The position numbers and the translations under genes were made by a program. The notes below the pieces were generated by a model. That model saw only the letters and a list, made by a program, of their open reading frames with translations. It made no database searches and was not told where the DNA came from. From a virus, in IMG/VR virus record IMGVR_UViG_3300035703_000049, positions 24,152 to 88,151 of that record: a DNA stretch of 64,000 nt; one strand, written 5' to 3'. Shown piece after piece: positions 1-64,000 of the stretch. How positions within the stretch are numbered: position 1 is the first letter of the stretch; the number at the start of each line of letters is the position of its first letter.

Positions 1-1213
1 TTAAATTAATATTACCATTAGTATCAGTTGATATAATAGTATTGTCATTGATTTGTATGTTATCAATATTAGCTATTGTTAAATTGCCAACACTAGTAAT
101 ATTTGGTTGCGCTGCACTTGTAACTGTGCTAGTTGTTCCTGCTGAGGCAGCATTTAAGTTAGCTACTTGTGTAGTTGAATTAACTACAAAAGGAGCAGTA
201 CCTGTTGCAACGTTACTAATTAGTCTAGATGCTGTTACAACATTAGATACGTTAATATCTGTTACATTAGCACTTCCAGTAACTGTTAAGGTTGTTCCAC
301 TAAAGCTTAAATTGGAACTGGTTAAAATCTCTTTAGCTGCCCCTGCATAAAAAATACCTGCTGCACTTACTGATCCAGTATCTATGATTACGTTTCCGGT
401 TCCGTTTGGATCTAATGTTATATTTCCATCCACATTTGTAGAAACTAAACTATTTGTAGTAAGTTGTAAATTGCCGCCACTTACGGTCAAAAATACAGTA
501 TTAGCAGAACTGCTTATGTCTTGTGAATTTGAAATAGTAATAACATTTGAGACGGGAGAAGAAATATCAATACCATTGCTGCCAGCAAGTGTATAAAATC
601 TTAAATCTTGAGCAACTTTAACAGCAAAGATACCTTGTCCTGCACCAATATTACTACCAGTATTTGCTTCGCCACCTGTTGCTCCCGGTGGTTGAGCTGG
701 TTCCCAAACTTGGTTAATAACATTCCAAGTTAACACGTCTCCTGTTGCTGGAGGTGTAGTATATTCAACATCCGCTAAATCATCTGCTGTAGCTAAAGCA
801 ATCCTGTCATCAACTCTAGAGTTTGTAAAATATAAATTTGAACCTTCAGCGACATTACTAGTAGTAGTATTTAATGATATAGTACCAGTAGTTGAACTAT
901 AACTTATACCTGTTCCGGCAACTAAACTTTCTCTTGCCCTGCCCTGTGTAAAATATACATTAGTTGTGCCTTCTGTTAATGCATCAGTAGTTTTTGTTGA
1001 AAAATCAGTATTAAATCTAGATGTTGTATAATATTGATTGGTTCCTTCAGCAATATTTGAAGTCGTTAAAACTACAACACCAGATTGCCCGTTTACACTT
1101 ATAACTTCTGCATTTTCAAGCGTTGCGATACGTGTATCTAAATCAGAAAAGTTTCCATCTAATTCATCATATGTTAAAGGGGAACCCTTTTCTGTTCGCA
1201 ATGTAATAGTCAT
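1..1213 (-). CDS. Tail fibre / virion fibre protein (partial; runs off window start; not in the ORF track)
   Basis: ATG at 1213 with GGAG SD upstream. Reads MTITLRTEKGSPLTYDELDGNF (typical fibre N-terminal anchor), has 'EGTNxYF/YT' repeats, and shares DPNGTGNVIIDT and NVATGTAPFxVNSTT modules with the 51486 and 53227 fibres. Confidence 0.8.
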   Translation of the reverse strand, partial: MTITLRTEKGSPLTYDELDGNFSDLDTRIATLENAEVISVNGQSGVVVLTTSNIAEGTNQYYTTSRFNTDFSTKTTDALTEGTTNVYFTQGRARESLVAGTGISYSSTTGTISLNTTTSNVAEGSNLYFTNSRVDDRIALATADDLADVEYTTPPATGDVLTWNVINQVWEPAQPPGATGGEANTGSNIGAGQGIFAVKVAQDLRFYTLAGSNGIDISSPVSNVITISNSQDISSSANTVFLTVSGGNLQLTTNSLVSTNVDGNITLDPNGTGNVIIDTGSVSAAGIFYAGAAKEILTSSNLSFSGTTLTVTGSANVTDINVSNVVTASRLISNVATGTAPFVVNSTTQVANLNAASAGTTSTVTSAAQPNITSVGNLTIANIDNIQINDNTIISTDTNGNINL

Positions 1214-1231
1214 TTAATTCTCCAACAGTAT

Positions 1232-4200
1232 TTAATATAAATTACCCACAACATATCCATTAATTACATAACTTGCCTCAAGATACTTTACGTCAAACAC
1301 TTTACTTATTGGTAACGCAGTATCCTGTAACAAGAATTTAACTTGTTCTGTTGTGCTATATTGTAAACCAAGTCCATTTGTAGCGTCAAACTCGCCTTGA
1401 TCATACCAAACTTTATTATGAGCATTTGGTATTCGCTGTAAGAAGCTCGCATCTTGAACTAATGTATTAAGTGGAATTGCTAATACTGCACCAGTTCCAT
1501 CAATCCCTCTCCTAATTTGTGTTAATTTATTATTTTCTAAATCTACACCATAATACAGAATTCTCTCTCCACCAACCATTATTATTCCTGGGATTGCTAA
1601 TTCTGTGTTTGGTTGAGCCAAGACGCTAGCATCTTTTACAAATATTTCTGTATCAGTAATATTCAAAGTACGTGCTAGTTCTGTAGTAGATCTTGCACCA
1701 ATTCTGTAGTAATTCCAGTTATCATTTAAATCCTTAAACAATCTAAATGCAACAGCGGGTATTTGTTGATTTTCTCCAAATTGCGTAATTACTAACAATG
1801 ATTCATCAAACATAGTAATGTTATTAGATAATTTTATCTTTGTACCATTTTCAATTAATTCATAATCATTATTAGGCAATAGATATCGTCCGCCATCGAT
1901 TGCATCTTGATCTAATGTTACCCAAAGATAATTAATATTATTAACAGGTGTTGGTAAATCATAAATTTTTGTGTTTATTAAATTAGCTTGAACGCTATCA
2001 TAATTTACAGAATCAAAACCAACGTCATCAAACCCAATCAAAGTAAGAACGTTAGATTCTACAGTTCCTTGATAAACACTAGTTTTAATTCCTAGTCTTT
2101 CATCATTAGTAAATGTTGTAACACGAATAACATCATTTGTATCTAAACTTATACTTTGAGAAATTATTATAGTTTTTTCATCAAGTAGTGAATATTCAGC
2201 CTTGTTTGTTAAGCTTATAGTTAGTAAATCTAAATCTGTTGGGACTAGAGAATATAAAATTATTCTAGGTATTGAGCTACCATCAGTTGGTAATAAATCC
2301 CAATCGATTGTTGGTAATAGTTGTTCTCCATTTAAAGCTACTCTAACAGTAGATTCATTAATTGAATTTATATCTATATCTCTTGTATACGGAATATCAA
2401 ATTCAATAGTTGAATTATCACCAATATAATATTTTTGATTTGGTGGTCTTAATCTATTATTGTTTAATTCAACTATTATTTTTTCTGCACTTGGATAACT
2501 ATAACCAATTTCATTAGCTAGTGTAAATGTATAGTTTGTTGGATAAACGTTACCTGTTACATTAAACAATTCCGTGTTTAAATCAACAAATTGCTGTTCA
2601 GTTGATTCAGTATAGAATAAATGAACATGTATAGTATCATTGTCTGTTAAAGTTATTGAATCGTCAATTGTTAAAGTTGTTAACCCTTGACTAAACAAAG
2701 CTAATTCGTAATCTTCAATTTTTTCACCGTTTAGCGTAACTAAAGATTGATAAATTAAATCTAAATCAATTTGAAGTGTGTAGCTGTTTATGTTTTCTTG
2801 GCAAGCAATTTCTTGATCATAAATTAATCCTTCGCCGCCGCCATTGATTGCATAAATGTACAATACATCATTTGTTAACAATGATTTTAACATTGTAATA
2901 GTTTTATTTTTAAAGTTAATTGTGTAATCTATGTTTTGATCTAATCTACCATAATTTTTTGATATAACAATTAAATCGTCACCTTTAGTAATCGTTGTAT
3001 TAAAAGGATAAACATTGTCAGTATTAACATCATATACTGTAGTAGTAATTAATAAACCAAGACCTTTGTCAGCAAAGTCACTTGCTGGTACTGTAAACAC
3101 TCTAATATCTAATGTATCATAAACTCTACCTGGTATTGCTTCTTCTGGTGCATGACTTGAGTAAGTATCAACAAATTTTCCACCATGCGTAATAATATCT
3201 TCAGGTTTAGTACCTAATGTAGTATCCAAGAAGTTGCTATATATTGTTTGATCTAGTACGCTTTCGTCAAGAACACTAACGCCTTCAGGACCAATGATAA
3301 ATTGATCTAGTCCGCTTATATCGTAAGCACCAACATCAAATCCAGGTTCGTCTCTAAAACTTGCTCCCTGAACTTTAACGCCTGGATATTCTACACCAGC
3401 AAACAATTGTCCTAAATCTTTTCCTGGTAGCCCCGCAGCAGGTTGATAATAAGCCCAAGTTCTGTTTAAATGACTTTCAAATTCATCTGCATTTAATTCT
3501 CTAAAATCTGTTATTTCAAAAGTTTCGCCAGTAGTCGTAACTGGAACAGAATCTCTTAAAGTATATGCTTTATTATTGTAAACAATAATATCTCCGCGAT
3601 CATATCGTGTTTCTAATTGCCACTCTAATACTGTTGGAGCATACAGACTCATATTTCCATCAACACTAACAACTGTGCCGCTTATATCTAATTCATCTGC
3701 ACCAACAAAATATCCTAACGATCTTAAGTATGCTTGTAAGAACTCAGCAGTCCAACCCCCAGGTAACTTTTTATATTGTACTTGTATTCTTCCTGAATCA
3801 TCCGGGAAAATTCTATAGTTACTTGCGTTTTCAACTGGCCATCCAATTTGACTTGCTTCTTCTTTAATCCACTCAAATCCGCTGAGTGCGTCTAACAGTT
3901 CATCTAACACGCCTTGTTCACCAAATACTCTAGATTTCTTTTGATCTCTAATATCAACTGGATTTTCAAATTCGTCCAAGAATTGTATTAAGAATCCACC
4001 GTTGTTTGGAACACGGTCAAACTTAATTACATCTTTAATACTACGAACTTTTTTATTACCCATAATTGGTACAAGCACTGCACCTTCGCCGCTTGAATCT
4101 TCAATCTCTATAATTGGAGTAGTAATATAACCTATGCCTGAATTTACGTGAACTTTTGTTATTTCTCCGTTAACAACAGTAGCATCTAATGTTGTACCGC

Positions 4201-7200
4201 TTCCTGTTGTACCAACTAAAGTTAATGTAGGAGGAGCAGTATATCCTTCTCCTGAATTATGAACTAAAATTGATTCTACTTCTAATGTAAAGTTGTTTAA
4301 CCAAGCAGAATACTCAGGACGTTCAAATATTATGTCATCAATTTCATCTAACCCAGTTGGACTACGATACTTACCATTTGTTTCATTGTAGTAAGCAGGT
4401 ATATCAAAATCTGTTACACCTGTATTAGCTGTATCTAAACCTTCATGACTGTTAACAAATTCGCGTATTTTTGTATGATAAGGTTTAATTTCTTCAATAT
4501 ATTTGCGTAAATTATCTTGTCTATCTTTTTGTAAGGTTGGTATTTGACTAATAGCTTGTTGATTACGGTGTTCAACTTTAATAAAACTTGTCTTAAAAAT
4601 ATAATCAACATACTTTTGTTCAGCAAGTAGATGCTGCATCATTAATAAGAACCAACGATTCTTTTCAATTTGTTCAGTTCCTGAGAATATGTCATTATAA
4701 ACTGAGCGAAGTATGTTTTGTATTTCAGCAGTTGGCCAATCATCAAAAATTTGTATATCAAATGTTTCAATATCAAATCCTTGTGCAAATTTTGTTTGAT
4801 CCCATATAGCATCAATTATTTTATAAGTAGCTGATTCTTGCTTGATTATCTCATAGTTATTATTTGTATATTGTAGTATTACGTATCTACCATTGCCAGC
4901 ATCTTTTACTTTTACAGTGTCCCCTTCACTTGGGATAATGCTAATAAGTTGATAACTAAAATCAATAGTATAGTCAGTTACAATTGGATCTATCGCACCT
5001 GGTTTTAACCAATCAGCAGTTGTTATATATCTTCTATTATCAAAACTTTGAACTTTCTCAAGTATCCAATTATTATTAACTTTTTTATAGATAGTCCACT
5101 TATCACTTACTTCTTCATCAACTTGAACTAAAACTCTATAGTTTTCAGGATAAAGTGAAATATTTAAATATCCTAATTCTGTTCTATCGTTCACTACTTC
5201 ATCATAAGCATCTGTATAAACGTTCGGAATTTCTTCAAAAGACAATAAGTTAGTTGTATTTTTATTCTCTCTTGCAGGTATACGACTCAATATTAAATTG
5301 ACATATTCAACAGCAGATTTTAATGCTGATTTTCTATCTCTATATATTGTTTGACGTGGTCGGTAAGCAATTCCATATTTTTCACCTAGTGTTAATTTAG
5401 GATCTGGAACTAAGTTACCTTGTATATCAGAACCTGCTAAACTGTCAATTAATTTTTGAACAACTCTATCATTTGGGATACTTTGTGCATCATTTTCTGA
5501 TATAAGTTGGAATTCAGCATGTATTGAATTTTCATTGAAAACAACATCATACTCAATGCTTAAAACTATATTTTTATCTTGTAGTAAGTTTGAACAATTA
5601 TAAAGAGCTACTGCATTTGATGCTACAAAAGCTATAAACGGTACGCCAGTTGAACGTGGATTAGCAATTAAGTTTTCTAAATCAACTGTACTGTATCTAC
5701 GATTCTTAACGTTTGGTATTGTTCTTTTACCTGCGACCCAATAATAATATCTATTAGTTACTATTCCAGTATTTGGATCAATATCAGATACTAGATTAAA
5801 ATTATTTGATCTTGGGAAAGAAGTTGGATCTTTTTCATCCACAAATTGTGTAGGAGGCAATATACTTTCTGCCCATTCATAACAAATAATAGTTGATCCA
5901 GGAAATGCACTGTTCCAATTTATTCCTCTGTTACTAATGTTCCCTTGTTCGTAATCAATCCATCTAGTTTGACTAATATCCCACCAAACTTGACCTACGT
6001 GTTCTTTACCCCACACTCTTCCAGAAGAATTATTGTTGTAAACTGCTGGATCAAATGATGTTTGATACGTTATTTCTTGAGCTGCTAAACCGCTTATTTT
6101 TCCTTTTACTGGATCAATAAAATCTAAATCAGTAACAATTTGTTGTGTTTCTTTGTTATAAAGGAAAACACGGTTAATAAGGTTAATGTCAACTTTAGGA
6201 CTATTACTTCTAATAGTGTTCCATGGTTTTTTATTTTCATTGTTGTTAAATGAGAATATCAAACCTGTATTGTTTCCAGTTGTATCATCGCCTGGAGCAC
6301 CAATATAAATTGTACTAGCGTTAATTGCTATTGATTTACCGTATTCATCAAAGCTATCAATTAATGGATTGGTTAGTTTTTGTGCTGACACAAATTGTCC
6401 TGGATTTGTAATTGATGAATTTGCTACTGGTATAAATTGATACATCCAAGCAGCACCGCTTTGCTTTTTAATATCATTAAAGCTAGTTGCGCGTGCATCA
6501 AAGTAAGTTGTTTTGTTATCAATAGTTGTTTCTAATCTTGTACTTGCGCGTGCGCTTCCAACTACTAGTATATCTGCTTCTGGACCAATTGCAAGAGATT
6601 TACCAAATTCTACATAATGATCATCTGTTGGGCTGTTAATAGTTTGTTGATGAGGGAATATTTCTAAACCAATATCAACTAATGGTTGACCTAACGCTGA
6701 AGTTATCAATAATCTTTCACCAGTTATCAAACTGTTAGTTTCTAAGTAAAGATATCCGTTATCGTTTATTGCTGTGACACCTGGGATAGCTGTCTCATTT
6801 ATTGCATCAACAATTGCATCTAAATCATACCCGGTTTCAAGGAATACAAAAAAGTCATTTATAACTAAAACACTATCATCCGTTATAATTGGATCTTGTA
6901 CGGTTCCCGTAATTACACCAAAGAAACGACCTTGATTAATAAATCTATAAACTTTTCCTGAATTTATCTTACCACTATCTTTTCTTGGTGCACCGATGTA
7001 TACAGAGCAATTAGTTGGGCATACTTGTATGCTTTCGCCAAATCCAGAATCATCTTCTAAATCATCATTAGCGGATTCTAAAGTTAACTCAGTAGTTTGA
7101 ACTACATTGTTAGTTTCAATTTTTACTAAAGCGCCGGCATCTGGAGGAGTAAACAATGTTATTGTATCAATTGTATAGGTATACTCTTCACCTTCAACTA

Positions 7201-10200
7201 ACTTTTTATTGTCAACGTAAACGTATGGCATACCTAAAATATTAGCGGCAGTGAAAAATTCTACCGTATCACCATCTGCATAGTAAGTTTCTGCAAGTCT
7301 ATCAAACACATAAACTTTGCCTGCGTTTTCTGCTAATATTGTGCTACCATCTTCATCTATTATATTTGTGTTTGGTGCACCAATAATGATTTGTCTTCCG
7401 CCATCGGTTAATTCTAATGATTGTCCAAATCTATCATCAACATTAGCACTATCGCTAGTGAAGGCAGTAACTAATTCAAAGTGTGTTCTTTGCTCAATGT
7501 AAATCTCAACATTAATTGGAGGCACATCATTAAAAGTAACATAATATTGGTTTCCAATTAGGTCTAATGTATAATCTCTAAATGGAACTTGTATTACACC
7601 ATCAACTTCAACAAATAGTGCATATATACTTGTTGGTGTTGCGTTATCACCTGTTAGACCGTAAGACACTGTTGAACCATCACTAATTATTGTTTGTTGT
7701 GGTAACCCTCTCGATACAGTAACAACTATATTACTTCCAAATAAAGGAGCTGCTGATAACACTAAGTTGCTACCAACTAAAGTATAATCAACGCTTGGTA
7801 TTAGTGCAATCCCATCTTGTGTAACTATAACATTAGCTACATCATTTGGATTAGCAACATCTCCAATTAAAGCAAATATAGTTGAACTACCATCACCTGT
7901 AAACGTTACACTCGCTGATGGTAATATAGAAACAAATCTTCTTTGATAAAGATATACATATCCTTCATCTGCACCTGGTTGACCAACTGCTAGCCAATTT
8001 CCGTCATTACTCAGTACAACATTATATCCAAATTCACCATTTAAGTCCAGTGTATCGGAAGCGATAATTTGTTGAGTTCTAAATTCGCCTGTTTCTGCCG
8101 ATGGTGCAAGTATTACAACAAACCCTATATCGTCTGAATTTGGGGCGCCAGCTGCGAAAGTTGCATCATTACTTGCAGAAACAGATTCGCCAACTCCAAT
8201 AACGCCAACACTATCTGTGGTTAAATTAGCTATTTCTTCTAAAGATCCGTTAGTAGTAATACTGTAAATTACAACAGAACCAATACCATTATTTGATCCT
8301 GGCCTACCGGCTATCATATAATAATTTTGATCATCTGTATCAACAGCATATCCTAGATTATCATTTTCATCAGCAAATGTAGCGCGATAGTTTGTTCCAA
8401 CTTCCCAAACTTTTTGATTTTCGTAGATTCTCCAACCATTATTGTTTGCATTGTCAATAAAGAGTTTATCACCTTCTTGCCAACCTTTGAGTGGTTCTTG
8501 TGCTGCAACATCCTGAGATGAGTTAAACTTCATACTCTTTAATTTAAAAACAAATCCGCTGAATGGATTAATTTGTATTGATCCGTAACCAGTACCTACT
8601 ACAAAAGTTCTTGCATCAACAATAGTCGTAACAGTATAAAATCCAAAAACATTTGGATTAGTGTTGTCTGATTTAATAAAAATTAGATCATTTTTTTCTA
8701 AGTTATGATTGTTAACACAACGTATTGTAGCGTTACCATTTGAAATAACATTTAGCGATTCTAAACGTATATCAGTTTCATCAATGCGATAAACATTCCA
8801 TTGATTGTTTCTATCTGCTGCTATCCAAATTAAATCACCTGCACCAACATCACTTCCTGTTACATAAGAATTTAATGCAGCGCGTGTTGGACTAGCGTAG
8901 TCGACATCAGATAATTGAGCATATCCTGCTGTATATAGATCATTAGTATTTTTACTATATTCTCTATTATTAATAAAGTTTTTATCATAAGGAACATGCT
9001 TTATGAATATATCTTTACTCTTTAAACCTTTGTGACCGTTTGGAAATGCATCGTTGTCGCCTAATAACTCAATTACTAGAGGATCTTTAACTGCCCAACT
9101 TTCATCTAGCTCAATTTGTAAGTTGCGTGTGTTATCAGTTGAACCATACGTACCTAAACGTAATGCCCATTCTTCATAAGAGTTAACAATACCACCAAAG
9201 TTATCTACTTTAGCTTTAAGCAGTTTATCTAAGTTTGAGTTAGTTCCTTTTTGACTAAGCATGCCTTGATAGAACTTAAATTGGCTAGTGTCACTGATAC
9301 CTAAGTCTTCCATGTAACTTCTAGATTCAAATCCAATTAAATTCTTAGCTAACTTTTGTGCATCTTGCTCTAAGTTAACTTGATTTGTATCATAGTATTG
9401 CTTAAACAATCCTGCTCTGTTTGCTAAGTTTGGCAACAATCCTTTCTTAATAGTATTGTAATCAATCTTAATCCATTTATCTAATTCAAAATTAATGCTT
9501 GCTGGTATCTTATCGCTAGCAGTGAAGTATTCTTCTTTAAAGAATATGATGTCACCTTTATTGTAGTTTACGCCAGATTTCCATTCTTCAACATTATCTT
9601 CGTTAATAACGAATCCAGCTGCGCTATAAGATCCATCCCAATCATTAGTTTTAAATCCTTGAATTCTTAAACGGTGCTGTCTATCACCAATAATTGGTTC
9701 GTAAATGATATCATTAAATCTTGTTATGTTGTTGAATAATAGTATGTGTTCATATTCAACAACATCCAAATCTATCAAGTAGATGCCATGGGTGTTATCA
9801 ATCTTTGCGTTAAAGTCTCTTCCGTTTCTATATACAGTATACTCGCTCGCACGAACAATTTTAAAATCTTCATCAAGTATGCGTGTGCTAAGTGGGCGAT
9901 TACTTAATCCATCTACAACACCAAATGCGCTGCGATAATTAATTTTACTACCAACTGGGCTCAAACTGATTGCTACATCAACATCCCATCCCTGTTGTAC
10001 ATAGAATAAAAACTCACGCACAGCAAGATCCCAATCTAGATACCAACTTGCGTCTTCATCTAATTTGTCAGTAAATTGAAAACCTTGTCGTGTTAGGTAA
10101 CGACCATAGCTTATTAAGAAATCACCAACTTGATCAATACTAAAGAATTCAGTACCGTAAGGAACCCTATAAAGTTCTCCAGTACCATCGTTGTACTTTA

Positions 10201-13200
10201 TAATTGCTAACTTACCAACTTTAATATAAGTTTTATTTTCGTTTTCTGCACTTGCTTCTATAGTAAAATATGGTTTATTATCATCATACCCAGTTACGCT
10301 ATAACCATCAACTGTTTTAGTTACGATAACACCACTGTATGTTAGATTAAATATTGGTGCACTCTTGTTTAATACAATATCAAAATCATCATCTGGGATA
10401 ATAACACCTGGGTTATTGCTCGCTGGGGTATATTGCTCAGTAATAATCTTTAAGTATTTTTTATCAGTATAACCAGCAACTTTATATCCTAGTTTTGATT
10501 CTAGTTTTCTAATAATTTGACCAATATTTTTAGTAATGTCAAGTCCGCGACACTTACAATAATCGCTTATCCAGTTAATATAACTGTGAACTCGTGCAAC
10601 ATTACCTTCTAGATCAATTTCATTTTGTACAAATTCGTTAGAGAAATCTCTAATTCCCGTCTTGCTAAAAATTCTTTGCTCGTCATCTAAATCAATTATT
10701 TGATTGTTTGTATCTATATTAACACCAAAATATTCTGCTGGTTTCATTAAAGCAATAGCAAGTTGAATTACGAATGGATATTCACTGCTTTGTCTCCATG
10801 CATTTTCAACTGGTCCGATATCACCAAACTTAAAGAATCCACTAACATCAAGCTCGTTTATATCTTTTGTTACACAATCAATTGGACTTAAAAGTTCACC
10901 GCTGCCATCAACAGGAAGTATTTTACTTAAACTAGGTCTTTCGAATCTAGCATCAATTCCTGCTCTTTCTCCAAATAGTATTTTACCAGCTTCAATATCG
11001 TCCCATAAAACAGTGTTGCCACTTGTGTATGGAGCAGGACCATAACTTTCTTCCCACCAATCTGGTTTATCAGCAAATCCTAACATTTCCCAAGGACGAA
11101 GGTGAGGTGCATCTGTATCAAAGTAATATTTGTAAATACCTCTCCAACTTGAAGCAGGCATTAATTCTCCATCAACACGATTTGTAAATCTACCATAGTT
11201 GTAAGTGAAAGGATCGTTTGCTACAAATTGTCTGTAATCGCTTACTGCTATTGCATTTGCACCAGACCATGCGCTAAAGTGACTACTTAAAATACTGTTA
11301 AATTCTGCTGTAGTGTAATCTGTTTGTCTAAATGCACCTGCGATATAATCCCAAATATCAAAACGATTAACATCATATTTTACTTTAATATTATTGTATA
11401 TTCTTGTTTCAAATTCCAATAACACAGCATCTCTAATATCACCAAACAAAGCAGTTAAACTACCGTCATGTCCGCGAATCATTTGACGTGTATTTTCACC
11501 GTAACCGTCATTTACTATCATAGGAATATACAATGGATATAAACCTAACTTAGTCGGAGTAGCAGGAATATAACTACCATCAGTAGTAGTGTATTCTCTA
11601 ATTTCAAGAATATCACCTTCAACAAGTGTTATTGATGTTAAATCTAATTCAATAACAGGACGAGTTGTTGAGAAAATATAATCTCTGTTTATCAATAATT
11701 GAACATTATTTAGATATACTAAAACTGCTTTATTTGATGCAACTGTTGGATCAAATATTTCTGTAAGATCATAGGTATCTAAACGATTATCAACTACTTG
11801 ATAAATTCTTCTTGTATAATCGTTACCATAAGGTATCATATCGCTTGTAAAATAAGGGAAATTCTTATTTTTATTAGCAACAATTTCAGATAATGCCCTA
11901 TCTAAAGTTTGATTTGCAGGTTCACCAACAACATATAGTTCGTTTATTAATTGTAGTAATCTATTTTTGTATCGAGCATATTCTCGTTGAGCATTAATAG
12001 TTGCGTTAACAAAATTTGCTTGCGGAGAATTCAAGAAGAAATTTGCTAAATGTGATGCGCCATCATGCTGTAATATATTACCTCTAAATGTTTTTACATC
12101 CAGTGTATCTCGTAAATTAAATTCTGATAAAGACTCATCACTTAGGTTTGGTATATCTTCTAAACACTTGATAATATGAGTACGCATTTGACCAAGTGTA
12201 AGTTCAGTAATTTCTTTGTTAAAAGGATTATTAGTGTAGTTTAATGGTGGTTCATAAACACTATTTTCATTTGATTCCAAAGACGCAACTTTAATATCAA
12301 TCTTATCACCAACATTTAAATTTCGATCTAATAGTAGGTATGCTATGTTATCTTCAATTTGAAGATCGTAGTGATTTGTATACAACAAATTATTGTTAAC
12401 ATAAACTATAACGTTTGTTAACATCTCTTGATTTGTGCCCATTGGAAATGCATTAAGTCTAAACAAATTTCTTTGATATTCTGTCGCAAAATATGTTTGT
12501 AATTGTAGTTGTCTAGATTTTTGTCTAACTTTTCTCCACTGATTTCTAAAAGTAAAAGTTCTATCTGGGGCATTAACTTTTACTTTTCCTCCAATAGTTG
12601 ATTTTGTAATACTTTGTTGATTTTGACGATATATAAAAGAATCTTTTGTAATAAAATCAGAGAATACAATGTCACCAATATTATTAATATTACGATACTT
12701 TAACTTAAACCCAAGCACAGGATCAACTATGCTAGTACCAGTTTCATAACCAAATAAGTTGTTTCCATTAAACGTACTACTAGTATAAACGTTTACGTCA
12801 CCAAAACTTTTTTTGTTTTGATCATATAAATCAAATTTTGGTGATTGATTAACTTTAGTCTTTTGTTGACTAACAACCCAAACACCATTTACAAAATGAT
12901 AAGTTTTTCCTTGATTGTTTAAACCTTGCTTAATTAAAACAGTGTCGCCTTCAACAACGTCGTCGCCGTCATCTGCTAAAACCAAGTGAATTTGATCTTC
13001 AAATTCAATGCTAACTGATATAATAGATTCGTCAGGTGGTATAGTTGATGAAAATACTAAACTTTGTGTACTTGCTACATATGACCAAAAATAACCTTGT
13101 GCACCTGCGCTAATCCCGTTTACAAAAACCTTTAATCTTGAAGGTTCATCAATATCAAAATTTAAATCATAGCTATTTGTACTTCCGTCAGAAATAAAAG

Positions 13201-15556
13201 ACCAACTTTTATCATTTGTTTCGCTTTGCGGCCTAATCCATTCAACTTTGTAAATTTTGTTTCTTACATCGGGATTAGTATCTGCTGTAAAAATTACTCT
13301 CATGCCTGGATAAAGAGGAATATCATCAACATAAAATCCTCCTAATCCACCTAACTTCATTTGAATAGTTACAACACCGTCAATTGAAGCTGTTTGCTTT
13401 ACAACCGTATAACCTTCACGTTCTTTTTCAATTTTAAATTCTTCAACCGCAGAAACAGATCCAGAAAAATTAATAATATTTTCTTCTCTGATTACTATTG
13501 GTTGTCCTTCAACTGTGCTTAAAGCATCCAGTGTTACGTTATCAATAACATCAACTGCTTTTTTAGCAATTTGTCCAAAGTTGTATAGTTGTAAGTTTGG
13601 ATCAAATTCTAATATTGGTCTTTTAGCTCTAGCACTTGAATCAATCGTTGATAAATAATTATTATATTTTGCAGTGAGGTCTATAACATCTTTATGAAAC
13701 CAACGGTTATGCCTTACCCATGCGCTTTGCTCAATACTGTTTCTTTTAATTACAAAGTAATCTGGAGTTAGTGGAGCGTTAGTTGAGGCAGCAAATTTTT
13801 CTGTATCATAAAAATCAGTATCAAATGATATTTCAACAACATCCATCCATGTTTCATTAGCAATTAAATCATCAATATCAACTAGTGATATAGATTCTCC
13901 TACTCCTTCTACATAATAAGATTTGTTAGCATATTCGCTTTGTATTACATCTTCTAAAAATCTTATTTTTAATCCGTTTGTAAACCTAACACCGTTTGGA
14001 CTTTCATAAGATCTTTTACCTAAGATACTACCTAAAACATCAATCTTTAAATTATTATTTTGATCAACAATTTCAATTACACCGCCAATATTTGGATCAA
14101 GTGAATCAGTATAATAAAGTCGATCTAGAGTAGATGTTATAAGTGGGATAACTGTTAAGTCATCATTGCTATCTCTATAGATTTTTTTGTTACCATAAGC
14201 AATACCTTCCAAAACAGTAACTTTGTTATTTCTTGGAATAACTGTGCTTGGTCTTAAAACTATATAACCTTCAGAGTTAATAGTTACATCAAATAGTCCT
14301 TTTTGTTGTTCAAAAGATACAGTATCTCCTTGATCAAAACCAGTAGCATCAAATGAAAAATCAACAGAGTCAAATGGTTCAGGATTATACCAAGATTGTT
14401 GTAAATCATATAATTCTAATTTATTAGCGTTAAAAACGGTACCAGTGATAAAATCTTCTAATACACGATAAACATTATTTCCATACTGTATTAATTCCCC
14501 TTCAGCATATGCTTTAAATTGCTGCCAAGGTTGAGGATTTTGTCCGCTAGCTGGATCTTTCAAAAATACTAATTTTTTACCATCAAGCATTCTCTGACCA
14601 TCAATGCCGCCAAATAAAGTAATGATGTCATCGTACTTTTTATAATGCACTTCATTATAACGCAATGCTCGATTTCTATTACTCGCATACGCAACTAAGT
14701 TTGTATTTGTAAAATCTGGCATACGCAAGAAGAAATCTTGTGCATCTGCTTCTGGAACTCTAAATGTAATTGTTCCTACATCGTCCCCGTTATTTTCAAC
14801 ACCAAAAACATCTCTAGTGCTTAAGTTATTTTGCCAAGATAGCTGTTCAGTTGTGCCAGGTGCAGTTTGTATAAAGAATCCGTGCCCCGTTTGATTAACT
14901 TGGAATGTATAAGTTCCGCCTCTAGCCAAACGTATAGTTGGATTTAACTTAGTACCAGTAATGTTAAACTTAATTCCATCTTCTCTAACACGTTGAAAAA
15001 CATTTTCGCTAGTGTCAAATCCTTTTAAATCAAAATTTTCTTTTTCGTATTCACCGTTAACAATTTGATACAGTGTTGGAGGTGTAACAGTTATATCTAA
15101 TTCTAATGGTATTTCTGTAGCAAATACTGTAACAGAATCTGGTCCATTTGGTAACCAATAGTAAGAGCTGTAGTTTAAAAATTTATCATAATCAATAAAT
15201 GCGTCGTAGTTATATGTAAAATCATCAAATAATCTAGAATGATTGTTAGTAAATCCACCAAGCACGTCAATGCGTCTTAATAAATCAACATACCCGGATG
15301 TAAATGATACTTTACCATTTTCATCAACATAAGTTGTATGTGGTTCAAGTTGATAGTTTTGTCTTAGATCGCTAAATTCGTTGATAAAAGAATCGTTAGC
15401 ACCAGCAACTGGACTAAATCTACGCCCAACATAACCATCTAATCTTCTTAGTTCTGGTTCACTAATTAATTGATCTACAGTGGCATGTAAAAATTTATCA
15501 TTTACTTCAGTCCTGAAGACGTTTGGTAAAAAGTCTAAAGATCTTCTATATGCCAT
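1232..15556 (-). CDS. Giant (4774 aa) baseplate wedge / fibre-attachment structural protein (gp7-position)
   Basis: Directly follows gp6. Contains FG-GAP-like propeller repeats (FGxSLxL...IIGAP...GKVYVF), 'F/xDGSTxxF/YxL' beta-sandwich repeats, three CBM5/12-like W-x4-Y-x2-G-D/E motifs, and IKPYHTKIREF, a motif recognised in jumbo-phage baseplate proteins. Confidence 0.7.
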   Translation of the reverse strand: MAYRRSLDFLPNVFRTEVNDKFLHATVDQLISEPELRRLDGYVGRRFSPVAGANDSFINEFSDLRQNYQLEPHTTYVDENGKVSFTSGYVDLLRRIDVLGGFTNNHSRLFDDFTYNYDAFIDYDKFLNYSSYYWLPNGPDSVTVFATEIPLELDITVTPPTLYQIVNGEYEKENFDLKGFDTSENVFQRVREDGIKFNITGTKLNPTIRLARGGTYTFQVNQTGHGFFIQTAPGTTEQLSWQNNLSTRDVFGVENNGDDVGTITFRVPEADAQDFFLRMPDFTNTNLVAYASNRNRALRYNEVHYKKYDDIITLFGGIDGQRMLDGKKLVFLKDPASGQNPQPWQQFKAYAEGELIQYGNNVYRVLEDFITGTVFNANKLELYDLQQSWYNPEPFDSVDFSFDATGFDQGDTVSFEQQKGLFDVTINSEGYIVLRPSTVIPRNNKVTVLEGIAYGNKKIYRDSNDDLTVIPLITSTLDRLYYTDSLDPNIGGVIEIVDQNNNLKIDVLGSILGKRSYESPNGVRFTNGLKIRFLEDVIQSEYANKSYYVEGVGESISLVDIDDLIANETWMDVVEISFDTDFYDTEKFAASTNAPLTPDYFVIKRNSIEQSAWVRHNRWFHKDVIDLTAKYNNYLSTIDSSARAKRPILEFDPNLQLYNFGQIAKKAVDVIDNVTLDALSTVEGQPIVIREENIINFSGSVSAVEEFKIEKEREGYTVVKQTASIDGVVTIQMKLGGLGGFYVDDIPLYPGMRVIFTADTNPDVRNKIYKVEWIRPQSETNDKSWSFISDGSTNSYDLNFDIDEPSRLKVFVNGISAGAQGYFWSYVASTQSLVFSSTIPPDESIISVSIEFEDQIHLVLADDGDDVVEGDTVLIKQGLNNQGKTYHFVNGVWVVSQQKTKVNQSPKFDLYDQNKKSFGDVNVYTSSTFNGNNLFGYETGTSIVDPVLGFKLKYRNINNIGDIVFSDFITKDSFIYRQNQQSITKSTIGGKVKVNAPDRTFTFRNQWRKVRQKSRQLQLQTYFATEYQRNLFRLNAFPMGTNQEMLTNVIVYVNNNLLYTNHYDLQIEDNIAYLLLDRNLNVGDKIDIKVASLESNENSVYEPPLNYTNNPFNKEITELTLGQMRTHIIKCLEDIPNLSDESLSEFNLRDTLDVKTFRGNILQHDGASHLANFFLNSPQANFVNATINAQREYARYKNRLLQLINELYVVGEPANQTLDRALSEIVANKNKNFPYFTSDMIPYGNDYTRRIYQVVDNRLDTYDLTEIFDPTVASNKAVLVYLNNVQLLINRDYIFSTTRPVIELDLTSITLVEGDILEIREYTTTDGSYIPATPTKLGLYPLYIPMIVNDGYGENTRQMIRGHDGSLTALFGDIRDAVLLEFETRIYNNIKVKYDVNRFDIWDYIAGAFRQTDYTTAEFNSILSSHFSAWSGANAIAVSDYRQFVANDPFTYNYGRFTNRVDGELMPASSWRGIYKYYFDTDAPHLRPWEMLGFADKPDWWEESYGPAPYTSGNTVLWDDIEAGKILFGERAGIDARFERPSLSKILPVDGSGELLSPIDCVTKDINELDVSGFFKFGDIGPVENAWRQSSEYPFVIQLAIALMKPAEYFGVNIDTNNQIIDLDDEQRIFSKTGIRDFSNEFVQNEIDLEGNVARVHSYINWISDYCKCRGLDITKNIGQIIRKLESKLGYKVAGYTDKKYLKIITEQYTPASNNPGVIIPDDDFDIVLNKSAPIFNLTYSGVIVTKTVDGYSVTGYDDNKPYFTIEASAENENKTYIKVGKLAIIKYNDGTGELYRVPYGTEFFSIDQVGDFLISYGRYLTRQGFQFTDKLDEDASWYLDWDLAVREFLFYVQQGWDVDVAISLSPVGSKINYRSAFGVVDGLSNRPLSTRILDEDFKIVRASEYTVYRNGRDFNAKIDNTHGIYLIDLDVVEYEHILLFNNITRFNDIIYEPIIGDRQHRLRIQGFKTNDWDGSYSAAGFVINEDNVEEWKSGVNYNKGDIIFFKEEYFTASDKIPASINFELDKWIKIDYNTIKKGLLPNLANRAGLFKQYYDTNQVNLEQDAQKLAKNLIGFESRSYMEDLGISDTSQFKFYQGMLSQKGTNSNLDKLLKAKVDNFGGIVNSYEEWALRLGTYGSTDNTRNLQIELDESWAVKDPLVIELLGDNDAFPNGHKGLKSKDIFIKHVPYDKNFINNREYSKNTNDLYTAGYAQLSDVDYASPTRAALNSYVTGSDVGAGDLIWIAADRNNQWNVYRIDETDIRLESLNVISNGNATIRCVNNHNLEKNDLIFIKSDNTNPNVFGFYTVTTIVDARTFVVGTGYGSIQINPFSGFVFKLKSMKFNSSQDVAAQEPLKGWQEGDKLFIDNANNNGWRIYENQKVWEVGTNYRATFADENDNLGYAVDTDDQNYYMIAGRPGSNNGIGSVVIYSITTNGSLEEIANLTTDSVGVIGVGESVSASNDATFAAGAPNSDDIGFVVILAPSAETGEFRTQQIIASDTLDLNGEFGYNVVLSNDGNWLAVGQPGADEGYVYLYQRRFVSILPSASVTFTGDGSSTIFALIGDVANPNDVANVIVTQDGIALIPSVDYTLVGSNLVLSAAPLFGSNIVVTVSRGLPQQTIISDGSTVSYGLTGDNATPTSIYALFVEVDGVIQVPFRDYTLDLIGNQYYVTFNDVPPINVEIYIEQRTHFELVTAFTSDSANVDDRFGQSLELTDGGRQIIIGAPNTNIIDEDGSTILAENAGKVYVFDRLAETYYADGDTVEFFTAANILGMPYVYVDNKKLVEGEEYTYTIDTITLFTPPDAGALVKIETNNVVQTTELTLESANDDLEDDSGFGESIQVCPTNCSVYIGAPRKDSGKINSGKVYRFINQGRFFGVITGTVQDPIITDDSVLVINDFFVFLETGYDLDAIVDAINETAIPGVTAINDNGYLYLETNSLITGERLLITSALGQPLVDIGLEIFPHQQTINSPTDDHYVEFGKSLAIGPEADILVVGSARASTRLETTIDNKTTYFDARATSFNDIKKQSGAAWMYQFIPVANSSITNPGQFVSAQKLTNPLIDSFDEYGKSIAINASTIYIGAPGDDTTGNNTGLIFSFNNNENKKPWNTIRSNSPKVDINLINRVFLYNKETQQIVTDLDFIDPVKGKISGLAAQEITYQTSFDPAVYNNNSSGRVWGKEHVGQVWWDISQTRWIDYEQGNISNRGINWNSAFPGSTIICYEWAESILPPTQFVDEKDPTSFPRSNNFNLVSDIDPNTGIVTNRYYYWVAGKRTIPNVKNRRYSTVDLENLIANPRSTGVPFIAFVASNAVALYNCSNLLQDKNIVLSIEYDVVFNENSIHAEFQLISENDAQSIPNDRVVQKLIDSLAGSDIQGNLVPDPKLTLGEKYGIAYRPRQTIYRDRKSALKSAVEYVNLILSRIPARENKNTTNLLSFEEIPNVYTDAYDEVVNDRTELGYLNISLYPENYRVLVQVDEEVSDKWTIYKKVNNNWILEKVQSFDNRRYITTADWLKPGAIDPIVTDYTIDFSYQLISIIPSEGDTVKVKDAGNGRYVILQYTNNNYEIIKQESATYKIIDAIWDQTKFAQGFDIETFDIQIFDDWPTAEIQNILRSVYNDIFSGTEQIEKNRWFLLMMQHLLAEQKYVDYIFKTSFIKVEHRNQQAISQIPTLQKDRQDNLRKYIEEIKPYHTKIREFVNSHEGLDTANTGVTDFDIPAYYNETNGKYRSPTGLDEIDDIIFERPEYSAWLNNFTLEVESILVHNSGEGYTAPPTLTLVGTTGSGTTLDATVVNGEITKVHVNSGIGYITTPIIEIEDSSGEGAVLVPIMGNKKVRSIKDVIKFDRVPNNGGFLIQFLDEFENPVDIRDQKKSRVFGEQGVLDELLDALSGFEWIKEEASQIGWPVENASNYRIFPDDSGRIQVQYKKLPGGWTAEFLQAYLRSLGYFVGADELDISGTVVSVDGNMSLYAPTVLEWQLETRYDRGDIIVYNNKAYTLRDSVPVTTTGETFEITDFRELNADEFESHLNRTWAYYQPAAGLPGKDLGQLFAGVEYPGVKVQGASFRDEPGFDVGAYDISGLDQFIIGPEGVSVLDESVLDQTIYSNFLDTTLGTKPEDIITHGGKFVDTYSSHAPEEAIPGRVYDTLDIRVFTVPASDFADKGLGLLITTTVYDVNTDNVYPFNTTITKGDDLIVISKNYGRLDQNIDYTINFKNKTITMLKSLLTNDVLYIYAINGGGEGLIYDQEIACQENINSYTLQIDLDLIYQSLVTLNGEKIEDYELALFSQGLTTLTIDDSITLTDNDTIHVHLFYTESTEQQFVDLNTELFNVTGNVYPTNYTFTLANEIGYSYPSAEKIIVELNNNRLRPPNQKYYIGDNSTIEFDIPYTRDIDINSINESTVRVALNGEQLLPTIDWDLLPTDGSSIPRIILYSLVPTDLDLLTISLTNKAEYSLLDEKTIIISQSISLDTNDVIRVTTFTNDERLGIKTSVYQGTVESNVLTLIGFDDVGFDSVNYDSVQANLINTKIYDLPTPVNNINYLWVTLDQDAIDGGRYLLPNNDYELIENGTKIKLSNNITMFDESLLVITQFGENQQIPAVAFRLFKDLNDNWNYYRIGARSTTELARTLNITDTEIFVKDASVLAQPNTELAIPGIIMVGGERILYYGVDLENNKLTQIRRGIDGTGAVLAIPLNTLVQDASFLQRIPNAHNKVWYDQGEFDATNGLGLQYSTTEQVKFLLQDTALPISKVFDVKYLEASYVINGYVVGNLY

Positions 15557-15559
15557 TTA

Positions 15560-18500
15560 TTAATAACCCCCAATAACAGTTCTATTTTGTAAAGCAAAAC
15601 CAGTTGACACTGTCGAACTTAGCGTTGCTTTTAATTTTGATGCAGTAATTGCATCTATTAATTCTACGTCATCTACAGTCGCAGCAGAAATTAGTATTTC
15701 ATCTGCTCTTGCTTTTATCTGCATAAAATCACTAAACAATAGTGTGTCAAGTTTAGGTACAATTACTATTGCTGCAAGGTCTGTACTTAATTCTTTATGC
15801 AGATATCCAGCTAATTCTGAGAAGTAAAATGTATCTCCAAAATCCCAATTTTCTAATGCAAAGTATTTATCTATTGCATTTATTACATTATTTCTAATTT
15901 GTGTATTTGTTAGTCTTGTGCTTTCGCTTCTAACAACTTTAAAAGTTGCTTGAAGAGTTGCTTCTGCTTTTGATCCAAACAATGGTTTATATTTTACTGG
16001 ATTGAACACAATTGCATCGCTTGTAGCTTTAAACTTTTCTAAACCTTGGAATAACAAAGCCATGTCTATTGTAGACATTGGACTTGGTTCCATTAGTGTG
16101 CCAGTTAAATCTTTTAGATATCTTCTATATTCTGCATCGTATGAACTTGTTAAGATATACATATCAATTATGTTTGTTGGACTTGGATCAATACGTCTAT
16201 CATTTGGGCTATTATGTCTGTATTGAAACTTTAAGTAAGATCTACCAACACGAACAACATAATCTGTTGTTTCTCTAATTACACGCTCATCTTCATCTAA
16301 TAATAATATATAAAATACTTGATCTTCATATGCGTAAAACACAGTGCCAACAGGGTTAGCGTTTCTTCCCTCAAGTTCTATATCACTTATTGTTGGATAA
16401 GCGACCGATACTGTATTTGGATCTCTCCAACGTAATCTTTCTATATTATCAAAATCTAAATATTTTTCTAAAAACACAAGTTTATCTAAATCAAATATAG
16501 ATACATTTTCGCCTACTACTAAATCAAATACACTAGGATCATCTGGTATACCATCATTGTCACTGTCTGCAAATGTTACTTTAACAATAGTATCATCTTT
16601 ATACCCATCTGGATAACCAACAGTGTCTGTAATTTCCATTGACAAATCTTTACCTAATGATGTAAGCCCATCTGCTGATTCATTAAACTTTAGAAACTTA
16701 ACAGTATCTTTAATTACAGAACTTGTACGCGGATCATAAATCCTAGTTGCACTATCAAAATAGAATCTTGTATCTAATACGCTGCCAAAGATAAAATCTA
16801 TACCTCTAGTTAATACAGTATATGTATTGCCGTTGTTTATCATTGCAATAAACCAGTTTTCTCCTTCAATTCCTAAATTAAATTCAGAATCAACATTTAA
16901 AACCGCAGGAGAAATTGTTAACCAACGTTGAGTTAGTACATCATACTTAAGACCAAAATCTTGATTGTTTGTTATGTAATTAACAATCTCTTGCTCAACA
17001 TCGTTTGTTAAATTAGTGTTATATGGTGCGTACAAACTTTCCGCAATCGCATTTGTTGGAATATTTTTGCTTAACAAAATTCCACCTACACCTGCATCAT
17101 TTAGACCAAGATTATTAGTTGTGCCATCATCAACAACTGAAATTACACTTGCCCAAATTGTTGTTGTTTCGCCTAGTAGCGTTGGGACACCTGTACTTAA
17201 CTGTCCTTCAACATCAAAAAACTGCCCTGTTGGTGCAACGAATTTAATTAAACAACCTGGTTTAATAAACTTTCTATTACTAGTAACAGTATCTCCAACT
17301 TGCCAAGGAATTAAGCTTTCATTTCCAAAATAACCTGTACTTACACCGCTTTCAGCAGTGCCTCTTACCCAAAATGTATTTGATAGATTATTTTTTGGAA
17401 ATAGTCCATAATACAAATGTAAACTTGATTTTTTGTTAATAATTGTTCGTACATTGTTCCTAATAAATCTTCTTATATCATTTAAGTTTGTCCAAACAAA
17501 TTGTGACCCTTCAGTAATCGTTGTTCGATAAATGTATCCGTCTTCACAAAATATATTAGTGCTTGAATATTTACCAGTAACATCTTTTACATCTAAGAAT
17601 CTACTAATACCACTTGCTGTTCTGTTAACTGATTTAACTTTTGTTATTTCGTTGTAGCGAGTATAAGGAAACACATTATAGTCTTGTCCATTTATCATAC
17701 GATTTTGTGTATAATAAAATTGTGGAGCGTTTGCTTTAATTTCTGATAATTCTTCTCTGCCTTCTGCATTATTGATTGTATATTGCAGTGCTGCACGGAT
17801 TGTAAGACCTTCAATTCTATTTTGCTTGCTAATATAGGCAATTGACAAGTTAATTCCTTGCATTGCTGCAGGAGGTATATTGTATTCAAGTGCGTTACTT
17901 ACACGCACGGTTGCTCTAAATCTTCCTGTTGGAATATCAGAGAAAATACCATCACCAAAAATTAAATCAACTTGATCATTTAATCTTGAAGATACAGAGT
18001 AAATGTTTCTTTGTTCCTGCGATATAGAATTGTAAATGATGTTGTTATCTCTTAAATTTTCAACCTTACCCCATTCTCTAAGAATGCCGCCTGCATCGCT
18101 TAATTCAAATAACCAAACATCATTATTGTTGATATTATCTAAGTTTAGTCCAACTAAACGATTTGGTAATGATTCGGTTAGAGAAAAGTCTAAATTGTTT
18201 AGTTGTCCTTGTTTGAAACCAATAAAGAATCCAGTGTTAGCACTACCATTTCCTCGCCCATCACTTCTAAAAAGCATACCAAAGCTATCGCTAGTTTGCG
18301 GACTAACTTCATAAATTCCTTTATCAGTATCTAATCCAACATTGTAAGCTTCAAATGGGAATGTATTTCCGTTTACTGTTGCGTTGAACGGGAATACTGG
18401 AACTAAATTTGGACGCAATCTAAATTGATATAATTCGTTTAATATATCTCCAACTATTAAACTACCGCTTGGTCTGCTAATACGTTGACCTGGTTGAAGT

Positions 18501-18988
18501 GCGGCATTTATTACTGTAGTAAACTGTTCTTGCCAATCTAAATTAGTTGGATCATCCCAAAATATTGTTTGATTTGCTAAGTTTCTGCCTGAACTATCTC
18601 TTAACAATTCAGTAGTGTTTACACTAATAATTTTAAGCATTCCACTAGCATTGATATGTCGTTTTGGACTGTAACCAAGCATAGAAGCTAAACGATAAAC
18701 ACTATCTCTACGTTCAGCAGTTGATAAAAAATTCTCTCTAGAATTTAAATCCCCACGGAAAGCAAGACTTTGCCCCATAAATGCAATAAGATCAAGCATT
18801 GCGATAAATTCACTTGATTCAATGTAGTCGTTGAAATCCTCAGGATAATAAGTCCTGAGATAATCTACCATGCTTTTTCTTAATGTTTCGTAATCATAGC
18901 TTTGAAAATCAGCAGTTCTAAATGTTGTGTAAAGTCTTTTCCAATCTTCAGCAGCAAACAAATTTGATTGACGAGTGGTTACAGCCAT
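15560..18988 (-). CDS. Baseplate wedge protein, T4 gp6-like
   Basis: N-terminal DFQSYDYETLR...FNDYIESSEF...DLNSRENFLSTAERRDSV; LIFGDGIF; IKANAPQFYYTQNRMINGQDY (gp6/baseplate J motif); adjacent to gp25. Confidence 0.85.
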   Translation of the reverse strand: MAVTTRQSNLFAAEDWKRLYTTFRTADFQSYDYETLRKSMVDYLRTYYPEDFNDYIESSEFIAMLDLIAFMGQSLAFRGDLNSRENFLSTAERRDSVYRLASMLGYSPKRHINASGMLKIISVNTTELLRDSSGRNLANQTIFWDDPTNLDWQEQFTTVINAALQPGQRISRPSGSLIVGDILNELYQFRLRPNLVPVFPFNATVNGNTFPFEAYNVGLDTDKGIYEVSPQTSDSFGMLFRSDGRGNGSANTGFFIGFKQGQLNNLDFSLTESLPNRLVGLNLDNINNNDVWLFELSDAGGILREWGKVENLRDNNIIYNSISQEQRNIYSVSSRLNDQVDLIFGDGIFSDIPTGRFRATVRVSNALEYNIPPAAMQGINLSIAYISKQNRIEGLTIRAALQYTINNAEGREELSEIKANAPQFYYTQNRMINGQDYNVFPYTRYNEITKVKSVNRTASGISRFLDVKDVTGKYSSTNIFCEDGYIYRTTITEGSQFVWTNLNDIRRFIRNNVRTIINKKSSLHLYYGLFPKNNLSNTFWVRGTAESGVSTGYFGNESLIPWQVGDTVTSNRKFIKPGCLIKFVAPTGQFFDVEGQLSTGVPTLLGETTTIWASVISVVDDGTTNNLGLNDAGVGGILLSKNIPTNAIAESLYAPYNTNLTNDVEQEIVNYITNNQDFGLKYDVLTQRWLTISPAVLNVDSEFNLGIEGENWFIAMINNGNTYTVLTRGIDFIFGSVLDTRFYFDSATRIYDPRTSSVIKDTVKFLKFNESADGLTSLGKDLSMEITDTVGYPDGYKDDTIVKVTFADSDNDGIPDDPSVFDLVVGENVSIFDLDKLVFLEKYLDFDNIERLRWRDPNTVSVAYPTISDIELEGRNANPVGTVFYAYEDQVFYILLLDEDERVIRETTDYVVRVGRSYLKFQYRHNSPNDRRIDPSPTNIIDMYILTSSYDAEYRRYLKDLTGTLMEPSPMSTIDMALLFQGLEKFKATSDAIVFNPVKYKPLFGSKAEATLQATFKVVRSESTRLTNTQIRNNVINAIDKYFALENWDFGDTFYFSELAGYLHKELSTDLAAIVIVPKLDTLLFSDFMQIKARADEILISAATVDDVELIDAITASKLKATLSSTVSTGFALQNRTVIGGY

Positions 18989-19041
18989 CTTTGATGTCTT
19001 TCTTTATATTAACTTATTTATTTTGAAAATAATATGGTGTT

Positions 19042-19410
19042 TTAAATGCGTTCAACAACACGACGATCAAATATAAGTTTAAGTGTTTCTGTTTCGTTGC
19101 TAGAAACATACTCCAAGCGTAATTCAATTAGTATTCCGTGTTCAAATTGATCCACTAAAATTTGATCTACACGCAGTCTTGGATCGTACCGTGCTATCCT
19201 AGTTACATCATCTACAATAGCAGCGCGTAATTGTTCTGTGTAAGGTTCAAAAATACTGTCCCAAATAATAGTCCCAAAATTTGGTTGCATTAGCTTTTCG
19301 CCCCTGCGTATGTAAAAATGATTAATTAAATCACGCTTAATTAAGTCTGCGTCTGTAAGTGTTACGCTTTTGTTTTGATCAATTGTAGAATAACCAACAT
19401 ATAGTGCCAT
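19042..19410 (-). CDS. Baseplate wedge subunit, T4 gp25-like
   Basis: LIKRDLINHFYIRRGEKLMQPNFGTIIWDSIFEP...YDPR matches the GPW/gp25 family pattern; 122 aa. Confidence 0.9.
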   Translation of the reverse strand: MALYVGYSTIDQNKSVTLTDADLIKRDLINHFYIRRGEKLMQPNFGTIIWDSIFEPYTEQLRAAIVDDVTRIARYDPRLRVDQILVDQFEHGILIELRLEYVSSNETETLKLIFDRRVVERI

Positions 19411-19425
19411 AGTTCTATTTATTAG

Positions 19426-19453
19426 TTGACAATAGCGTATTTTCTAATAAAAT
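19426..19453 (+). promoter_or_regulatory. Sigma70-type promoter for the 19460 ORF
   Basis: TTGACA (19426-31), 16-nt spacer, TAAAAT (19448-53); ATG follows 6 nt later. Confidence 0.6.
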
Positions 19454-19459
19454 TTTAGT

Positions 19460-19648
19460 ATGAAACAAGATCAAATTTATTCAACAACATTTAATTTACT
19501 TAAAAGAAGTCATAATCAACCAATTGAAATGACGTTTGCTGACTTAGTGGATGAGTTAGAAAAGCTAAACGCCTTACCAAAAGAAACTGTTTGGCAAATG
19601 CGTTTAGCTATCTTACATACTGAACAAGAAAGAGTTATGGCCACCTAG
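19460..19648 (+). CDS. Small hypothetical protein antisense to the baseplate operon
   Basis: 62-aa ORF fills the gp25-gp5 gap, has its own near-consensus promoter, and overlaps the gp5-like 3' end by 14 nt. Confidence 0.6.
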   Translation: MKQDQIYSTTFNLLKRSHNQPIEMTFADLVDELEKLNALPKETVWQMRLAILHTEQERVMAT

Positions 19649-22472
19649 CACCAGGATAGAATCTGCTTGCACCAATTCTAGTTGGTAGTACACCTGCTCT
19701 ATTTGTTGGCATTCTACCTGCGGTATAAGCAGCTGGATTTGCTGCATCAAAGTAGTAATTGGTCTTTGGTACAGAACTTAAAATATTTGTCATACTACCA
19801 TTAATGCTAGCTGCTCTAGTTGGGGTTGGTCCTCTAAGGAAGTTTGGTCTACCTTTACCAGTAACAGCTTCAAATTGGTTTCTTTCTGCTAATACTGATT
19901 GTACAGTTGCGTTGGGCCCTCTTGCTCTTGTTCTATTTAGAATTGTACCTGAAACCCATGCCTGCTCAGTTTGATTTGTTCCTGCTTCAGCGGCTGTTGC
20001 AGCTACAAGAGCATTATATTCTGAATCTGACATAGGTCTACCTAAGTAAGCTTCTGCTGCTGCTTTGCCTTCAGGATCGTTTGATGCATAATTTGTTTGT
20101 CCTGCATTTGCATTTGGATCTCCATCAAATCCTTGTCCTCCTCCAGTTTCATCTGCTGGTCTATCGCAATTATCACCAGTAGCAAAGCAACCTGTGCCTC
20201 CACCACCAGGAGCAGCAGGAAGATCACTTGAAGGAGATTGCCCAAACGCTTGATCCAGTGCTGTATTTGCTTCCTGTGCGGGAGTTGCACCTGTTAGTTG
20301 TTGATCTGCTGGATTTGGCGATCCAAAAACACCTGCAGGTTGTTGTCCTGGTGTTTCAACGTTTGCTAATGCTGGGTCCGCACCAACAGGTTGCGCACCT
20401 CCTCTGCCAAGATATGGATTTGCAGCTGGACTACTAACAGGAATAGTTGTAGAACTAGTAGTAGGAGCATTAGCATAATTTGTTGTAAAACTACCACTTA
20501 AAGCTGCATCGGCTGTTACTACTGAATTTGTTGGAGTTGTTGTGTTTACTGTTATAGTTGATGGTTTATTAACCCCATAGTTTGTTGTAAAACTGCCACT
20601 CAATGCTGCATTGGCAGTAACATTTGTATTATTAACTGAGGTTGCAGGTTTATAAGTTGAAGACACTGTTGATCCAGAACTAGTTCTTACTGCACCTTGT
20701 AAATTAGTCGTTCTTGCAGCAGCGGGAGCAACAGCAGGAGATGAAGGTTGAGTAATTGAAGAGTTACCTTGTTGAATACCAGTAAAACTCATACCCATTG
20801 ATGAACCAGTAGCCGTTCTTGATTGTGTAAGAGTTGTTCCAGCATCTCTTGGTTGTGTTTGTCCTGCCCCTGATCCCCAATTGTTTGCTCCAGATCCTAC
20901 TGCATTTCCTGGCAACCCAGTTCTAATAGGTAAACTAAAATTGTTACCAAGAGATGTATTAGGATTATTGCCTGTTAGTCCAGTTTCAAATCCTAAACTA
21001 AAATTATTTCCTAAAGATGTTTGTCCAGTATCTGTTCCAGTTGTGCCGCCGCCATCAAACATCCCCCCTGGACCTGTTCCGCTTGCACTACCATCTGGGG
21101 CTGCTCCGCCGCCGCCGCCAGCACCTTGTCCCCCATCATGTTCTTTGTATGGTTCTTTACTTGGTGCGCGAGCTACTGTTGTTTGATATCCGCTGACGTC
21201 TTCTGGTTGTTCTGGCGGAACTTGCTCTGCTTCTTTTGCGGTACAACTATTCCAGTAAAAACATTTTCCTTTTAAACAAAAATAATTGAATGCTTTCATA
21301 TGTATATCACCAAATGATGTAAACATCATTTCTTTACAACTATGAACATGTAAGCTGTCAACCCCCTCAATCATAGTCTTAGCACCATGTAATTGAAGTT
21401 CTTCTCCACCTTGCACTTTAGTTCCTTTCATGCCAACAATCTTTACGCATTCGCCTGCATGAATGTTAACATTTTTATCTGCATGAAAGTTAACATCACC
21501 ATTGGTTGCCATGTTTATACCAGCTGCACCAAATACATCTATTTGTCCACTTGGGCTTAGCTCTATCCAACCTGTTCCCTGCGCGTTAATAAGATAAATC
21601 ATACCAGTATCATCGTGCATAGTAATTTGATTACCACCAGATGTTCTTAATCTAATGAGCTTGCTTGTTCCTTCTTGCGACCCATCATCCATAACAAATG
21701 TATGACCACCTTTAGAACTAATACCAAAAACATTTGACGGTGCTTCTCTAAAACTACTTGAAGTAATTGGTCCCCTTAGTGGATCTTCTTGTAAACCTTG
21801 TGCTGTTAACGAATCAACTAAAGGTTGGTATGGTTGTCTTTGTATACTAGTTAAATCCTGAGTAACTGGCACTTGCGGATCAATTGGATTAAATTCAGCC
21901 ATAGGCGTTTTACCATCAGGTGCGCCAATGGCTGGTACCATGCCGTGTGCCACAGTTGGAACACAAGCAAACCAAAATCCTCTATTTAAGTTTCCGCCAA
22001 TAAACATAACAAGAACAGTAACACCAAGATCAGGAGGAACTGCCCACATGCCATAACTTGTAATTACTTCCTGACCTTGGCTACCTACAGCACCTTCACC
22101 CTGTCTTTGACTTTGACCGTTATTAACTAAATTGTCAACAGTACCTGCTAAAGGAGAACCTTCAAGTTGCCTAAATTGACTAGGAGATATTGATCCTGCT
22201 GCTTGTGCTTCCTGTGCTGTTTGTAAAGGTGTTGGATTAAATGCATTATCTCTGTATGGTGTAATACCATAAAAAGGACTAGCATATCTTACTGTTACCC
22301 AACTTTTTGGATCATCAATGTTACCACCTACTTCTGGAATATAAACAGCAAGTCGCCCCATATACAAAGCATCTTTATTTTCTCTAACTACACCTTCGTA
22401 TATACCAGTGTAAATGTTTAGCCCAGTTCTGCTATCTGGATTTGCTGAATCGTATTGATTAAGTATAGTCAT
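19635..22472 (-). CDS. Baseplate hub/central spike, gp5/VgrG-like, with C-terminal SleB/Hydrolase_2-like cell-wall hydrolase
   Basis: OB-fold motifs DALYMGRLAVYIP and SYGMWAVPPDLGVTVLVMF; beta-helix region (GHTFVMDDG...IRLRTSGGNQITMHD); long G/S/T/P linker; C-terminal AAEAG...TILNR...VLAERNQFEAV...RIGASRFY. Confidence 0.75.
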   Translation of the reverse strand: MTILNQYDSANPDSRTGLNIYTGIYEGVVRENKDALYMGRLAVYIPEVGGNIDDPKSWVTVRYASPFYGITPYRDNAFNPTPLQTAQEAQAAGSISPSQFRQLEGSPLAGTVDNLVNNGQSQRQGEGAVGSQGQEVITSYGMWAVPPDLGVTVLVMFIGGNLNRGFWFACVPTVAHGMVPAIGAPDGKTPMAEFNPIDPQVPVTQDLTSIQRQPYQPLVDSLTAQGLQEDPLRGPITSSSFREAPSNVFGISSKGGHTFVMDDGSQEGTSKLIRLRTSGGNQITMHDDTGMIYLINAQGTGWIELSPSGQIDVFGAAGINMATNGDVNFHADKNVNIHAGECVKIVGMKGTKVQGGEELQLHGAKTMIEGVDSLHVHSCKEMMFTSFGDIHMKAFNYFCLKGKCFYWNSCTAKEAEQVPPEQPEDVSGYQTTVARAPSKEPYKEHDGGQGAGGGGGAAPDGSASGTGPGGMFDGGGTTGTDTGQTSLGNNFSLGFETGLTGNNPNTSLGNNFSLPIRTGLPGNAVGSGANNWGSGAGQTQPRDAGTTLTQSRTATGSSMGMSFTGIQQGNSSITQPSSPAVAPAAARTTNLQGAVRTSSGSTVSSTYKPATSVNNTNVTANAALSGSFTTNYGVNKPSTITVNTTTPTNSVVTADAALSGSFTTNYANAPTTSSTTIPVSSPAANPYLGRGGAQPVGADPALANVETPGQQPAGVFGSPNPADQQLTGATPAQEANTALDQAFGQSPSSDLPAAPGGGGTGCFATGDNCDRPADETGGGQGFDGDPNANAGQTNYASNDPEGKAAAEAYLGRPMSDSEYNALVAATAAEAGTNQTEQAWVSGTILNRTRARGPNATVQSVLAERNQFEAVTGKGRPNFLRGPTPTRAASINGSMTNILSSVPKTNYYFDAANPAAYTAGRMPTNRAGVLPTRIGASRFYPGARWP

Positions 22473-22484
22473 TTTTAGTTCCTG

Positions 22485-25184
22485 TTATCTTGGATTGCCA
22501 GGTAAAGTTGGATTTGATATTGATCCTGGACTTGGTTTTTCATTTTCTTCTTGATTTGGTATCTTTACCATGTTTAACTTACAAGTGTATCTGCCACTTT
22601 CAAATAAGTTTTCAACAGTAATAACTTGATAAACTCCTCCAACAAAAGAAGAATCTGTGTTTAAATCCATTAAACCAGTAGTATCGTTATAATCCCTTGG
22701 TGTTCTTAATCGTAGTTTGGCATAAACACCTGCAACGTCTATAGCAAGACTATTCCACTGGTCTAATTTACTATTAAAATTACCTACTGTTATAGGCCCA
22801 CCCCTTACGCTAGCGTCTTGAGGAATCCAATCAGGATCGCCAATTATATCCATGTCTAAAGTGATGTTATCCGCATAGCTGTTGTTCATTTTTAAATCAA
22901 AAAATTCAGCAGCTAAACTTGAATTAATATAGCGTGATGGTTCGTTTGGAAAAGTTTTTCCAATACTTCCTGGTTTAGATGACTGTTCTGAAAACTTATT
23001 TGGATTAGCAAGACCAGGAGTGCTTGTTCTAGCAGCTTCCATTCCTGTCATTATTAACCCTAATTCGTTTTTATCAGTAAAAAATCTTGTATAGTATAGT
23101 AAATTGAAATTGATATCTACATTAATAATGTCTTCATTTTTTCCAGTAAAAATCCAATCATATACTTTTGAATAGCCCCAATCACGTATCGGTGCTAATC
23201 CACCATTTTTAAAATTTTCACCAAATAACAAAGTATTAAAAACATGGAAAGTTATTTCTTTTGCATATTCGTTTCTTTTTTTATCCCATTGATTGGTAAT
23301 CAATTTAATTTGAGGGATAATTTTTATTAGTTGTGCTGGATCGCTGTTGCTTTCTTGTGCTGCTGGTTTCATTTTAGTATTGAAGTATTCACTTGCTAAT
23401 ACTAAATCTTTAATCGCTTCTTTTATTAATGTGCCGTTAGCAAGTTTATATCCTTGTATAGTTGGATCATTGTTATCGATCACACGCTCATTTATAGATG
23501 TTGCTTCACCTCCATTTTTTAGAGGAAATGCAACTTTGCTGTTTTGTAATTCTTCTGTTCTAGATCCTGTTTTATTAAAACTATAAAATTCTATTTTATA
23601 TTTGTCAGGGTATTCTTGTTTTTGATCTTTAGTAACTTTTTCTACTTCACTTAAATTTAATCTACCAATTAATCCACTTTCTCCAGGACCAGCAATTTCA
23701 AGTAAAGTTTTTCCTTGCACATATTCGCCTTTTGTTAATGAAGCACGCTTAGGAGTATATTGGTAAAACCCATAAGGCACCATACCAAGTGTATATTTTG
23801 CTCCACCTGAATCTAGTTTCATATCAATAGAAATAATCTTTACTGGAATATATTTTTTCCCTTTATCTAAAATACTTTCGACTGGCACACCTGCATCAGT
23901 ATAACCAGTAAAATCTATTTCTAACAAGTAAGGATTTTCAGCTAGAGTTATATTAATCCCGTTTACTTCACCAGCAAGCGCGGCTAATTCCCCAACAAAA
24001 CTTGCACCGTATGGTTCTGTGATTTCCATTGATAAATCAATATTGTTAGTTGCTGTGCCTGTTAATCTATTACCTATCACACTAGTAAAACGTAAACTAT
24101 CAATAGAGAAATCTTTTTCAAAATTTATACCACCCTGCTGCCGTTGATAACCGCCTGACTTAGCAATAGTGTATTGTCTAGCACCTTCTGGTATCACGCC
24201 GCCTTCCATAATTGAATTATAATCATTTAGTCCTAACAAATATAAACTAATTTTATAAGTCCAGTTGGCATAATTGTGTAAAATATTTGGACGAAGTGGT
24301 ACGTTTGGATTATTTGGTGTGCCCGCTGCTTGATTTGGTACATTAATACCTTGTGAAGTAGTACCAATTGTAACTCCGCCAGTACCAATTGTAGCTGCAT
24401 CAGAATTAACTGTTATTGCATCTGGATTTATAAAACCATTAAAAGCAGTACCAAATGGCACATTTCTAGGTTTACCTGCATCATCTGTGTTACCACTTTT
24501 GCGGCTATCGGATATTGCAGGTTCTCTTAAAAATTCATCACTTAACCTGCCAGGTAAATTATTTGTTGTAGGTAATTGATTTAGATTTTCATTAACTATT
24601 CCAGTTTGATTTTGTGTTGATTGATTTTTATTGTTAGACTCAATCGCTGCCCCAATTTGTTCAGCTTCTTTAGCACCCGTATTTGTTCCACTTGCTAGTG
24701 GTGTTTCAGGTTGAACTTGTTGAGATTGCGTTGCTGTTACTGGTGCAGATTCAATTGCAGTGCTTTGATCAGTTTTTGCTGCTTTAGGATTAACGCCTTG
24801 TGGATTAGGATTACTAGTAACGCTTGTGCCAGTATTAGATGGAATTGCAGCATCGTCTTGGTTTACTGTTGTTTTTGATTCTGGAGAAAATGTAACTTTT
24901 GTGTCATCCCCAAAACCTTTAACAAAAAATCCGCTGCCACCTATATACAACTCACCAGGTTCTAATTTAACACTAGGAGGAGGTGGTAGTTGACCATAAT
25001 CTACATAATCATATTTTGCAGCTATACTTTGAGCTTCTCTGTCTAGAGTAGCTAACGTAACATCTTTACCTGCATATTTTTGATTAATAATTTGTTTATA
25101 TTCTTGTTGTGCTCTGGCTAATTGTTCATTTGCTATTCTAATTTCCGTTGGCGAACTAGAAGGAGTAATTTGCTTTTTTGCCAT
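22485..25184 (-). CDS. Baseplate hub protein (gp27/late control D-like position)
   Basis: Lies between gp53 and gp5; motifs NILHNYANWTYKISL, ITEPYG, DIIGDPDW, GVYQVITVENLFESGRYT; low-complexity N-terminal third. Confidence 0.55.
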   Translation of the reverse strand: MAKKQITPSSSPTEIRIANEQLARAQQEYKQIINQKYAGKDVTLATLDREAQSIAAKYDYVDYGQLPPPPSVKLEPGELYIGGSGFFVKGFGDDTKVTFSPESKTTVNQDDAAIPSNTGTSVTSNPNPQGVNPKAAKTDQSTAIESAPVTATQSQQVQPETPLASGTNTGAKEAEQIGAAIESNNKNQSTQNQTGIVNENLNQLPTTNNLPGRLSDEFLREPAISDSRKSGNTDDAGKPRNVPFGTAFNGFINPDAITVNSDAATIGTGGVTIGTTSQGINVPNQAAGTPNNPNVPLRPNILHNYANWTYKISLYLLGLNDYNSIMEGGVIPEGARQYTIAKSGGYQRQQGGINFEKDFSIDSLRFTSVIGNRLTGTATNNIDLSMEITEPYGASFVGELAALAGEVNGINITLAENPYLLEIDFTGYTDAGVPVESILDKGKKYIPVKIISIDMKLDSGGAKYTLGMVPYGFYQYTPKRASLTKGEYVQGKTLLEIAGPGESGLIGRLNLSEVEKVTKDQKQEYPDKYKIEFYSFNKTGSRTEELQNSKVAFPLKNGGEATSINERVIDNNDPTIQGYKLANGTLIKEAIKDLVLASEYFNTKMKPAAQESNSDPAQLIKIIPQIKLITNQWDKKRNEYAKEITFHVFNTLLFGENFKNGGLAPIRDWGYSKVYDWIFTGKNEDIINVDINFNLLYYTRFFTDKNELGLIMTGMEAARTSTPGLANPNKFSEQSSKPGSIGKTFPNEPSRYINSSLAAEFFDLKMNNSYADNITLDMDIIGDPDWIPQDASVRGGPITVGNFNSKLDQWNSLAIDVAGVYAKLRLRTPRDYNDTTGLMDLNTDSSFVGGVYQVITVENLFESGRYTCKLNMVKIPNQEENEKPSPGSISNPTLPGNPR

Positions 25185-25185
25185 A

Positions 25186-25485
25186 TTATAGACCTAATAC
25201 CCTTTTTAGTGTAGTTGATTTTGGTAAAAATATAGTAACACCAGATTGAAAATCAAATATTGGATCTTCAATAGAATTAGGATTCCTAACCATGAACACC
25301 CACCACAAATTTGCATCGCCGTATAAATCATACGCTAAAAGATCAGGTCGTAATGCGTGCTGTGGTTTTATTGTATAAACAATATCATCTACTTCTTTAG
25401 GTATATTTCTGTATGTTAATACATCTAAATATTCACCAAATTGTTCTGTGTTGAAGTAAGGGCTACTACTCAAATATTCAACCAT
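25186..25485 (-). CDS. Baseplate wedge subunit gp53-like (LysM-like)
   Basis: RPDLLAYDLYGDANLWWVFMVRN motif; 99 aa. Confidence 0.8.
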   Translation of the reverse strand: MVEYLSSSPYFNTEQFGEYLDVLTYRNIPKEVDDIVYTIKPQHALRPDLLAYDLYGDANLWWVFMVRNPNSIEDPIFDFQSGVTIFLPKSTTLKRVLGL

Positions 25486-26645
25486 TAAATAAATCCTCCT
25501 CTAGTTGAGTTTGCTAACAAGCTGCCGGCAGCAAAATTTCTAAATCCAAAATCTTGACTAATACTTCTACGACTGTAAAGAGGCTTACAAGTTATGCTAA
25601 ATTGTTGAACGATTGGAACTCTTGTTAACGTATTATTTGCTGCGTTTGATGCTGCTGCCGCAGCAGCATTTACTGAACCAGCAGAAGGATTAGTTGAAAT
25701 ATAATCAACATCTTCTGGTAAGCTTACACCAAAACTTTCTATTATAATTGGCACACCACCAACTTGATCTTTATGTGATCCAAATTGATAATCACCATGC
25801 CCTTCTAATCTTAATACTGGCGGAGGAAGCCCTGCCTCAGCATCTTGCCCATAAAACATTTTAGTTACTGTTCTAAAGAAATGTTGCGCTGCTACAACAT
25901 AATTTGCATCTTCACTATTTTTACAAGCAAACGTAGCAGTAATGCTTATTGACTCTGTGTCGCTGCTTTGATAAAAATGATATGCGTAATTACTATGTGT
26001 TAAATTTTCAGAATTATATCGTGCACCGTGATTAACAGAAATGTTAGGAGTGTAAGGAAATAACACACCATTTGTTGCCCTAAGTGGATATAATACCGGA
26101 CCTTGTAAAAGTATACCTTGTAATGCACCTGACGGAACTAAAATTCGAACTCTAGTATCTTCACCTTTTTCGCTAGTGAATTTTACTAATGGTGTTCCGT
26201 TAGATCCTCTAGAATTTTGTGCACCGGCCGGCAATCCAGCATTAGTTCTGCGTGAATTACTTGGATCAAATGTGTTTGAAGGAACGGTTTCTACTCTAAC
26301 ACGATCAGTGCCAGCTGAACTTACTTCTGGTTGCTTATTTTTTCCTAACAAATTAGCAAAACCGTTTAAGCTTTCTAATGCTTGTGCTGCTTCCGCACTT
26401 TGAAGCCTATCATCTATAATCTGTGCTTTTTCTCTTGCATTTAGCAATATTCCATACAAAGGAACAATACTTGTTGTAAAGTTGCCGCGTTCTGTTCTAA
26501 CACTAATTGTTTCAGGTATATCGTTTTTAATAAGTGCAGAATTAATTTCATCATACGCAATATTCAACTGTTTTGCAGCCGCTGAAACAATTTCTTGTTG
26601 CCTTATATTAAAAGAATCTTTGTTTATAGGTCCGTTGGTTGCCAT
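25485..26645 (-). CDS. Baseplate tail-tube initiator (gp48/gp54-like)
   Basis: GVLFPYTPNISV...HFFRTVTKMFYG...PPPVLRLEGHG...LPEDVDYI tube-initiator pattern; first gene of the baseplate operon. Confidence 0.6.
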   Translation of the reverse strand: MATNGPINKDSFNIRQQEIVSAAAKQLNIAYDEINSALIKNDIPETISVRTERGNFTTSIVPLYGILLNAREKAQIIDDRLQSAEAAQALESLNGFANLLGKNKQPEVSSAGTDRVRVETVPSNTFDPSNSRRTNAGLPAGAQNSRGSNGTPLVKFTSEKGEDTRVRILVPSGALQGILLQGPVLYPLRATNGVLFPYTPNISVNHGARYNSENLTHSNYAYHFYQSSDTESISITATFACKNSEDANYVVAAQHFFRTVTKMFYGQDAEAGLPPPVLRLEGHGDYQFGSHKDQVGGVPIIIESFGVSLPEDVDYISTNPSAGSVNAAAAAASNAANNTLTRVPIVQQFSITCKPLYSRRSISQDFGFRNFAAGSLLANSTRGGFI

Positions 26646-26653
26646 GATATATC

Positions 26654-26709
26654 CAATAAATATTGTCCATAATATTTATTGACAATATAATATGCTGTTA
26701 TTTTAGGAG
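26654..26709. promoter_or_regulatory. Divergent control region: inverted repeat with two TAAATA late boxes, a sigma70 promoter and the SD for gp55
   Basis: CAATAAATATT-gtccat-AATATTTATTG (26654-81); TTGTCC(26663-68)-17nt-TATAAT(26686-91); AGGAG at 26705-09. Confidence 0.6.
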
Positions 26710-26712
26710 ATT

Positions 26713-27507
26713 TTGTTGATTCGCGTAAATTATTTAAACAACAGGGATTTGTTAAGAGAGATCCATAAAAGTAAAAACAGCTATTGCTCTTACTTAGCCC
26801 CAGAAGATGGGCAGTATGACATTATATTGCCTAGTTTAAGCAAAATTAATAGAAATACTATAGCACAAGCAAAGAAAAATAGAGCAGATCGTTTAACTAG
26901 AGAAGCATGGGAAGCGGGACTAAAATTAGACTCAAAAGTTAAACAAGAACAATTTAGAGTAGATTATAAAAAAATACAAAAAACTGAACTAGTGTTTAGG
27001 ATAATGACATTTGATCATATACCGTTAGCGCCAGGTCGTAAAAAAACACCAAAAATTAAAAGCGATCATCACGTTAAAGTTAACTTTCCCCCTTTTCAAC
27101 ATTATCGTTTAGATGAAAATGATCAACCATTTTGTGTTGGCAAAAGTCATTGGGTAGGTGGTATGCAAAATGGGTACTTTAGCAAGGAGCAGGGAAAGAT
27201 TACAAACGAACTTGCTAAAATGTTTATGAAGCTCTGTGAACGTTATGGTACTAGAGGTAACTGGAGAGGTTATACATATAATGATGAAATGCGTAGCCAA
27301 GCCCTACTACAGTTAAGTCAAGTAGGATTGCAGTTTGATGAATCAAAATCATCAAACCCATTTGCATATTATACTGCAACAATTACAAACAGCTTTACTC
27401 GTATCTTAAACATCGAAAAGAAAAATCAAAACATACGTGATGACATACTTGAAATGAATAATATGAATCCAAGCTATTCAAGACAAAACGACTGGCATCA
27501 AGAATAA
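26713..27507 (+). CDS. Late transcription sigma factor, T4 gp55-like
   Basis: YLNNRDLLREI at the N-terminus; NWRGYTYNDEM...FDESKSSNPFAYYT...NSFTRILNIEKK; precedes gp47/gp46 as in T4. TTG start (26713 or 26716). Confidence 0.85.
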   Translation: MLIRVNYLNNRDLLREIHKSKNSYCSYLAPEDGQYDIILPSLSKINRNTIAQAKKNRADRLTREAWEAGLKLDSKVKQEQFRVDYKKIQKTELVFRIMTFDHIPLAPGRKKTPKIKSDHHVKVNFPPFQHYRLDENDQPFCVGKSHWVGGMQNGYFSKEQGKITNELAKMFMKLCERYGTRGNWRGYTYNDEMRSQALLQLSQVGLQFDESKSSNPFAYYTATITNSFTRILNIEKKNQNIRDDILEMNNMNPSYSRQNDWHQE

Positions 27508-27545
27508 AGTTGTTTAACAGGAGTTTAAGAGCTTAAAATTAATGC

Positions 27546-28559
27546 ATGAGCAACCCTTTTAATCGAGCACTTGTTTTTACAGATATACATTTTGGAAAGA
27601 AATCGAACAGTCAACAATTTAATCAAGACTGCTTAGATTTTGTCGATTGGGCTACTAAGCTTGGTGTAGAAAAAGGATGCGATAGAGTTATATTTTGTGG
27701 TGATTGGCATCATAATCGAGCTAGTATTAGTTTATATACACTTACTGCTAGTCTAAAAGCACTGGAGTTAATTAATGACAGATTTCATCGCGCTGATTTC
27801 ATTGTGGGCAATCATGATTTATATTATCGTGATAAGAGAACGATTGCCTCTATGGAGTGGGCAAACCATATTCCTAACATTCATGTTCATAGTGATACCT
27901 ACCGCGAAGGTGATATGGTCATGGTACCGTGGTTAGTTCAAGACGAATATAAGACAATGCGTAAGCTTACTGCAAAGCACGTATTTGGACACTTCGAACT
28001 GCCTAAATTTAAAATGAATAGCATGATTGAAATGCCAGACCATGGTGAAATTCAAGCTGAGGATTTAGGTAATGTGGAGTATGTATGGACCGGACACTTC
28101 CATAAACGACAAGATCGCAATAACATACATTACATTGGCAATGCTTTTCCGCATGATTATAGCGATGCATGGGATGATGAACGTGGTGTTATGATTCTTA
28201 ACTGGGATGGCGATCACGACTATTATGCATGGGACGCGGCTCCTAAATATCGTGTCATTAAACTTAGCGAGCTACTAGATAATCCAGATTATCACTTAAA
28301 AGCTGAAAGCTATCTACGTGTCAATATCGATATTCCAATTAGCTATGAAGAAGCTAACTTTATACGCGAAACATTTGACTCACAATATCAGCCACGCGAA
28401 CTTGCTTTGATCCCGCAAAGACAGGATGATTTTGCAATGGATGCTGATCTTAATATAAAATTTGAATCAGTCGATCAAATTGTCCATTCTCAATTAACCC
28501 AAGTTGACAGTAATTTTTATGATTCAAAACTGTTAATGCAAATTTACGAAAGATTATAA
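27546..28559 (+). CDS. Recombination nuclease gp47 (Mre11/SbcD-like)
   Basis: Metallophosphoesterase motifs DIH, GDWHH, GNHD, GHFE, GHFH. Confidence 0.92.
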   Translation: MSNPFNRALVFTDIHFGKKSNSQQFNQDCLDFVDWATKLGVEKGCDRVIFCGDWHHNRASISLYTLTASLKALELINDRFHRADFIVGNHDLYYRDKRTIASMEWANHIPNIHVHSDTYREGDMVMVPWLVQDEYKTMRKLTAKHVFGHFELPKFKMNSMIEMPDHGEIQAEDLGNVEYVWTGHFHKRQDRNNIHYIGNAFPHDYSDAWDDERGVMILNWDGDHDYYAWDAAPKYRVIKLSELLDNPDYHLKAESYLRVNIDIPISYEEANFIRETFDSQYQPRELALIPQRQDDFAMDADLNIKFESVDQIVHSQLTQVDSNFYDSKLLMQIYERL

Positions 28560-29368
28560 TGAAATATTTGATATTAGGATCTGAAGGACAAATAGGAAAA
28601 TATTTGTGTAAAACTTTAACTAACTGCGGTGATGAAGTTATTAACTTCGATATATCTATAGATGCTAATCAAGATTTAAGGATACCAAATAATAGATTGT
28701 TACACTCTGCAGTTAAAAGCTGTGATAAAATTTTTTTTTTAGCATTTGATTGCGGTGGAGCAAAATATTTAAAAGAAAATCAACACAAAAAGCAATTTAT
28801 CGACAATAACATTCGTATAATGTTGAATACATTTGAATGCATTAGTAATTATAATAAACCATTTGTATTTGCTAGCAGCCAAATGTCAAATAATTTTGAA
28901 TCGAGTTATGGTTCATTAAAATTAATTGGAGATCATTATACAAAATCTTTAAATGGTATAATTGCAAAATTTTGGAACGTGTACGGAAAAGAAGATTTTG
29001 GTGTCCATAGTCATGTAATTACCGACTTTGTAAAAGGTGCAAAAGAAAAACAACATATTCAAATGTTAACTACCGGTAAAGAAAAAAGACAATTTTTACA
29101 TGCGACTGATTGTTCAGAAGCACTTAAAACACTAATCGATCGATACGATCAAACAGCAGGACTAGAATATCATATAACAAGTTTTGAATGGACTAGTATT
29201 CAGACACTTGCGATTTTAATTTCTTCAATTATTCCCTGTAAAATTACTAATTGTGATTTTTATGATGAATTACAAAGTAACTATTTGTTTGAACCAAAAA
29301 AAGATATATTGTCGTTTTGGAAACCTCGCATTTCTCTGTTAGATGGATTAAAGGAAATGTGTGAATGA
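28559..29368 (+). CDS. NAD-dependent sugar-nucleotide epimerase/dehydratase
   Basis: GSEGQIG Rossmann motif, FASS, YGSLK (YxxxK), NVYG, RQFLHATD. Confidence 0.85.
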   Translation: MKYLILGSEGQIGKYLCKTLTNCGDEVINFDISIDANQDLRIPNNRLLHSAVKSCDKIFFLAFDCGGAKYLKENQHKKQFIDNNIRIMLNTFECISNYNKPFVFASSQMSNNFESSYGSLKLIGDHYTKSLNGIIAKFWNVYGKEDFGVHSHVITDFVKGAKEKQHIQMLTTGKEKRQFLHATDCSEALKTLIDRYDQTAGLEYHITSFEWTSIQTLAILISSIIPCKITNCDFYDELQSNYLFEPKKDILSFWKPRISLLDGLKEMCE

Positions 29369-30150
29369 AATTTTTATTAACTCAGTTTGCAGAAGGTTCA
29401 GGCGGAAGTTTTTTAATGTGTGTGCTTGCAGCTAGTAATTCTGTATGGCACTGGGACGAAAAAACACAAAACAATAAAACTGAAGATAAATCATTATCTT
29501 ATATTAAATCTAAATTTCAAAAGGATTATACACTTTGGATAGCCAGGGATCCTAAACCGCAAAATGATTATAATTTACATTTTTTAAGTACCAAATACCC
29601 TCGCGGTGATGATTTAACTTTAGAAGAATTTAAATCGTTATGCAAATTAAATGGCAGCGATCATTTTATTAATGGAATAAACTCCAATCTTTATCAAATT
29701 TTACCTTGGCATAAAATAACAATACCAGGATTTTTTAATAATCCACTTGTTTGTACAATTATAATTGATAAATCTTCTTTACGGTGGTATCACCGTTCAT
29801 TATGGAATAAAAAATTTGGTATAAAAGATAACTTAATACACATAAAAGCAGATGACCCAAGTTATAATCCTGAAAGAGAAAGATATTTTCAAATTTTTAA
29901 TAATCCATATCTTGTAAATAAACCGTTTTTTAATTTCGTAAAAGAAAATATAATACTAAACAAACAAAAATTGTTATTCTTGAATCCTACTATTTCATCA
30001 AACAATTCATCAATATTTTTAAGCGAATTAATTGATGAAAAAAAATTTGTTCAAAAAGTACAAAAAATATGCAGAGAACTTAATCTAGAGTTATTATCAA
30101 AAAATTATTTAATTGAATGCCATAAATATTGGAAACAATGTCATGAGTGA
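29365..30150 (+). CDS. Hypothetical protein (possible sulfotransferase-like P-loop fold)
   Basis: N-terminal strand-EGSGGSFL-helix resembles a sulfotransferase PAPS-binding loop; otherwise unrecognised; very AT-rich. Confidence 0.4.
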   Translation: MKFLLTQFAEGSGGSFLMCVLAASNSVWHWDEKTQNNKTEDKSLSYIKSKFQKDYTLWIARDPKPQNDYNLHFLSTKYPRGDDLTLEEFKSLCKLNGSDHFINGINSNLYQILPWHKITIPGFFNNPLVCTIIIDKSSLRWYHRSLWNKKFGIKDNLIHIKADDPSYNPERERYFQIFNNPYLVNKPFFNFVKENIILNKQKLLFLNPTISSNNSSIFLSELIDEKKFVQKVQKICRELNLELLSKNYLIECHKYWKQCHE

Positions 30151-31300
30151 AACTTTTTTACTTCCACAAACTAAAACAATTTTAGCGTCGCATTTTAATA
30201 TTATTGATATAATAGATTTAAATCATTATACAAGATCTCCAAATTTACTGTTAGCAAGATTACAAAAAAACGTAAAAAAAATTTATCATTCTACAGATCG
30301 TTTTATTTTTCTACTAGAAGATCACGACTTTTACTTAGACGGAAAAGGTCCTGGTTTTATATTATACAACTTACAATTGTCGCTTGCTTATTTAAATATA
30401 CCTAATTATTTCTGTTTGTTATTAACAGGACAACCTAATTACAACGATTACACTGAATATGTATGCAAACAATTAACTTGTGACACTATTCCAATTCGAT
30501 CTATTAACACTATGTTATTTGAAAGTTTTGTTTCCCCAGCAAAAAAAAGAAACATAAATGAAGAATTAATTAAAAAATCGTTTTGCGTATTAAGCCGTGT
30601 AGAAAGGAGTCATAGGACATATTTTATGTCAAAACTTTTTGAAGAACATTTAGAAAATCAAGGGATTATTGGTTATAATAATCTTCAAATTAGTGTTGAA
30701 ACTAAAAAAAATACTGGAGAAGAAGTAAATTATAATTTAGGGTTTTTAACTTGCCCAGATGCATTACCGCCAATGATATTATTTAAAGAGCATAATCGTA
30801 ATGTGTTTGAGAAATTTAAAAAACAGTATAACAATTTTAAAAATTTTACTGAGGAAACTGACTTATTTTCACAAAGACAAAGCGCAGAGATTGACTCGCG
30901 TAATCCTATACAACGTGGGTTAGTGTATGTAGGATTAGAAACTTTTACTAATTTAGAGAAAATATTTATATCTAGAATAAGTTTTCGAGGTTTTGTTGAA
31001 AATCGACCTTTTGTTTTACTAGCTATTCCTGGATCGCTAAACTTTCTTAGAGAACAAGGATTCAAAACTTTTAATAATTTTTGGGATGAAGATTACGATT
31101 TAATTACAGATTTTGAAACTAGAGTTGATCATATCATTTCTATTTTAAAAGATATTTCAAATAAAAATTTATTAATGCTTATCGATAAAATGCGTCCTTT
31201 GATAGTACATAATCACAACTATTACCATAATGATTTCGCTCTGTCTGAACAAAAAAAATTATCCATTGCGTGCATCAATAACTTAAAAGGTTTATATTGA
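30143..31300 (+). CDS. Putative GT-B glycosyltransferase-like protein (GT10-like phage family)
   Basis: ET...ISRISFRG...RPF...LREQGFKTFNNFWDEDYD...HNHNY pattern of a widespread phage family resembling the alpha-1,3-fucosyltransferase C-domain. Start moved to the ATG at 30143, which overlaps the upstream stop. Confidence 0.5.
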   Translation: MSETFLLPQTKTILASHFNIIDIIDLNHYTRSPNLLLARLQKNVKKIYHSTDRFIFLLEDHDFYLDGKGPGFILYNLQLSLAYLNIPNYFCLLLTGQPNYNDYTEYVCKQLTCDTIPIRSINTMLFESFVSPAKKRNINEELIKKSFCVLSRVERSHRTYFMSKLFEEHLENQGIIGYNNLQISVETKKNTGEEVNYNLGFLTCPDALPPMILFKEHNRNVFEKFKKQYNNFKNFTEETDLFSQRQSAEIDSRNPIQRGLVYVGLETFTNLEKIFISRISFRGFVENRPFVLLAIPGSLNFLREQGFKTFNNFWDEDYDLITDFETRVDHIISILKDISNKNLLMLIDKMRPLIVHNHNYYHNDFALSEQKKLSIACINNLKGLY

Positions 31301-31325
31301 CTGCTTGTTAAATTTTTTTTAAAGT
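31297..31325 (+). promoter_or_regulatory. Sigma70-type promoter for gp46
   Basis: TTGACT-17nt-TAAAGT, 6 nt before ATG 31332; no SD present. Confidence 0.5.
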
Positions 31326-31331
31326 TATATT

Positions 31332-33119
31332 ATGTTTAAAATTAAATCACTTTCTGTTAAAAATTTTATGAGTGTTGGTAATGTTACTCAAAGTGTAAAT
31401 TTTGATAGAAACGACTTAACACTTGTGTTGGGACAAAATATGGATCTTGGTGGAGATGATGCTGGTGCAAGAAATGGTACTGGTAAAACTACTATGATCA
31501 ATGCGTTAAGTTACGGACTATATGGACTCGCATTAACTAATATCAAAAAGGATAACTTAGTCAACAAAACTAATAGCAAAGCTATGGTCGTTACTGTTGA
31601 TTTTCAAATTAATAACAATTTATACCGAATTGAGCGTGGTCGTAAACCTACTTTTTTAAAATTTTATGCAAATGGAATTGCTCAAAAAGAAGATGCTCAA
31701 AATGAAGATGATTCGCAAGGCGATAGTCGAGAAACTCAGAAAGAAATTGAATTACTTTTAGGTATGAGTCATGACATGTTTAAGCATGTTTTAGCATTAA
31801 ACACCTACACTGAACCATTTTTATCAATGCGTGCTAATGATCAAAGAGAGATCATTGAGCAATTGCTTGGTATTACACAACTTTCAGCAAAAGCAGAAAA
31901 GCTTAAAGAATTAGTTAAGAAAACTAAAGATTCTATAACAGAAGAAGAGTATCGCATTAAAGCTATTCAAGATGCTAATAAGAAAATACAAGAGCAGATT
32001 GAAAGTTTGGAGCGGCGTCAACGTCTTTGGGAAACAAAGCGCGAAGAAGATATCAATAATCTTGTACAAGCTTTAGAAGATCTAAAAGATATTGACATTG
32101 AAAAAGAAATTAAAAATCATAAGTTGCTTGCAGATTACCACACTAAAGTAAAACGTAAGCAAGAAGCAGATAAGTGGCTTAAGAGTTTACGCAACGATTA
32201 TGCTAAAGAAGAAAAGATCTATGAAAAACTCAATAAAGAAATAGTAGATCTTCAAGATCACAAGTGTTTTGCTTGCGGTAGTAAACTGCACGATAGTAAA
32301 CAAGAATCAATTCTTGAAGGTAAGTTAAAACAAAAAGATGACAGCGAAAAGCATATGCTTAAGCTACAGTCTCAAGCAGATGAATACGAAACTATACTAA
32401 CAGAACTTGGTGATATTGGCAAAGCACCTAAAGTTTTTTATGATACAATTGAACAAGCTATGGAACATAGAAATAGTATAGATAAATTAAGTTCACAGCT
32501 GGAGCATAGGCTGGCAGAGCAGGATCCGTATATTGAGCAAATTGCTGATATGCGGATCTCTGCTGTTGAAGAAATTAGCTGGGATCATATTAATGAGCTA
32601 ACTAAGTTTAAGGAGCATCAAGAATTCTTGTTTAAGCTGCTTACAAATAAGGATTCTTTCATTCGTAAGACTATTATTGATCAAAATCTTGCATACTTAA
32701 ATGCACGGTTGCAATACTATTTGCAGCAAATTGGGTTACCACATAGCGTTAAATTTCAATCAGATTTGACTGTTTTAATCGAGGAACTGGGGCGGGAATT
32801 GGACTTTGACAATCTGTCAAGAGGTGAAAGAAATCGACTTATTTTAAGTTTAAGTTGGGCTTTTAGAGACGTTTGGGAAGGACTTTATCAACCTATTAAC
32901 TTGTTGTTTATTGATGAAATGGTCGATAGTGGCATGGATACAAGCGGTGTAGAAGCTGCTATTGCTGTTCTAAAGAAAATGAGTCGAGAACGCAACAAAA
33001 GCATTTTCCTCGTAAGTCATAAAGATGAACTATCAAGTAGGGTAAACAATATTTTAACAGTTATTAAAGAAAACGGGTTTACTATGTATTCAAACGACAT
33101 AGAAATAAAAGAAGTATGA
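31332..33119 (+). CDS. Recombination ATPase gp46 (Rad50/SbcC-like)
   Basis: KNFMSVG, Walker A NGTGKT, coiled coil with CFAC zinc hook, signature LSRGE, Walker B LLFIDE, VSH. Confidence 0.93.
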   Translation: MFKIKSLSVKNFMSVGNVTQSVNFDRNDLTLVLGQNMDLGGDDAGARNGTGKTTMINALSYGLYGLALTNIKKDNLVNKTNSKAMVVTVDFQINNNLYRIERGRKPTFLKFYANGIAQKEDAQNEDDSQGDSRETQKEIELLLGMSHDMFKHVLALNTYTEPFLSMRANDQREIIEQLLGITQLSAKAEKLKELVKKTKDSITEEEYRIKAIQDANKKIQEQIESLERRQRLWETKREEDINNLVQALEDLKDIDIEKEIKNHKLLADYHTKVKRKQEADKWLKSLRNDYAKEEKIYEKLNKEIVDLQDHKCFACGSKLHDSKQESILEGKLKQKDDSEKHMLKLQSQADEYETILTELGDIGKAPKVFYDTIEQAMEHRNSIDKLSSQLEHRLAEQDPYIEQIADMRISAVEEISWDHINELTKFKEHQEFLFKLLTNKDSFIRKTIIDQNLAYLNARLQYYLQQIGLPHSVKFQSDLTVLIEELGRELDFDNLSRGERNRLILSLSWAFRDVWEGLYQPINLLFIDEMVDSGMDTSGVEAAIAVLKKMSRERNKSIFLVSHKDELSSRVNNILTVIKENGFTMYSNDIEIKEV

Positions 33120-34078
33120 GGATATTAGTTCTTGGTGCAAGCGGATTTATTGGAAATTATCTCGTAAATCATTTTCAAAAAAAAGGAAATTACGTATGTG
33201 GCGTTGATATCAATCAACCTAAATTCAATTTCTCTAATGTTGACGAATTTATCATAGGCGATTTGCGTGAAAAAGCATTTGTAAATTCTGTTGCTATTCG
33301 ATCATGGGACTTAGTTTTTCATTTTGCTGCTGATATGGGTGGAGCAGGTTACGTTTTTACAAAAACACATGATGCTGATATCTTAAGCAGTAGTCTTCAA
33401 ATTACCATTAATTTAATGGAAGCATTCAAGCACGGAAAACAAACATTAGTTTATGCTAGTAGTGCTTGCGTTTATCCTGAACATAATCAATTAGATATTA
33501 ATAATTTAAAAATCAGCGAAGAAAGTGCCTATCCAGCAAGCCCTGATAGTAACTATGGTTGGGAAAAACTAACAGGTGAACGCTTGTGTCAAAGTTTTGC
33601 GAGCAACTATAATATGGATAATCGAATAATTCGTTTACATAATATCTATGGTCCTTTATGTTCATATAATAATGGTAAAGAAAAATCACCCGCTGCACTA
33701 TGTAGGAAAGTTGTTGAAAGCAACGGAAAAATTGAAGTGTGGGGAGATGGTAACCAAATTAGGAGCTATTTGTATATCAACGATTTACTTAATGCAATTG
33801 ATCTTTTATTACAGCACAACATCAAAATACCAATTAATGTTGGTAACGAGCACTACATAACTATAAATGACTTAGCTAAACTTATAATTAAGATTAGCAA
33901 TAAAAATATTTCAATAGTTAATAAACCTGGACCAATTGGGGTTAATGCTAGAACTAGCGATAACACATTAATTAGAAAATTAACAGGGTGGGAACCACAA
34001 ACATCTTTAGAAGATGGCATAAAACAGTTATACTATTGGATTGAAAACGAAATTAAAAAGGAGAAAAATAATGAATGA
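33116..34078 (+). CDS. NAD-dependent epimerase, GDP-mannose 3',5'-epimerase-like
   Basis: GASGFIG; AADMGGAG; YASSACVYPE; YGWEK; HNIYGP; EKSPAALCRKV; VWGDGNQIRSYLYI. These are the characteristic GME-family motifs. Confidence 0.85.
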   Translation: MRILVLGASGFIGNYLVNHFQKKGNYVCGVDINQPKFNFSNVDEFIIGDLREKAFVNSVAIRSWDLVFHFAADMGGAGYVFTKTHDADILSSSLQITINLMEAFKHGKQTLVYASSACVYPEHNQLDINNLKISEESAYPASPDSNYGWEKLTGERLCQSFASNYNMDNRIIRLHNIYGPLCSYNNGKEKSPAALCRKVVESNGKIEVWGDGNQIRSYLYINDLLNAIDLLLQHNIKIPINVGNEHYITINDLAKLIIKISNKNISIVNKPGPIGVNARTSDNTLIRKLTGWEPQTSLEDGIKQLYYWIENEIKKEKNNE

Positions 34079-34265
34079 GACAAGTAAAGAACTACTAAAA
34101 CAAGTTGATGTGTATATTGAAGAGAACACAAAGTTTGTTGAAAAAGGAATCAAAGCATCTGCAGGTCGTGCTCGCAAGGCACTAAACGAAATTCGTAAAC
34201 TTGCTGCTACTCGTCGTAAAGAAATTACCGAAGAGAAAAATGCACTTTCTGCTAAGAAAGAATAA
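34071..34265 (+). CDS. Histone H1-like (Hc1-family) small basic DNA-binding protein
   Basis: AGGAG SD at 34059-63 then ATG 34071; EKGIKASAGRARKAL matches the Hc1 core EKGNKAAAxRxR. Confidence 0.75.
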   Translation: MNETSKELLKQVDVYIEENTKFVEKGIKASAGRARKALNEIRKLAATRRKEITEEKNALSAKKE

Positions 34266-34281
34266 CTAGGTTGCAACTGGT

Positions 34282-34908
34282 ATGCTATTAACTAATCAAA
34301 TATCTAAAAAAACATTATCAATGTTAGAAATGTGGTTAAGTAAACAACCATATTTTGAAAAACTAGCGCCTGATGGACAGATTTTTTACAAGTACAAACA
34401 CTTAGATTATCATATTGCTAATAGCATACCTAACCAACTATTAAAACCTATAATTGATAGTATTTTACCAAATGCCAATGTACAAACATATAATTATGTA
34501 GAATCTTATATACCATTTGATTTGCATGTTGATACTATAAAAGAATCTATTAATAGAAATGAGTACGCATTTGATAATGCTTCATCTATTACATACAACA
34601 GTGCTGTATTAATTCCTTTAGATGAAGGAGAAAATTTAAGAACTGTGATATTTGATGTTAAGTGTGATGAATGGAAACCAGGTATGAGTGCAAATTACAT
34701 CACTGATATTGATAATGGATTACGTGAAGATGATTTTTCACATGTAAATGAGTTAGATCGACCAAACATTAAGTACTTACCATTGCTTGAAGATAACCAA
34801 TGGAAACGTGGTGACGTTATTACTTGGGACAGAAAATATCTACATTTGGCATGTAATTTTAGAAAACATGTTCCATTTAAAAGAGCATTAACTTTATTCT
34901 TTCATTAG
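34282..34908 (+). CDS. Putative 2OG-Fe(II) oxygenase
   Basis: HxD (LHVD), hydrophobic strand VLIPL, W.RGDVITWD, distal His (YLH) and C-terminal KR-strand give the DSBH oxygenase layout. Confidence 0.65.
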   Translation: MLLTNQISKKTLSMLEMWLSKQPYFEKLAPDGQIFYKYKHLDYHIANSIPNQLLKPIIDSILPNANVQTYNYVESYIPFDLHVDTIKESINRNEYAFDNASSITYNSAVLIPLDEGENLRTVIFDVKCDEWKPGMSANYITDIDNGLREDDFSHVNELDRPNIKYLPLLEDNQWKRGDVITWDRKYLHLACNFRKHVPFKRALTLFFH

Positions 34909-34909
34909 C

Positions 34910-35899
34910 ATGAATAACGGAAAATTATTTTCTTACTTGTACGGTGTAAGTAAGAATGCAAACTTTTTTGCAGCTAAAAACTCAGCTTTAAACTTGTATC
35001 AAGGATCTCGTAGTATACGTGATCCCGAAGTGTTGGATTGTTTGAACAGAATCTTTAATACCAACTACCATGACAATTGGCACATGCAAAAAACGTTTGT
35101 GAATGAATTTGCAAGTTGGCAAAAGTTAGATCTTTCAAAATACGATGTAGATTATAGTGCAGGTACTACGCAAAGTTTTGATAGCTTTTATTTTAGACAC
35201 AGACACAAACGTTTTAGATGTTATGTTGGTGAATACTTCTATCATATCAAAGCATGGATATCAAACAATGTAAATTGGAGTTTTGTTAGTGACGATAATC
35301 CATTACAACAAGGTGATGCTTTAGTACTAAGTTATCCTTTCTGTGATAGTGGCAATTTTTATGAAATTAAATCAATACTTGAAGAATGTGATAGACTAAA
35401 CATACCAGTACTAATTGATATGGCTTACTACAATTTAACTAGCGCGTTACCAATAGAGTTTGAAAACAAATGCATCGATACTGTTTGTTTTAGTTTAAGC
35501 AAAACATTTCCTGTTGCTAATTATAGAATTGGTGTGCGTTATACACAAAAGCATATACAGGATGGGCAAAAATTACATGATCAAATTAACTACAACAATT
35601 ATGCAAGCTGTTATATAGGTTACAAACTTATATCTAAATTTTCAAAAGATTTTATTGCAAACAAGTATAGATCTAAACAAGTTGAAGTATGTAACTTATT
35701 TGATATTAACACAAGCAATAGCGTAATTTTTGCTATAGGCGATAGTGATTGGGATTGCTACAGTAGGAAAACACTATTAGATCAATATCAACTATCGTTT
35801 GATAGCAAGCTTTTTAAAAATAGAATTTGTCTTAATAGCGTTTATGAAAACTGGGATTTATTTATGGAGTTAAAGAATGAAGTTACAACTACATTTTAA
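34910..35899 (+). CDS. PLP-dependent fold-type I enzyme (aminotransferase/decarboxylase-like) A
   Basis: GTTQSFD phosphate loop, VLIDMAY (DxAY), FSLSKTF (Schiff-base Lys), RIG. Confidence 0.75.
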   Translation: MNNGKLFSYLYGVSKNANFFAAKNSALNLYQGSRSIRDPEVLDCLNRIFNTNYHDNWHMQKTFVNEFASWQKLDLSKYDVDYSAGTTQSFDSFYFRHRHKRFRCYVGEYFYHIKAWISNNVNWSFVSDDNPLQQGDALVLSYPFCDSGNFYEIKSILEECDRLNIPVLIDMAYYNLTSALPIEFENKCIDTVCFSLSKTFPVANYRIGVRYTQKHIQDGQKLHDQINYNNYASCYIGYKLISKFSKDFIANKYRSKQVEVCNLFDINTSNSVIFAIGDSDWDCYSRKTLLDQYQLSFDSKLFKNRICLNSVYENWDLFMELKNEVTTTF

Positions 35900-36344
35900 A
35901 AACATTATTGATAACCCATGCTGTAAGATTATCGTAAACAATGTAGAGCTATACGCTGGTGTTGTACACCCAAGCTATTCGTTTGTATATGAAGACGAAC
36001 ACAATACCGTACATCTAAAGATCGTGCATTATGATAAGAAAAATTCAGAAACAATAGTTGATTCAAATGGTAAAATTATTAGAGACCGTAGTTTTGAAAT
36101 AGAAAAAATAATTGTAGATGATTATGATTTTGAAAATTTAATTTGGAAAAGTTTTTTTCAATCAACTAATAATAACGTTTATGAAAGTTGTTTGTTTTTT
36201 GGACCTAATGGTTCATTTAATATAAATTTTTACTTACCAGTTTTGGAATGGATATTAGAAAACACTAACAACGATGAATCATGGCGCGAGGATTATGAAT
36301 ACTATAAACGTGCTATGAAAATTTTAGGGATACCGTGTGCTTAA
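35877..36344 (+). CDS. Hypothetical beta-rich protein between the PLP paralogues
   Basis: 155 aa, overlaps both neighbours (translational coupling); FGPNG...FYLPVLEW motif. Confidence 0.6.
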   Translation: MKLQLHFKNIIDNPCCKIIVNNVELYAGVVHPSYSFVYEDEHNTVHLKIVHYDKKNSETIVDSNGKIIRDRSFEIEKIIVDDYDFENLIWKSFFQSTNNNVYESCLFFGPNGSFNINFYLPVLEWILENTNNDESWREDYEYYKRAMKILGIPCA

Positions 36345-37386
36345 CGTTGATCTAATTAGAGAAATTTCATGGGTGCTTAGTGTAGCAAGTCAGCAAAATA
36401 TGCTAGATGTATCTGGTGAATACATCTGGGCATATCCTAAGAACAAGTCGCTTGATGAATTAAAAGTGCGTAGTTGCACTATCTTTAGCAGTGGCAACGC
36501 TATAAAAGATGTTGAGGTTAACAGCTTTGTACAACAATCAAACATAGCTACTCATTTAAAAGATCCATGGATCGTAAAGAAATTTGAGGAACGATTCTTC
36601 AATTGGGTAAAAGAGAATCCAAATCATAAGATAAAAAATTTAGATCTTTTTAAGTATACAGCTTTCGCAGCAGGTTCACAGGAAACATTTTCTAACTTCT
36701 ACTTAAGTAATCGAAACAAACGATTTAGAGTTTTCAAAGGTGAATATTGGTGGCATATGGATGTATGGTCAAGCTTAGGGTTAAGCTGGGCATACATTGA
36801 AGATGATGAAATTAGACCAAACGATACTGTAATTTGCAGTTATCCATTTGCATTGTTTGGTCGTAAGCATCCTCAGTTTGATTGGTTATTAGATGAAGTA
36901 AAAGCAAAAAATTGCAAGCTGTTACTGGACTTTATCTATCTACCTAACACATGCAATGAAGTTGAAGTAGACTTACAACATGAATGTATTGATGAAATTA
37001 GTTTTAGCTTTTCCAAAACGTTCCCAGTTCAATGCGCTAAGATAGCAGTTCGAATGTTAAAAAATAAACCCGTTGACATGATGCAAATAAGTAACGACGA
37101 AAACATATGCAATCGCTTAAGTGCAGGGCTAGGATTGGATATTATGAACAACTTCCCTATGAACTATATGTATGAAAAGTACAAAGACAAGCAGCAATTT
37201 TGGTGCAGTAAACTAGGATTAACTCCAAGCCCAGTAGTCCATTTTGGAACAGGAGATGATTATACTGCTTATGGAAAGCAACATTCTGCTCGTTGGTTCA
37301 GTGAATTCAATAATCAACAGGGAAGATACAATTTAGGTATGTTATATGAAAATGAAAATTTACTTTACAACCTAAACTATATATAG
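36337..37386 (+). CDS. PLP-dependent fold-type I enzyme B (paralogue of 34910)
   Basis: GSQETF, RFRVFKGEYWWH (vs RFRCYVGEYFYH in A), LLLDFIY, FSFSKTFPV (vs FSLSKTFPV). Confidence 0.7.
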   Translation: MLNVDLIREISWVLSVASQQNMLDVSGEYIWAYPKNKSLDELKVRSCTIFSSGNAIKDVEVNSFVQQSNIATHLKDPWIVKKFEERFFNWVKENPNHKIKNLDLFKYTAFAAGSQETFSNFYLSNRNKRFRVFKGEYWWHMDVWSSLGLSWAYIEDDEIRPNDTVICSYPFALFGRKHPQFDWLLDEVKAKNCKLLLDFIYLPNTCNEVEVDLQHECIDEISFSFSKTFPVQCAKIAVRMLKNKPVDMMQISNDENICNRLSAGLGLDIMNNFPMNYMYEKYKDKQQFWCSKLGLTPSPVVHFGTGDDYTAYGKQHSARWFSEFNNQQGRYNLGMLYENENLLYNLNYI

Positions 37387-37407
37387 TATTACATTAAGGA
37401 TAAGAGG

Positions 37408-37929
37408 TTGCCAAGTAAGGGAAAAGCTAAAGGAAACGGATGGGAAAGGGAAGTCGCAGATTTTCTTTTCGAGTTGTACGGGGAAAGCTTTGTACGTGTA
37501 CCCAACTCAGGTGCATTTATTGGTGGCAAAAACAGTCATCGTAAAGGAAATTTGAGCGAACAACAAATCCGTGGCTTTAAAGGGGATATAATTCCAGGTC
37601 CCAGTTTTCCCCACTTGAACTTGGAAGCAAAGTTCTATAAGGACTTTGCTTTCCATCAAGTGCTTGCAGGAAGTTGCAAGCAACTTGATGATTGGATAAA
37701 TCAAATTTTAACTACTTGTGACGAAACAGACATAAACATATTAGCGATGAAATTTAATCGCAAAGGCTCATTTATTGCATACGAAATAAAGCACATTCCA
37801 ATCTTAAATTTAGGTCCAAACTACATACGATACTATAATCATAAACATACTCATGGCACTTGGATAATTCAAGAATTCAATAATTTTTGGCAGCTTAACG
37901 GCACACAAATCAAAAATCTCTCAGCTTAA
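37408..37929 (+). CDS. Holliday junction resolvase (Hjc-like PD-(D/E)xK nuclease)
   Basis: KAKGNGWEREVA, RVPNSGA, GDI, LEAK motifs. Confidence 0.75.
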   Translation: MPSKGKAKGNGWEREVADFLFELYGESFVRVPNSGAFIGGKNSHRKGNLSEQQIRGFKGDIIPGPSFPHLNLEAKFYKDFAFHQVLAGSCKQLDDWINQILTTCDETDINILAMKFNRKGSFIAYEIKHIPILNLGPNYIRYYNHKHTHGTWIIQEFNNFWQLNGTQIKNLSA

Positions 37930-37939
37930 CAGCACACTC

Positions 37940-38410
37940 ATTTAGGCTAAACATAGGCTATATAGCCCCATATCTACGTTCAACTTTGAAGGTTGGCGAC
38001 ACCCCGATATTGTCGCAATTGGGCACAGTAAGGCTAACTTTAGGCTAAATGATCGCGGCTCTGTGAAAAAGATACAACCGCAACTAATACACACGTTCGC
38101 TGGTTAGGGCGTGGTGAAGTTCCGTCGCAGAAAGCTGGAGTAGGGGGTACCGGGCGACCGCCTCCGCTACATGTAAATGTAAATCTCCTTTAACAATCAC
38201 AACAGTATGATGGAGTACTCAGATGAAGACTTCTATACTTTTCCTGGAAACAGGAAAAGTATGACATCATATCTAGATGAATACTTTAAGTCGCTTAAGC
38301 GGTTTGCTCGTATGCAAGTAAAGTTAACACTGTGTTATTAAATTGAAGAGAAGAAAATGTTCGAGTGTGAACGTAAGTGAACACGAAGAACAGATGTACG
38401 TAGTACATCT
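37940..38410 (+). ncRNA. Candidate large structured non-coding RNA / origin-associated element (family not recognised)
   Basis: Largest ORF-free gap in the window; visibly GC-richer core; about ten stem-loops, including GCGA, GTAA and GAAA GNRA tetraloops and G-U pairs that only work on the + strand. Confidence 0.6.
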
Positions 38411-38458
38411 CAAAAGAATAGATAAGAATCAAAAAGAATATATTAGGATAGTTACGAC

Positions 38459-38653
38459 TTAAAAGAATGGAAGACCTGACTTTTTAGTTGTTTCCATATT
38501 ATCTTTTATAATTTTTCCTATTATCTCTCTTTCTTGATAATCAAGTAAAAATGCATCGTCGTAAGATAATCCTCCCCTCATATACCAACATATCCTCAAT
38601 AACTCTTCTTTGAGTGATAACGATTCTTTATCCAGATTATCGAGATATTTCAC
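38459..38653 (-). CDS. gp51-like baseplate/tail assembly chaperone segment (probably expressed as a -1 frameshift extension of the upstream gene)
   Basis: ICWYMRGGLSYDDAFLLDYQERE motif; weak GTG start; the frame stays open back to the slippery site at 38689-98. Confidence 0.65.
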   Translation of the reverse strand: MKYLDNLDKESLSLKEELLRICWYMRGGLSYDDAFLLDYQEREIIGKIIKDNMETTKKSGLPFF

Positions 38654-38673
38654 TACCCCATCGTTATCTAATG

Positions 38674-39507
38674 TTAATAACCTGGAGCGAAAAAATTTGC
38701 AGGATCAAAATCAATAGAGGTATCATATGTTTTTGAACAACTTTCGCATTGTGCAGTAAGTTTTGGTAACTTATAATTTGATACGTATTCATTTATCATA
38801 TTTTTAACTTTATCAAACATTTCTTTATCTGCTTGCGTGATAAATTCTGTAATTTCAAAATGATCTGTAACTTTTTCGTAATCTGAAGTAATAATTGCTG
38901 CTATACTATGAGCTAACCGATTGTTTACGTTTTTAGCAATTTTCCTCATCGTATTTCCTATTATTTCTGAACGTTGTTCGGTTGTAATATTAGGTTGACC
39001 TAACTGTTGAAGCATTCTGTTTTCTTCATAACTATCAATATTAAAAGAGTTAATTTCTTTAAAGTTAAGTGGTTTTAATTCAAAAGTTAAATCGTTAATA
39101 GTTGACATTTTTTCCCAATTTGGTTGTTGAATATTTTCCATTATCCAACGACAATCAACTTCGTTATCATTAATAGAATTACAGTGAGGGCATTTACTTT
39201 CTAATTTTAAGTTAGGGCCATATGTTGCTATTCGTATTGCTAATAAAATATAATCTAAATCTGGTCTTGGTATATCCCAAGCATTCCTAATGTTTGGACA
39301 ACAACTTTGAATCATATCAACTGTTGCAGATCCATTCATCAATGCATCGGCATTTTTTAAAAGTAAGTCATCTTTCCCAGTCATGCTTAACACTGGCATT
39401 TCTTTATTTTCTGGTAAATTTATCGATCCTGCTGGCCACCATTTACCATTGCTAGGCAATTGAATGAATAATTTTGGTTGTCTAAAGTGCTTTGATAATG
39501 CTGACAT
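38674..39507 (-). CDS. Baseplate hub assembly chaperone, T4 gp26-like
   Basis: FRQPKLFIQLPSNG, MTGKDDLLLKNADALMNG, DLDYILLAIRIATYG, two CxxC pairs, C-terminal FDPANFF. Confidence 0.8.
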   Translation of the reverse strand: MSALSKHFRQPKLFIQLPSNGKWWPAGSINLPENKEMPVLSMTGKDDLLLKNADALMNGSATVDMIQSCCPNIRNAWDIPRPDLDYILLAIRIATYGPNLKLESKCPHCNSINDNEVDCRWIMENIQQPNWEKMSTINDLTFELKPLNFKEINSFNIDSYEENRMLQQLGQPNITTEQRSEIIGNTMRKIAKNVNNRLAHSIAAIITSDYEKVTDHFEITEFITQADKEMFDKVKNMINEYVSNYKLPKLTAQCESCSKTYDTSIDFDPANFFAPGY

Positions 39508-39529
39508 TTTGATTCCTTGTCTTTTTGGC

Positions 39530-39557
39530 TATAAATATTTGCGTATATCTATATTTA
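39530..39557. promoter_or_regulatory. Overlapping divergent late promoters (gp26-like and tape-measure-like genes)
   Basis: TATAAATA on + at 39530-37 and TAAATA on - at 39552-57. Confidence 0.55.
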
Positions 39558-39569
39558 TGTGAGCATATA

Positions 39570-41852
39570 ATGACAGTTAAAGGTACATTTGGTAAAGAAG
39601 ATATTGAGTTATATAACGCCGCAGAAGAAGATACCCTGCGTAGATTATTATATGTTACAGAACTTAATAGTAAAGCAGATAAAAAAACTCTAGATGCGAT
39701 TGGAAAAGGAATATCATCATCAAATGATGGTCTTGAAGATTTAGATCGTGCAAGCAGTAGATCATCTGATGGTTTAGAAGAACTTGCATCAAGCACAAAA
39801 AATTCAAATAAAGCATTTGGGGATTTTAGTCGTGATTTTAAATGGCATTCAAAATTATTAATTGATGGGTTTAAAAATGCTGATCCACAACAAATACTTG
39901 AAAGTTCAATCGAAGTAATACAAGATGGCCTAAAAGGCATAGCAGCATTATCTCCAGCATTAGCTGTTCCTGCTGGTGCAGCAGGGTTAGCATTAGAAGG
40001 TTTATCGTTAGTTGGTGGTGCTGCAATTGGTGCGTTAGAGGGATTTAGTCAACGCACAAAAGAACTTGCTCAATCTGGTGTTATTCTTGGTGAAGGTGTA
40101 GCTACATTTAGTAATCAAGTTCTTGATTCAGGTATTACCCTTGGTCAATATACAAAATTTGTAACTGAAAATGCTGATTCATTACGTTTAATTGGTGGTT
40201 CTGCGAAAGAAGGTAGTAAACAAATTTTAGGATTAAGAAAACAAGTAATTGGTACAGAAGAACAGTTTAATAGACTAGGATTTGCAACTGAAGAAATACC
40301 TAATATTTTATCAGATTTTGCAGAATCAATAACATACACTGGTGGTACATTAGACAATATGTCATCTCAAGAAGTTCAACAAAGAACTGCTGACTATGCT
40401 AAAAATTTAAGGATTATTGCTGATATTACTGGCAAAGATGCAAAATCTAGAAAAGAAGCTTCACGTGCTGCCGCAGCAGAAGCACTAAATCAAAGTTACC
40501 TACTAAAATTACAAAATAGTGGAGTAGAAGGTGCTTTTACTGCATTTGGTAATATAAGTGCTATTGTAGGGGATACTTTAGGACCACAAGCAGCAAAGTT
40601 ATGGTCTCAATATAATACTGATATTGGTGTTGCATTAGACGGACAAACTGCACTTTGGGAGCAAGCTAACCCCGAAGTAGCTGCTGTGTTGCGTGACTAT
40701 AAAGAAAAACTAGCAGCAAATCAAATTACAGCAGAACAAGCAGAAAAAGGAATACTAGCTGCCTTAACAAGTATTCCAGATGAAGCATTAAAAGCAGCAG
40801 CGTTAAGAACTGCTGAACTTGGAAGTGCTAGTGCGATGGGAGCCAAAGGGCTTGAAGCGTTCGAAGAGGTAAACAAACAAATAATTGGAACCGGTCAATT
40901 AATAAAACTTAATTTAAAAGAATTAGAAAATAATATGACCGCAGCCAAAACTACAAGAGATCAAATTACACAAGGTATTGTTAATTTAGAAGCAACAAAA
41001 CAACAATTAGAAATATTACAATCAAAAACTGCTATATCTATCGCCACACTTGCTGGTCCAATGATGTCTGAAGCATTAGAAAAACTAGTTGGTAGTGTAA
41101 ATTACGCTGCAGATATGATTAGAATACAAACTTTACCTGAAAGAGAACAACAAATATCCTCAACTCTTTCTAAACTTGAAAATGCTCCAGAATCAGTTAC
41201 AGGTGAAGAATTAGATGATATGATAATGGCAATGCAAAGAGAGTATAGATATAGAATAGAACAAGAAGGCGGAGTTGAAGGATGGGCGCTTTGGTTAACT
41301 AAACCAATTCAATTATTGGCAGATAATATAGAAGATGCAATAGGAGCAGGTAGGGATAATTATACTAATCAACAACTTATAGAATTAACAAAACAGCAAT
41401 TAGATTTTGTTAAAGACCAAAAATCTGATAAACTGTTACCATCAGATAAAGAAAGATATTTGCAAGAAAACCCAGATATTTCGTCAAGAGCTCGTCCAGT
41501 AGAACCTCGTTCAGTTCAATCTGAATCTCCAGTAGAAAGCGAATATCAATTTAATTCAAATCAATATATGCCACACGCAAGAGGCGGTATTATTGATAAA
41601 CCTCGTAAAGTTTTAGTTGGTGAAGCAGGACCAGAATTAATTTTACCAGCAGAAAGAGGATCAAATGGTAAACTTGGTCTTGAAGTATCAGGTGCAATGT
41701 TAGATAACAGTAGACTATTACAATCCTTAGTCAAAGTAAATGAAGATCAAGCAGCAATGATTGCAGGTCTAAATTCACAAATGGCAAATATGAACAACAA
41801 TTTTGAGAAACTTGTATACGAGCAACGTCAAGCAAATAGGCTTGCTGTTTAA
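39570..41852 (+). CDS. Tape-measure / gp29-like tail length protein
   Basis: Ala/Gly/Gln-rich helical protein with a hydrophobic segment and C-terminal ARGGII...LVGEAGPELILP tape-measure motif. The ATG at 39570 is preferred over the track's 39525. Confidence 0.65.
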   Translation: MTVKGTFGKEDIELYNAAEEDTLRRLLYVTELNSKADKKTLDAIGKGISSSNDGLEDLDRASSRSSDGLEELASSTKNSNKAFGDFSRDFKWHSKLLIDGFKNADPQQILESSIEVIQDGLKGIAALSPALAVPAGAAGLALEGLSLVGGAAIGALEGFSQRTKELAQSGVILGEGVATFSNQVLDSGITLGQYTKFVTENADSLRLIGGSAKEGSKQILGLRKQVIGTEEQFNRLGFATEEIPNILSDFAESITYTGGTLDNMSSQEVQQRTADYAKNLRIIADITGKDAKSRKEASRAAAAEALNQSYLLKLQNSGVEGAFTAFGNISAIVGDTLGPQAAKLWSQYNTDIGVALDGQTALWEQANPEVAAVLRDYKEKLAANQITAEQAEKGILAALTSIPDEALKAAALRTAELGSASAMGAKGLEAFEEVNKQIIGTGQLIKLNLKELENNMTAAKTTRDQITQGIVNLEATKQQLEILQSKTAISIATLAGPMMSEALEKLVGSVNYAADMIRIQTLPEREQQISSTLSKLENAPESVTGEELDDMIMAMQREYRYRIEQEGGVEGWALWLTKPIQLLADNIEDAIGAGRDNYTNQQLIELTKQQLDFVKDQKSDKLLPSDKERYLQENPDISSRARPVEPRSVQSESPVESEYQFNSNQYMPHARGGIIDKPRKVLVGEAGPELILPAERGSNGKLGLEVSGAMLDNSRLLQSLVKVNEDQAAMIAGLNSQMANMNNNFEKLVYEQRQANRLAV

Positions 41853-41878
41853 AATAAATAGTACATCGAGGAACAGCA

Positions 41879-43636
41879 ATGGCTTATAAAAAGCATTTTA
41901 GAACACCAAATACAGATGGAAGATTTAGTCCGTTAGGCGGAGGCAGTAACAATGCTGGTGTAATGCCAGAATTTGGTTACAAGAATTATGGTAGCACACT
42001 ACCAGACGTTTATACTGGACATCCAAATAGAATTGAACGTTATACACAGTATGAAAATATGGATACTGATCCAGAAATTAATGCTGCATTAGACATTATT
42101 GCAGACTTTTGTACACAAACTACAGAAGATACTAAAACTGCTTTTACAGTTGATTACAAAGATAAACCAACTAAAACAGAAAACGATATTATTACTGAGC
42201 AACTTAAAGCTTGGTATAACTTAAACGAAATGGAAAAGCGTATTACTAAAATGATACGCAACGTATTAAAGTATGGTGATCAAGTATTCATCCGTGATCC
42301 AGAAACATTCCAACTTTATTGGATTGATATGGCTAAACTTACTAAGATCGTAGTAAATGAAAGTGATGGCAAAGAACCTGAGATGTATTTTATTAAAGAT
42401 CTCAGTCCTAACTTTATGAATCTAACTGCTACAACTAATACAGCAAACGATGTGTATATTAGATCACCACAAACTGGTGGACCAACTGGTAGTTACACAC
42501 TTCCAAATCAACCATACTCAGGTGGTACACGTTTTGCTAACGCACAAAACGAACGTGCGATTGATGCAAAGCATATACTACACTTAAGTTTAACAAGCGG
42601 ATTAGATCCTAACTGGCCATTTGGTATTAGTATTTTAGAAAATATCTTTAAGGTTTACAAACAAAAAGAATTACTAGAGGATGCTATCCTCATTTATCGT
42701 GTACAACGTGCGCCAGAACGACGTGTATTCTATATTGACACTGGTAACATGCCAAGTCACTTAGCTATGCAGTTTGTTGAGCGTGTTAAAAATGAAATCC
42801 ATCAACGTAGAATTCCAACACTTACTGGTGGTGGACAAAACATTATGGATGCAACATACAATCCACTAAGCATCAATGAAGATTACTTCTTCCCGCAAAC
42901 TGCGGAAGGTCGTGGTTCCAAAGTTGAAACACTGCCAGGTGGTGAAAACTTAGGACAAATTGATGACTTACGTTATTTTAATAATAAGCTGCTTAGAGGT
43001 CTTAGGATACCTAGTAGCTACCTTCCTACTGGTCCCGATGATGGTACTATGGCCTACACAGACGGCAAAGTTACTACGGCGCTTATTCAAGAAAATAGAT
43101 TCAACAATTACTGCAAAGGATTGCAAACACTCATCGCTGGAAACTTAGACAGAGAGTTTAAGTTATTTTTACAGTGGCGTGGGTTTAACGTAGACAACAG
43201 TTTGTTTGAATTGAAGTTAAGTGAACCTCTCAACTTTGCTGCTTATCGTAGTATTGATCTTGATGCAAGTCGTATTGGCAACTTTGGTCAACTTGCTGAA
43301 GTGCCTTATCTAAGTAAGCGTTTTGTACTTAAAAAGTACTTAGGACTTACTGAGATTGAGATGAAAGAAAACGAAAAGCTTTGGAAAGAAGAAGCTGGAG
43401 CAGACAAAGCACCTAACGCTGAAGGTACTGATTTGCGTAACGTTGGTATTACTCCAGGCGATATTAGCACTGATATCGAAGGTATTGAAGGTTTTGAAAC
43501 ACCAGAAGGTGGCGAAGAAGGATTACCTGGAGCAGAAGGTGGATTACCTGGAACTGAACCAATGATGGGTGCTCCTGCTGCTGGTGTTCCTGGTGCTACT
43601 CCTGCTGGTGCCGGTGGGCTTCCTGGAACAGTTTAA
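41879..43636 (+). CDS. Portal protein, T4 gp20-like
   Basis: LLEDAILIYRVQRAPERRVFYIDTGNMP, EDYFFP...GRGSKVETLPGGENLG, LRIPSS. Confidence 0.95.
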   Translation: MAYKKHFRTPNTDGRFSPLGGGSNNAGVMPEFGYKNYGSTLPDVYTGHPNRIERYTQYENMDTDPEINAALDIIADFCTQTTEDTKTAFTVDYKDKPTKTENDIITEQLKAWYNLNEMEKRITKMIRNVLKYGDQVFIRDPETFQLYWIDMAKLTKIVVNESDGKEPEMYFIKDLSPNFMNLTATTNTANDVYIRSPQTGGPTGSYTLPNQPYSGGTRFANAQNERAIDAKHILHLSLTSGLDPNWPFGISILENIFKVYKQKELLEDAILIYRVQRAPERRVFYIDTGNMPSHLAMQFVERVKNEIHQRRIPTLTGGGQNIMDATYNPLSINEDYFFPQTAEGRGSKVETLPGGENLGQIDDLRYFNNKLLRGLRIPSSYLPTGPDDGTMAYTDGKVTTALIQENRFNNYCKGLQTLIAGNLDREFKLFLQWRGFNVDNSLFELKLSEPLNFAAYRSIDLDASRIGNFGQLAEVPYLSKRFVLKKYLGLTEIEMKENEKLWKEEAGADKAPNAEGTDLRNVGITPGDISTDIEGIEGFETPEGGEEGLPGAEGGLPGTEPMMGAPAAGVPGATPAGAGGLPGTV

Positions 43637-43658
43637 TTAAATAGTATTGGAGATTACA

Positions 43659-43889
43659 ATGATTTTAACCGAGCTTTTTGATAAACCAGTACCAGAGTTT
43701 CAAGATCAATCACGTGATAACTCAACACTAAAGTATGAGGATAGTCGTAAAACTCGTTTAACTTTAGGTCAAATAAATCGCTTGCGTAAGATGAATGACA
43801 TGCGTGCTTTAGAGCATGAACAAGAGATGGCATTTGTTCGTAAGATGTATGCGCCGCCAACTCCATCACCTGAAATGGGTGGATTGTAA
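43659..43889 (+). CDS. Small head-module protein (gp67-position)
   Basis: GGAG SD plus ATG 43659; DSRKTRLTLGQINRLRKM; lies between the portal and the acidic core protein. Confidence 0.65.
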   Translation: MILTELFDKPVPEFQDQSRDNSTLKYEDSRKTRLTLGQINRLRKMNDMRALEHEQEMAFVRKMYAPPTPSPEMGGL

Positions 43890-44023
43890 TAGCTGTTTAT
43901 GATATTTTTAGTATTATAAGTAGCACGAATCACAAAATTAATCAAAATCTACGCATTTCAGGGTAGATTTCTTCTTATCCATTAAATACTTTTAGATCCA
44001 ATGGATAGAGGAGTATATTTGCC

Positions 44024-44896
44024 ATGGCTAAAACTCAATTTGAAGCTCTTATAGAGCACATTATTAATGATGAAGAAGAAGCAGCTCGTGAGTTGCTCCA
44101 TGATATCGTAGTTCAGACCAGCCGTAAGATTTATAACGAAATGGCTGAAGAAGAAGAGCACGAAGACGAAGAAGAAAAAGTTGACGAAGCTTCATTTGAT
44201 GAAGCTGGTGGCGACATGTCAGACGATATGATTGATGACGTTGAAGCTGACGAAGAAGGCATGGACATGGATATGGACGATGCTGGAGATGAACTTGGTG
44301 ACGAAATGGGCATGGGCGACGAAGAAGGCGACATGGACATGGGCGATGAAGAAGGCGGTGAAGAACTTGAAGATCGCGTAGTTGATCTTGAAGCAGCACT
44401 TGACGAATTAAAGGCTGAATTTGACCAGTTAATGAGCCAAGAAGGTGATGACATGGATATGGGCGACGACGATATGGATATGGACATGGGCGGCGACGAC
44501 GAGATGAACATGCCAAAAGAAGGCATGGTTCGTGAATACGTTGAAAAAGTAAAGCACCCAGCTAACAACGAAGGTCAAACTGTTGGTACAGGTTCAAGCG
44601 ATAAGCCAAGCGTAAACAGCAAGAGCATTATTGACAACATGAAGAACGACATGGGCGGCAGTGTAAAGAACTTAGTACAGGGTGGTGCAGAATCTGCTCC
44701 AGATGGTACTAGTGCTTATAAGAAGCCAAGCAACATGTATGCTAAGGGAATGACAGACGAGCCACTTGGTAAGCGTAATGTTAATCAAGTAGGTGGAAAC
44801 AAAGGCGCAAGCGACTTCTACGGTACAAAAGCTAAAGGCGTAAAGACCAAGGAAGAAGGCGGCGTTAACGATAAGAGCCCACTAGCTAAAGGTTAA
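44024..44896 (+). CDS. Acidic prohead core/scaffold protein (gp68/67-position)
   Basis: Extremely D/E/M-rich (DMDMG repeats), coiled segment LEDRVVDLEAALDELKAEF, located just before the prohead protease. Confidence 0.65.
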   Translation: MAKTQFEALIEHIINDEEEAARELLHDIVVQTSRKIYNEMAEEEEHEDEEEKVDEASFDEAGGDMSDDMIDDVEADEEGMDMDMDDAGDELGDEMGMGDEEGDMDMGDEEGGEELEDRVVDLEAALDELKAEFDQLMSQEGDDMDMGDDDMDMDMGGDDEMNMPKEGMVREYVEKVKHPANNEGQTVGTGSSDKPSVNSKSIIDNMKNDMGGSVKNLVQGGAESAPDGTSAYKKPSNMYAKGMTDEPLGKRNVNQVGGNKGASDFYGTKAKGVKTKEEGGVNDKSPLAKG

Positions 44897-44904
44897 TAGG
44901 TAAA

Positions 44905-45534
44905 GTGATGAAACCACTATTGATAGAAAATCTCAGTTACGATCAAGCAAAGATGGTAACTGAGTCCAGTGAAGATGGAAAAAACCTTTATATGAAGGGC
45001 ATCTTCATTGAAGGTGGTCTCAAAAATCAAAATCAGCGCGTTTATCCTGTAAGCGAGATTAGCCGCGCTGTTCATACAATTAAAGAACAACTTAAGTCAG
45101 GTTACAGTGTGTTGGGTGAGGTAGATCACCCAACAAACCTCCGCATTAACTTAGATCGTGTTTCACACATGATTGAAGATATGTGGATGGATGGTTCTAA
45201 GGGTTGTGGTAAACTTAAGATTTTACCAACACCGATGGGTAACTTAGTTTCAGCAATGCTGCAAGCTGGCGTTAAACTTGGTGTAAGCAGTCGCGGAAGC
45301 GGCAACGTAAATGAAAGTAGCGGCACTGTAAGTGAATTTGAAATAGTCACTGTTGACATTGTTGCTCAACCGTCTGCTCCAAATGCATACCCAACAGCGG
45401 TTTATGAATCGTTAATGAATATGTACGGCGGCCAACGTATTTTACAAATGGCTGGCGAAATGGAAACAGATCCAAGTGTGCGTAAGCACGTAACAGAGGC
45501 AGTAAAACGCCTCATCAATGAACTGAAAATATAA
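44905..45534 (+). CDS. Prohead protease, T4 gp21-like
   Basis: KNQNQRVYP, LGEVDHP, VSH, KILPTPMG, GVSSRGSG, DIVAQPSAPNA. Confidence 0.95.
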   Translation: MMKPLLIENLSYDQAKMVTESSEDGKNLYMKGIFIEGGLKNQNQRVYPVSEISRAVHTIKEQLKSGYSVLGEVDHPTNLRINLDRVSHMIEDMWMDGSKGCGKLKILPTPMGNLVSAMLQAGVKLGVSSRGSGNVNESSGTVSEFEIVTVDIVAQPSAPNAYPTAVYESLMNMYGGQRILQMAGEMETDPSVRKHVTEAVKRLINELKI

Positions 45535-45547
45535 TCAGGAGAATAAG

Positions 45548-46639
45548 ATGCTCGATGCTATCAAAGGCTTGTTCGATAGCGGCATACTGAACGAAGAGTC
45601 TAAGAATCAAATCGAAGAAGCTTGGAATTCCAAGCTAAATGAGGCTCGCGAACAGATTGCTGGTGAACTACGTAGTGAGTTTGCCAACCGTTATGAACAC
45701 GATAAGGCTGTGATGGTCGAAGCTCTTGATAAAATGGTTACAGAAACTCTCTCAGGCGAAGTTACAAAACTTCAAGAGGAGAGGGCCCAGTTGGTCGCAG
45801 ACAGAGCCAAGTTCGTCATGGAAATGAAGGATAAGGCCAACAGATTTGATGCTTTCTTAGGTGAAAACTTAAAGAAGGAAATATCAGAATTTGTTGAGGA
45901 CCGCAAAAAGTTACAGGAAGGACTAGCCAAACTCGAGAAGTTTGTTGTTAGAGCTCTTGCTGAAGAACTTACAGAATTTGCGGAGGACAAGAAAGACCTC
46001 ATTAACACTAAAGTTAAGCTGGTAGCTGAAGCAAAAGAGAAGCTTGAAGGATTGCAAAAGCAGTTCGTCAGTCGCGCTTCTAAGATGGTTCAGGAAGCTG
46101 TTACCACAACAGTAAGAGCCGAAATGACTCAACTCAAGGAAGACATTAAGATTGCTCGCGAGAACAATTTTGGTCGTCGTCTATTCGAGGCATTTGCTAC
46201 TGAATTCTCAGCAACACATCTCAATGAACATGCTGAAATTCGCAAGCTCAAGAACTACGTTGACACATTGTCAAACAAACTTGAGGAAGCAACTAAGGTA
46301 GTTGAAAATACAACTGCATTAGCAGAGTCTAAGGACCGTGAAATTGCAATTATCAAAGATTCAATATCAAGAAAAACTAAACTCGATGAAATGTTAAAGC
46401 CATTAGCTGCTGACAAAGCAACTGTAATGGCAAGCTTGTTGGAATCAGTTTCAACAGATAAAATGGATAGTGCTTTTCAAAAGTATCTTCCAGCTGTTAT
46501 GAATGGAACAAGTATTAAAGCTGATCGTAAGATCGTCAATGAATCTGTAAAAGAAGTTACAGGTGATCGTAATGCCAAATCAGAAGACATCAGCGTAGTA
46601 GACCTAGCTGAAATGAGACGTTTGGCAGGACTAAAGTAA
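45548..46639 (+). CDS. Major prohead scaffold, T4 gp22-like
   Basis: Coiled-coil E/K/A-rich 363-aa protein between gp21 and gp23; GRRLFEAF motif. Confidence 0.8.
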   Translation: MLDAIKGLFDSGILNEESKNQIEEAWNSKLNEAREQIAGELRSEFANRYEHDKAVMVEALDKMVTETLSGEVTKLQEERAQLVADRAKFVMEMKDKANRFDAFLGENLKKEISEFVEDRKKLQEGLAKLEKFVVRALAEELTEFAEDKKDLINTKVKLVAEAKEKLEGLQKQFVSRASKMVQEAVTTTVRAEMTQLKEDIKIARENNFGRRLFEAFATEFSATHLNEHAEIRKLKNYVDTLSNKLEEATKVVENTTALAESKDREIAIIKDSISRKTKLDEMLKPLAADKATVMASLLESVSTDKMDSAFQKYLPAVMNGTSIKADRKIVNESVKEVTGDRNAKSEDISVVDLAEMRRLAGLK

Positions 46640-46652
46640 TTAAGGAAAAACA

Positions 46653-47852
46653 ATGACTCAGAACCTAATTGAGAGCCGTTGGAACGAGACTAAGGAAGCC
46701 TTACTTGAAGGTCTTGCTGGTAATCGTCGCAGCTCTATGGCAGCAGTTCTCGAGAATACTAAGAAGTATCTCGCAGAAAGTGCTTCCGCTGGCGTAACTG
46801 CCGCAGGCAATATCGCTACTCTAAACCGCGTGATTCTTCCAGTAATCCGCCGTGTTATGCCAACTGTTATCGCTAACGAAATCGTTGGTGTACAGCCAAT
46901 GACAGGACCAGTTGGTCAGATTCACACTCTACGTGTTCGCTATGCAGAAAACTTTACAAGCTCTGCAAGCAGCCCACTAGGCACAGACACAGTAGCTGGT
47001 GATGAAGCACTCAGCCCATTCAAGATCGCTCAGGGCTACTCAGGAACACCATCAGGCGTAAACAGCACTGATGACAAGGCTGGTTCAACTAGCTCAATGG
47101 AAGGCGTTCCAGGTCGTAAGCTTTCTGTACAGATCCTCAAGCAGGCTGTAGAAGCTAAGACTCGTAAGCTCAGCGCAAGCTGGACTTTTGAAGCTGCACA
47201 GGATGCACAGGCAATGCACGGTCTTGACATTGAAGCAGAAATTATGGCTGCTCTTGCTCAGGAAATCACTGCTGAAATTGACCAGGAAATCCTATACAGC
47301 CTACGCGCTCTTGCTGCAACTGAAGAAAACTTCAACCAAGCAAGCGTAAGTGGTACTGCTACATTCGTTGGTGACGAGCACGCTGCTCTTGCAGTTCTTG
47401 TTAACCGCGTAGCTAACAAGATTGCTAGCCGCACACGTCGTGGTGCTGGTAACTGGGCAGTTGTAAGTCCACAGGCTCTTACAATCCTCCAGAGCGCAAC
47501 AACTAGTGCTTTCGCACGTACTACAGAAGGTACATTTGAAGCCCCAACTAACACTAAGTTCGTTGGTACACTAAACGGTGCAATGCGCGTATACGTTGAC
47601 AGCTATGCTGCTGACGATACAGCAGTACTTGTTGGTTACAAGGGTTCAAGCGAAGCTGACGCAGCAGCATTCTACTGCCCATACATTCCTCTAATGAGTT
47701 CAGGTGTTGTTCTTAATCCATCAACATTCGAACCAGTAGTTGGATTTATGACACGTTATGCATACACTGAACTCACTAACACTGCAAGCAGCCTCGGCAA
47801 CGCTGGCGACTACTTGGGTGAAGTAAGCATCAGCAACGTAACATTCTCATAA
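46653..47852 (+). CDS. Major capsid protein, T4 gp23-like
   Basis: PVIRRVMPTVIANEIVGVQPMTGPVGQI, VEAKTRKLSASWTFEAAQD, EITAEIDQEI, FYCPYIPL, GFMTRY; strongly biased codon usage. Confidence 0.97.
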   Translation: MTQNLIESRWNETKEALLEGLAGNRRSSMAAVLENTKKYLAESASAGVTAAGNIATLNRVILPVIRRVMPTVIANEIVGVQPMTGPVGQIHTLRVRYAENFTSSASSPLGTDTVAGDEALSPFKIAQGYSGTPSGVNSTDDKAGSTSSMEGVPGRKLSVQILKQAVEAKTRKLSASWTFEAAQDAQAMHGLDIEAEIMAALAQEITAEIDQEILYSLRALAATEENFNQASVSGTATFVGDEHAALAVLVNRVANKIASRTRRGAGNWAVVSPQALTILQSATTSAFARTTEGTFEAPTNTKFVGTLNGAMRVYVDSYAADDTAVLVGYKGSSEADAAAFYCPYIPLMSSGVVLNPSTFEPVVGFMTRYAYTELTNTASSLGNAGDYLGEVSISNVTFS

Positions 47853-47872
47853 TAATTGAGAAAGTATACTCC

Positions 47873-47902
47873 AAGAGAGGGGCAGGTAACTGCCCCTTTT
47901 TT
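47873..47902 (+). terminator. Rho-independent terminator after the major capsid gene
   Basis: AGGGGCAG-GTAA-CTGCCCCT stem followed by a T-run. Confidence 0.9.
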
Positions 47903-47914
47903 CGTAAATAAAAT

Positions 47915-48694
47915 ATGAATCATAGTTTACTAGTTGTAACGTTTTACAACGATCTTCCAAATTTTAGGATGTTTTTAGTTACACTACAAAAATTTTGGAA
48001 AAGCAATAAGAAGATTACTATAGTTTACGGTCTTAAAACACAATCAACACAAATTGATCAAAATCAAATTTTACCTTTTATAGAAGACGCAGTAAACACA
48101 TTCTTATATGATTGGGAATACACTATTGTTCAAGGATTAACTACAACGTTAAATGGTTGGTTAGAACAACAAGTTAACAAGATACATTATTCGTGTTCGC
48201 AAGAAACATACACAATAGTATTTGATTGCAAAAATTTTTTATTTCAAAATTTGTATTTTGAAAGTTACTTTAAAGATAATAAAGTGATAGTTACTCCAAT
48301 AATTGATAGTTCACTTTCAATGTTTGATGATACAAAAAAATATTATCCAAATATAGATTTACCTTTTATCCCAGAACCCCTTACTCCTTGGATTTGGAAA
48401 AATGAATTAGTTCAAAAAATGAAAACATATTTGATAGAAAAAACAAACAATTGGGAAAACTTTAATGGAAGCGAGTTTTTAAGTTACTACCTCTACATCA
48501 TTGCTTTTGAAAAACGCAACGATTTTTATTTGGTTAACAAACGTTATGATGGCGTAACATATCATCATAGATTAAGAAATATTTCAGAGATAGAATTGAG
48601 AGCAGAAGCTTTAAAAAAAGTAGGAATTATAGATTTAGAAATTAGTATTTGGGAAAAAACTGTTGTACCGTATGCTATGTTTGCAAAAACATAA
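47915..48694 (+). CDS. Putative GT-A fold glycosyltransferase-like protein (DUF6492-like)
   Basis: GWLEQQVNKI (GWxxQQxxK) followed by VFDCKNF (DxD-like), TPW and SEFLSY; AT-rich insert after gp23. Confidence 0.5.
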   Translation: MNHSLLVVTFYNDLPNFRMFLVTLQKFWKSNKKITIVYGLKTQSTQIDQNQILPFIEDAVNTFLYDWEYTIVQGLTTTLNGWLEQQVNKIHYSCSQETYTIVFDCKNFLFQNLYFESYFKDNKVIVTPIIDSSLSMFDDTKKYYPNIDLPFIPEPLTPWIWKNELVQKMKTYLIEKTNNWENFNGSEFLSYYLYIIAFEKRNDFYLVNKRYDGVTYHHRLRNISEIELRAEALKKVGIIDLEISIWEKTVVPYAMFAKT

Positions 48695-48769
48695 TAAATA
48701 ATACACCACATTGTGGTTCTCGGTTTAGCCGCCGGGTGGACCTAGAACGTCCCAAACAGGAGAAATAAA

Positions 48770-49330
48770 ATGGCAAAATTTAAAATAGCACACATAGCAG
48801 CAGACGTTGGTACATATGGTATTAGCACTGGTTTAACAGGTGGTCTAACTTCATTAACTGGTAGTCAAATTCAACCACGTGTAAAGATTGGTTCTGGAAG
48901 CGAAGCAACTGGTAGCATTCTTGCTGCTAAGGGTTCACGTAAGTTTGCTGTAACAGATGGTGCAAGCATTAACGATGAAAGCTTAGTAGTTGGTAATCGT
49001 TACATTATTCTAACTGTAGGTAATACAGATTGGAAAACAGTAGCAGGTGTTGACAATGCCGCAGTTGGTCTTATCTTTACTTGTTTAGCAGCAGGTGCTG
49101 GTACAGGAACAGCAGCCGCAGTAGGTACATGTGAATTAGTTGATAAAGCAAATGGTGCATTAGCTGCTAATGAAATGACAATTACTTGCACACTTCCAAG
49201 TTCTTCAACATTCCGTGCAAAGCGCATCAATAATAAGTTTGTATGGGACTTTAGCGATAACAAGTATCTTGTTGGTTCAACAGCTACTACAGCGACAGAT
49301 CCAGATACAGTTGCCGTAGCAAGAGCTTAA
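48770..49330 (+). CDS. Abundant virion structural protein (head decoration candidate)
   Basis: Strong SD, own late box and terminator, A/G/T-rich, with a YIILTVGNTDW...G..GTG module. Confidence 0.55.
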   Translation: MAKFKIAHIAADVGTYGISTGLTGGLTSLTGSQIQPRVKIGSGSEATGSILAAKGSRKFAVTDGASINDESLVVGNRYIILTVGNTDWKTVAGVDNAAVGLIFTCLAAGAGTGTAAAVGTCELVDKANGALAANEMTITCTLPSSSTFRAKRINNKFVWDFSDNKYLVGSTATTATDPDTVAVARA

Positions 49331-49351
49331 TTTTAATTTTAATAAAAATGG

Positions 49352-49381
49352 AACCGCGTGTTATAATGGCACGCGGTTTTT
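49352..49381 (+). terminator. Rho-independent terminator
   Basis: AACCGCGTG...CACGCGGTT stem followed by a T-run. Confidence 0.8.
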
Positions 49382-49384
49382 ATT

Positions 49385-49987
49385 ATGCCCAGTGTTAAAG
49401 CATTTGTTTTAGGTAACGGACGTTCAAGGTTACAGTTAGATTTACATAAGTTAAAACCTTATGGTAAAATTTATGGCTGTAATGCAATCTATAGAGATTT
49501 TACACCAGATGTTTTAGTAGCAACAGATGCACCAATGGCTTCTGAAATAGAAAAAGCAGAGTATGCTTCACAATATGAATTTTGGACTCGTAACCCAACT
49601 CCCAACAACTATGCAAGAAAAATTGATATTAATTACGGTTTTTCAAGTGGGCCAATAGCAGCGTCTTTAGCTGCAAGAAATGAACATAGGCCAATTTATT
49701 TGTTAGGATTTGATTTAATTGGCAATGGCGGAAAAATTAATAATGTTTATGCTGGTACTGAAAATTATAGAAAAGAAGGTGAAAAAGAAACTTATTGGGG
49801 TAATTGGTTAAATCAACTAACAACTATAATGAAAAATCAATTTCCTAAAAGCAAGTTTATTAGAGTGATTGATAAAGGTGGATTTAGTCCTACAGAATGG
49901 ATTAATTTACAAAATTATAGCGAGCAGAGTTATGAAGAATTTTTACACAGTATAAATAATAAGTCATGGCAGAAACAAAACGTGTAA
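49385..49987 (+). CDS. Maf/sialyltransferase-like (GT42/DUF115-type) glycosyltransferase
   Basis: VLGNGRSR, YGCNAIYRD, SSG..A..LA, IYLLGFD parallel the CstII-type motifs GNGPS, xCN, TSG, IYLSGID. Confidence 0.55.
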   Translation: MPSVKAFVLGNGRSRLQLDLHKLKPYGKIYGCNAIYRDFTPDVLVATDAPMASEIEKAEYASQYEFWTRNPTPNNYARKIDINYGFSSGPIAASLAARNEHRPIYLLGFDLIGNGGKINNVYAGTENYRKEGEKETYWGNWLNQLTTIMKNQFPKSKFIRVIDKGGFSPTEWINLQNYSEQSYEEFLHSINNKSWQKQNV

Positions 49988-50691
49988 GTGATCAATATAA
50001 AATTTCAGCACCATCAATTGTGCTTGATGGTAATTTAACTGTTACGGGTTCAACAACAAGCGTTGAAACAATAAATTCAACAGTTAAAGATAACATCATT
50101 GTATTAAACGATGGAGAAGTTGGCGCCGGCATTACTGCTGGTACTGCTGGTATAGAAATTGAAAGAGGTTCGTTAGATAACACAACTGTTACATATAACG
50201 AAAGCAGTGATGTTTGGGAATTTAAAATTTCTTCTTCATATGCTATAGTTCGTGGTGCTACTCCTGTAAATACTAATGATTTTACAACTAAAGATTACGT
50301 AGATACTAAGGTTGCTCTAATTGATCCAGCAGGAGTTCTTTATTCTGTTCAGTTTAACGATGATCCAAACGGATTTGGTGGCGATGCAAACTTTTTATAT
50401 GATGGTACTACAGTAACTATTCAAGATATAGAAATTACAACAGGCAGTATTCAAAGTACTACAACTAATGGTGATTTAGAGATTGCCGCTAATGGCAGCG
50501 GTACACTTTATCTACGTAGTGTTTTAAAATTAGAAGATGAAATTAGTGATCCATCCTCAACTGTTGGTGCTAATAAAGTTTATTCAAAAACACCAGGCAA
50601 TGCAGGTTCTGGTTTATACTTTGTTAATACAACTGCAAGCGATGAGTTGGTTAGCAAATCAAAAGCAATACTATTTGGATTAATATTCTAA
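49966..50691 (+). CDS. Virion structural / fibre-associated protein
   Basis: TATAAATA late box at 49951-58; GNLTVTG.TT.V......V.DNII.LN...AGIEIERG module shared with the 53227 fibre. Confidence 0.65.
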   Translation: MAETKRVSDQYKISAPSIVLDGNLTVTGSTTSVETINSTVKDNIIVLNDGEVGAGITAGTAGIEIERGSLDNTTVTYNESSDVWEFKISSSYAIVRGATPVNTNDFTTKDYVDTKVALIDPAGVLYSVQFNDDPNGFGGDANFLYDGTTVTIQDIEITTGSIQSTTTNGDLEIAANGSGTLYLRSVLKLEDEISDPSSTVGANKVYSKTPGNAGSGLYFVNTTASDELVSKSKAILFGLIF

Positions 50692-50701
50692 GGAATTTAT
50701 A

Positions 50702-51010
50702 ATGGCATTAAATCGAGCAACATTAACAGGAAGTGCTAGCGCAGTTTACACAAGCTCAGGTAATACCGCAGTTACTACAATGTATTTGTGTAACTATAGT
50801 GGTAGTGATAGAACTGTTTCAATTTATCTTGTACCCAGTGCAGGATCTGCAAGCGATAGCAACATAATTTACAAAGATGTGAGCATTGCAGCAGGTGATA
50901 CTTATATTATTGATACTGAACGCTTAGTTTTAGCTAACGGTGACATGGTACAAGCATTAGCAAGTTCAACATCAAGCGTAACGATGACCGTTAGTTACGT
51001 AGGAGTATAA
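50702..51010 (+). CDS. Small virion structural protein (paralogue of 58176)
   Basis: 102-aa beta-rich protein; VYT...N...IYKDVSI...LVLANGD pattern. Confidence 0.6.
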   Translation: MALNRATLTGSASAVYTSSGNTAVTTMYLCNYSGSDRTVSIYLVPSAGSASDSNIIYKDVSIAAGDTYIIDTERLVLANGDMVQALASSTSSVTMTVSYVGV

Positions 51011-51011
51011 C

Positions 51012-51425
51012 GTGGGAAGAAGCGTAAAATATCCTAAAATTGCTAGAACATATAAACCAACTGGTGTAGTAATGCCAACTGGTACAACAGCACAACGCCC
51101 AAGTTCTGCAATTAATGGTACTTTTAGATATAACACAGATACTAGCAAGTTTGAGTTGTATCAAAATGGTTCTTGGATAAACCCAACTAGTCGCGGCAAA
51201 GTTACTGTAACTAAAGATACTTTTACAGGTGATGGCAGTACACTTGCTTATACAATGAGTCAAACACCAAACGATGCTAATGGTATACAAGTATTTTTAG
51301 GTAATGTACACCAAAACCCAGGTGTAGCTTATACTATCAGCACAAGCACATTACAATTTAGTACACCCCCAAATTTAGGTCAAACAATAGAAGTTTATCA
51401 CGGGTTTGATAGTACCGACCGCTAA
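51012..51425 (+). CDS. Small virion fibre-associated protein
   Basis: PTGTTAQRP...GTFRYNT fibre motif plus a DTFTGDGST...VHQNP...Y module. Confidence 0.6.
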   Translation: MGRSVKYPKIARTYKPTGVVMPTGTTAQRPSSAINGTFRYNTDTSKFELYQNGSWINPTSRGKVTVTKDTFTGDGSTLAYTMSQTPNDANGIQVFLGNVHQNPGVAYTISTSTLQFSTPPNLGQTIEVYHGFDSTDR

Positions 51426-51485
51426 ATAATATATCAAACCGGGGCTCACCCACGATGTATTGGGTGAATTGTTGGAGGTCGCGAC

Positions 51486-53132
51486 ATGACTATTGGCCGC
51501 ATAGGTGGACCTATGCTTAAAGAGAACTTAATTAGACAAGGTGTTGACCTCAGCGTTGAAACAAACTTACTTTATTTTGATGTAAACAATATGCGACTTG
51601 GTGTTAATACAGCAACACCAAATGTAGCAATGGACATCAATGGCGTAACACGGTTTAGTTCTAATCTTCAAATTAACGGCAGCAATATTGCTACATATGC
51701 AGGTAATGGGAATATTACATTAACCCCAAATGGTACTGGTTTAGTTAGAATTGCTTATCTAACTGCAAATAGAATACCTTATGCTACTACTAATGGAGCA
51801 ATTACCGATAGTGCAAATCTCACATTTGACGGCACAACTTTATTAGCAGCAAATGTTGGATTTGGTAATATCAATCTTACCGGGAACACAATTAGTTCTT
51901 CAAACACAAATGGTAACATTGTAATTGATCCAAATGGTACTGGTAATATAATAATCGACACAGCTACCGCAAATCAAATTTTTTATTCTGGTGTAAACAA
52001 AGAGTTAATTACAAATTCTAATTTAACGTTCGATGGTTCAAATTTAGTTTTATCTGGCAATGCTAATATCACAACATTAAACGTATCCACGATTAGTTCT
52101 TTAACAACAAACGGTAATATTAATTTAGATCCTAATGGCACAGGTAACGTATTGTTAGATACTGCAACAGCAGATAGAGTAATTTTTACAGGTGCAAATA
52201 AAGAATTATTAACAGATAGTGATTTACAATTTAATGGTACCACATTACAAATTGGAAATATAACAGCTAGCGGTAGCGTAATAAGCACAACATCTGGCAA
52301 TTTAAATCTTTCTCCAAGCGGCAATAATAGAGTTGTTTTTGATATTACAAGCGCAATTAGGGTACCAGTTGGTGATACTAGTGAAAGACCAGCAGCAGTA
52401 ATAGGTGATATAAGATTTAATACAGAATTAGAAACTCTAGAATTTTATACTGGGTATGATTGGAGTGCAGTTCAAGCTGAAATAGTTTATTTGTTATCAG
52501 ATACTTTTAATGGTGATGGCAGCACTGCTATCTTTGCATTAAGTCAAACAACGTCAAGCGATGGTGCATTTGTTACATTAAACGGTGTAGTTCAATCTCC
52601 AGGTGTTGCATATGGTATTAGTGGAACAACATTAACTTTTTCAGAAGCACCTGCTATTGGAGATAAAATTGATATTCGATACTTAACATTATCTAATGAA
52701 GTTGCATTAAAAGAAATTAAAGAAGGTAATACTAGAGTAGTAGTTAATGATTTAAATGAATTAGCAAATGTAATCATTAACGGAAATTTACAAATTCAAG
52801 TTAGCGAGTCTACAACTAAAATTAATAATAGTTTTGCAACAACAGCTCCTGTTACTAAAACAAACGATTTTAGTTTAGCAGATGGAGAAAATTTTATAAT
52901 TGTAAACAAAATTGGGTCTACCTGCACAGTTACTATGCCAAACGCAGCATCTTATCCTGGCAGACAAGTTACTTTTAAAACATTTCAATCACAATTTTTA
53001 GTAAGCGCAAGTTCAAATATTTGTCCAATAGATAGTGCAACACCTGGCACAGCAATATTAACGAATACATCTGGTAAATGGGCAACACTTGTTAGTGATG
53101 GTACAAATTGGATAATTATGGCTGCTAATTAA
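51486..53132 (+). CDS. Tail fibre-like protein
   Basis: Repeated GNIxLxPNGTG / ANxIxY / NLTFDG modules, PVGDTSERP..GDIRFNT, and a C-terminal VSDGTNW tip. Confidence 0.7.
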   Translation: MTIGRIGGPMLKENLIRQGVDLSVETNLLYFDVNNMRLGVNTATPNVAMDINGVTRFSSNLQINGSNIATYAGNGNITLTPNGTGLVRIAYLTANRIPYATTNGAITDSANLTFDGTTLLAANVGFGNINLTGNTISSSNTNGNIVIDPNGTGNIIIDTATANQIFYSGVNKELITNSNLTFDGSNLVLSGNANITTLNVSTISSLTTNGNINLDPNGTGNVLLDTATADRVIFTGANKELLTDSDLQFNGTTLQIGNITASGSVISTTSGNLNLSPSGNNRVVFDITSAIRVPVGDTSERPAAVIGDIRFNTELETLEFYTGYDWSAVQAEIVYLLSDTFNGDGSTAIFALSQTTSSDGAFVTLNGVVQSPGVAYGISGTTLTFSEAPAIGDKIDIRYLTLSNEVALKEIKEGNTRVVVNDLNELANVIINGNLQIQVSESTTKINNSFATTAPVTKTNDFSLADGENFIIVNKIGSTCTVTMPNAASYPGRQVTFKTFQSQFLVSASSNICPIDSATPGTAILTNTSGKWATLVSDGTNWIIMAAN

Positions 53133-53226
53133 AAGCATACATTATTTTAAAAAACCCTTGTTTATACGCAAATAGCTTATTTTTTAATATTTTACTAAAT
53201 ATTCCTAGCAATCTAGGAAATATTAA

Positions 53227-56200
53227 ATGGCTGTTACCCGTATTAAGAATAATCAAATTACAGATTCTACAGTAATAGCAAGTGCTAAACTTGTTAATCG
53301 TAGTGTTACTGGTGGATTGCTTTCTGATCCATTAAATTATTCAGGCGACTTTACAATTTTGGGTAACTTAACAGTTAACGGTACAACTACTACAGTTGAT
53401 ACAACTAACACATTAGTAGCAGATCCTGTTATCGTTCTTTCAAGAGGTGAAACTGGATCACCAAGCAATGATGCTGGTATTTTAATTGAACGTGGAACAA
53501 GCGATAACGCTGCTTGGTTGTGGGATGAAACAAATGATCGTTGGATGGCTATTACGACAACAGCAGACGGTCAAACAGGCGGAACAATTACTGTAGCAGC
53601 ATATGCAAATATCAAAGCAAATGATTTAGAAATTACTTCTATATCAATAGGCAATATTGACATAAGCGGCAACACAATTAGTTCAACTGACTCAAATGGT
53701 AATATCAATCTAACTCCAAATGGAAGTGGTGAGGTTGTAGCAGCAACATTAGCAGTAACTGATTTAACAACTAACCGTGTTGTTTATGTTGGGTCAAATG
53801 ATTCACTAACAGATGATGCAAATCTTACTTTTAATGGAACTACATTATTAGTAACAGGTACATCAAATGTAAGTGGTCAATTTAACGTTGATAACATTCG
53901 AATTGATGGCGCTGTTATAAGCACAATATCTAATAACGATAATATTAGTTTAACACCAAATGGTACTGGTACTGTAGTTGCCGCTACTCTTGCTGTAACA
54001 GATTTAACAGAAAATAGAATTGTTTACGTAAATGGTGCAGATAAATTAATTGATAATGCCAACTTAACATTTAACGGTACTACATTAGGTGTTACTGGAA
54101 CAGCAAACGTAACTGGACAATTAAATGTTGATAATTTAAGAGTAGACGGTAATACATTAAGTTCAACTAATGGAGACGGCAATATTAGTTTAACTCCAGA
54201 TGGATTAGGCAATGTTATTATTAGTACATCAACAGCAAGCAGAATTTTTTATTCTGGTGCAAACAAAGAATTACTTACTACAGCAAACTTAACATTTGAT
54301 GGTACTAATATGGTACTTGCTGGTAATTTAGGTGTTAATGGTGGTGACATAACAACTACAGCATTAACAGCATCATTGTTCAATGCAAATGCTACTACAC
54401 TTAATATTGGTGGTGCCGCAACAGTAGTGAACATTGCTAGTACAACTGGTACAACAATTATTAAAAATGATTTACAAATTGATGGTAATGACATAAAATC
54501 AAGCACTGGTAACGTTGCGATCACGCTAAACAACACAGACGTAACTATTGTAGGTAACTTAACAATACAAGGTGTAACAACTACCGTTGGTTCACAAGAT
54601 TTAACAGTCGAAGATTCAATCATCAATCTACATACTGCACCAAACTTATCTCCTTGGACTGTTGATGACGGTCGCGACATTGGTATTAAGTTCCATTACT
54701 ATAAAACCGAAGATAGTCACGCTTTCGTTGGATGGGCTAACGATACTGGTTACCTAGAATACTATAGCGATGCAACTGAAAGTGTTGGTGGCACTATAAC
54801 TGGTACCTACGGAACAATCAAAGCAAACATCTTCTTCTCAAACGTAGCAACAGGTACTGCACCGTTTACAGTAAATTCTACTACAGAAGTTGCTAACTTA
54901 AATGTTCAGTTTGCTAACAATGTAACAGGTGCAAGTCAACCAAACATAACAAGTCTTGGTAATTTAACAATTGCTAATATTGATAATATACAAATTGATG
55001 GCAATACAATAAGTTCAAGTCAAGGAAACATTTTACTTGACCCTGCTGCTAATATATTAATCGATACTGCCACAGCAAACTTAGTATTCTATGCCGGCAC
55101 AAATAAAGAACTATTAACTAATTCAAACTTAGCATTTAACGGTACTACTTTTACAGTAACAGGAACAAGTAATGTATCAGGTCAAATCAATATTGATAAT
55201 ATTCGTATCGATGGAACTGTTATAAGCACAACAGCTAATAACGATAACATATCAATTACTCCACACGGTACTGGTGAATTAATTGCTTCTACACTTGCTG
55301 TTACTGATTTAACAACTAACCGTGTTGTTTATGTAGGCGCTAATGATGCCCTTGTTGATAGCTCAAACTTAACATTTGATGGAACTACTCATACTGTAAC
55401 AGGTACTTCAAATGTTGCTGGTCAATTTAACATTGATAATATTCAAATTGACGGAAATACTATTAGTTCAACTAACACTAATGGAAATATTAATATTGAT
55501 GCAAATGGAACTGGTTATATAATTGTAAACAGTAGTTTAGATAATACAGATTTTATTGTTCATGGTAATAGTGCAGTTAGTGCAACTTATGCTAACTTGT
55601 TTTATGTTAAAGCGTCAACAGGACAAATTGGTATTGGAACTAATAGTCCTGCATCAAATGTCCTAATTGACATGGATGCATTTACTACATCTATATTACT
55701 TCCAAAAGGCACAACTGGTCAAAGACCAAGTGGGGACGAAGTAGAAGGTATGTTTCGATATAATACATCAAACCATGTTTATGAATTTTGGGATGGCGAT
55801 AGTTGGGAAAGTACATCTTCAAACTTTACTACAATAGTAGCTGATAGTTTCTCAGGAGACGGTACTACTCTTTCGTTTACACTCAGTCAAGATGCAACAA
55901 GTGCTGGTATAATTGTTAGCATTAACGGTGTTGTGCAGATACCTAGTACTGCTTACGGTGTAAGCGGAACTACACTAACATTTACAGAAGCGCCACAAGT
56001 TGGTGACTTTATAGATGTAAGATTATTAACAACAACAAACACAGTTACTGGAATAGCAGATTTAAACACTGAAATTCAATTAAGTGACGCAGCAGAATTA
56101 GCCAATGTTGTTATTAACGGGAATTTAATATTACAAGTAAGCAATGCTGCTGTGTATCCAGGCACAAATGGTACAATTAATCTTGGCAAGTCAACAACAG

Positions 56201-56616
56201 GTCGTTGGAATACAGTATATGCAACAAACACAAGTATACAAAATGCAGACTTAGCAGAATGTTATCTAGGTGATAGTCCAATACCTCCTGCAACTGTTGT
56301 ATGTTTTGGTGGCAACGAAGAAATTACAATGTGTATGACAGATATGGATACTAGAGTTGCTGGTGTTGTTTCTACATACCCAGCACACGTAATGAATAGC
56401 ATGTTAGAAGGTAATTACGTAATTGAATTAGCATTACAAGGTCGTGTTCCATGTCGTGTATATGGTCCAATACGTAAAGGTGATATGATGGTATCTGCTG
56501 GCAATGGAATGGCACGAGCAGAAGAAAATCCTAAGATGGGATCAGTAATAGGCAAAGCTCTCGAAAACTTTGGTGATGCAGAAGGTATTATTGAAATAGT
56601 AGTAGGTAGAGTATAA
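53227..56616 (+). CDS. Long tail fibre with C-terminal intramolecular chaperone/autocleavage (peptidase G2-like) domain
   Basis: Multiple ~60-80 aa repeats; C-terminal ADLAECY...GVVST.PA..MN...LQGRVPC.V.G.IRKGD.MVS...IGKALE. Confidence 0.75.
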   Translation: MAVTRIKNNQITDSTVIASAKLVNRSVTGGLLSDPLNYSGDFTILGNLTVNGTTTTVDTTNTLVADPVIVLSRGETGSPSNDAGILIERGTSDNAAWLWDETNDRWMAITTTADGQTGGTITVAAYANIKANDLEITSISIGNIDISGNTISSTDSNGNINLTPNGSGEVVAATLAVTDLTTNRVVYVGSNDSLTDDANLTFNGTTLLVTGTSNVSGQFNVDNIRIDGAVISTISNNDNISLTPNGTGTVVAATLAVTDLTENRIVYVNGADKLIDNANLTFNGTTLGVTGTANVTGQLNVDNLRVDGNTLSSTNGDGNISLTPDGLGNVIISTSTASRIFYSGANKELLTTANLTFDGTNMVLAGNLGVNGGDITTTALTASLFNANATTLNIGGAATVVNIASTTGTTIIKNDLQIDGNDIKSSTGNVAITLNNTDVTIVGNLTIQGVTTTVGSQDLTVEDSIINLHTAPNLSPWTVDDGRDIGIKFHYYKTEDSHAFVGWANDTGYLEYYSDATESVGGTITGTYGTIKANIFFSNVATGTAPFTVNSTTEVANLNVQFANNVTGASQPNITSLGNLTIANIDNIQIDGNTISSSQGNILLDPAANILIDTATANLVFYAGTNKELLTNSNLAFNGTTFTVTGTSNVSGQINIDNIRIDGTVISTTANNDNISITPHGTGELIASTLAVTDLTTNRVVYVGANDALVDSSNLTFDGTTHTVTGTSNVAGQFNIDNIQIDGNTISSTNTNGNINIDANGTGYIIVNSSLDNTDFIVHGNSAVSATYANLFYVKASTGQIGIGTNSPASNVLIDMDAFTTSILLPKGTTGQRPSGDEVEGMFRYNTSNHVYEFWDGDSWESTSSNFTTIVADSFSGDGTTLSFTLSQDATSAGIIVSINGVVQIPSTAYGVSGTTLTFTEAPQVGDFIDVRLLTTTNTVTGIADLNTEIQLSDAAELANVVINGNLILQVSNAAVYPGTNGTINLGKSTTGRWNTVYATNTSIQNADLAECYLGDSPIPPATVVCFGGNEEITMCMTDMDTRVAGVVSTYPAHVMNSMLEGNYVIELALQGRVPCRVYGPIRKGDMMVSAGNGMARAEENPKMGSVIGKALENFGDAEGIIEIVVGRV

Positions 56617-58172
56617 TGGGTTTAACAAGACCACGTAGTTATCAAGTACTTGATAGTGATATTAAAGGTAGTTGTAGAGCGGCAACTATTTCTAATATAT
56701 CTAATCTAATTTCAGGTGCACCTAATATTATTGACGGTGTCACATTGGCTAAAAGAGATAGAGTTTTAGTTAAAAATCAAACAAACAAAGCACAAAATGG
56801 TATCTATTATATAAGAAATATTGGTTCAGGTAGTAACGGGAACTGGGTAAGAGCTGTTGATTTTGATACAAACGACAAAGTAACATCTGGAGCACAAGTA
56901 CCAATAGAAGAAGGCACGCTAAACAAAGATACTGTTTGGCAACTTACTACTAACAACCCAATTAATTTAGGTACAACTGAATTAGATTTTACTATATTGT
57001 CGGATGGTGGGTCCGTAACTAATGTTTACTATGTAAGTGAAAGTGGTAGTGATAGTTATGATGGCAAAACACTAGGAAGAAGTTTTGCTAGTATAGATCA
57101 AGCACTAACTGTAGCAACAGCAGATAGTACAATATTTGTTAAGAGTGGTGATTATACTATTAACAATCCTCTTACTATTCCAGCTGGTGTATCAATAATT
57201 GGTGATAATTTAAGAACAACTGTAATTAGACCAAATACTACTAATGCTGACATGTTTTATGTTAATAATGGTTGTTATGTTACAGGGTTTACTTTTAAAG
57301 ATCATGTAAGCCCAGCAGCAGCGTTTGCTTATAATCCAAATGGTAGTGCAGGTTCAATTACACGCAGTCCGTATATACAGAATTGTACTAGTATTACTAC
57401 AACAGGTACTGGTATGAGAATTGATGGAGCTCATTGTTCTGGTTTACGTAGTATGGTTACGGACTCATTTACACAAATAAATGCAGGTGGTATTGGGATA
57501 CATATTAAAAATAGAGGGTACGCACAATTAGTTTCAATTTTTACAATTGCTACAGATATAAGTGTATTTTGTGAGAGTGGCGGACAATGCTCTATTACTA
57601 ACAGTAACACAAGTTTTGGCAACTATGGATTAAAAGCAACAGGTGTAAGTGCTAGCTTATATAGTGGATCAACTAGCGGTACTTACACCAAGAATTCAAG
57701 TTCAGTCATCATAACAGGTTTATCTCAAAAACCAAATTACGGTGATGCTATTAAATTTGGTAGCGATTCATATTATTATTCTGTTATTTCTTCAACACCG
57801 CTATCAAGTGGTTCTTCTACAGTTACTTTAGAAATTGGATTAAAACAGGATTTAAGTAGTGGAGTTACTACTAACTTTTATCAAAGAAGTTTGATATCAG
57901 CAAGTGGACACACTTTTGAATATTTGGGTTCAGGTACAAATTTAGCTACTGCTTTACCACAAGCGGGAGGTGTTCCTATACAAGCAAACGAAGTTGTGGA
58001 AGATGCAGATGGGCAAGGACAAGTTTATTTTACAAGCACCGATCAACAAGGTGATTTTAGAATTGGTGGAGAACTGACTATTAATCGAGCAACAGGAACT
58101 ATTACTGGAACAACATTTGATAGAAGTTTGTTTGCGGTATTAACACCGTACATATTAGCATTGGAGAGTTAA
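56616..58172 (+). CDS. Tail fibre/spike protein with beta-helix (pectin-lyase-like) region
   Basis: IDGVTL...DRVLVKNQT..QNGIY fibre N-domain; YYVSESGSDSYDG...FASIDQAL...IFVKSGDY...IIGDNLR beta-helix cap; RSPYIQNCTS. Confidence 0.7.
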   Translation: MGLTRPRSYQVLDSDIKGSCRAATISNISNLISGAPNIIDGVTLAKRDRVLVKNQTNKAQNGIYYIRNIGSGSNGNWVRAVDFDTNDKVTSGAQVPIEEGTLNKDTVWQLTTNNPINLGTTELDFTILSDGGSVTNVYYVSESGSDSYDGKTLGRSFASIDQALTVATADSTIFVKSGDYTINNPLTIPAGVSIIGDNLRTTVIRPNTTNADMFYVNNGCYVTGFTFKDHVSPAAAFAYNPNGSAGSITRSPYIQNCTSITTTGTGMRIDGAHCSGLRSMVTDSFTQINAGGIGIHIKNRGYAQLVSIFTIATDISVFCESGGQCSITNSNTSFGNYGLKATGVSASLYSGSTSGTYTKNSSSVIITGLSQKPNYGDAIKFGSDSYYYSVISSTPLSSGSSTVTLEIGLKQDLSSGVTTNFYQRSLISASGHTFEYLGSGTNLATALPQAGGVPIQANEVVEDADGQGQVYFTSTDQQGDFRIGGELTINRATGTITGTTFDRSLFAVLTPYILALES

Positions 58173-58175
58173 AGT

Positions 58176-58514
58176 ATGGCTACGCCATTAAACACATTTA
58201 AAACAGTAACAGTAGGGTTAACTACTAGTGATCAAATAATTTATACTGCTCCAACAGGAATCACAGCGATTATTTTAATGGCGCAAGTTGCCAATGTTGA
58301 CGCATCAAATAGTGCAAATGTTACTTTTGCTATTACTGGAACAGACAGTACTTTTACTGAATTAGTAAAAAATTTTACCATACCAGTTCAAGACGCAGCA
58401 ACATTACTTACAGGTAAATTAGTAGTTGAAGCAGGATGTACATTACATGCTCAAGCTAGTGCTAATAATAGATTAAAAATAACATTAAGCGTATTGGAAA
58501 GTTTAAATGCCTGA
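58176..58514 (+). CDS. Small virion structural protein
   Basis: IYTAP...IILMAQVANV...LVKNFTIP...GKLVVEAG; paralogous to 50702. Confidence 0.6.
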   Translation: MATPLNTFKTVTVGLTTSDQIIYTAPTGITAIILMAQVANVDASNSANVTFAITGTDSTFTELVKNFTIPVQDAATLLTGKLVVEAGCTLHAQASANNRLKITLSVLESLNA

Positions 58515-59058
58515 TATTCACCTTTTAAGTAAAAAAGTTAAAAAAACACCAGCATCAAATGCAGATCCTAATCGTTATGATTTTTTAGATTTAAACAATG
58601 CTGAACCAGATTGGGGCGCACCACTTTATGATAATGCGTTAGCAGCTTCAGATGTAGATGGTACACGAAAGTGGTTATATTTAAATATTGATGGCAGTAA
58701 TATTACAATTGAAGGTAACATTACTTTATCAACTACGCTAGATGAAGTTACTACAAGAGGTAATACTACTACTAATGGTGTTACTATTGGAAACTTAACA
58801 GTTGATAACATATTTTTAGATTCTAATACTATAAGCACATTAAGCAATGCTAATTTAGTATTAGATCCAAATGGTTCAGGTACAGTTATATTAGAAAGCC
58901 CATTAACTCAAAACGCTACATCTGCTCCATCAACTCCAAACGCAAATAGCATGGTAACTTATGTTACAGCTAGCGGCACTACGCCAAATAGAGAAATTGC
59001 TTGGAAAATAAAGAATCAATCAGGTGAGGAAATTATTGTAAGTACACTTATTGTTTAA
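58507..59058 (+). CDS. Virion fibre-associated protein
   Basis: RYDFLDLNNAEPDWGAP, TLDEVTTRGNTTTN and LDPNGSG fibre modules. Confidence 0.6.
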   Translation: MPDIHLLSKKVKKTPASNADPNRYDFLDLNNAEPDWGAPLYDNALAASDVDGTRKWLYLNIDGSNITIEGNITLSTTLDEVTTRGNTTTNGVTIGNLTVDNIFLDSNTISTLSNANLVLDPNGSGTVILESPLTQNATSAPSTPNANSMVTYVTASGTTPNREIAWKIKNQSGEEIIVSTLIV

Positions 59059-60332
59059 CGATAACGTTTAAAATGATAATCTCTGTCAATTGGTCCATGC
59101 GTCATTTCTCTAACTAAGACAAACCCAATTGATTGAACATAATTAATTACTTCTTCTACTTTAGGTGCACCTAAGTTATAGTCTGTATGTTGTGCTTCGA
59201 TAATTAAATCATAACATTCGCTTAAAGAATTTTTAGCACCTTTGAGAATATCAATCTCACTGCCTTGTGTATCCATTTTAATCATACTAGGCAATGGCCA
59301 ATTGTTGTTTTTAACAATAGTATCTAGCGTCATGCCAATTTTCGTTACGCGATGACTTTCATTAAAAGCTTGCGTATTTTCTTTATAATAACTATTTCCA
59401 CCTGGCAACAATAAGTTTTGATAAAAACTAACTGACTTGTTATCTACATCTGTTAACAAAACATGAGCATAATTTTTAATACCATATTCTTCGTACAGTT
59501 CTTCAATTAAATCCATAGCTTCAAATTGATATATATCTGCTGTTGGCCAAAGTTTTTTAGCAAAGTTAGTCCAATTTAATACACAACTACCAATATCATA
59601 TATTACTTTTGGTTTAATCTTTTTAAGATATCTTAAATCTTCTAGATACTTTTGATGCTCAACAGGTATATCATTACGCTGTGCTAAATCTTTATAGACT
59701 GCTTTTACTTGTGCTTCAAAATTTTCGTGTGGTACAACATTTGAATTAACAATATACTTTGTGCTACCAATATGTTCACATTTAACTGATTCATCAACCC
59801 AAACAGTAAATCCAAGCTCAGTTGCTTTTTGACAAAAGTATATGTCTTCACTAAAGGTATGAGCATGATCTAATGCACTTTTATAAACAAAGTGCGGATA
59901 TTCCATTTTACGCAATACATCACTTTTAATTAATACACAACCAAAACCACATGCACCAACATTAATAAGACCGTAACCTAGTATTTGATCAATCTTTACG
60001 TTCTCATACCCCATATTAGTTTTCCAATACAGTTCTAATGTATGTTCGTTTGGTTTTCTTTGAATGTATAATCCACTAACTATATCTTTATCAGCAACAA
60101 TAAATTTTTGTAAACAATCATTTGGTAAAATAATATCACTATCTACGCAAAACAGATAGTCATAGCGTTTGCCCCATTCAGCAATTAAATTACGAATTTG
60201 ATCTATTTGATATCCGTAAAAAAACTCTAATTGAGTTTCGTGCCCATCAGGAATGATTAAATCGTATATTGACTTAAATGTTTCTGATTCAATATTTTTA
60301 TTTGTTGGTATTGCTATTAATATTTTTTTCAT
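59055..60332 (-). CDS. GT2-like glycosyltransferase fused to FkbM-family methyltransferase
   Basis: N-domain YLFCVDSD, GFGCVLI, SEDIYFC, HIG; C-domain IYDIGS, FEA, TLD, IKMDTQGSEIDILKGA. Confidence 0.85.
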   Translation of the reverse strand: MKKILIAIPTNKNIESETFKSIYDLIIPDGHETQLEFFYGYQIDQIRNLIAEWGKRYDYLFCVDSDIILPNDCLQKFIVADKDIVSGLYIQRKPNEHTLELYWKTNMGYENVKIDQILGYGLINVGACGFGCVLIKSDVLRKMEYPHFVYKSALDHAHTFSEDIYFCQKATELGFTVWVDESVKCEHIGSTKYIVNSNVVPHENFEAQVKAVYKDLAQRNDIPVEHQKYLEDLRYLKKIKPKVIYDIGSCVLNWTNFAKKLWPTADIYQFEAMDLIEELYEEYGIKNYAHVLLTDVDNKSVSFYQNLLLPGGNSYYKENTQAFNESHRVTKIGMTLDTIVKNNNWPLPSMIKMDTQGSEIDILKGAKNSLSECYDLIIEAQHTDYNLGAPKVEEVINYVQSIGFVLVREMTHGPIDRDYHFKRYR

Positions 60333-62340
60333 TTGCTAATATGTAGTTTGCATTGCGTGTTTGTTCTTCGCTATTGACTTTGTAATCATTTAACGGATTT
60401 AGATCATTGTAATTGTATAAAATTTCTTTAACAGCAATTACTTTATTAGGATCAGCTCTTTCTATTAACTCATAAAATAATGCGCCATCACCGCCTGCTC
60501 TTAACCAATCTCCATTTGTATCTTTAAATTTTTCTTCTCCTAATCCATTAAATAATGATTTAGTAAAAGTTCTTAAATGGGTATATGGCATATTCCATGG
60601 AAATTTATGCGAACGATAAGTTTTATTATTTTTAACTTGATTAGGATAATTTTGTGCTATTAACGGTATATTGTCAGCTAAACTATAACAACTACCATAA
60701 GCAAACTCAATACCTTGTTGATATAAGTTATTGTAAAAATTAAAAATAGTATTGTTGTTGACTAACCAATCATCGCCATCAAGTAACAATATAATGTTAT
60801 CATCGTCAACTTTTTGTAAAGCATGCCAATGATTATATACAGCACCCATATTAGTAAAGTTTTGTGTTAATTTTATCTTTTTTTGAATATCGACCGGCAA
60901 TTTAGCTAACAAACTCTTTACTACTTGTAAACTATTATCAGTTGATGCATCGTCTATTAACATAAACTTATAGTTTTCGTAATCTTGACTAACTACACTG
61001 AGAATACAATTTTCAATATAACTTTCTGCATTATAGAATGGTGTGATAATTGTTATCTTTTTTTGATTACCGTAATTTTGATAGCAACGCCTGTCAACTT
61101 CATTTACAAATTTGCGATTAAAAATTCTGTTAACTTTTTTATTAATACGATCTACTTGTCTAAACTCTTCAGCAGGAAGAAATAGTCCAAGCTTCATATA
61201 CAAATGTTGTTTCCACTGCAAAGCAATAGATTTCCAACTGTGAATATCATTCAATACATCACAGTAGTTTTGTTTCTGCATTAACAAATACGGTGTATTA
61301 TATGCACTATGTACTAATTTAATAAATTTATCCGCTTGCTCTGTTTCATTAATGTGAGGAAATAAACCGTTAGGAACTGACGGATAATCAATTTTATAAC
61401 AGGCTAAATCTATAGCAGTTTCTTCAAGAGCACCAAATCTGCAAGTTATAAGCGGAGTTTTGTATAACAAACTTTCTAAACTTGAGATACCAAAAGTTTC
61501 TGGAAAATCAGATGGATAAATCATATATGTTGCGTTAGCTAATATATGAGCTATTTCTTTTTGAGTAATAACTCCAGTAAATCTTATGTTCAACTTTTTA
61601 TAAGTTTCATCCTGTTGAAAATTTATTAAATCTTTTTCTTGCTCATCTGGTTCTGCATTATCTCTAAATCTGTAATAACCACCAATTACTGTTAAATGTG
61701 CTTCTGGTATCAAACGCTTAACGTCGGGCCAAATCAACTTTAACAAAGGATTTAATCCTTTAGTAACGCTAGCATTGAACACAAAGTGATTAGGATCTTT
61801 TTGTGTTACATCTACTTCATCAACGTGTTTAACTGCACCATTTCTAGTGAGGAAATTTTTATGTTTAAGCACTTCAAACATACGACGTTGGCCGTGATTA
61901 TTAGTTAAAGTGTAAACAGTATGCCAATCAGACAGTGTAAAAATTTCATCAATTATCCCTTCAACGAGCATAGGTTCGATATGTTCATCACCTTGGCAAA
62001 ATGTGTCGTGCATCCATAATATTTTACGTTTTGCTTTAGGAATAAAATTATAGATACTACCAGCAAAAAATGGAAAAACACTCCTGCTTGAAATTACTAT
62101 ATCGTGATAATCTTTGAATCTATCTTGTTGTTCGTGATCTATAAATTCTACACCGTCAAATATTCCAGGTGAAGATCTAGAATCAATACAATTATTGTAT
62201 ACAGTTACTTCAAACCCTATTTTTGCTAATTCTTTACTTAATAGAATTACCGCGCTCTCGCTACCACCTAATCCTTGATGAGAAAGTGTATCACCATCAT
62301 AAGTTAGCCCAATAGTATCAATTATTGCTATTTTTAACAT
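60298..62340 (-). CDS. Bifunctional glycosyltransferase (GT4-like N-domain + GT2 C-domain)
   Basis: GLGGSE, LWMHD, YPSDFPETFGISSLES (Ex7E); then ITPFYNA, IDDASTD, LLDGDDW. Confidence 0.85.
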   Translation of the reverse strand: MLKIAIIDTIGLTYDGDTLSHQGLGGSESAVILLSKELAKIGFEVTVYNNCIDSRSSPGIFDGVEFIDHEQQDRFKDYHDIVISSRSVFPFFAGSIYNFIPKAKRKILWMHDTFCQGDEHIEPMLVEGIIDEIFTLSDWHTVYTLTNNHGQRRMFEVLKHKNFLTRNGAVKHVDEVDVTQKDPNHFVFNASVTKGLNPLLKLIWPDVKRLIPEAHLTVIGGYYRFRDNAEPDEQEKDLINFQQDETYKKLNIRFTGVITQKEIAHILANATYMIYPSDFPETFGISSLESLLYKTPLITCRFGALEETAIDLACYKIDYPSVPNGLFPHINETEQADKFIKLVHSAYNTPYLLMQKQNYCDVLNDIHSWKSIALQWKQHLYMKLGLFLPAEEFRQVDRINKKVNRIFNRKFVNEVDRRCYQNYGNQKKITIITPFYNAESYIENCILSVVSQDYENYKFMLIDDASTDNSLQVVKSLLAKLPVDIQKKIKLTQNFTNMGAVYNHWHALQKVDDDNIILLLDGDDWLVNNNTIFNFYNNLYQQGIEFAYGSCYSLADNIPLIAQNYPNQVKNNKTYRSHKFPWNMPYTHLRTFTKSLFNGLGEEKFKDTNGDWLRAGGDGALFYELIERADPNKVIAVKEILYNYNDLNPLNDYKVNSEEQTRNANYILANEKNINSNTNK

Positions 62341-62348
62341 ATGCTTTA

Positions 62349-62377
62349 ATTATATAAATTTTTTTGATTCTAATCAA
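62349..62377 (-). promoter_or_regulatory. Sigma70-type promoter for the glycosyltransferase operon
   Basis: On - strand TTGATT (62377-72)-17nt-TATAAT (62354-49), 8 nt before ATG 62340; abuts a + strand TAAATA at 62378-83. Confidence 0.6.
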
Positions 62378-62409
62378 TAAATATATAGTAATAATTTTTG
62401 GAAACAATA

Positions 62410-64000
<1,591 letters not shown>

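What the first reader, a model, noticed from the sequence alone, without database searches (positions are those of the whole stretch)
37930..38340. Candidate undescribed large structured RNA between the Holliday junction resolvase and the tail-chaperone genes
Seen: the only long ORF-free stretch in an otherwise wall-to-wall coding window, visibly GC-richer, and almost fully tiled by helices. These include CAACTT/AGGTTG (37981-95), GCGACA/TGTCGC (37996-38016), GCGG..TGT/ACA..CCGC (38055-81) and CACGTTC/GGGCGTG (38092-113, two G-U pairs). A multibranch domain closed by GGAG/CTCC (38137-88) contains CGG-GCGA-CCG and TACAT-GTAA-ATGTA. There is also a perfect 12-bp ATACTTTTCCTG-GAAA-CAGGAAAAGTAT stem (38235-62). 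Established: GNRA tetraloops and G-U wobbles are RNA hallmarks, and here they indicate the + strand. Inference: a ~350-480 nt phage ncRNA (scaffold, ribozyme or replication primer/R-loop RNA), possibly co-transcribed from the replication/recombination operon. I recognise no tRNA, tmRNA, RNase P or intron core in it.
Basis: partly seen in the sequence, partly recalled or inferred. Interest (0 to 1): 0.85.

Follow-up and report, generated by a model that had tools for sequence, protein, structure and literature searches.

The report
Twin-box knotted RNA of giant phages
The gene-free gap holds a real, roughly 475-base, knotted non-coding RNA that matches no catalogued RNA family, is shared by well over a hundred large T4-like phages including lab-grown E. 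coli and Klebsiella phages, and shows one short, fast-changing word twice; its job is unknown.

Summary
Confirmed. Window 37930-38458 is the only real ORF-free stretch. It is GC-richer than the window (0.42-0.50 against 0.34). It encodes a + strand structured RNA of about 475 nt (about 37935-38412).

The exception is the CGG-GCGA-CCG mini-hairpin, whose loop instead forms a pseudoknot helix with 38124-38128.

The RNA belongs to a large family. Its 23-base core motif hits more than 119 IMG/VR phage contigs. Weak matches to my covariance model, each with compensatory changes, place copies in cultured Rak2-like jumbo phages (RaK2, Kaldavass, PBECO4).

Rfam 15 gives no match and ARAGORN finds nothing. 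Polynucleobacter-1 (RF01718), named in earlier notes of this scan, was tested and is a different RNA.

Two boxes (38217-28 and 38271-82) flank a 12-bp hairpin and vary only in step, by identity. This happened about 40 independent times on a scaffold tree. No complementary partner was found in cis.

The neighbouring nuclease is a swappable neighbour, not a demonstrated partner.

Function is unknown. My best guess is a trans-acting scaffold that reads one partner twice. Earlier agents of this scan found the same family on other DNA. No expression data were found.

The parts
37935..38412 (+). Whole structured RNA (ends approximate, set by where family conservation starts and stops)
   Evidence: Conservation profile over 79 non-redundant relatives. 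Alignments A1 and A2. No read-level mapping of the ends was available.
37939..37945 (+). 5' strand of a long-range helix (CAUUUAG) that pairs with 38045-38051 (CUAAAUG) and closes the 5' domain
   Evidence: Predicted in the minimum-free-energy fold. L001 has UUUUAG/CUAAAA at the same place, one compensatory change read from alignment A1. Support is modest.
37981..38016 (+). Two 5'-domain hairpins (37981-95 and 37996-38016)
   Evidence: Read directly from the sequence. The second hairpin covaries in L001, L002 and L085.
38055..38081 (+). Helix GCGG/CCGC plus UGU/ACA, enclosing the conserved loop GAAAAAGAU
   Evidence: Helices 1 and 2: 100% and 91.7% of cells pair, and 5 of 7 pairs show double changes.
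38092..38113 (+). Hairpin CACGUUC/GGGCGUG
   Evidence: Helix 3: all 6 pairs show double changes, and U-G pairs are frequent.
38124..38128 (+). Pseudoknot helix X, 5' strand (GUCGC)
   Evidence: Pairs with 38154-38158 (GCGAC). There are 13 distinct strand combinations in 121 sequences, all pairing except a recurrent C.A at position 2. Further variants occur in RaK2, Kaldavass and PBECO4.
38137..38188 (+). Core three-way junction. It is closed by GGAG/CUCC (38137-40 with 38185-88). It holds the G-run helix 38143-48/38160-65, the helix X 3' strand at 38154-58, and the GUAA-capped hairpin 38168-81.
   Evidence: Helices 5, 6 and 7. The G-run helix never varies in the freshwater clade. It changes compensatorily in cultured phages: GGGAG/CUUCC, AGGGG/CCUCU and GAGAG/CUUUC.
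38217..38228 (+). Twin box 1 (ACUCAGAUGAAG), in the loop of stem 38212-16/38229-33
38235..38262 (+). Perfect 12-bp hairpin with a GAAA loop, lying between the two boxes
   Evidence: Compensatory changes appear (columns 446-467).
38271..38282 (+). Twin box 2 (AUCUAGAUGAAU)
   Evidence: Identical to box 1 at all three variable positions. Across the family: A:A 41 and G:G 36; G:G 41 and A:A 36; U:U 60 and A:A 16.
38358..38409 (+). 3' domain: hairpin 38358-92 with tandem G.A pairs and a GUAA loop, then terminal hairpin 38393-38409
   Evidence: Second conserved block. The terminal hairpin covaries (columns 604-626). The tandem G.A reading comes from the sequence and from aligned relatives.
37408..37929 (+). 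Upstream neighbour: PDDEXK_15 / RusA-like resolvase-type nuclease gene (context only, not shown to be a partner)
   Evidence: Pfam PF24608, E = 1.3e-25. phrog_244.
38674..39507 (-). Downstream convergent neighbour: T4-type baseplate hub gene (context)
   Evidence: Pfam PF12322. Homologues are annotated as gp26 baseplate hub in RaK2 and Atu_ph07.

Best explanation
SHOWN: window ~37935-38412 (+) is a gene for a stand-alone structured non-coding RNA. It belongs to a large, uncatalogued family of T4-like jumbo phages.

Architecture:
- a 5' domain closed by a long-range helix;
- two conserved hairpins;
- a pseudoknotted three-way-junction core with near-invariant bases;
- a module of two identical boxes flanking a stable hairpin;
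- a 3' domain with tandem G.A pairs, a GNRA loop and a terminal hairpin.

INFERRED (about one chance in three for this specific mechanism): the RNA acts in trans as a scaffold. The conserved knotted core is the constant part, either a binding site for a conserved protein or ligand or a catalytic centre. The two boxes are the specificity part. Because they must stay identical while being free to change, they most simply read the same short partner twice. That partner could be two copies of one nucleic-acid sequence (a repeat, or the two strands of a palindrome) or the two subunits of a dimer.

The nuclease gene next door is a syntenic neighbour, the recombination/packaging resolvase slot of these genomes. 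It is not a demonstrated partner.
For: Real RNA on the + strand:
- Fold z = -3.3 on the + strand against -1.4 on the - strand.
- On 81 sequences, 92.9% of cells pair against 80.6% in shuffles. There are 265 double-change cells against 67, with 0 of 500 shuffles as high. Slid controls pair at 39-53%.
- Many U-G pairs would be A.C on the other strand.
- The pseudoknot helix shows 13 strand combinations.

Family:
- More than 119 IMG/VR contigs carry the core motif.
- Only 2 hits appear in 185,579 species genomes, both on large contigs of one MAG.
- Covariance-model hits with compensatory changes occur in cultured RaK2, Kaldavass and PBECO4.
- BLAST finds 58 cultured Rak2-like phages with the RaK2 copy.

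Stand-alone gene:
- In PBECO4 the RNA has a TG-extended TATAAT promoter-like site, and the nuclease gene points away from it.
- In RaK2 and Kaldavass, copies lie elsewhere in the genome.
- In L002, two radical-SAM genes separate the nuclease gene from the RNA.

Twin boxes:
- 114 of 124 loci carry an identical 7-mer in both boxes, in 10 variants.
- Mutual information is 1.06, 1.0 and 0.75 bits.
- The three positions changed 16, 17-18 and 9-11 times independently on a scaffold tree, always together. Mismatched rows number 2, 1 and 2 of 79.
- Cultured relatives also carry twin boxes, with other sequences.
Against: No expression data exist. No RNA run holds the stretch, so the transcript, its ends and its abundance are unproven.

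No partner was found:
- There is no complementary sequence within 2 kb, none in the 88-kb record, and none in the RaK2 genome for its 16-base box.
- No column of a neighbouring protein tracks the box variant.

A trans nucleic-acid partner would need three or more coordinated changes per switch. That is harder than two, and it favours a direct box-box or dimer-protein reading.

The boxes are only slightly more unpaired than the rest of the RNA in thermodynamic folds (0.48 and 0.51 against 0.40).
Confidence: 0.5

Rival explanations
1. The identity of the two boxes is an internal structural rule, not trans recognition. Three versions are possible. The boxes touch each other through like-with-like non-Watson-Crick pairs. 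They alternate in pairing with one shared segment, as a conformational switch. Or they are the two equivalent binding sites of a homodimeric RNA-binding protein.
For: Only two coordinated changes per switch are needed, which fits about 40 co-changes with almost no intermediates. No trans or cis complement was found. Each box sits in a ~26-nt repeated module (GUAUGAY-N5-AYYYAGAUGAA-AC), so the domain has two-fold pseudo-symmetry. Other direct repeats in the RNA (UUUAGGCUAAA at 37941 and 38039) could also support alternative pairings.
Against: No column inside the RNA covaries in a complementary way with the boxes. Long parallel like-with-like pairing is very rare in natural RNAs, and it could hardly cover the 16-19-base boxes of RaK2 copy 1. 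No candidate dimer protein was identified.
Confidence: 0.25
2. The RNA is the guide or cofactor of the adjacent nuclease, an RNA-guided or RNA-activated endonuclease system in the manner of OMEGA/HEARO RNAs, with the twin boxes as guides for a palindromic target.
For: A small nuclease gene lies directly upstream on the same strand in about 106 of 122 loci. It is a GIY-YIG gene in 94 and a PDDEXK_15 gene in 12. Two identical, fast-evolving boxes would suit the two strands of a palindromic site.
Against: The nuclease family is not constant: GIY-YIG, PD-(D/E)XK, or endonuclease VII in PBECO4. In PBECO4 the nuclease gene is divergent. In RaK2 and Kaldavass the RNA copies lie far from it. In L002, 3.4 kb of radical-SAM genes intervene. 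No nuclease residue tracks the box variant: MI is at most 0.56 of about 1 bit, no better than for baseplate genes. The slot is the conserved gp47-gp46-resolvase-hub synteny of this phage group.
Confidence: 0.06
3. The RNA is a self-processing or host-processed precursor. Identical boxes mark two identical cleavage sites that release the hairpin between them as a small RNA, or the pseudoknotted core is a self-cleaving or ligating ribozyme.
For: The core is near-invariant and doubly pseudoknotted, like small ribozyme cores. Direct repeats flank a very stable hairpin. In PBECO4 and RaK2 copy 1 a terminator-like hairpin lies between the boxes, so short and long isoforms are plausible.
Against: No Rfam ribozyme family matches. 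Identical cleavage sites would be expected to stay constant, not to change about 40 times. There is no biochemical evidence.
Confidence: 0.1
4. The element works as DNA or in cis. It could be a replication origin or R-loop primer region, a packaging or recombination site, or a 3' UTR or terminator for the convergent operons.
For: It sits at a convergent strand switch next to recombination genes. Other first-stage notes read DNA hairpins and repeats here. T4 oriF lies near baseplate genes (my own knowledge).
Against: Covariation keeps RNA-type pairs, including G-U on one strand only, GNRA loops, tandem G.A pairs and a pseudoknot. The element occurs at unrelated genome positions in RaK2 and Kaldavass behind promoter-like sites. 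No intrinsic terminator is predicted at its end in the window.
Confidence: 0.04

Closest known systems
Large ornate phage-associated RNAs of unknown function (GOLLD, ROOL; Rfam)
   Same: It is a several-hundred-nucleotide, multi-domain non-coding RNA with pseudoknots and GNRA loops. It is carried by phages, is not tied to one neighbouring gene, and has no known function.
   Different: There is no sequence or structure match to any Rfam 15 model. The host phages are T4-like jumbo phages. It has the twin identical boxes, which those RNAs are not known to have (my own knowledge).
Polynucleobacter-1 RNA motif (Rfam RF01718; Weinberg et al. 2010, PMC2864571), named as closest known by earlier notes of this scan
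   Same: It is an orphan structured RNA from freshwater metagenomes. It occurs in the same kind of phage genome, with a 35.5-bit hit in the 302-kb record that also holds family member L024.
   Different: RF01718 does not match the window at E up to 10. It does not match eight other family loci at E up to 1. In the L024 record its hit lies at 165.7 kb, outside the locus of the family member, and it lacks the core motif. Its 141-position consensus is unlike this RNA.
OMEGA / HEARO RNAs (guide RNAs encoded next to IscB/TnpB nucleases)
   Same: A structured RNA lies next to a small nuclease gene, with a conserved scaffold and a short variable part.
   Different: The nuclease family varies and can be distant or divergent. 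The variable part is duplicated inside the scaffold, not placed at one end. There is no transposon context.
T4 SegB-type free-standing homing endonuclease beside stable RNA genes
   Same: In most family members a SegE/GIY-YIG-type nuclease gene is parked directly beside a highly conserved RNA gene.
   Different: In this window the neighbour is a PDDEXK/RusA-like resolvase, and in cultured relatives it is endonuclease VII. The slot therefore looks like the resolvase position of the genome, not a homing insertion. Homing was not tested.
PA5oct ncRNA001-004 (RNA-seq-defined lncRNAs of a Rak2-related Pseudomonas jumbo phage; PMC7318152)
   Same: These are unannotated intergenic RNAs of 236-619 nt in a related jumbo phage, shown by RNA-seq to be transcribed. 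The 3' end of ncRNA004 has a G/C hairpin flanked by a repeated CAUAAG, read by eye.
   Different: My covariance model does not match any of them. Homology is unproven.

Membership tests
Twin-box pseudoknotted jumbo-phage RNA (uncatalogued; defined here and in earlier notes of this scan) | Core motif GUAGGGGGUACNGGNNNACCGCCUCC inside a helix-closed three-way junction | tested here: met
   Window 38140-38165. The closing helix and the inner hairpin covary.
Twin-box pseudoknotted jumbo-phage RNA (uncatalogued; defined here and in earlier notes of this scan) | Pseudoknot helix between the strand after CCG and the loop of the G-run hairpin | tested here: met
   GUCGC (38124-28) pairs with GCGAC (38154-58). 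This is one of 13 compatible combinations.
Twin-box pseudoknotted jumbo-phage RNA (uncatalogued; defined here and in earlier notes of this scan) | Two boxes, identical at the variable positions, flanking a stable hairpin | tested here: met
   AGAUGAA occurs in both boxes (38221-27 and 38275-81), 54 nt apart.
Twin-box pseudoknotted jumbo-phage RNA (uncatalogued; defined here and in earlier notes of this scan) | Position between the gp46/47-resolvase block and the convergent baseplate hub gene | tested here: met
   PBECO4 has the same order. This is not universal: RaK2 and Kaldavass copies lie elsewhere.
Polynucleobacter-1 (RF01718) | Infernal score at or above the gathering score of 37 bits against the Rfam model | tested here: not met
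   No hit at E up to 10 on the locus or on the 88-kb record. None at gathering score on the window.
tmRNA | tRNA-like domain plus a tag reading frame (ARAGORN or the Rfam tmRNA models) | tested here: not met
   ARAGORN finds 0 genes in the window. No Rfam hit.
RNase P RNA | Match to the Rfam RNase P models (conserved regions CR-I to CR-V and the P4 helix) | tested here: not met
   No Rfam hit at E up to 10. The box resembles the AGAUGAAUG segment of E. coli M1 RNA as I recall it, and I treat that as chance.
Group I / group II intron | Match to the Rfam intron models, and interruption of a gene whose exons join into one frame | tested here: not met
   No Rfam hit. The upstream gene ends with its own stop at 37929, and the downstream gene is on the other strand.
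GOLLD / ROOL / other catalogued large RNAs | Match to the Rfam model | tested here: not met
OMEGA-type guide RNA of the neighbouring nuclease | Constant physical linkage to one nuclease family | tested here: not met
   Neighbours are GIY-YIG, PDDEXK_15 or endonuclease VII. There are also unlinked copies.
OMEGA-type guide RNA of the neighbouring nuclease | RNA-dependent, guide-directed cleavage | not testable with these tools
   This needs biochemistry.

The most novel reading that the evidence does not exclude
This is a new class of phage RNA with two identical, rapidly re-programmable recognition loops on an invariant knotted scaffold. It would be a bivalent RNA-guided reader of a repeated or palindromic nucleic-acid target (host or rival phage), used for host take-over, exclusion of related phages, or counter-defence. 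The box variant would act as the specificity or 'immunity' allele.
Probability: 0.15. Interest if true: 0.9.

Novelty: categorically new. Interest (0 to 1): 0.78.

Why it matters
Large structured RNAs with conserved pseudoknotted cores are rare. Most that are understood turned out to be ribozymes, riboswitches or RNP scaffolds.

This one is widespread in a major group of giant phages. It is absent from Rfam 15 and from the papers I could search.

It carries a signature I know from no described RNA: two sites that must stay identical while changing often. That signature is a ready-made genetic handle. One can change one box, both boxes, or swap alleles.

I also found likely copies in cultured E. 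coli (PBECO4/121Q group), Klebsiella (RaK2, K64-1) and Erwinia phages. The question of what this RNA does can therefore move straight from metagenomes to ordinary phage genetics, RNA-seq, crosslinking and cryo-EM. In those genomes the locus is unannotated or covered by doubtful small ORFs.

Tried and rejected
- Rfam 15: the locus at E up to 10, eight other family loci at E up to 1, and the whole window at gathering score gave nothing.
- ARAGORN found nothing.
- blastn of the window copy and of a typical family member against 50,697 phage records gave no match. Only the covariance model, and then BLAST with the RaK2 copy, reached cultured phages.
- RF01718 lead from earlier notes: tested and rejected.
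- Sequencing runs: no RNA holder is listed. Contigs of four runs, one labelled RNA but probably DNA, were laid on the stretch and say nothing about a transcript.
- Partner for the boxes: I searched for the reverse complement within 2 kb in 114 loci, in the 88-kb record, and in the RaK2 genome for its 16-base box. Counts were at chance level.
- Co-variation of the box variant with eight neighbouring protein families showed only background.
- Coding reading of the box region: the window has a 44-aa ORF (38207-38341) spanning both boxes. The frame is broken by stops in L001 and L020, read, so I rejected it.
- Anti-Shine-Dalgarno mimicry by CCUCC: rejected, because this strand is base-paired and covaries in cultured phages.
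- T-loop, C/D-box, anticodon-loop and kissing-palindrome readings of the boxes: none fits all lineages.
- PA5oct ncRNAs as expressed homologues: not supported by the model.
- Atu_ph07 and Phosso gave no model hit.
- No sigma-70-type promoter or intrinsic terminator was found for the window copy.
Full report
**The observation**

Window 37930-38458 lies between a + strand PDDEXK_15 / RusA-like nuclease gene (37408-37929; Pfam PF24608, E = 1.3e-25; phrog_244) and a block of minus-strand genes. That block is a conserved 64-aa ORF (38459-38653) and a T4-type baseplate hub gene (38674-39507; PF12322).

No ORF of 75 aa or more lies in 37930-38673. The two longer apparent gaps in the window are coding: a 404-aa ORF that runs off the start and a collagen-like repeat ORF that runs off the end.

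GC is 0.42 over the element and 0.50 in its core, against 0.34 for the window. The + strand folds better than its shuffles (z = -3.3, 0 of 100). The - strand does not (z = -1.4).

**Known families**

Rfam 15 finds nothing over the element at E up to 10 and nothing at gathering score in the whole window. ARAGORN finds no tRNA or tmRNA.

**Relatives**

The upstream nuclease protein led to nine IMG/VR loci. Three of them carry the same non-coding stretch:
- L002 is 86% identical over 536 nt.
- L001 is 80% identical over 360 nt.
- L003 matches in the core.

The same motif hit only two places among 185,579 species genomes. Both are on 148- and 183-kb contigs of one Haliscomenobacter MAG, probably binned phage DNA.

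After removing near-duplicates, 79 sequences remain. They differ by up to about 50%. Conservation runs from about 37930 to 38285, lapses, and resumes at 38345-38415.

**Structure**

I built a covariance model of the core (R1) and aligned 81 family members to it. The pair counts on that alignment are:

| Measure | Observed | Control |
|---|---|---|
| Cells forming standard pairs | 92.9% | 80.6% in shuffles; 39-53% when partners are slid |
| Cells with changes on both sides | 265 | 67 in shuffles |
| Shuffles reaching the observed values | 0 of 500 | |

This alignment is fitted to the model, which favours the structure. An independent MAFFT/RNAalifold run on 25 diverse members gave the same helices, with 19 of 34 pairs showing compensatory changes.

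Supported helices in window coordinates:
- 38055-58/38078-81 and 38062-64/38074-76
- 38092-98/38107-13
- 38137-40/38185-88
- 38168-72/38177-81
- 38235-46/38251-62
- the terminal hairpin at about 38393-38409

The subfamily alignment also supports 37996-38001/38011-16 and a long-range helix 37939-45/38045-51 that closes the 5' domain.

Frequent U-G pairs would be A.C on the other strand, so the RNA is on the + strand.

**The pseudoknot**

Bases 38154-58 (GCGAC) instead pair with 38124-28 (GUCGC). Among 121 sequences there are 13 different strand combinations. They include GUUGA/UCAAC, GUCAG/CUGAC, GUCAU/AUGAC and GUUGU/ACAAC. All pair, apart from a recurrent C.A at the second position.

This helix crosses both the GGAG/CUCC closing helix and the G-run helix (38143-48/38160-65), so the core is a pseudoknot. 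The G-run helix never varies in the freshwater clade. It changes compensatorily in cultured phages: GGGAG/CUUCC, AGGGG/CCUCU and GAGAG/CUUUC.

**The twin boxes**

Two loops, ACUCAGAUGAAG (38217-28) and AUCUAGAUGAAU (38271-82), flank the perfect 12-bp GAAA-capped hairpin. Across the 79 sequences, three positions vary, and they vary identically in the two loops:

| Position pair | Matching states | Mutual information |
|---|---|---|
| 38221 / 38275 | A:A 41, G:G 36 | 1.06 bits |
| 38225 / 38279 | G:G 41, A:A 36 | 1.0 bits |
| 38227 / 38281 | U:U 60, A:A 16 | 0.75 bits |

Further results:
- 114 of 124 loci carry an identical 7-mer in both boxes, in ten variants.
- On a tree built from the rest of the RNA, the three positions changed at least 16, 17-18 and 9-11 times. 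Both boxes changed together each time. Only 2, 1 and 2 rows of 79 are mismatched.
- No column of the RNA shows complementary covariation with the boxes.
- The reverse complement is not enriched within 2 kb, in the 88-kb record, or in the RaK2 genome for its box.
- No residue of eight neighbouring protein families tracks the variant.
- In thermodynamic folds the boxes are only slightly more open than the rest.

The constraint is real and strong. Its cause is not found.

**Genomic context**

In 122 loci the gene directly upstream on the same strand is a 143-aa GIY-YIG protein in 94 (PF19835, E = 6e-34) and a PDDEXK_15 protein in 12, including this window. Upstream of that lie gp46/47-type recombination nuclease genes. 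Downstream lie the convergent baseplate hub and small conserved genes.

The cultured relatives by hub protein are the Rak2-like jumbo phages and Atu_ph07, at 26-30% identity. They share the gp47-gp46 ... nuclease ... hub order, with endonuclease VII as the nuclease.

I therefore read the neighbour as the resolvase slot of this genome type, filled by non-homologous nucleases. I do not read it as a partner of the RNA. In L002, two B12-binding radical-SAM genes separate the nuclease gene from the RNA.

**Cultured phages**

Model R1 found weak matches in three places:
- Klebsiella phage RaK2: 7236-7299 (18.4 bits) and 279999-280074 (16.7 bits)
- Erwinia phage Kaldavass: 354872-355053 (23.3 bits)

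The scores are low, so I weigh these as probable, not proven, homologues. In their favour:
- Each keeps the pseudoknot helix with new compensatory pairs.
- Each lies in a 0.5-0.75-kb unannotated gap, or under a doubtful ORF.
- Each shows two identical boxes flanking a G/C hairpin, followed by tandem-G.A hairpins: UCUUCAAGAAAUAAAA, CUUCAAG and UCGUCAG.

BLAST with the RaK2 copy finds 58 cultured phages of Escherichia, Klebsiella, Salmonella, Yersinia, Erwinia, Pectobacterium, Cronobacter and Xanthomonas. Most have two places per genome.

In E. coli phage PBECO4 the element lies between endonuclease VII and the baseplate hub, the same position as in this window. There the nuclease gene points away from it. 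A TG-extended TATAAT promoter-like site precedes the RNA. RaK2 copy 1 follows a TTGAAC-18-TATAAT site. These promoter reads are consensus matches, not evidence of function.

In PBECO4 and RaK2 copy 1 a terminator-like hairpin lies between the two boxes, so short and long isoforms are conceivable.

**Earlier notes of this scan**

Other agents have described this family on other genomes as a 'twin-box', knotted phage RNA with an unrelated neighbouring nuclease. I reached the same picture independently before reading them.

They name Polynucleobacter-1 (RF01718) as the closest known family, and one note calls this RNA a variant of it. I tested that claim:
- RF01718 does not match this window or genome at E up to 10.
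- It does not match eight other family loci at E up to 1.
- In the 302-kb record that holds family member L024, its 35.5-bit hit lies at a different locus that lacks the core motif.
- Its consensus is unlike this RNA.

It is a separate RNA that can share a genome with this one.

Other first-stage notes read the same gap as origin-like DNA. The one-strand RNA-type covariation argues against that reading.

**Expression**

No listed sequencing run holds the stretch as RNA. The contigs laid on it say nothing about transcripts.

The Rak2-related phage PA5oct has four RNA-seq-defined lncRNAs (PMC7318152). My model matches none of them. A resemblance of the 3' end of ncRNA004 is by eye only.

**Function**

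What is shown:
- It is a conserved, independently located, pseudoknotted RNA gene.
- It has a constant core and a duplicated variable word.

What is inferred:
- Most likely, at about one chance in three for the specific mechanism, it is a trans-acting scaffold whose two boxes read one partner twice.
- The leading rival, at about one in four, is that box identity is an internal rule: box-box contact, a switch, or a homodimeric protein.
- Guide RNA for the nuclease, a processed precursor or ribozyme, and a DNA-level or cis element are less likely, for the reasons given under the rivals.

**Verdict**

This is a real feature of a family that is uncatalogued in Rfam 15 and in the literature I could search. 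It has a highly unusual identity-covariation signature, and probable copies exist in tractable cultured phages.

Noticed in passing
window 1232-15556 (-): A single ORF of 4774 aa, a giant protein gene, followed by a 404-aa ORF that runs off the window start.
   Followed up: no
window ~62410-64000 (+): An ORF that runs off the window end. It consists of dozens of near-identical 9-codon collagen-like repeats (GGUUAUACAGGUUCUAUUGGAUACACAGGA...), probably a fibre protein.
   Followed up: no
window 38459-38653 (-): A 64-aa ORF ending ...LPFF. It is conserved as a small minus-strand gene next to the RNA in 35 related loci (cluster 8) and has no Pfam match. Other first-stage notes propose a -1 frameshift joining it to the hub gene. 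I did not examine that.
   Followed up: no
L133 1501-1640 (record of L024, 165725-165864) and L132 1501-1635 (contig of the Haliscomenobacter MAG): Polynucleobacter-1 (RF01718) hits of 35.5 and 92.4 bits. This is a second, different orphan RNA carried by the same kind of giant phage or MAG.
   Followed up: partly
L130 and L131 (NZ_JBBAKG010000003.1 and ...001.1): Two family members (182.8 and 186.4 bits) lie on 148- and 183-kb contigs of a Haliscomenobacter MAG. These are probably phage contigs binned with the host, which hints at a Bacteroidota host for the main freshwater clade.
   Followed up: no
L141 973-1626 (RaK2 ORF014w, minus strand) and small ORFs in K64-1, Muenster and Kaldavass: Annotated hypothetical proteins overlap the RNA homologues on either strand and are probably spurious calls.
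   Followed up: partly
L149 838-855 and L141 1657-1674: In PBECO4 and RaK2 copy 1 an intrinsic-terminator-like hairpin with a U-run lies between the two boxes, so transcripts might end after box 1 or read through to box 2.
   Followed up: no
window 37941-37951 and 38039-38049; also 37955 and 38032: UUUAGGCUAAA occurs twice and AGGCUA four times in the 5' half of the RNA. The main family has an analogous repeat (UAAGGCAACAA twice in L020). Such repeats could allow alternative pairings.
   Followed up: no
L002 4518-7928: Two paralogous 565-aa B12-binding radical-SAM genes are inserted between the nuclease gene and the RNA in a close relative.
   Followed up: partly
L148 990-1140 (PA5oct ncRNA004, MK797984.1 ~246.6 kb): By eye, a G/C hairpin (UUUCCUUCCC-AAAC-GGGGAGGAAA) is flanked by a repeated CAUAAG and preceded by a UGAGG...CCUCA hairpin. 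This resembles the twin-box module, but the covariance model does not support homology.
   Followed up: partly
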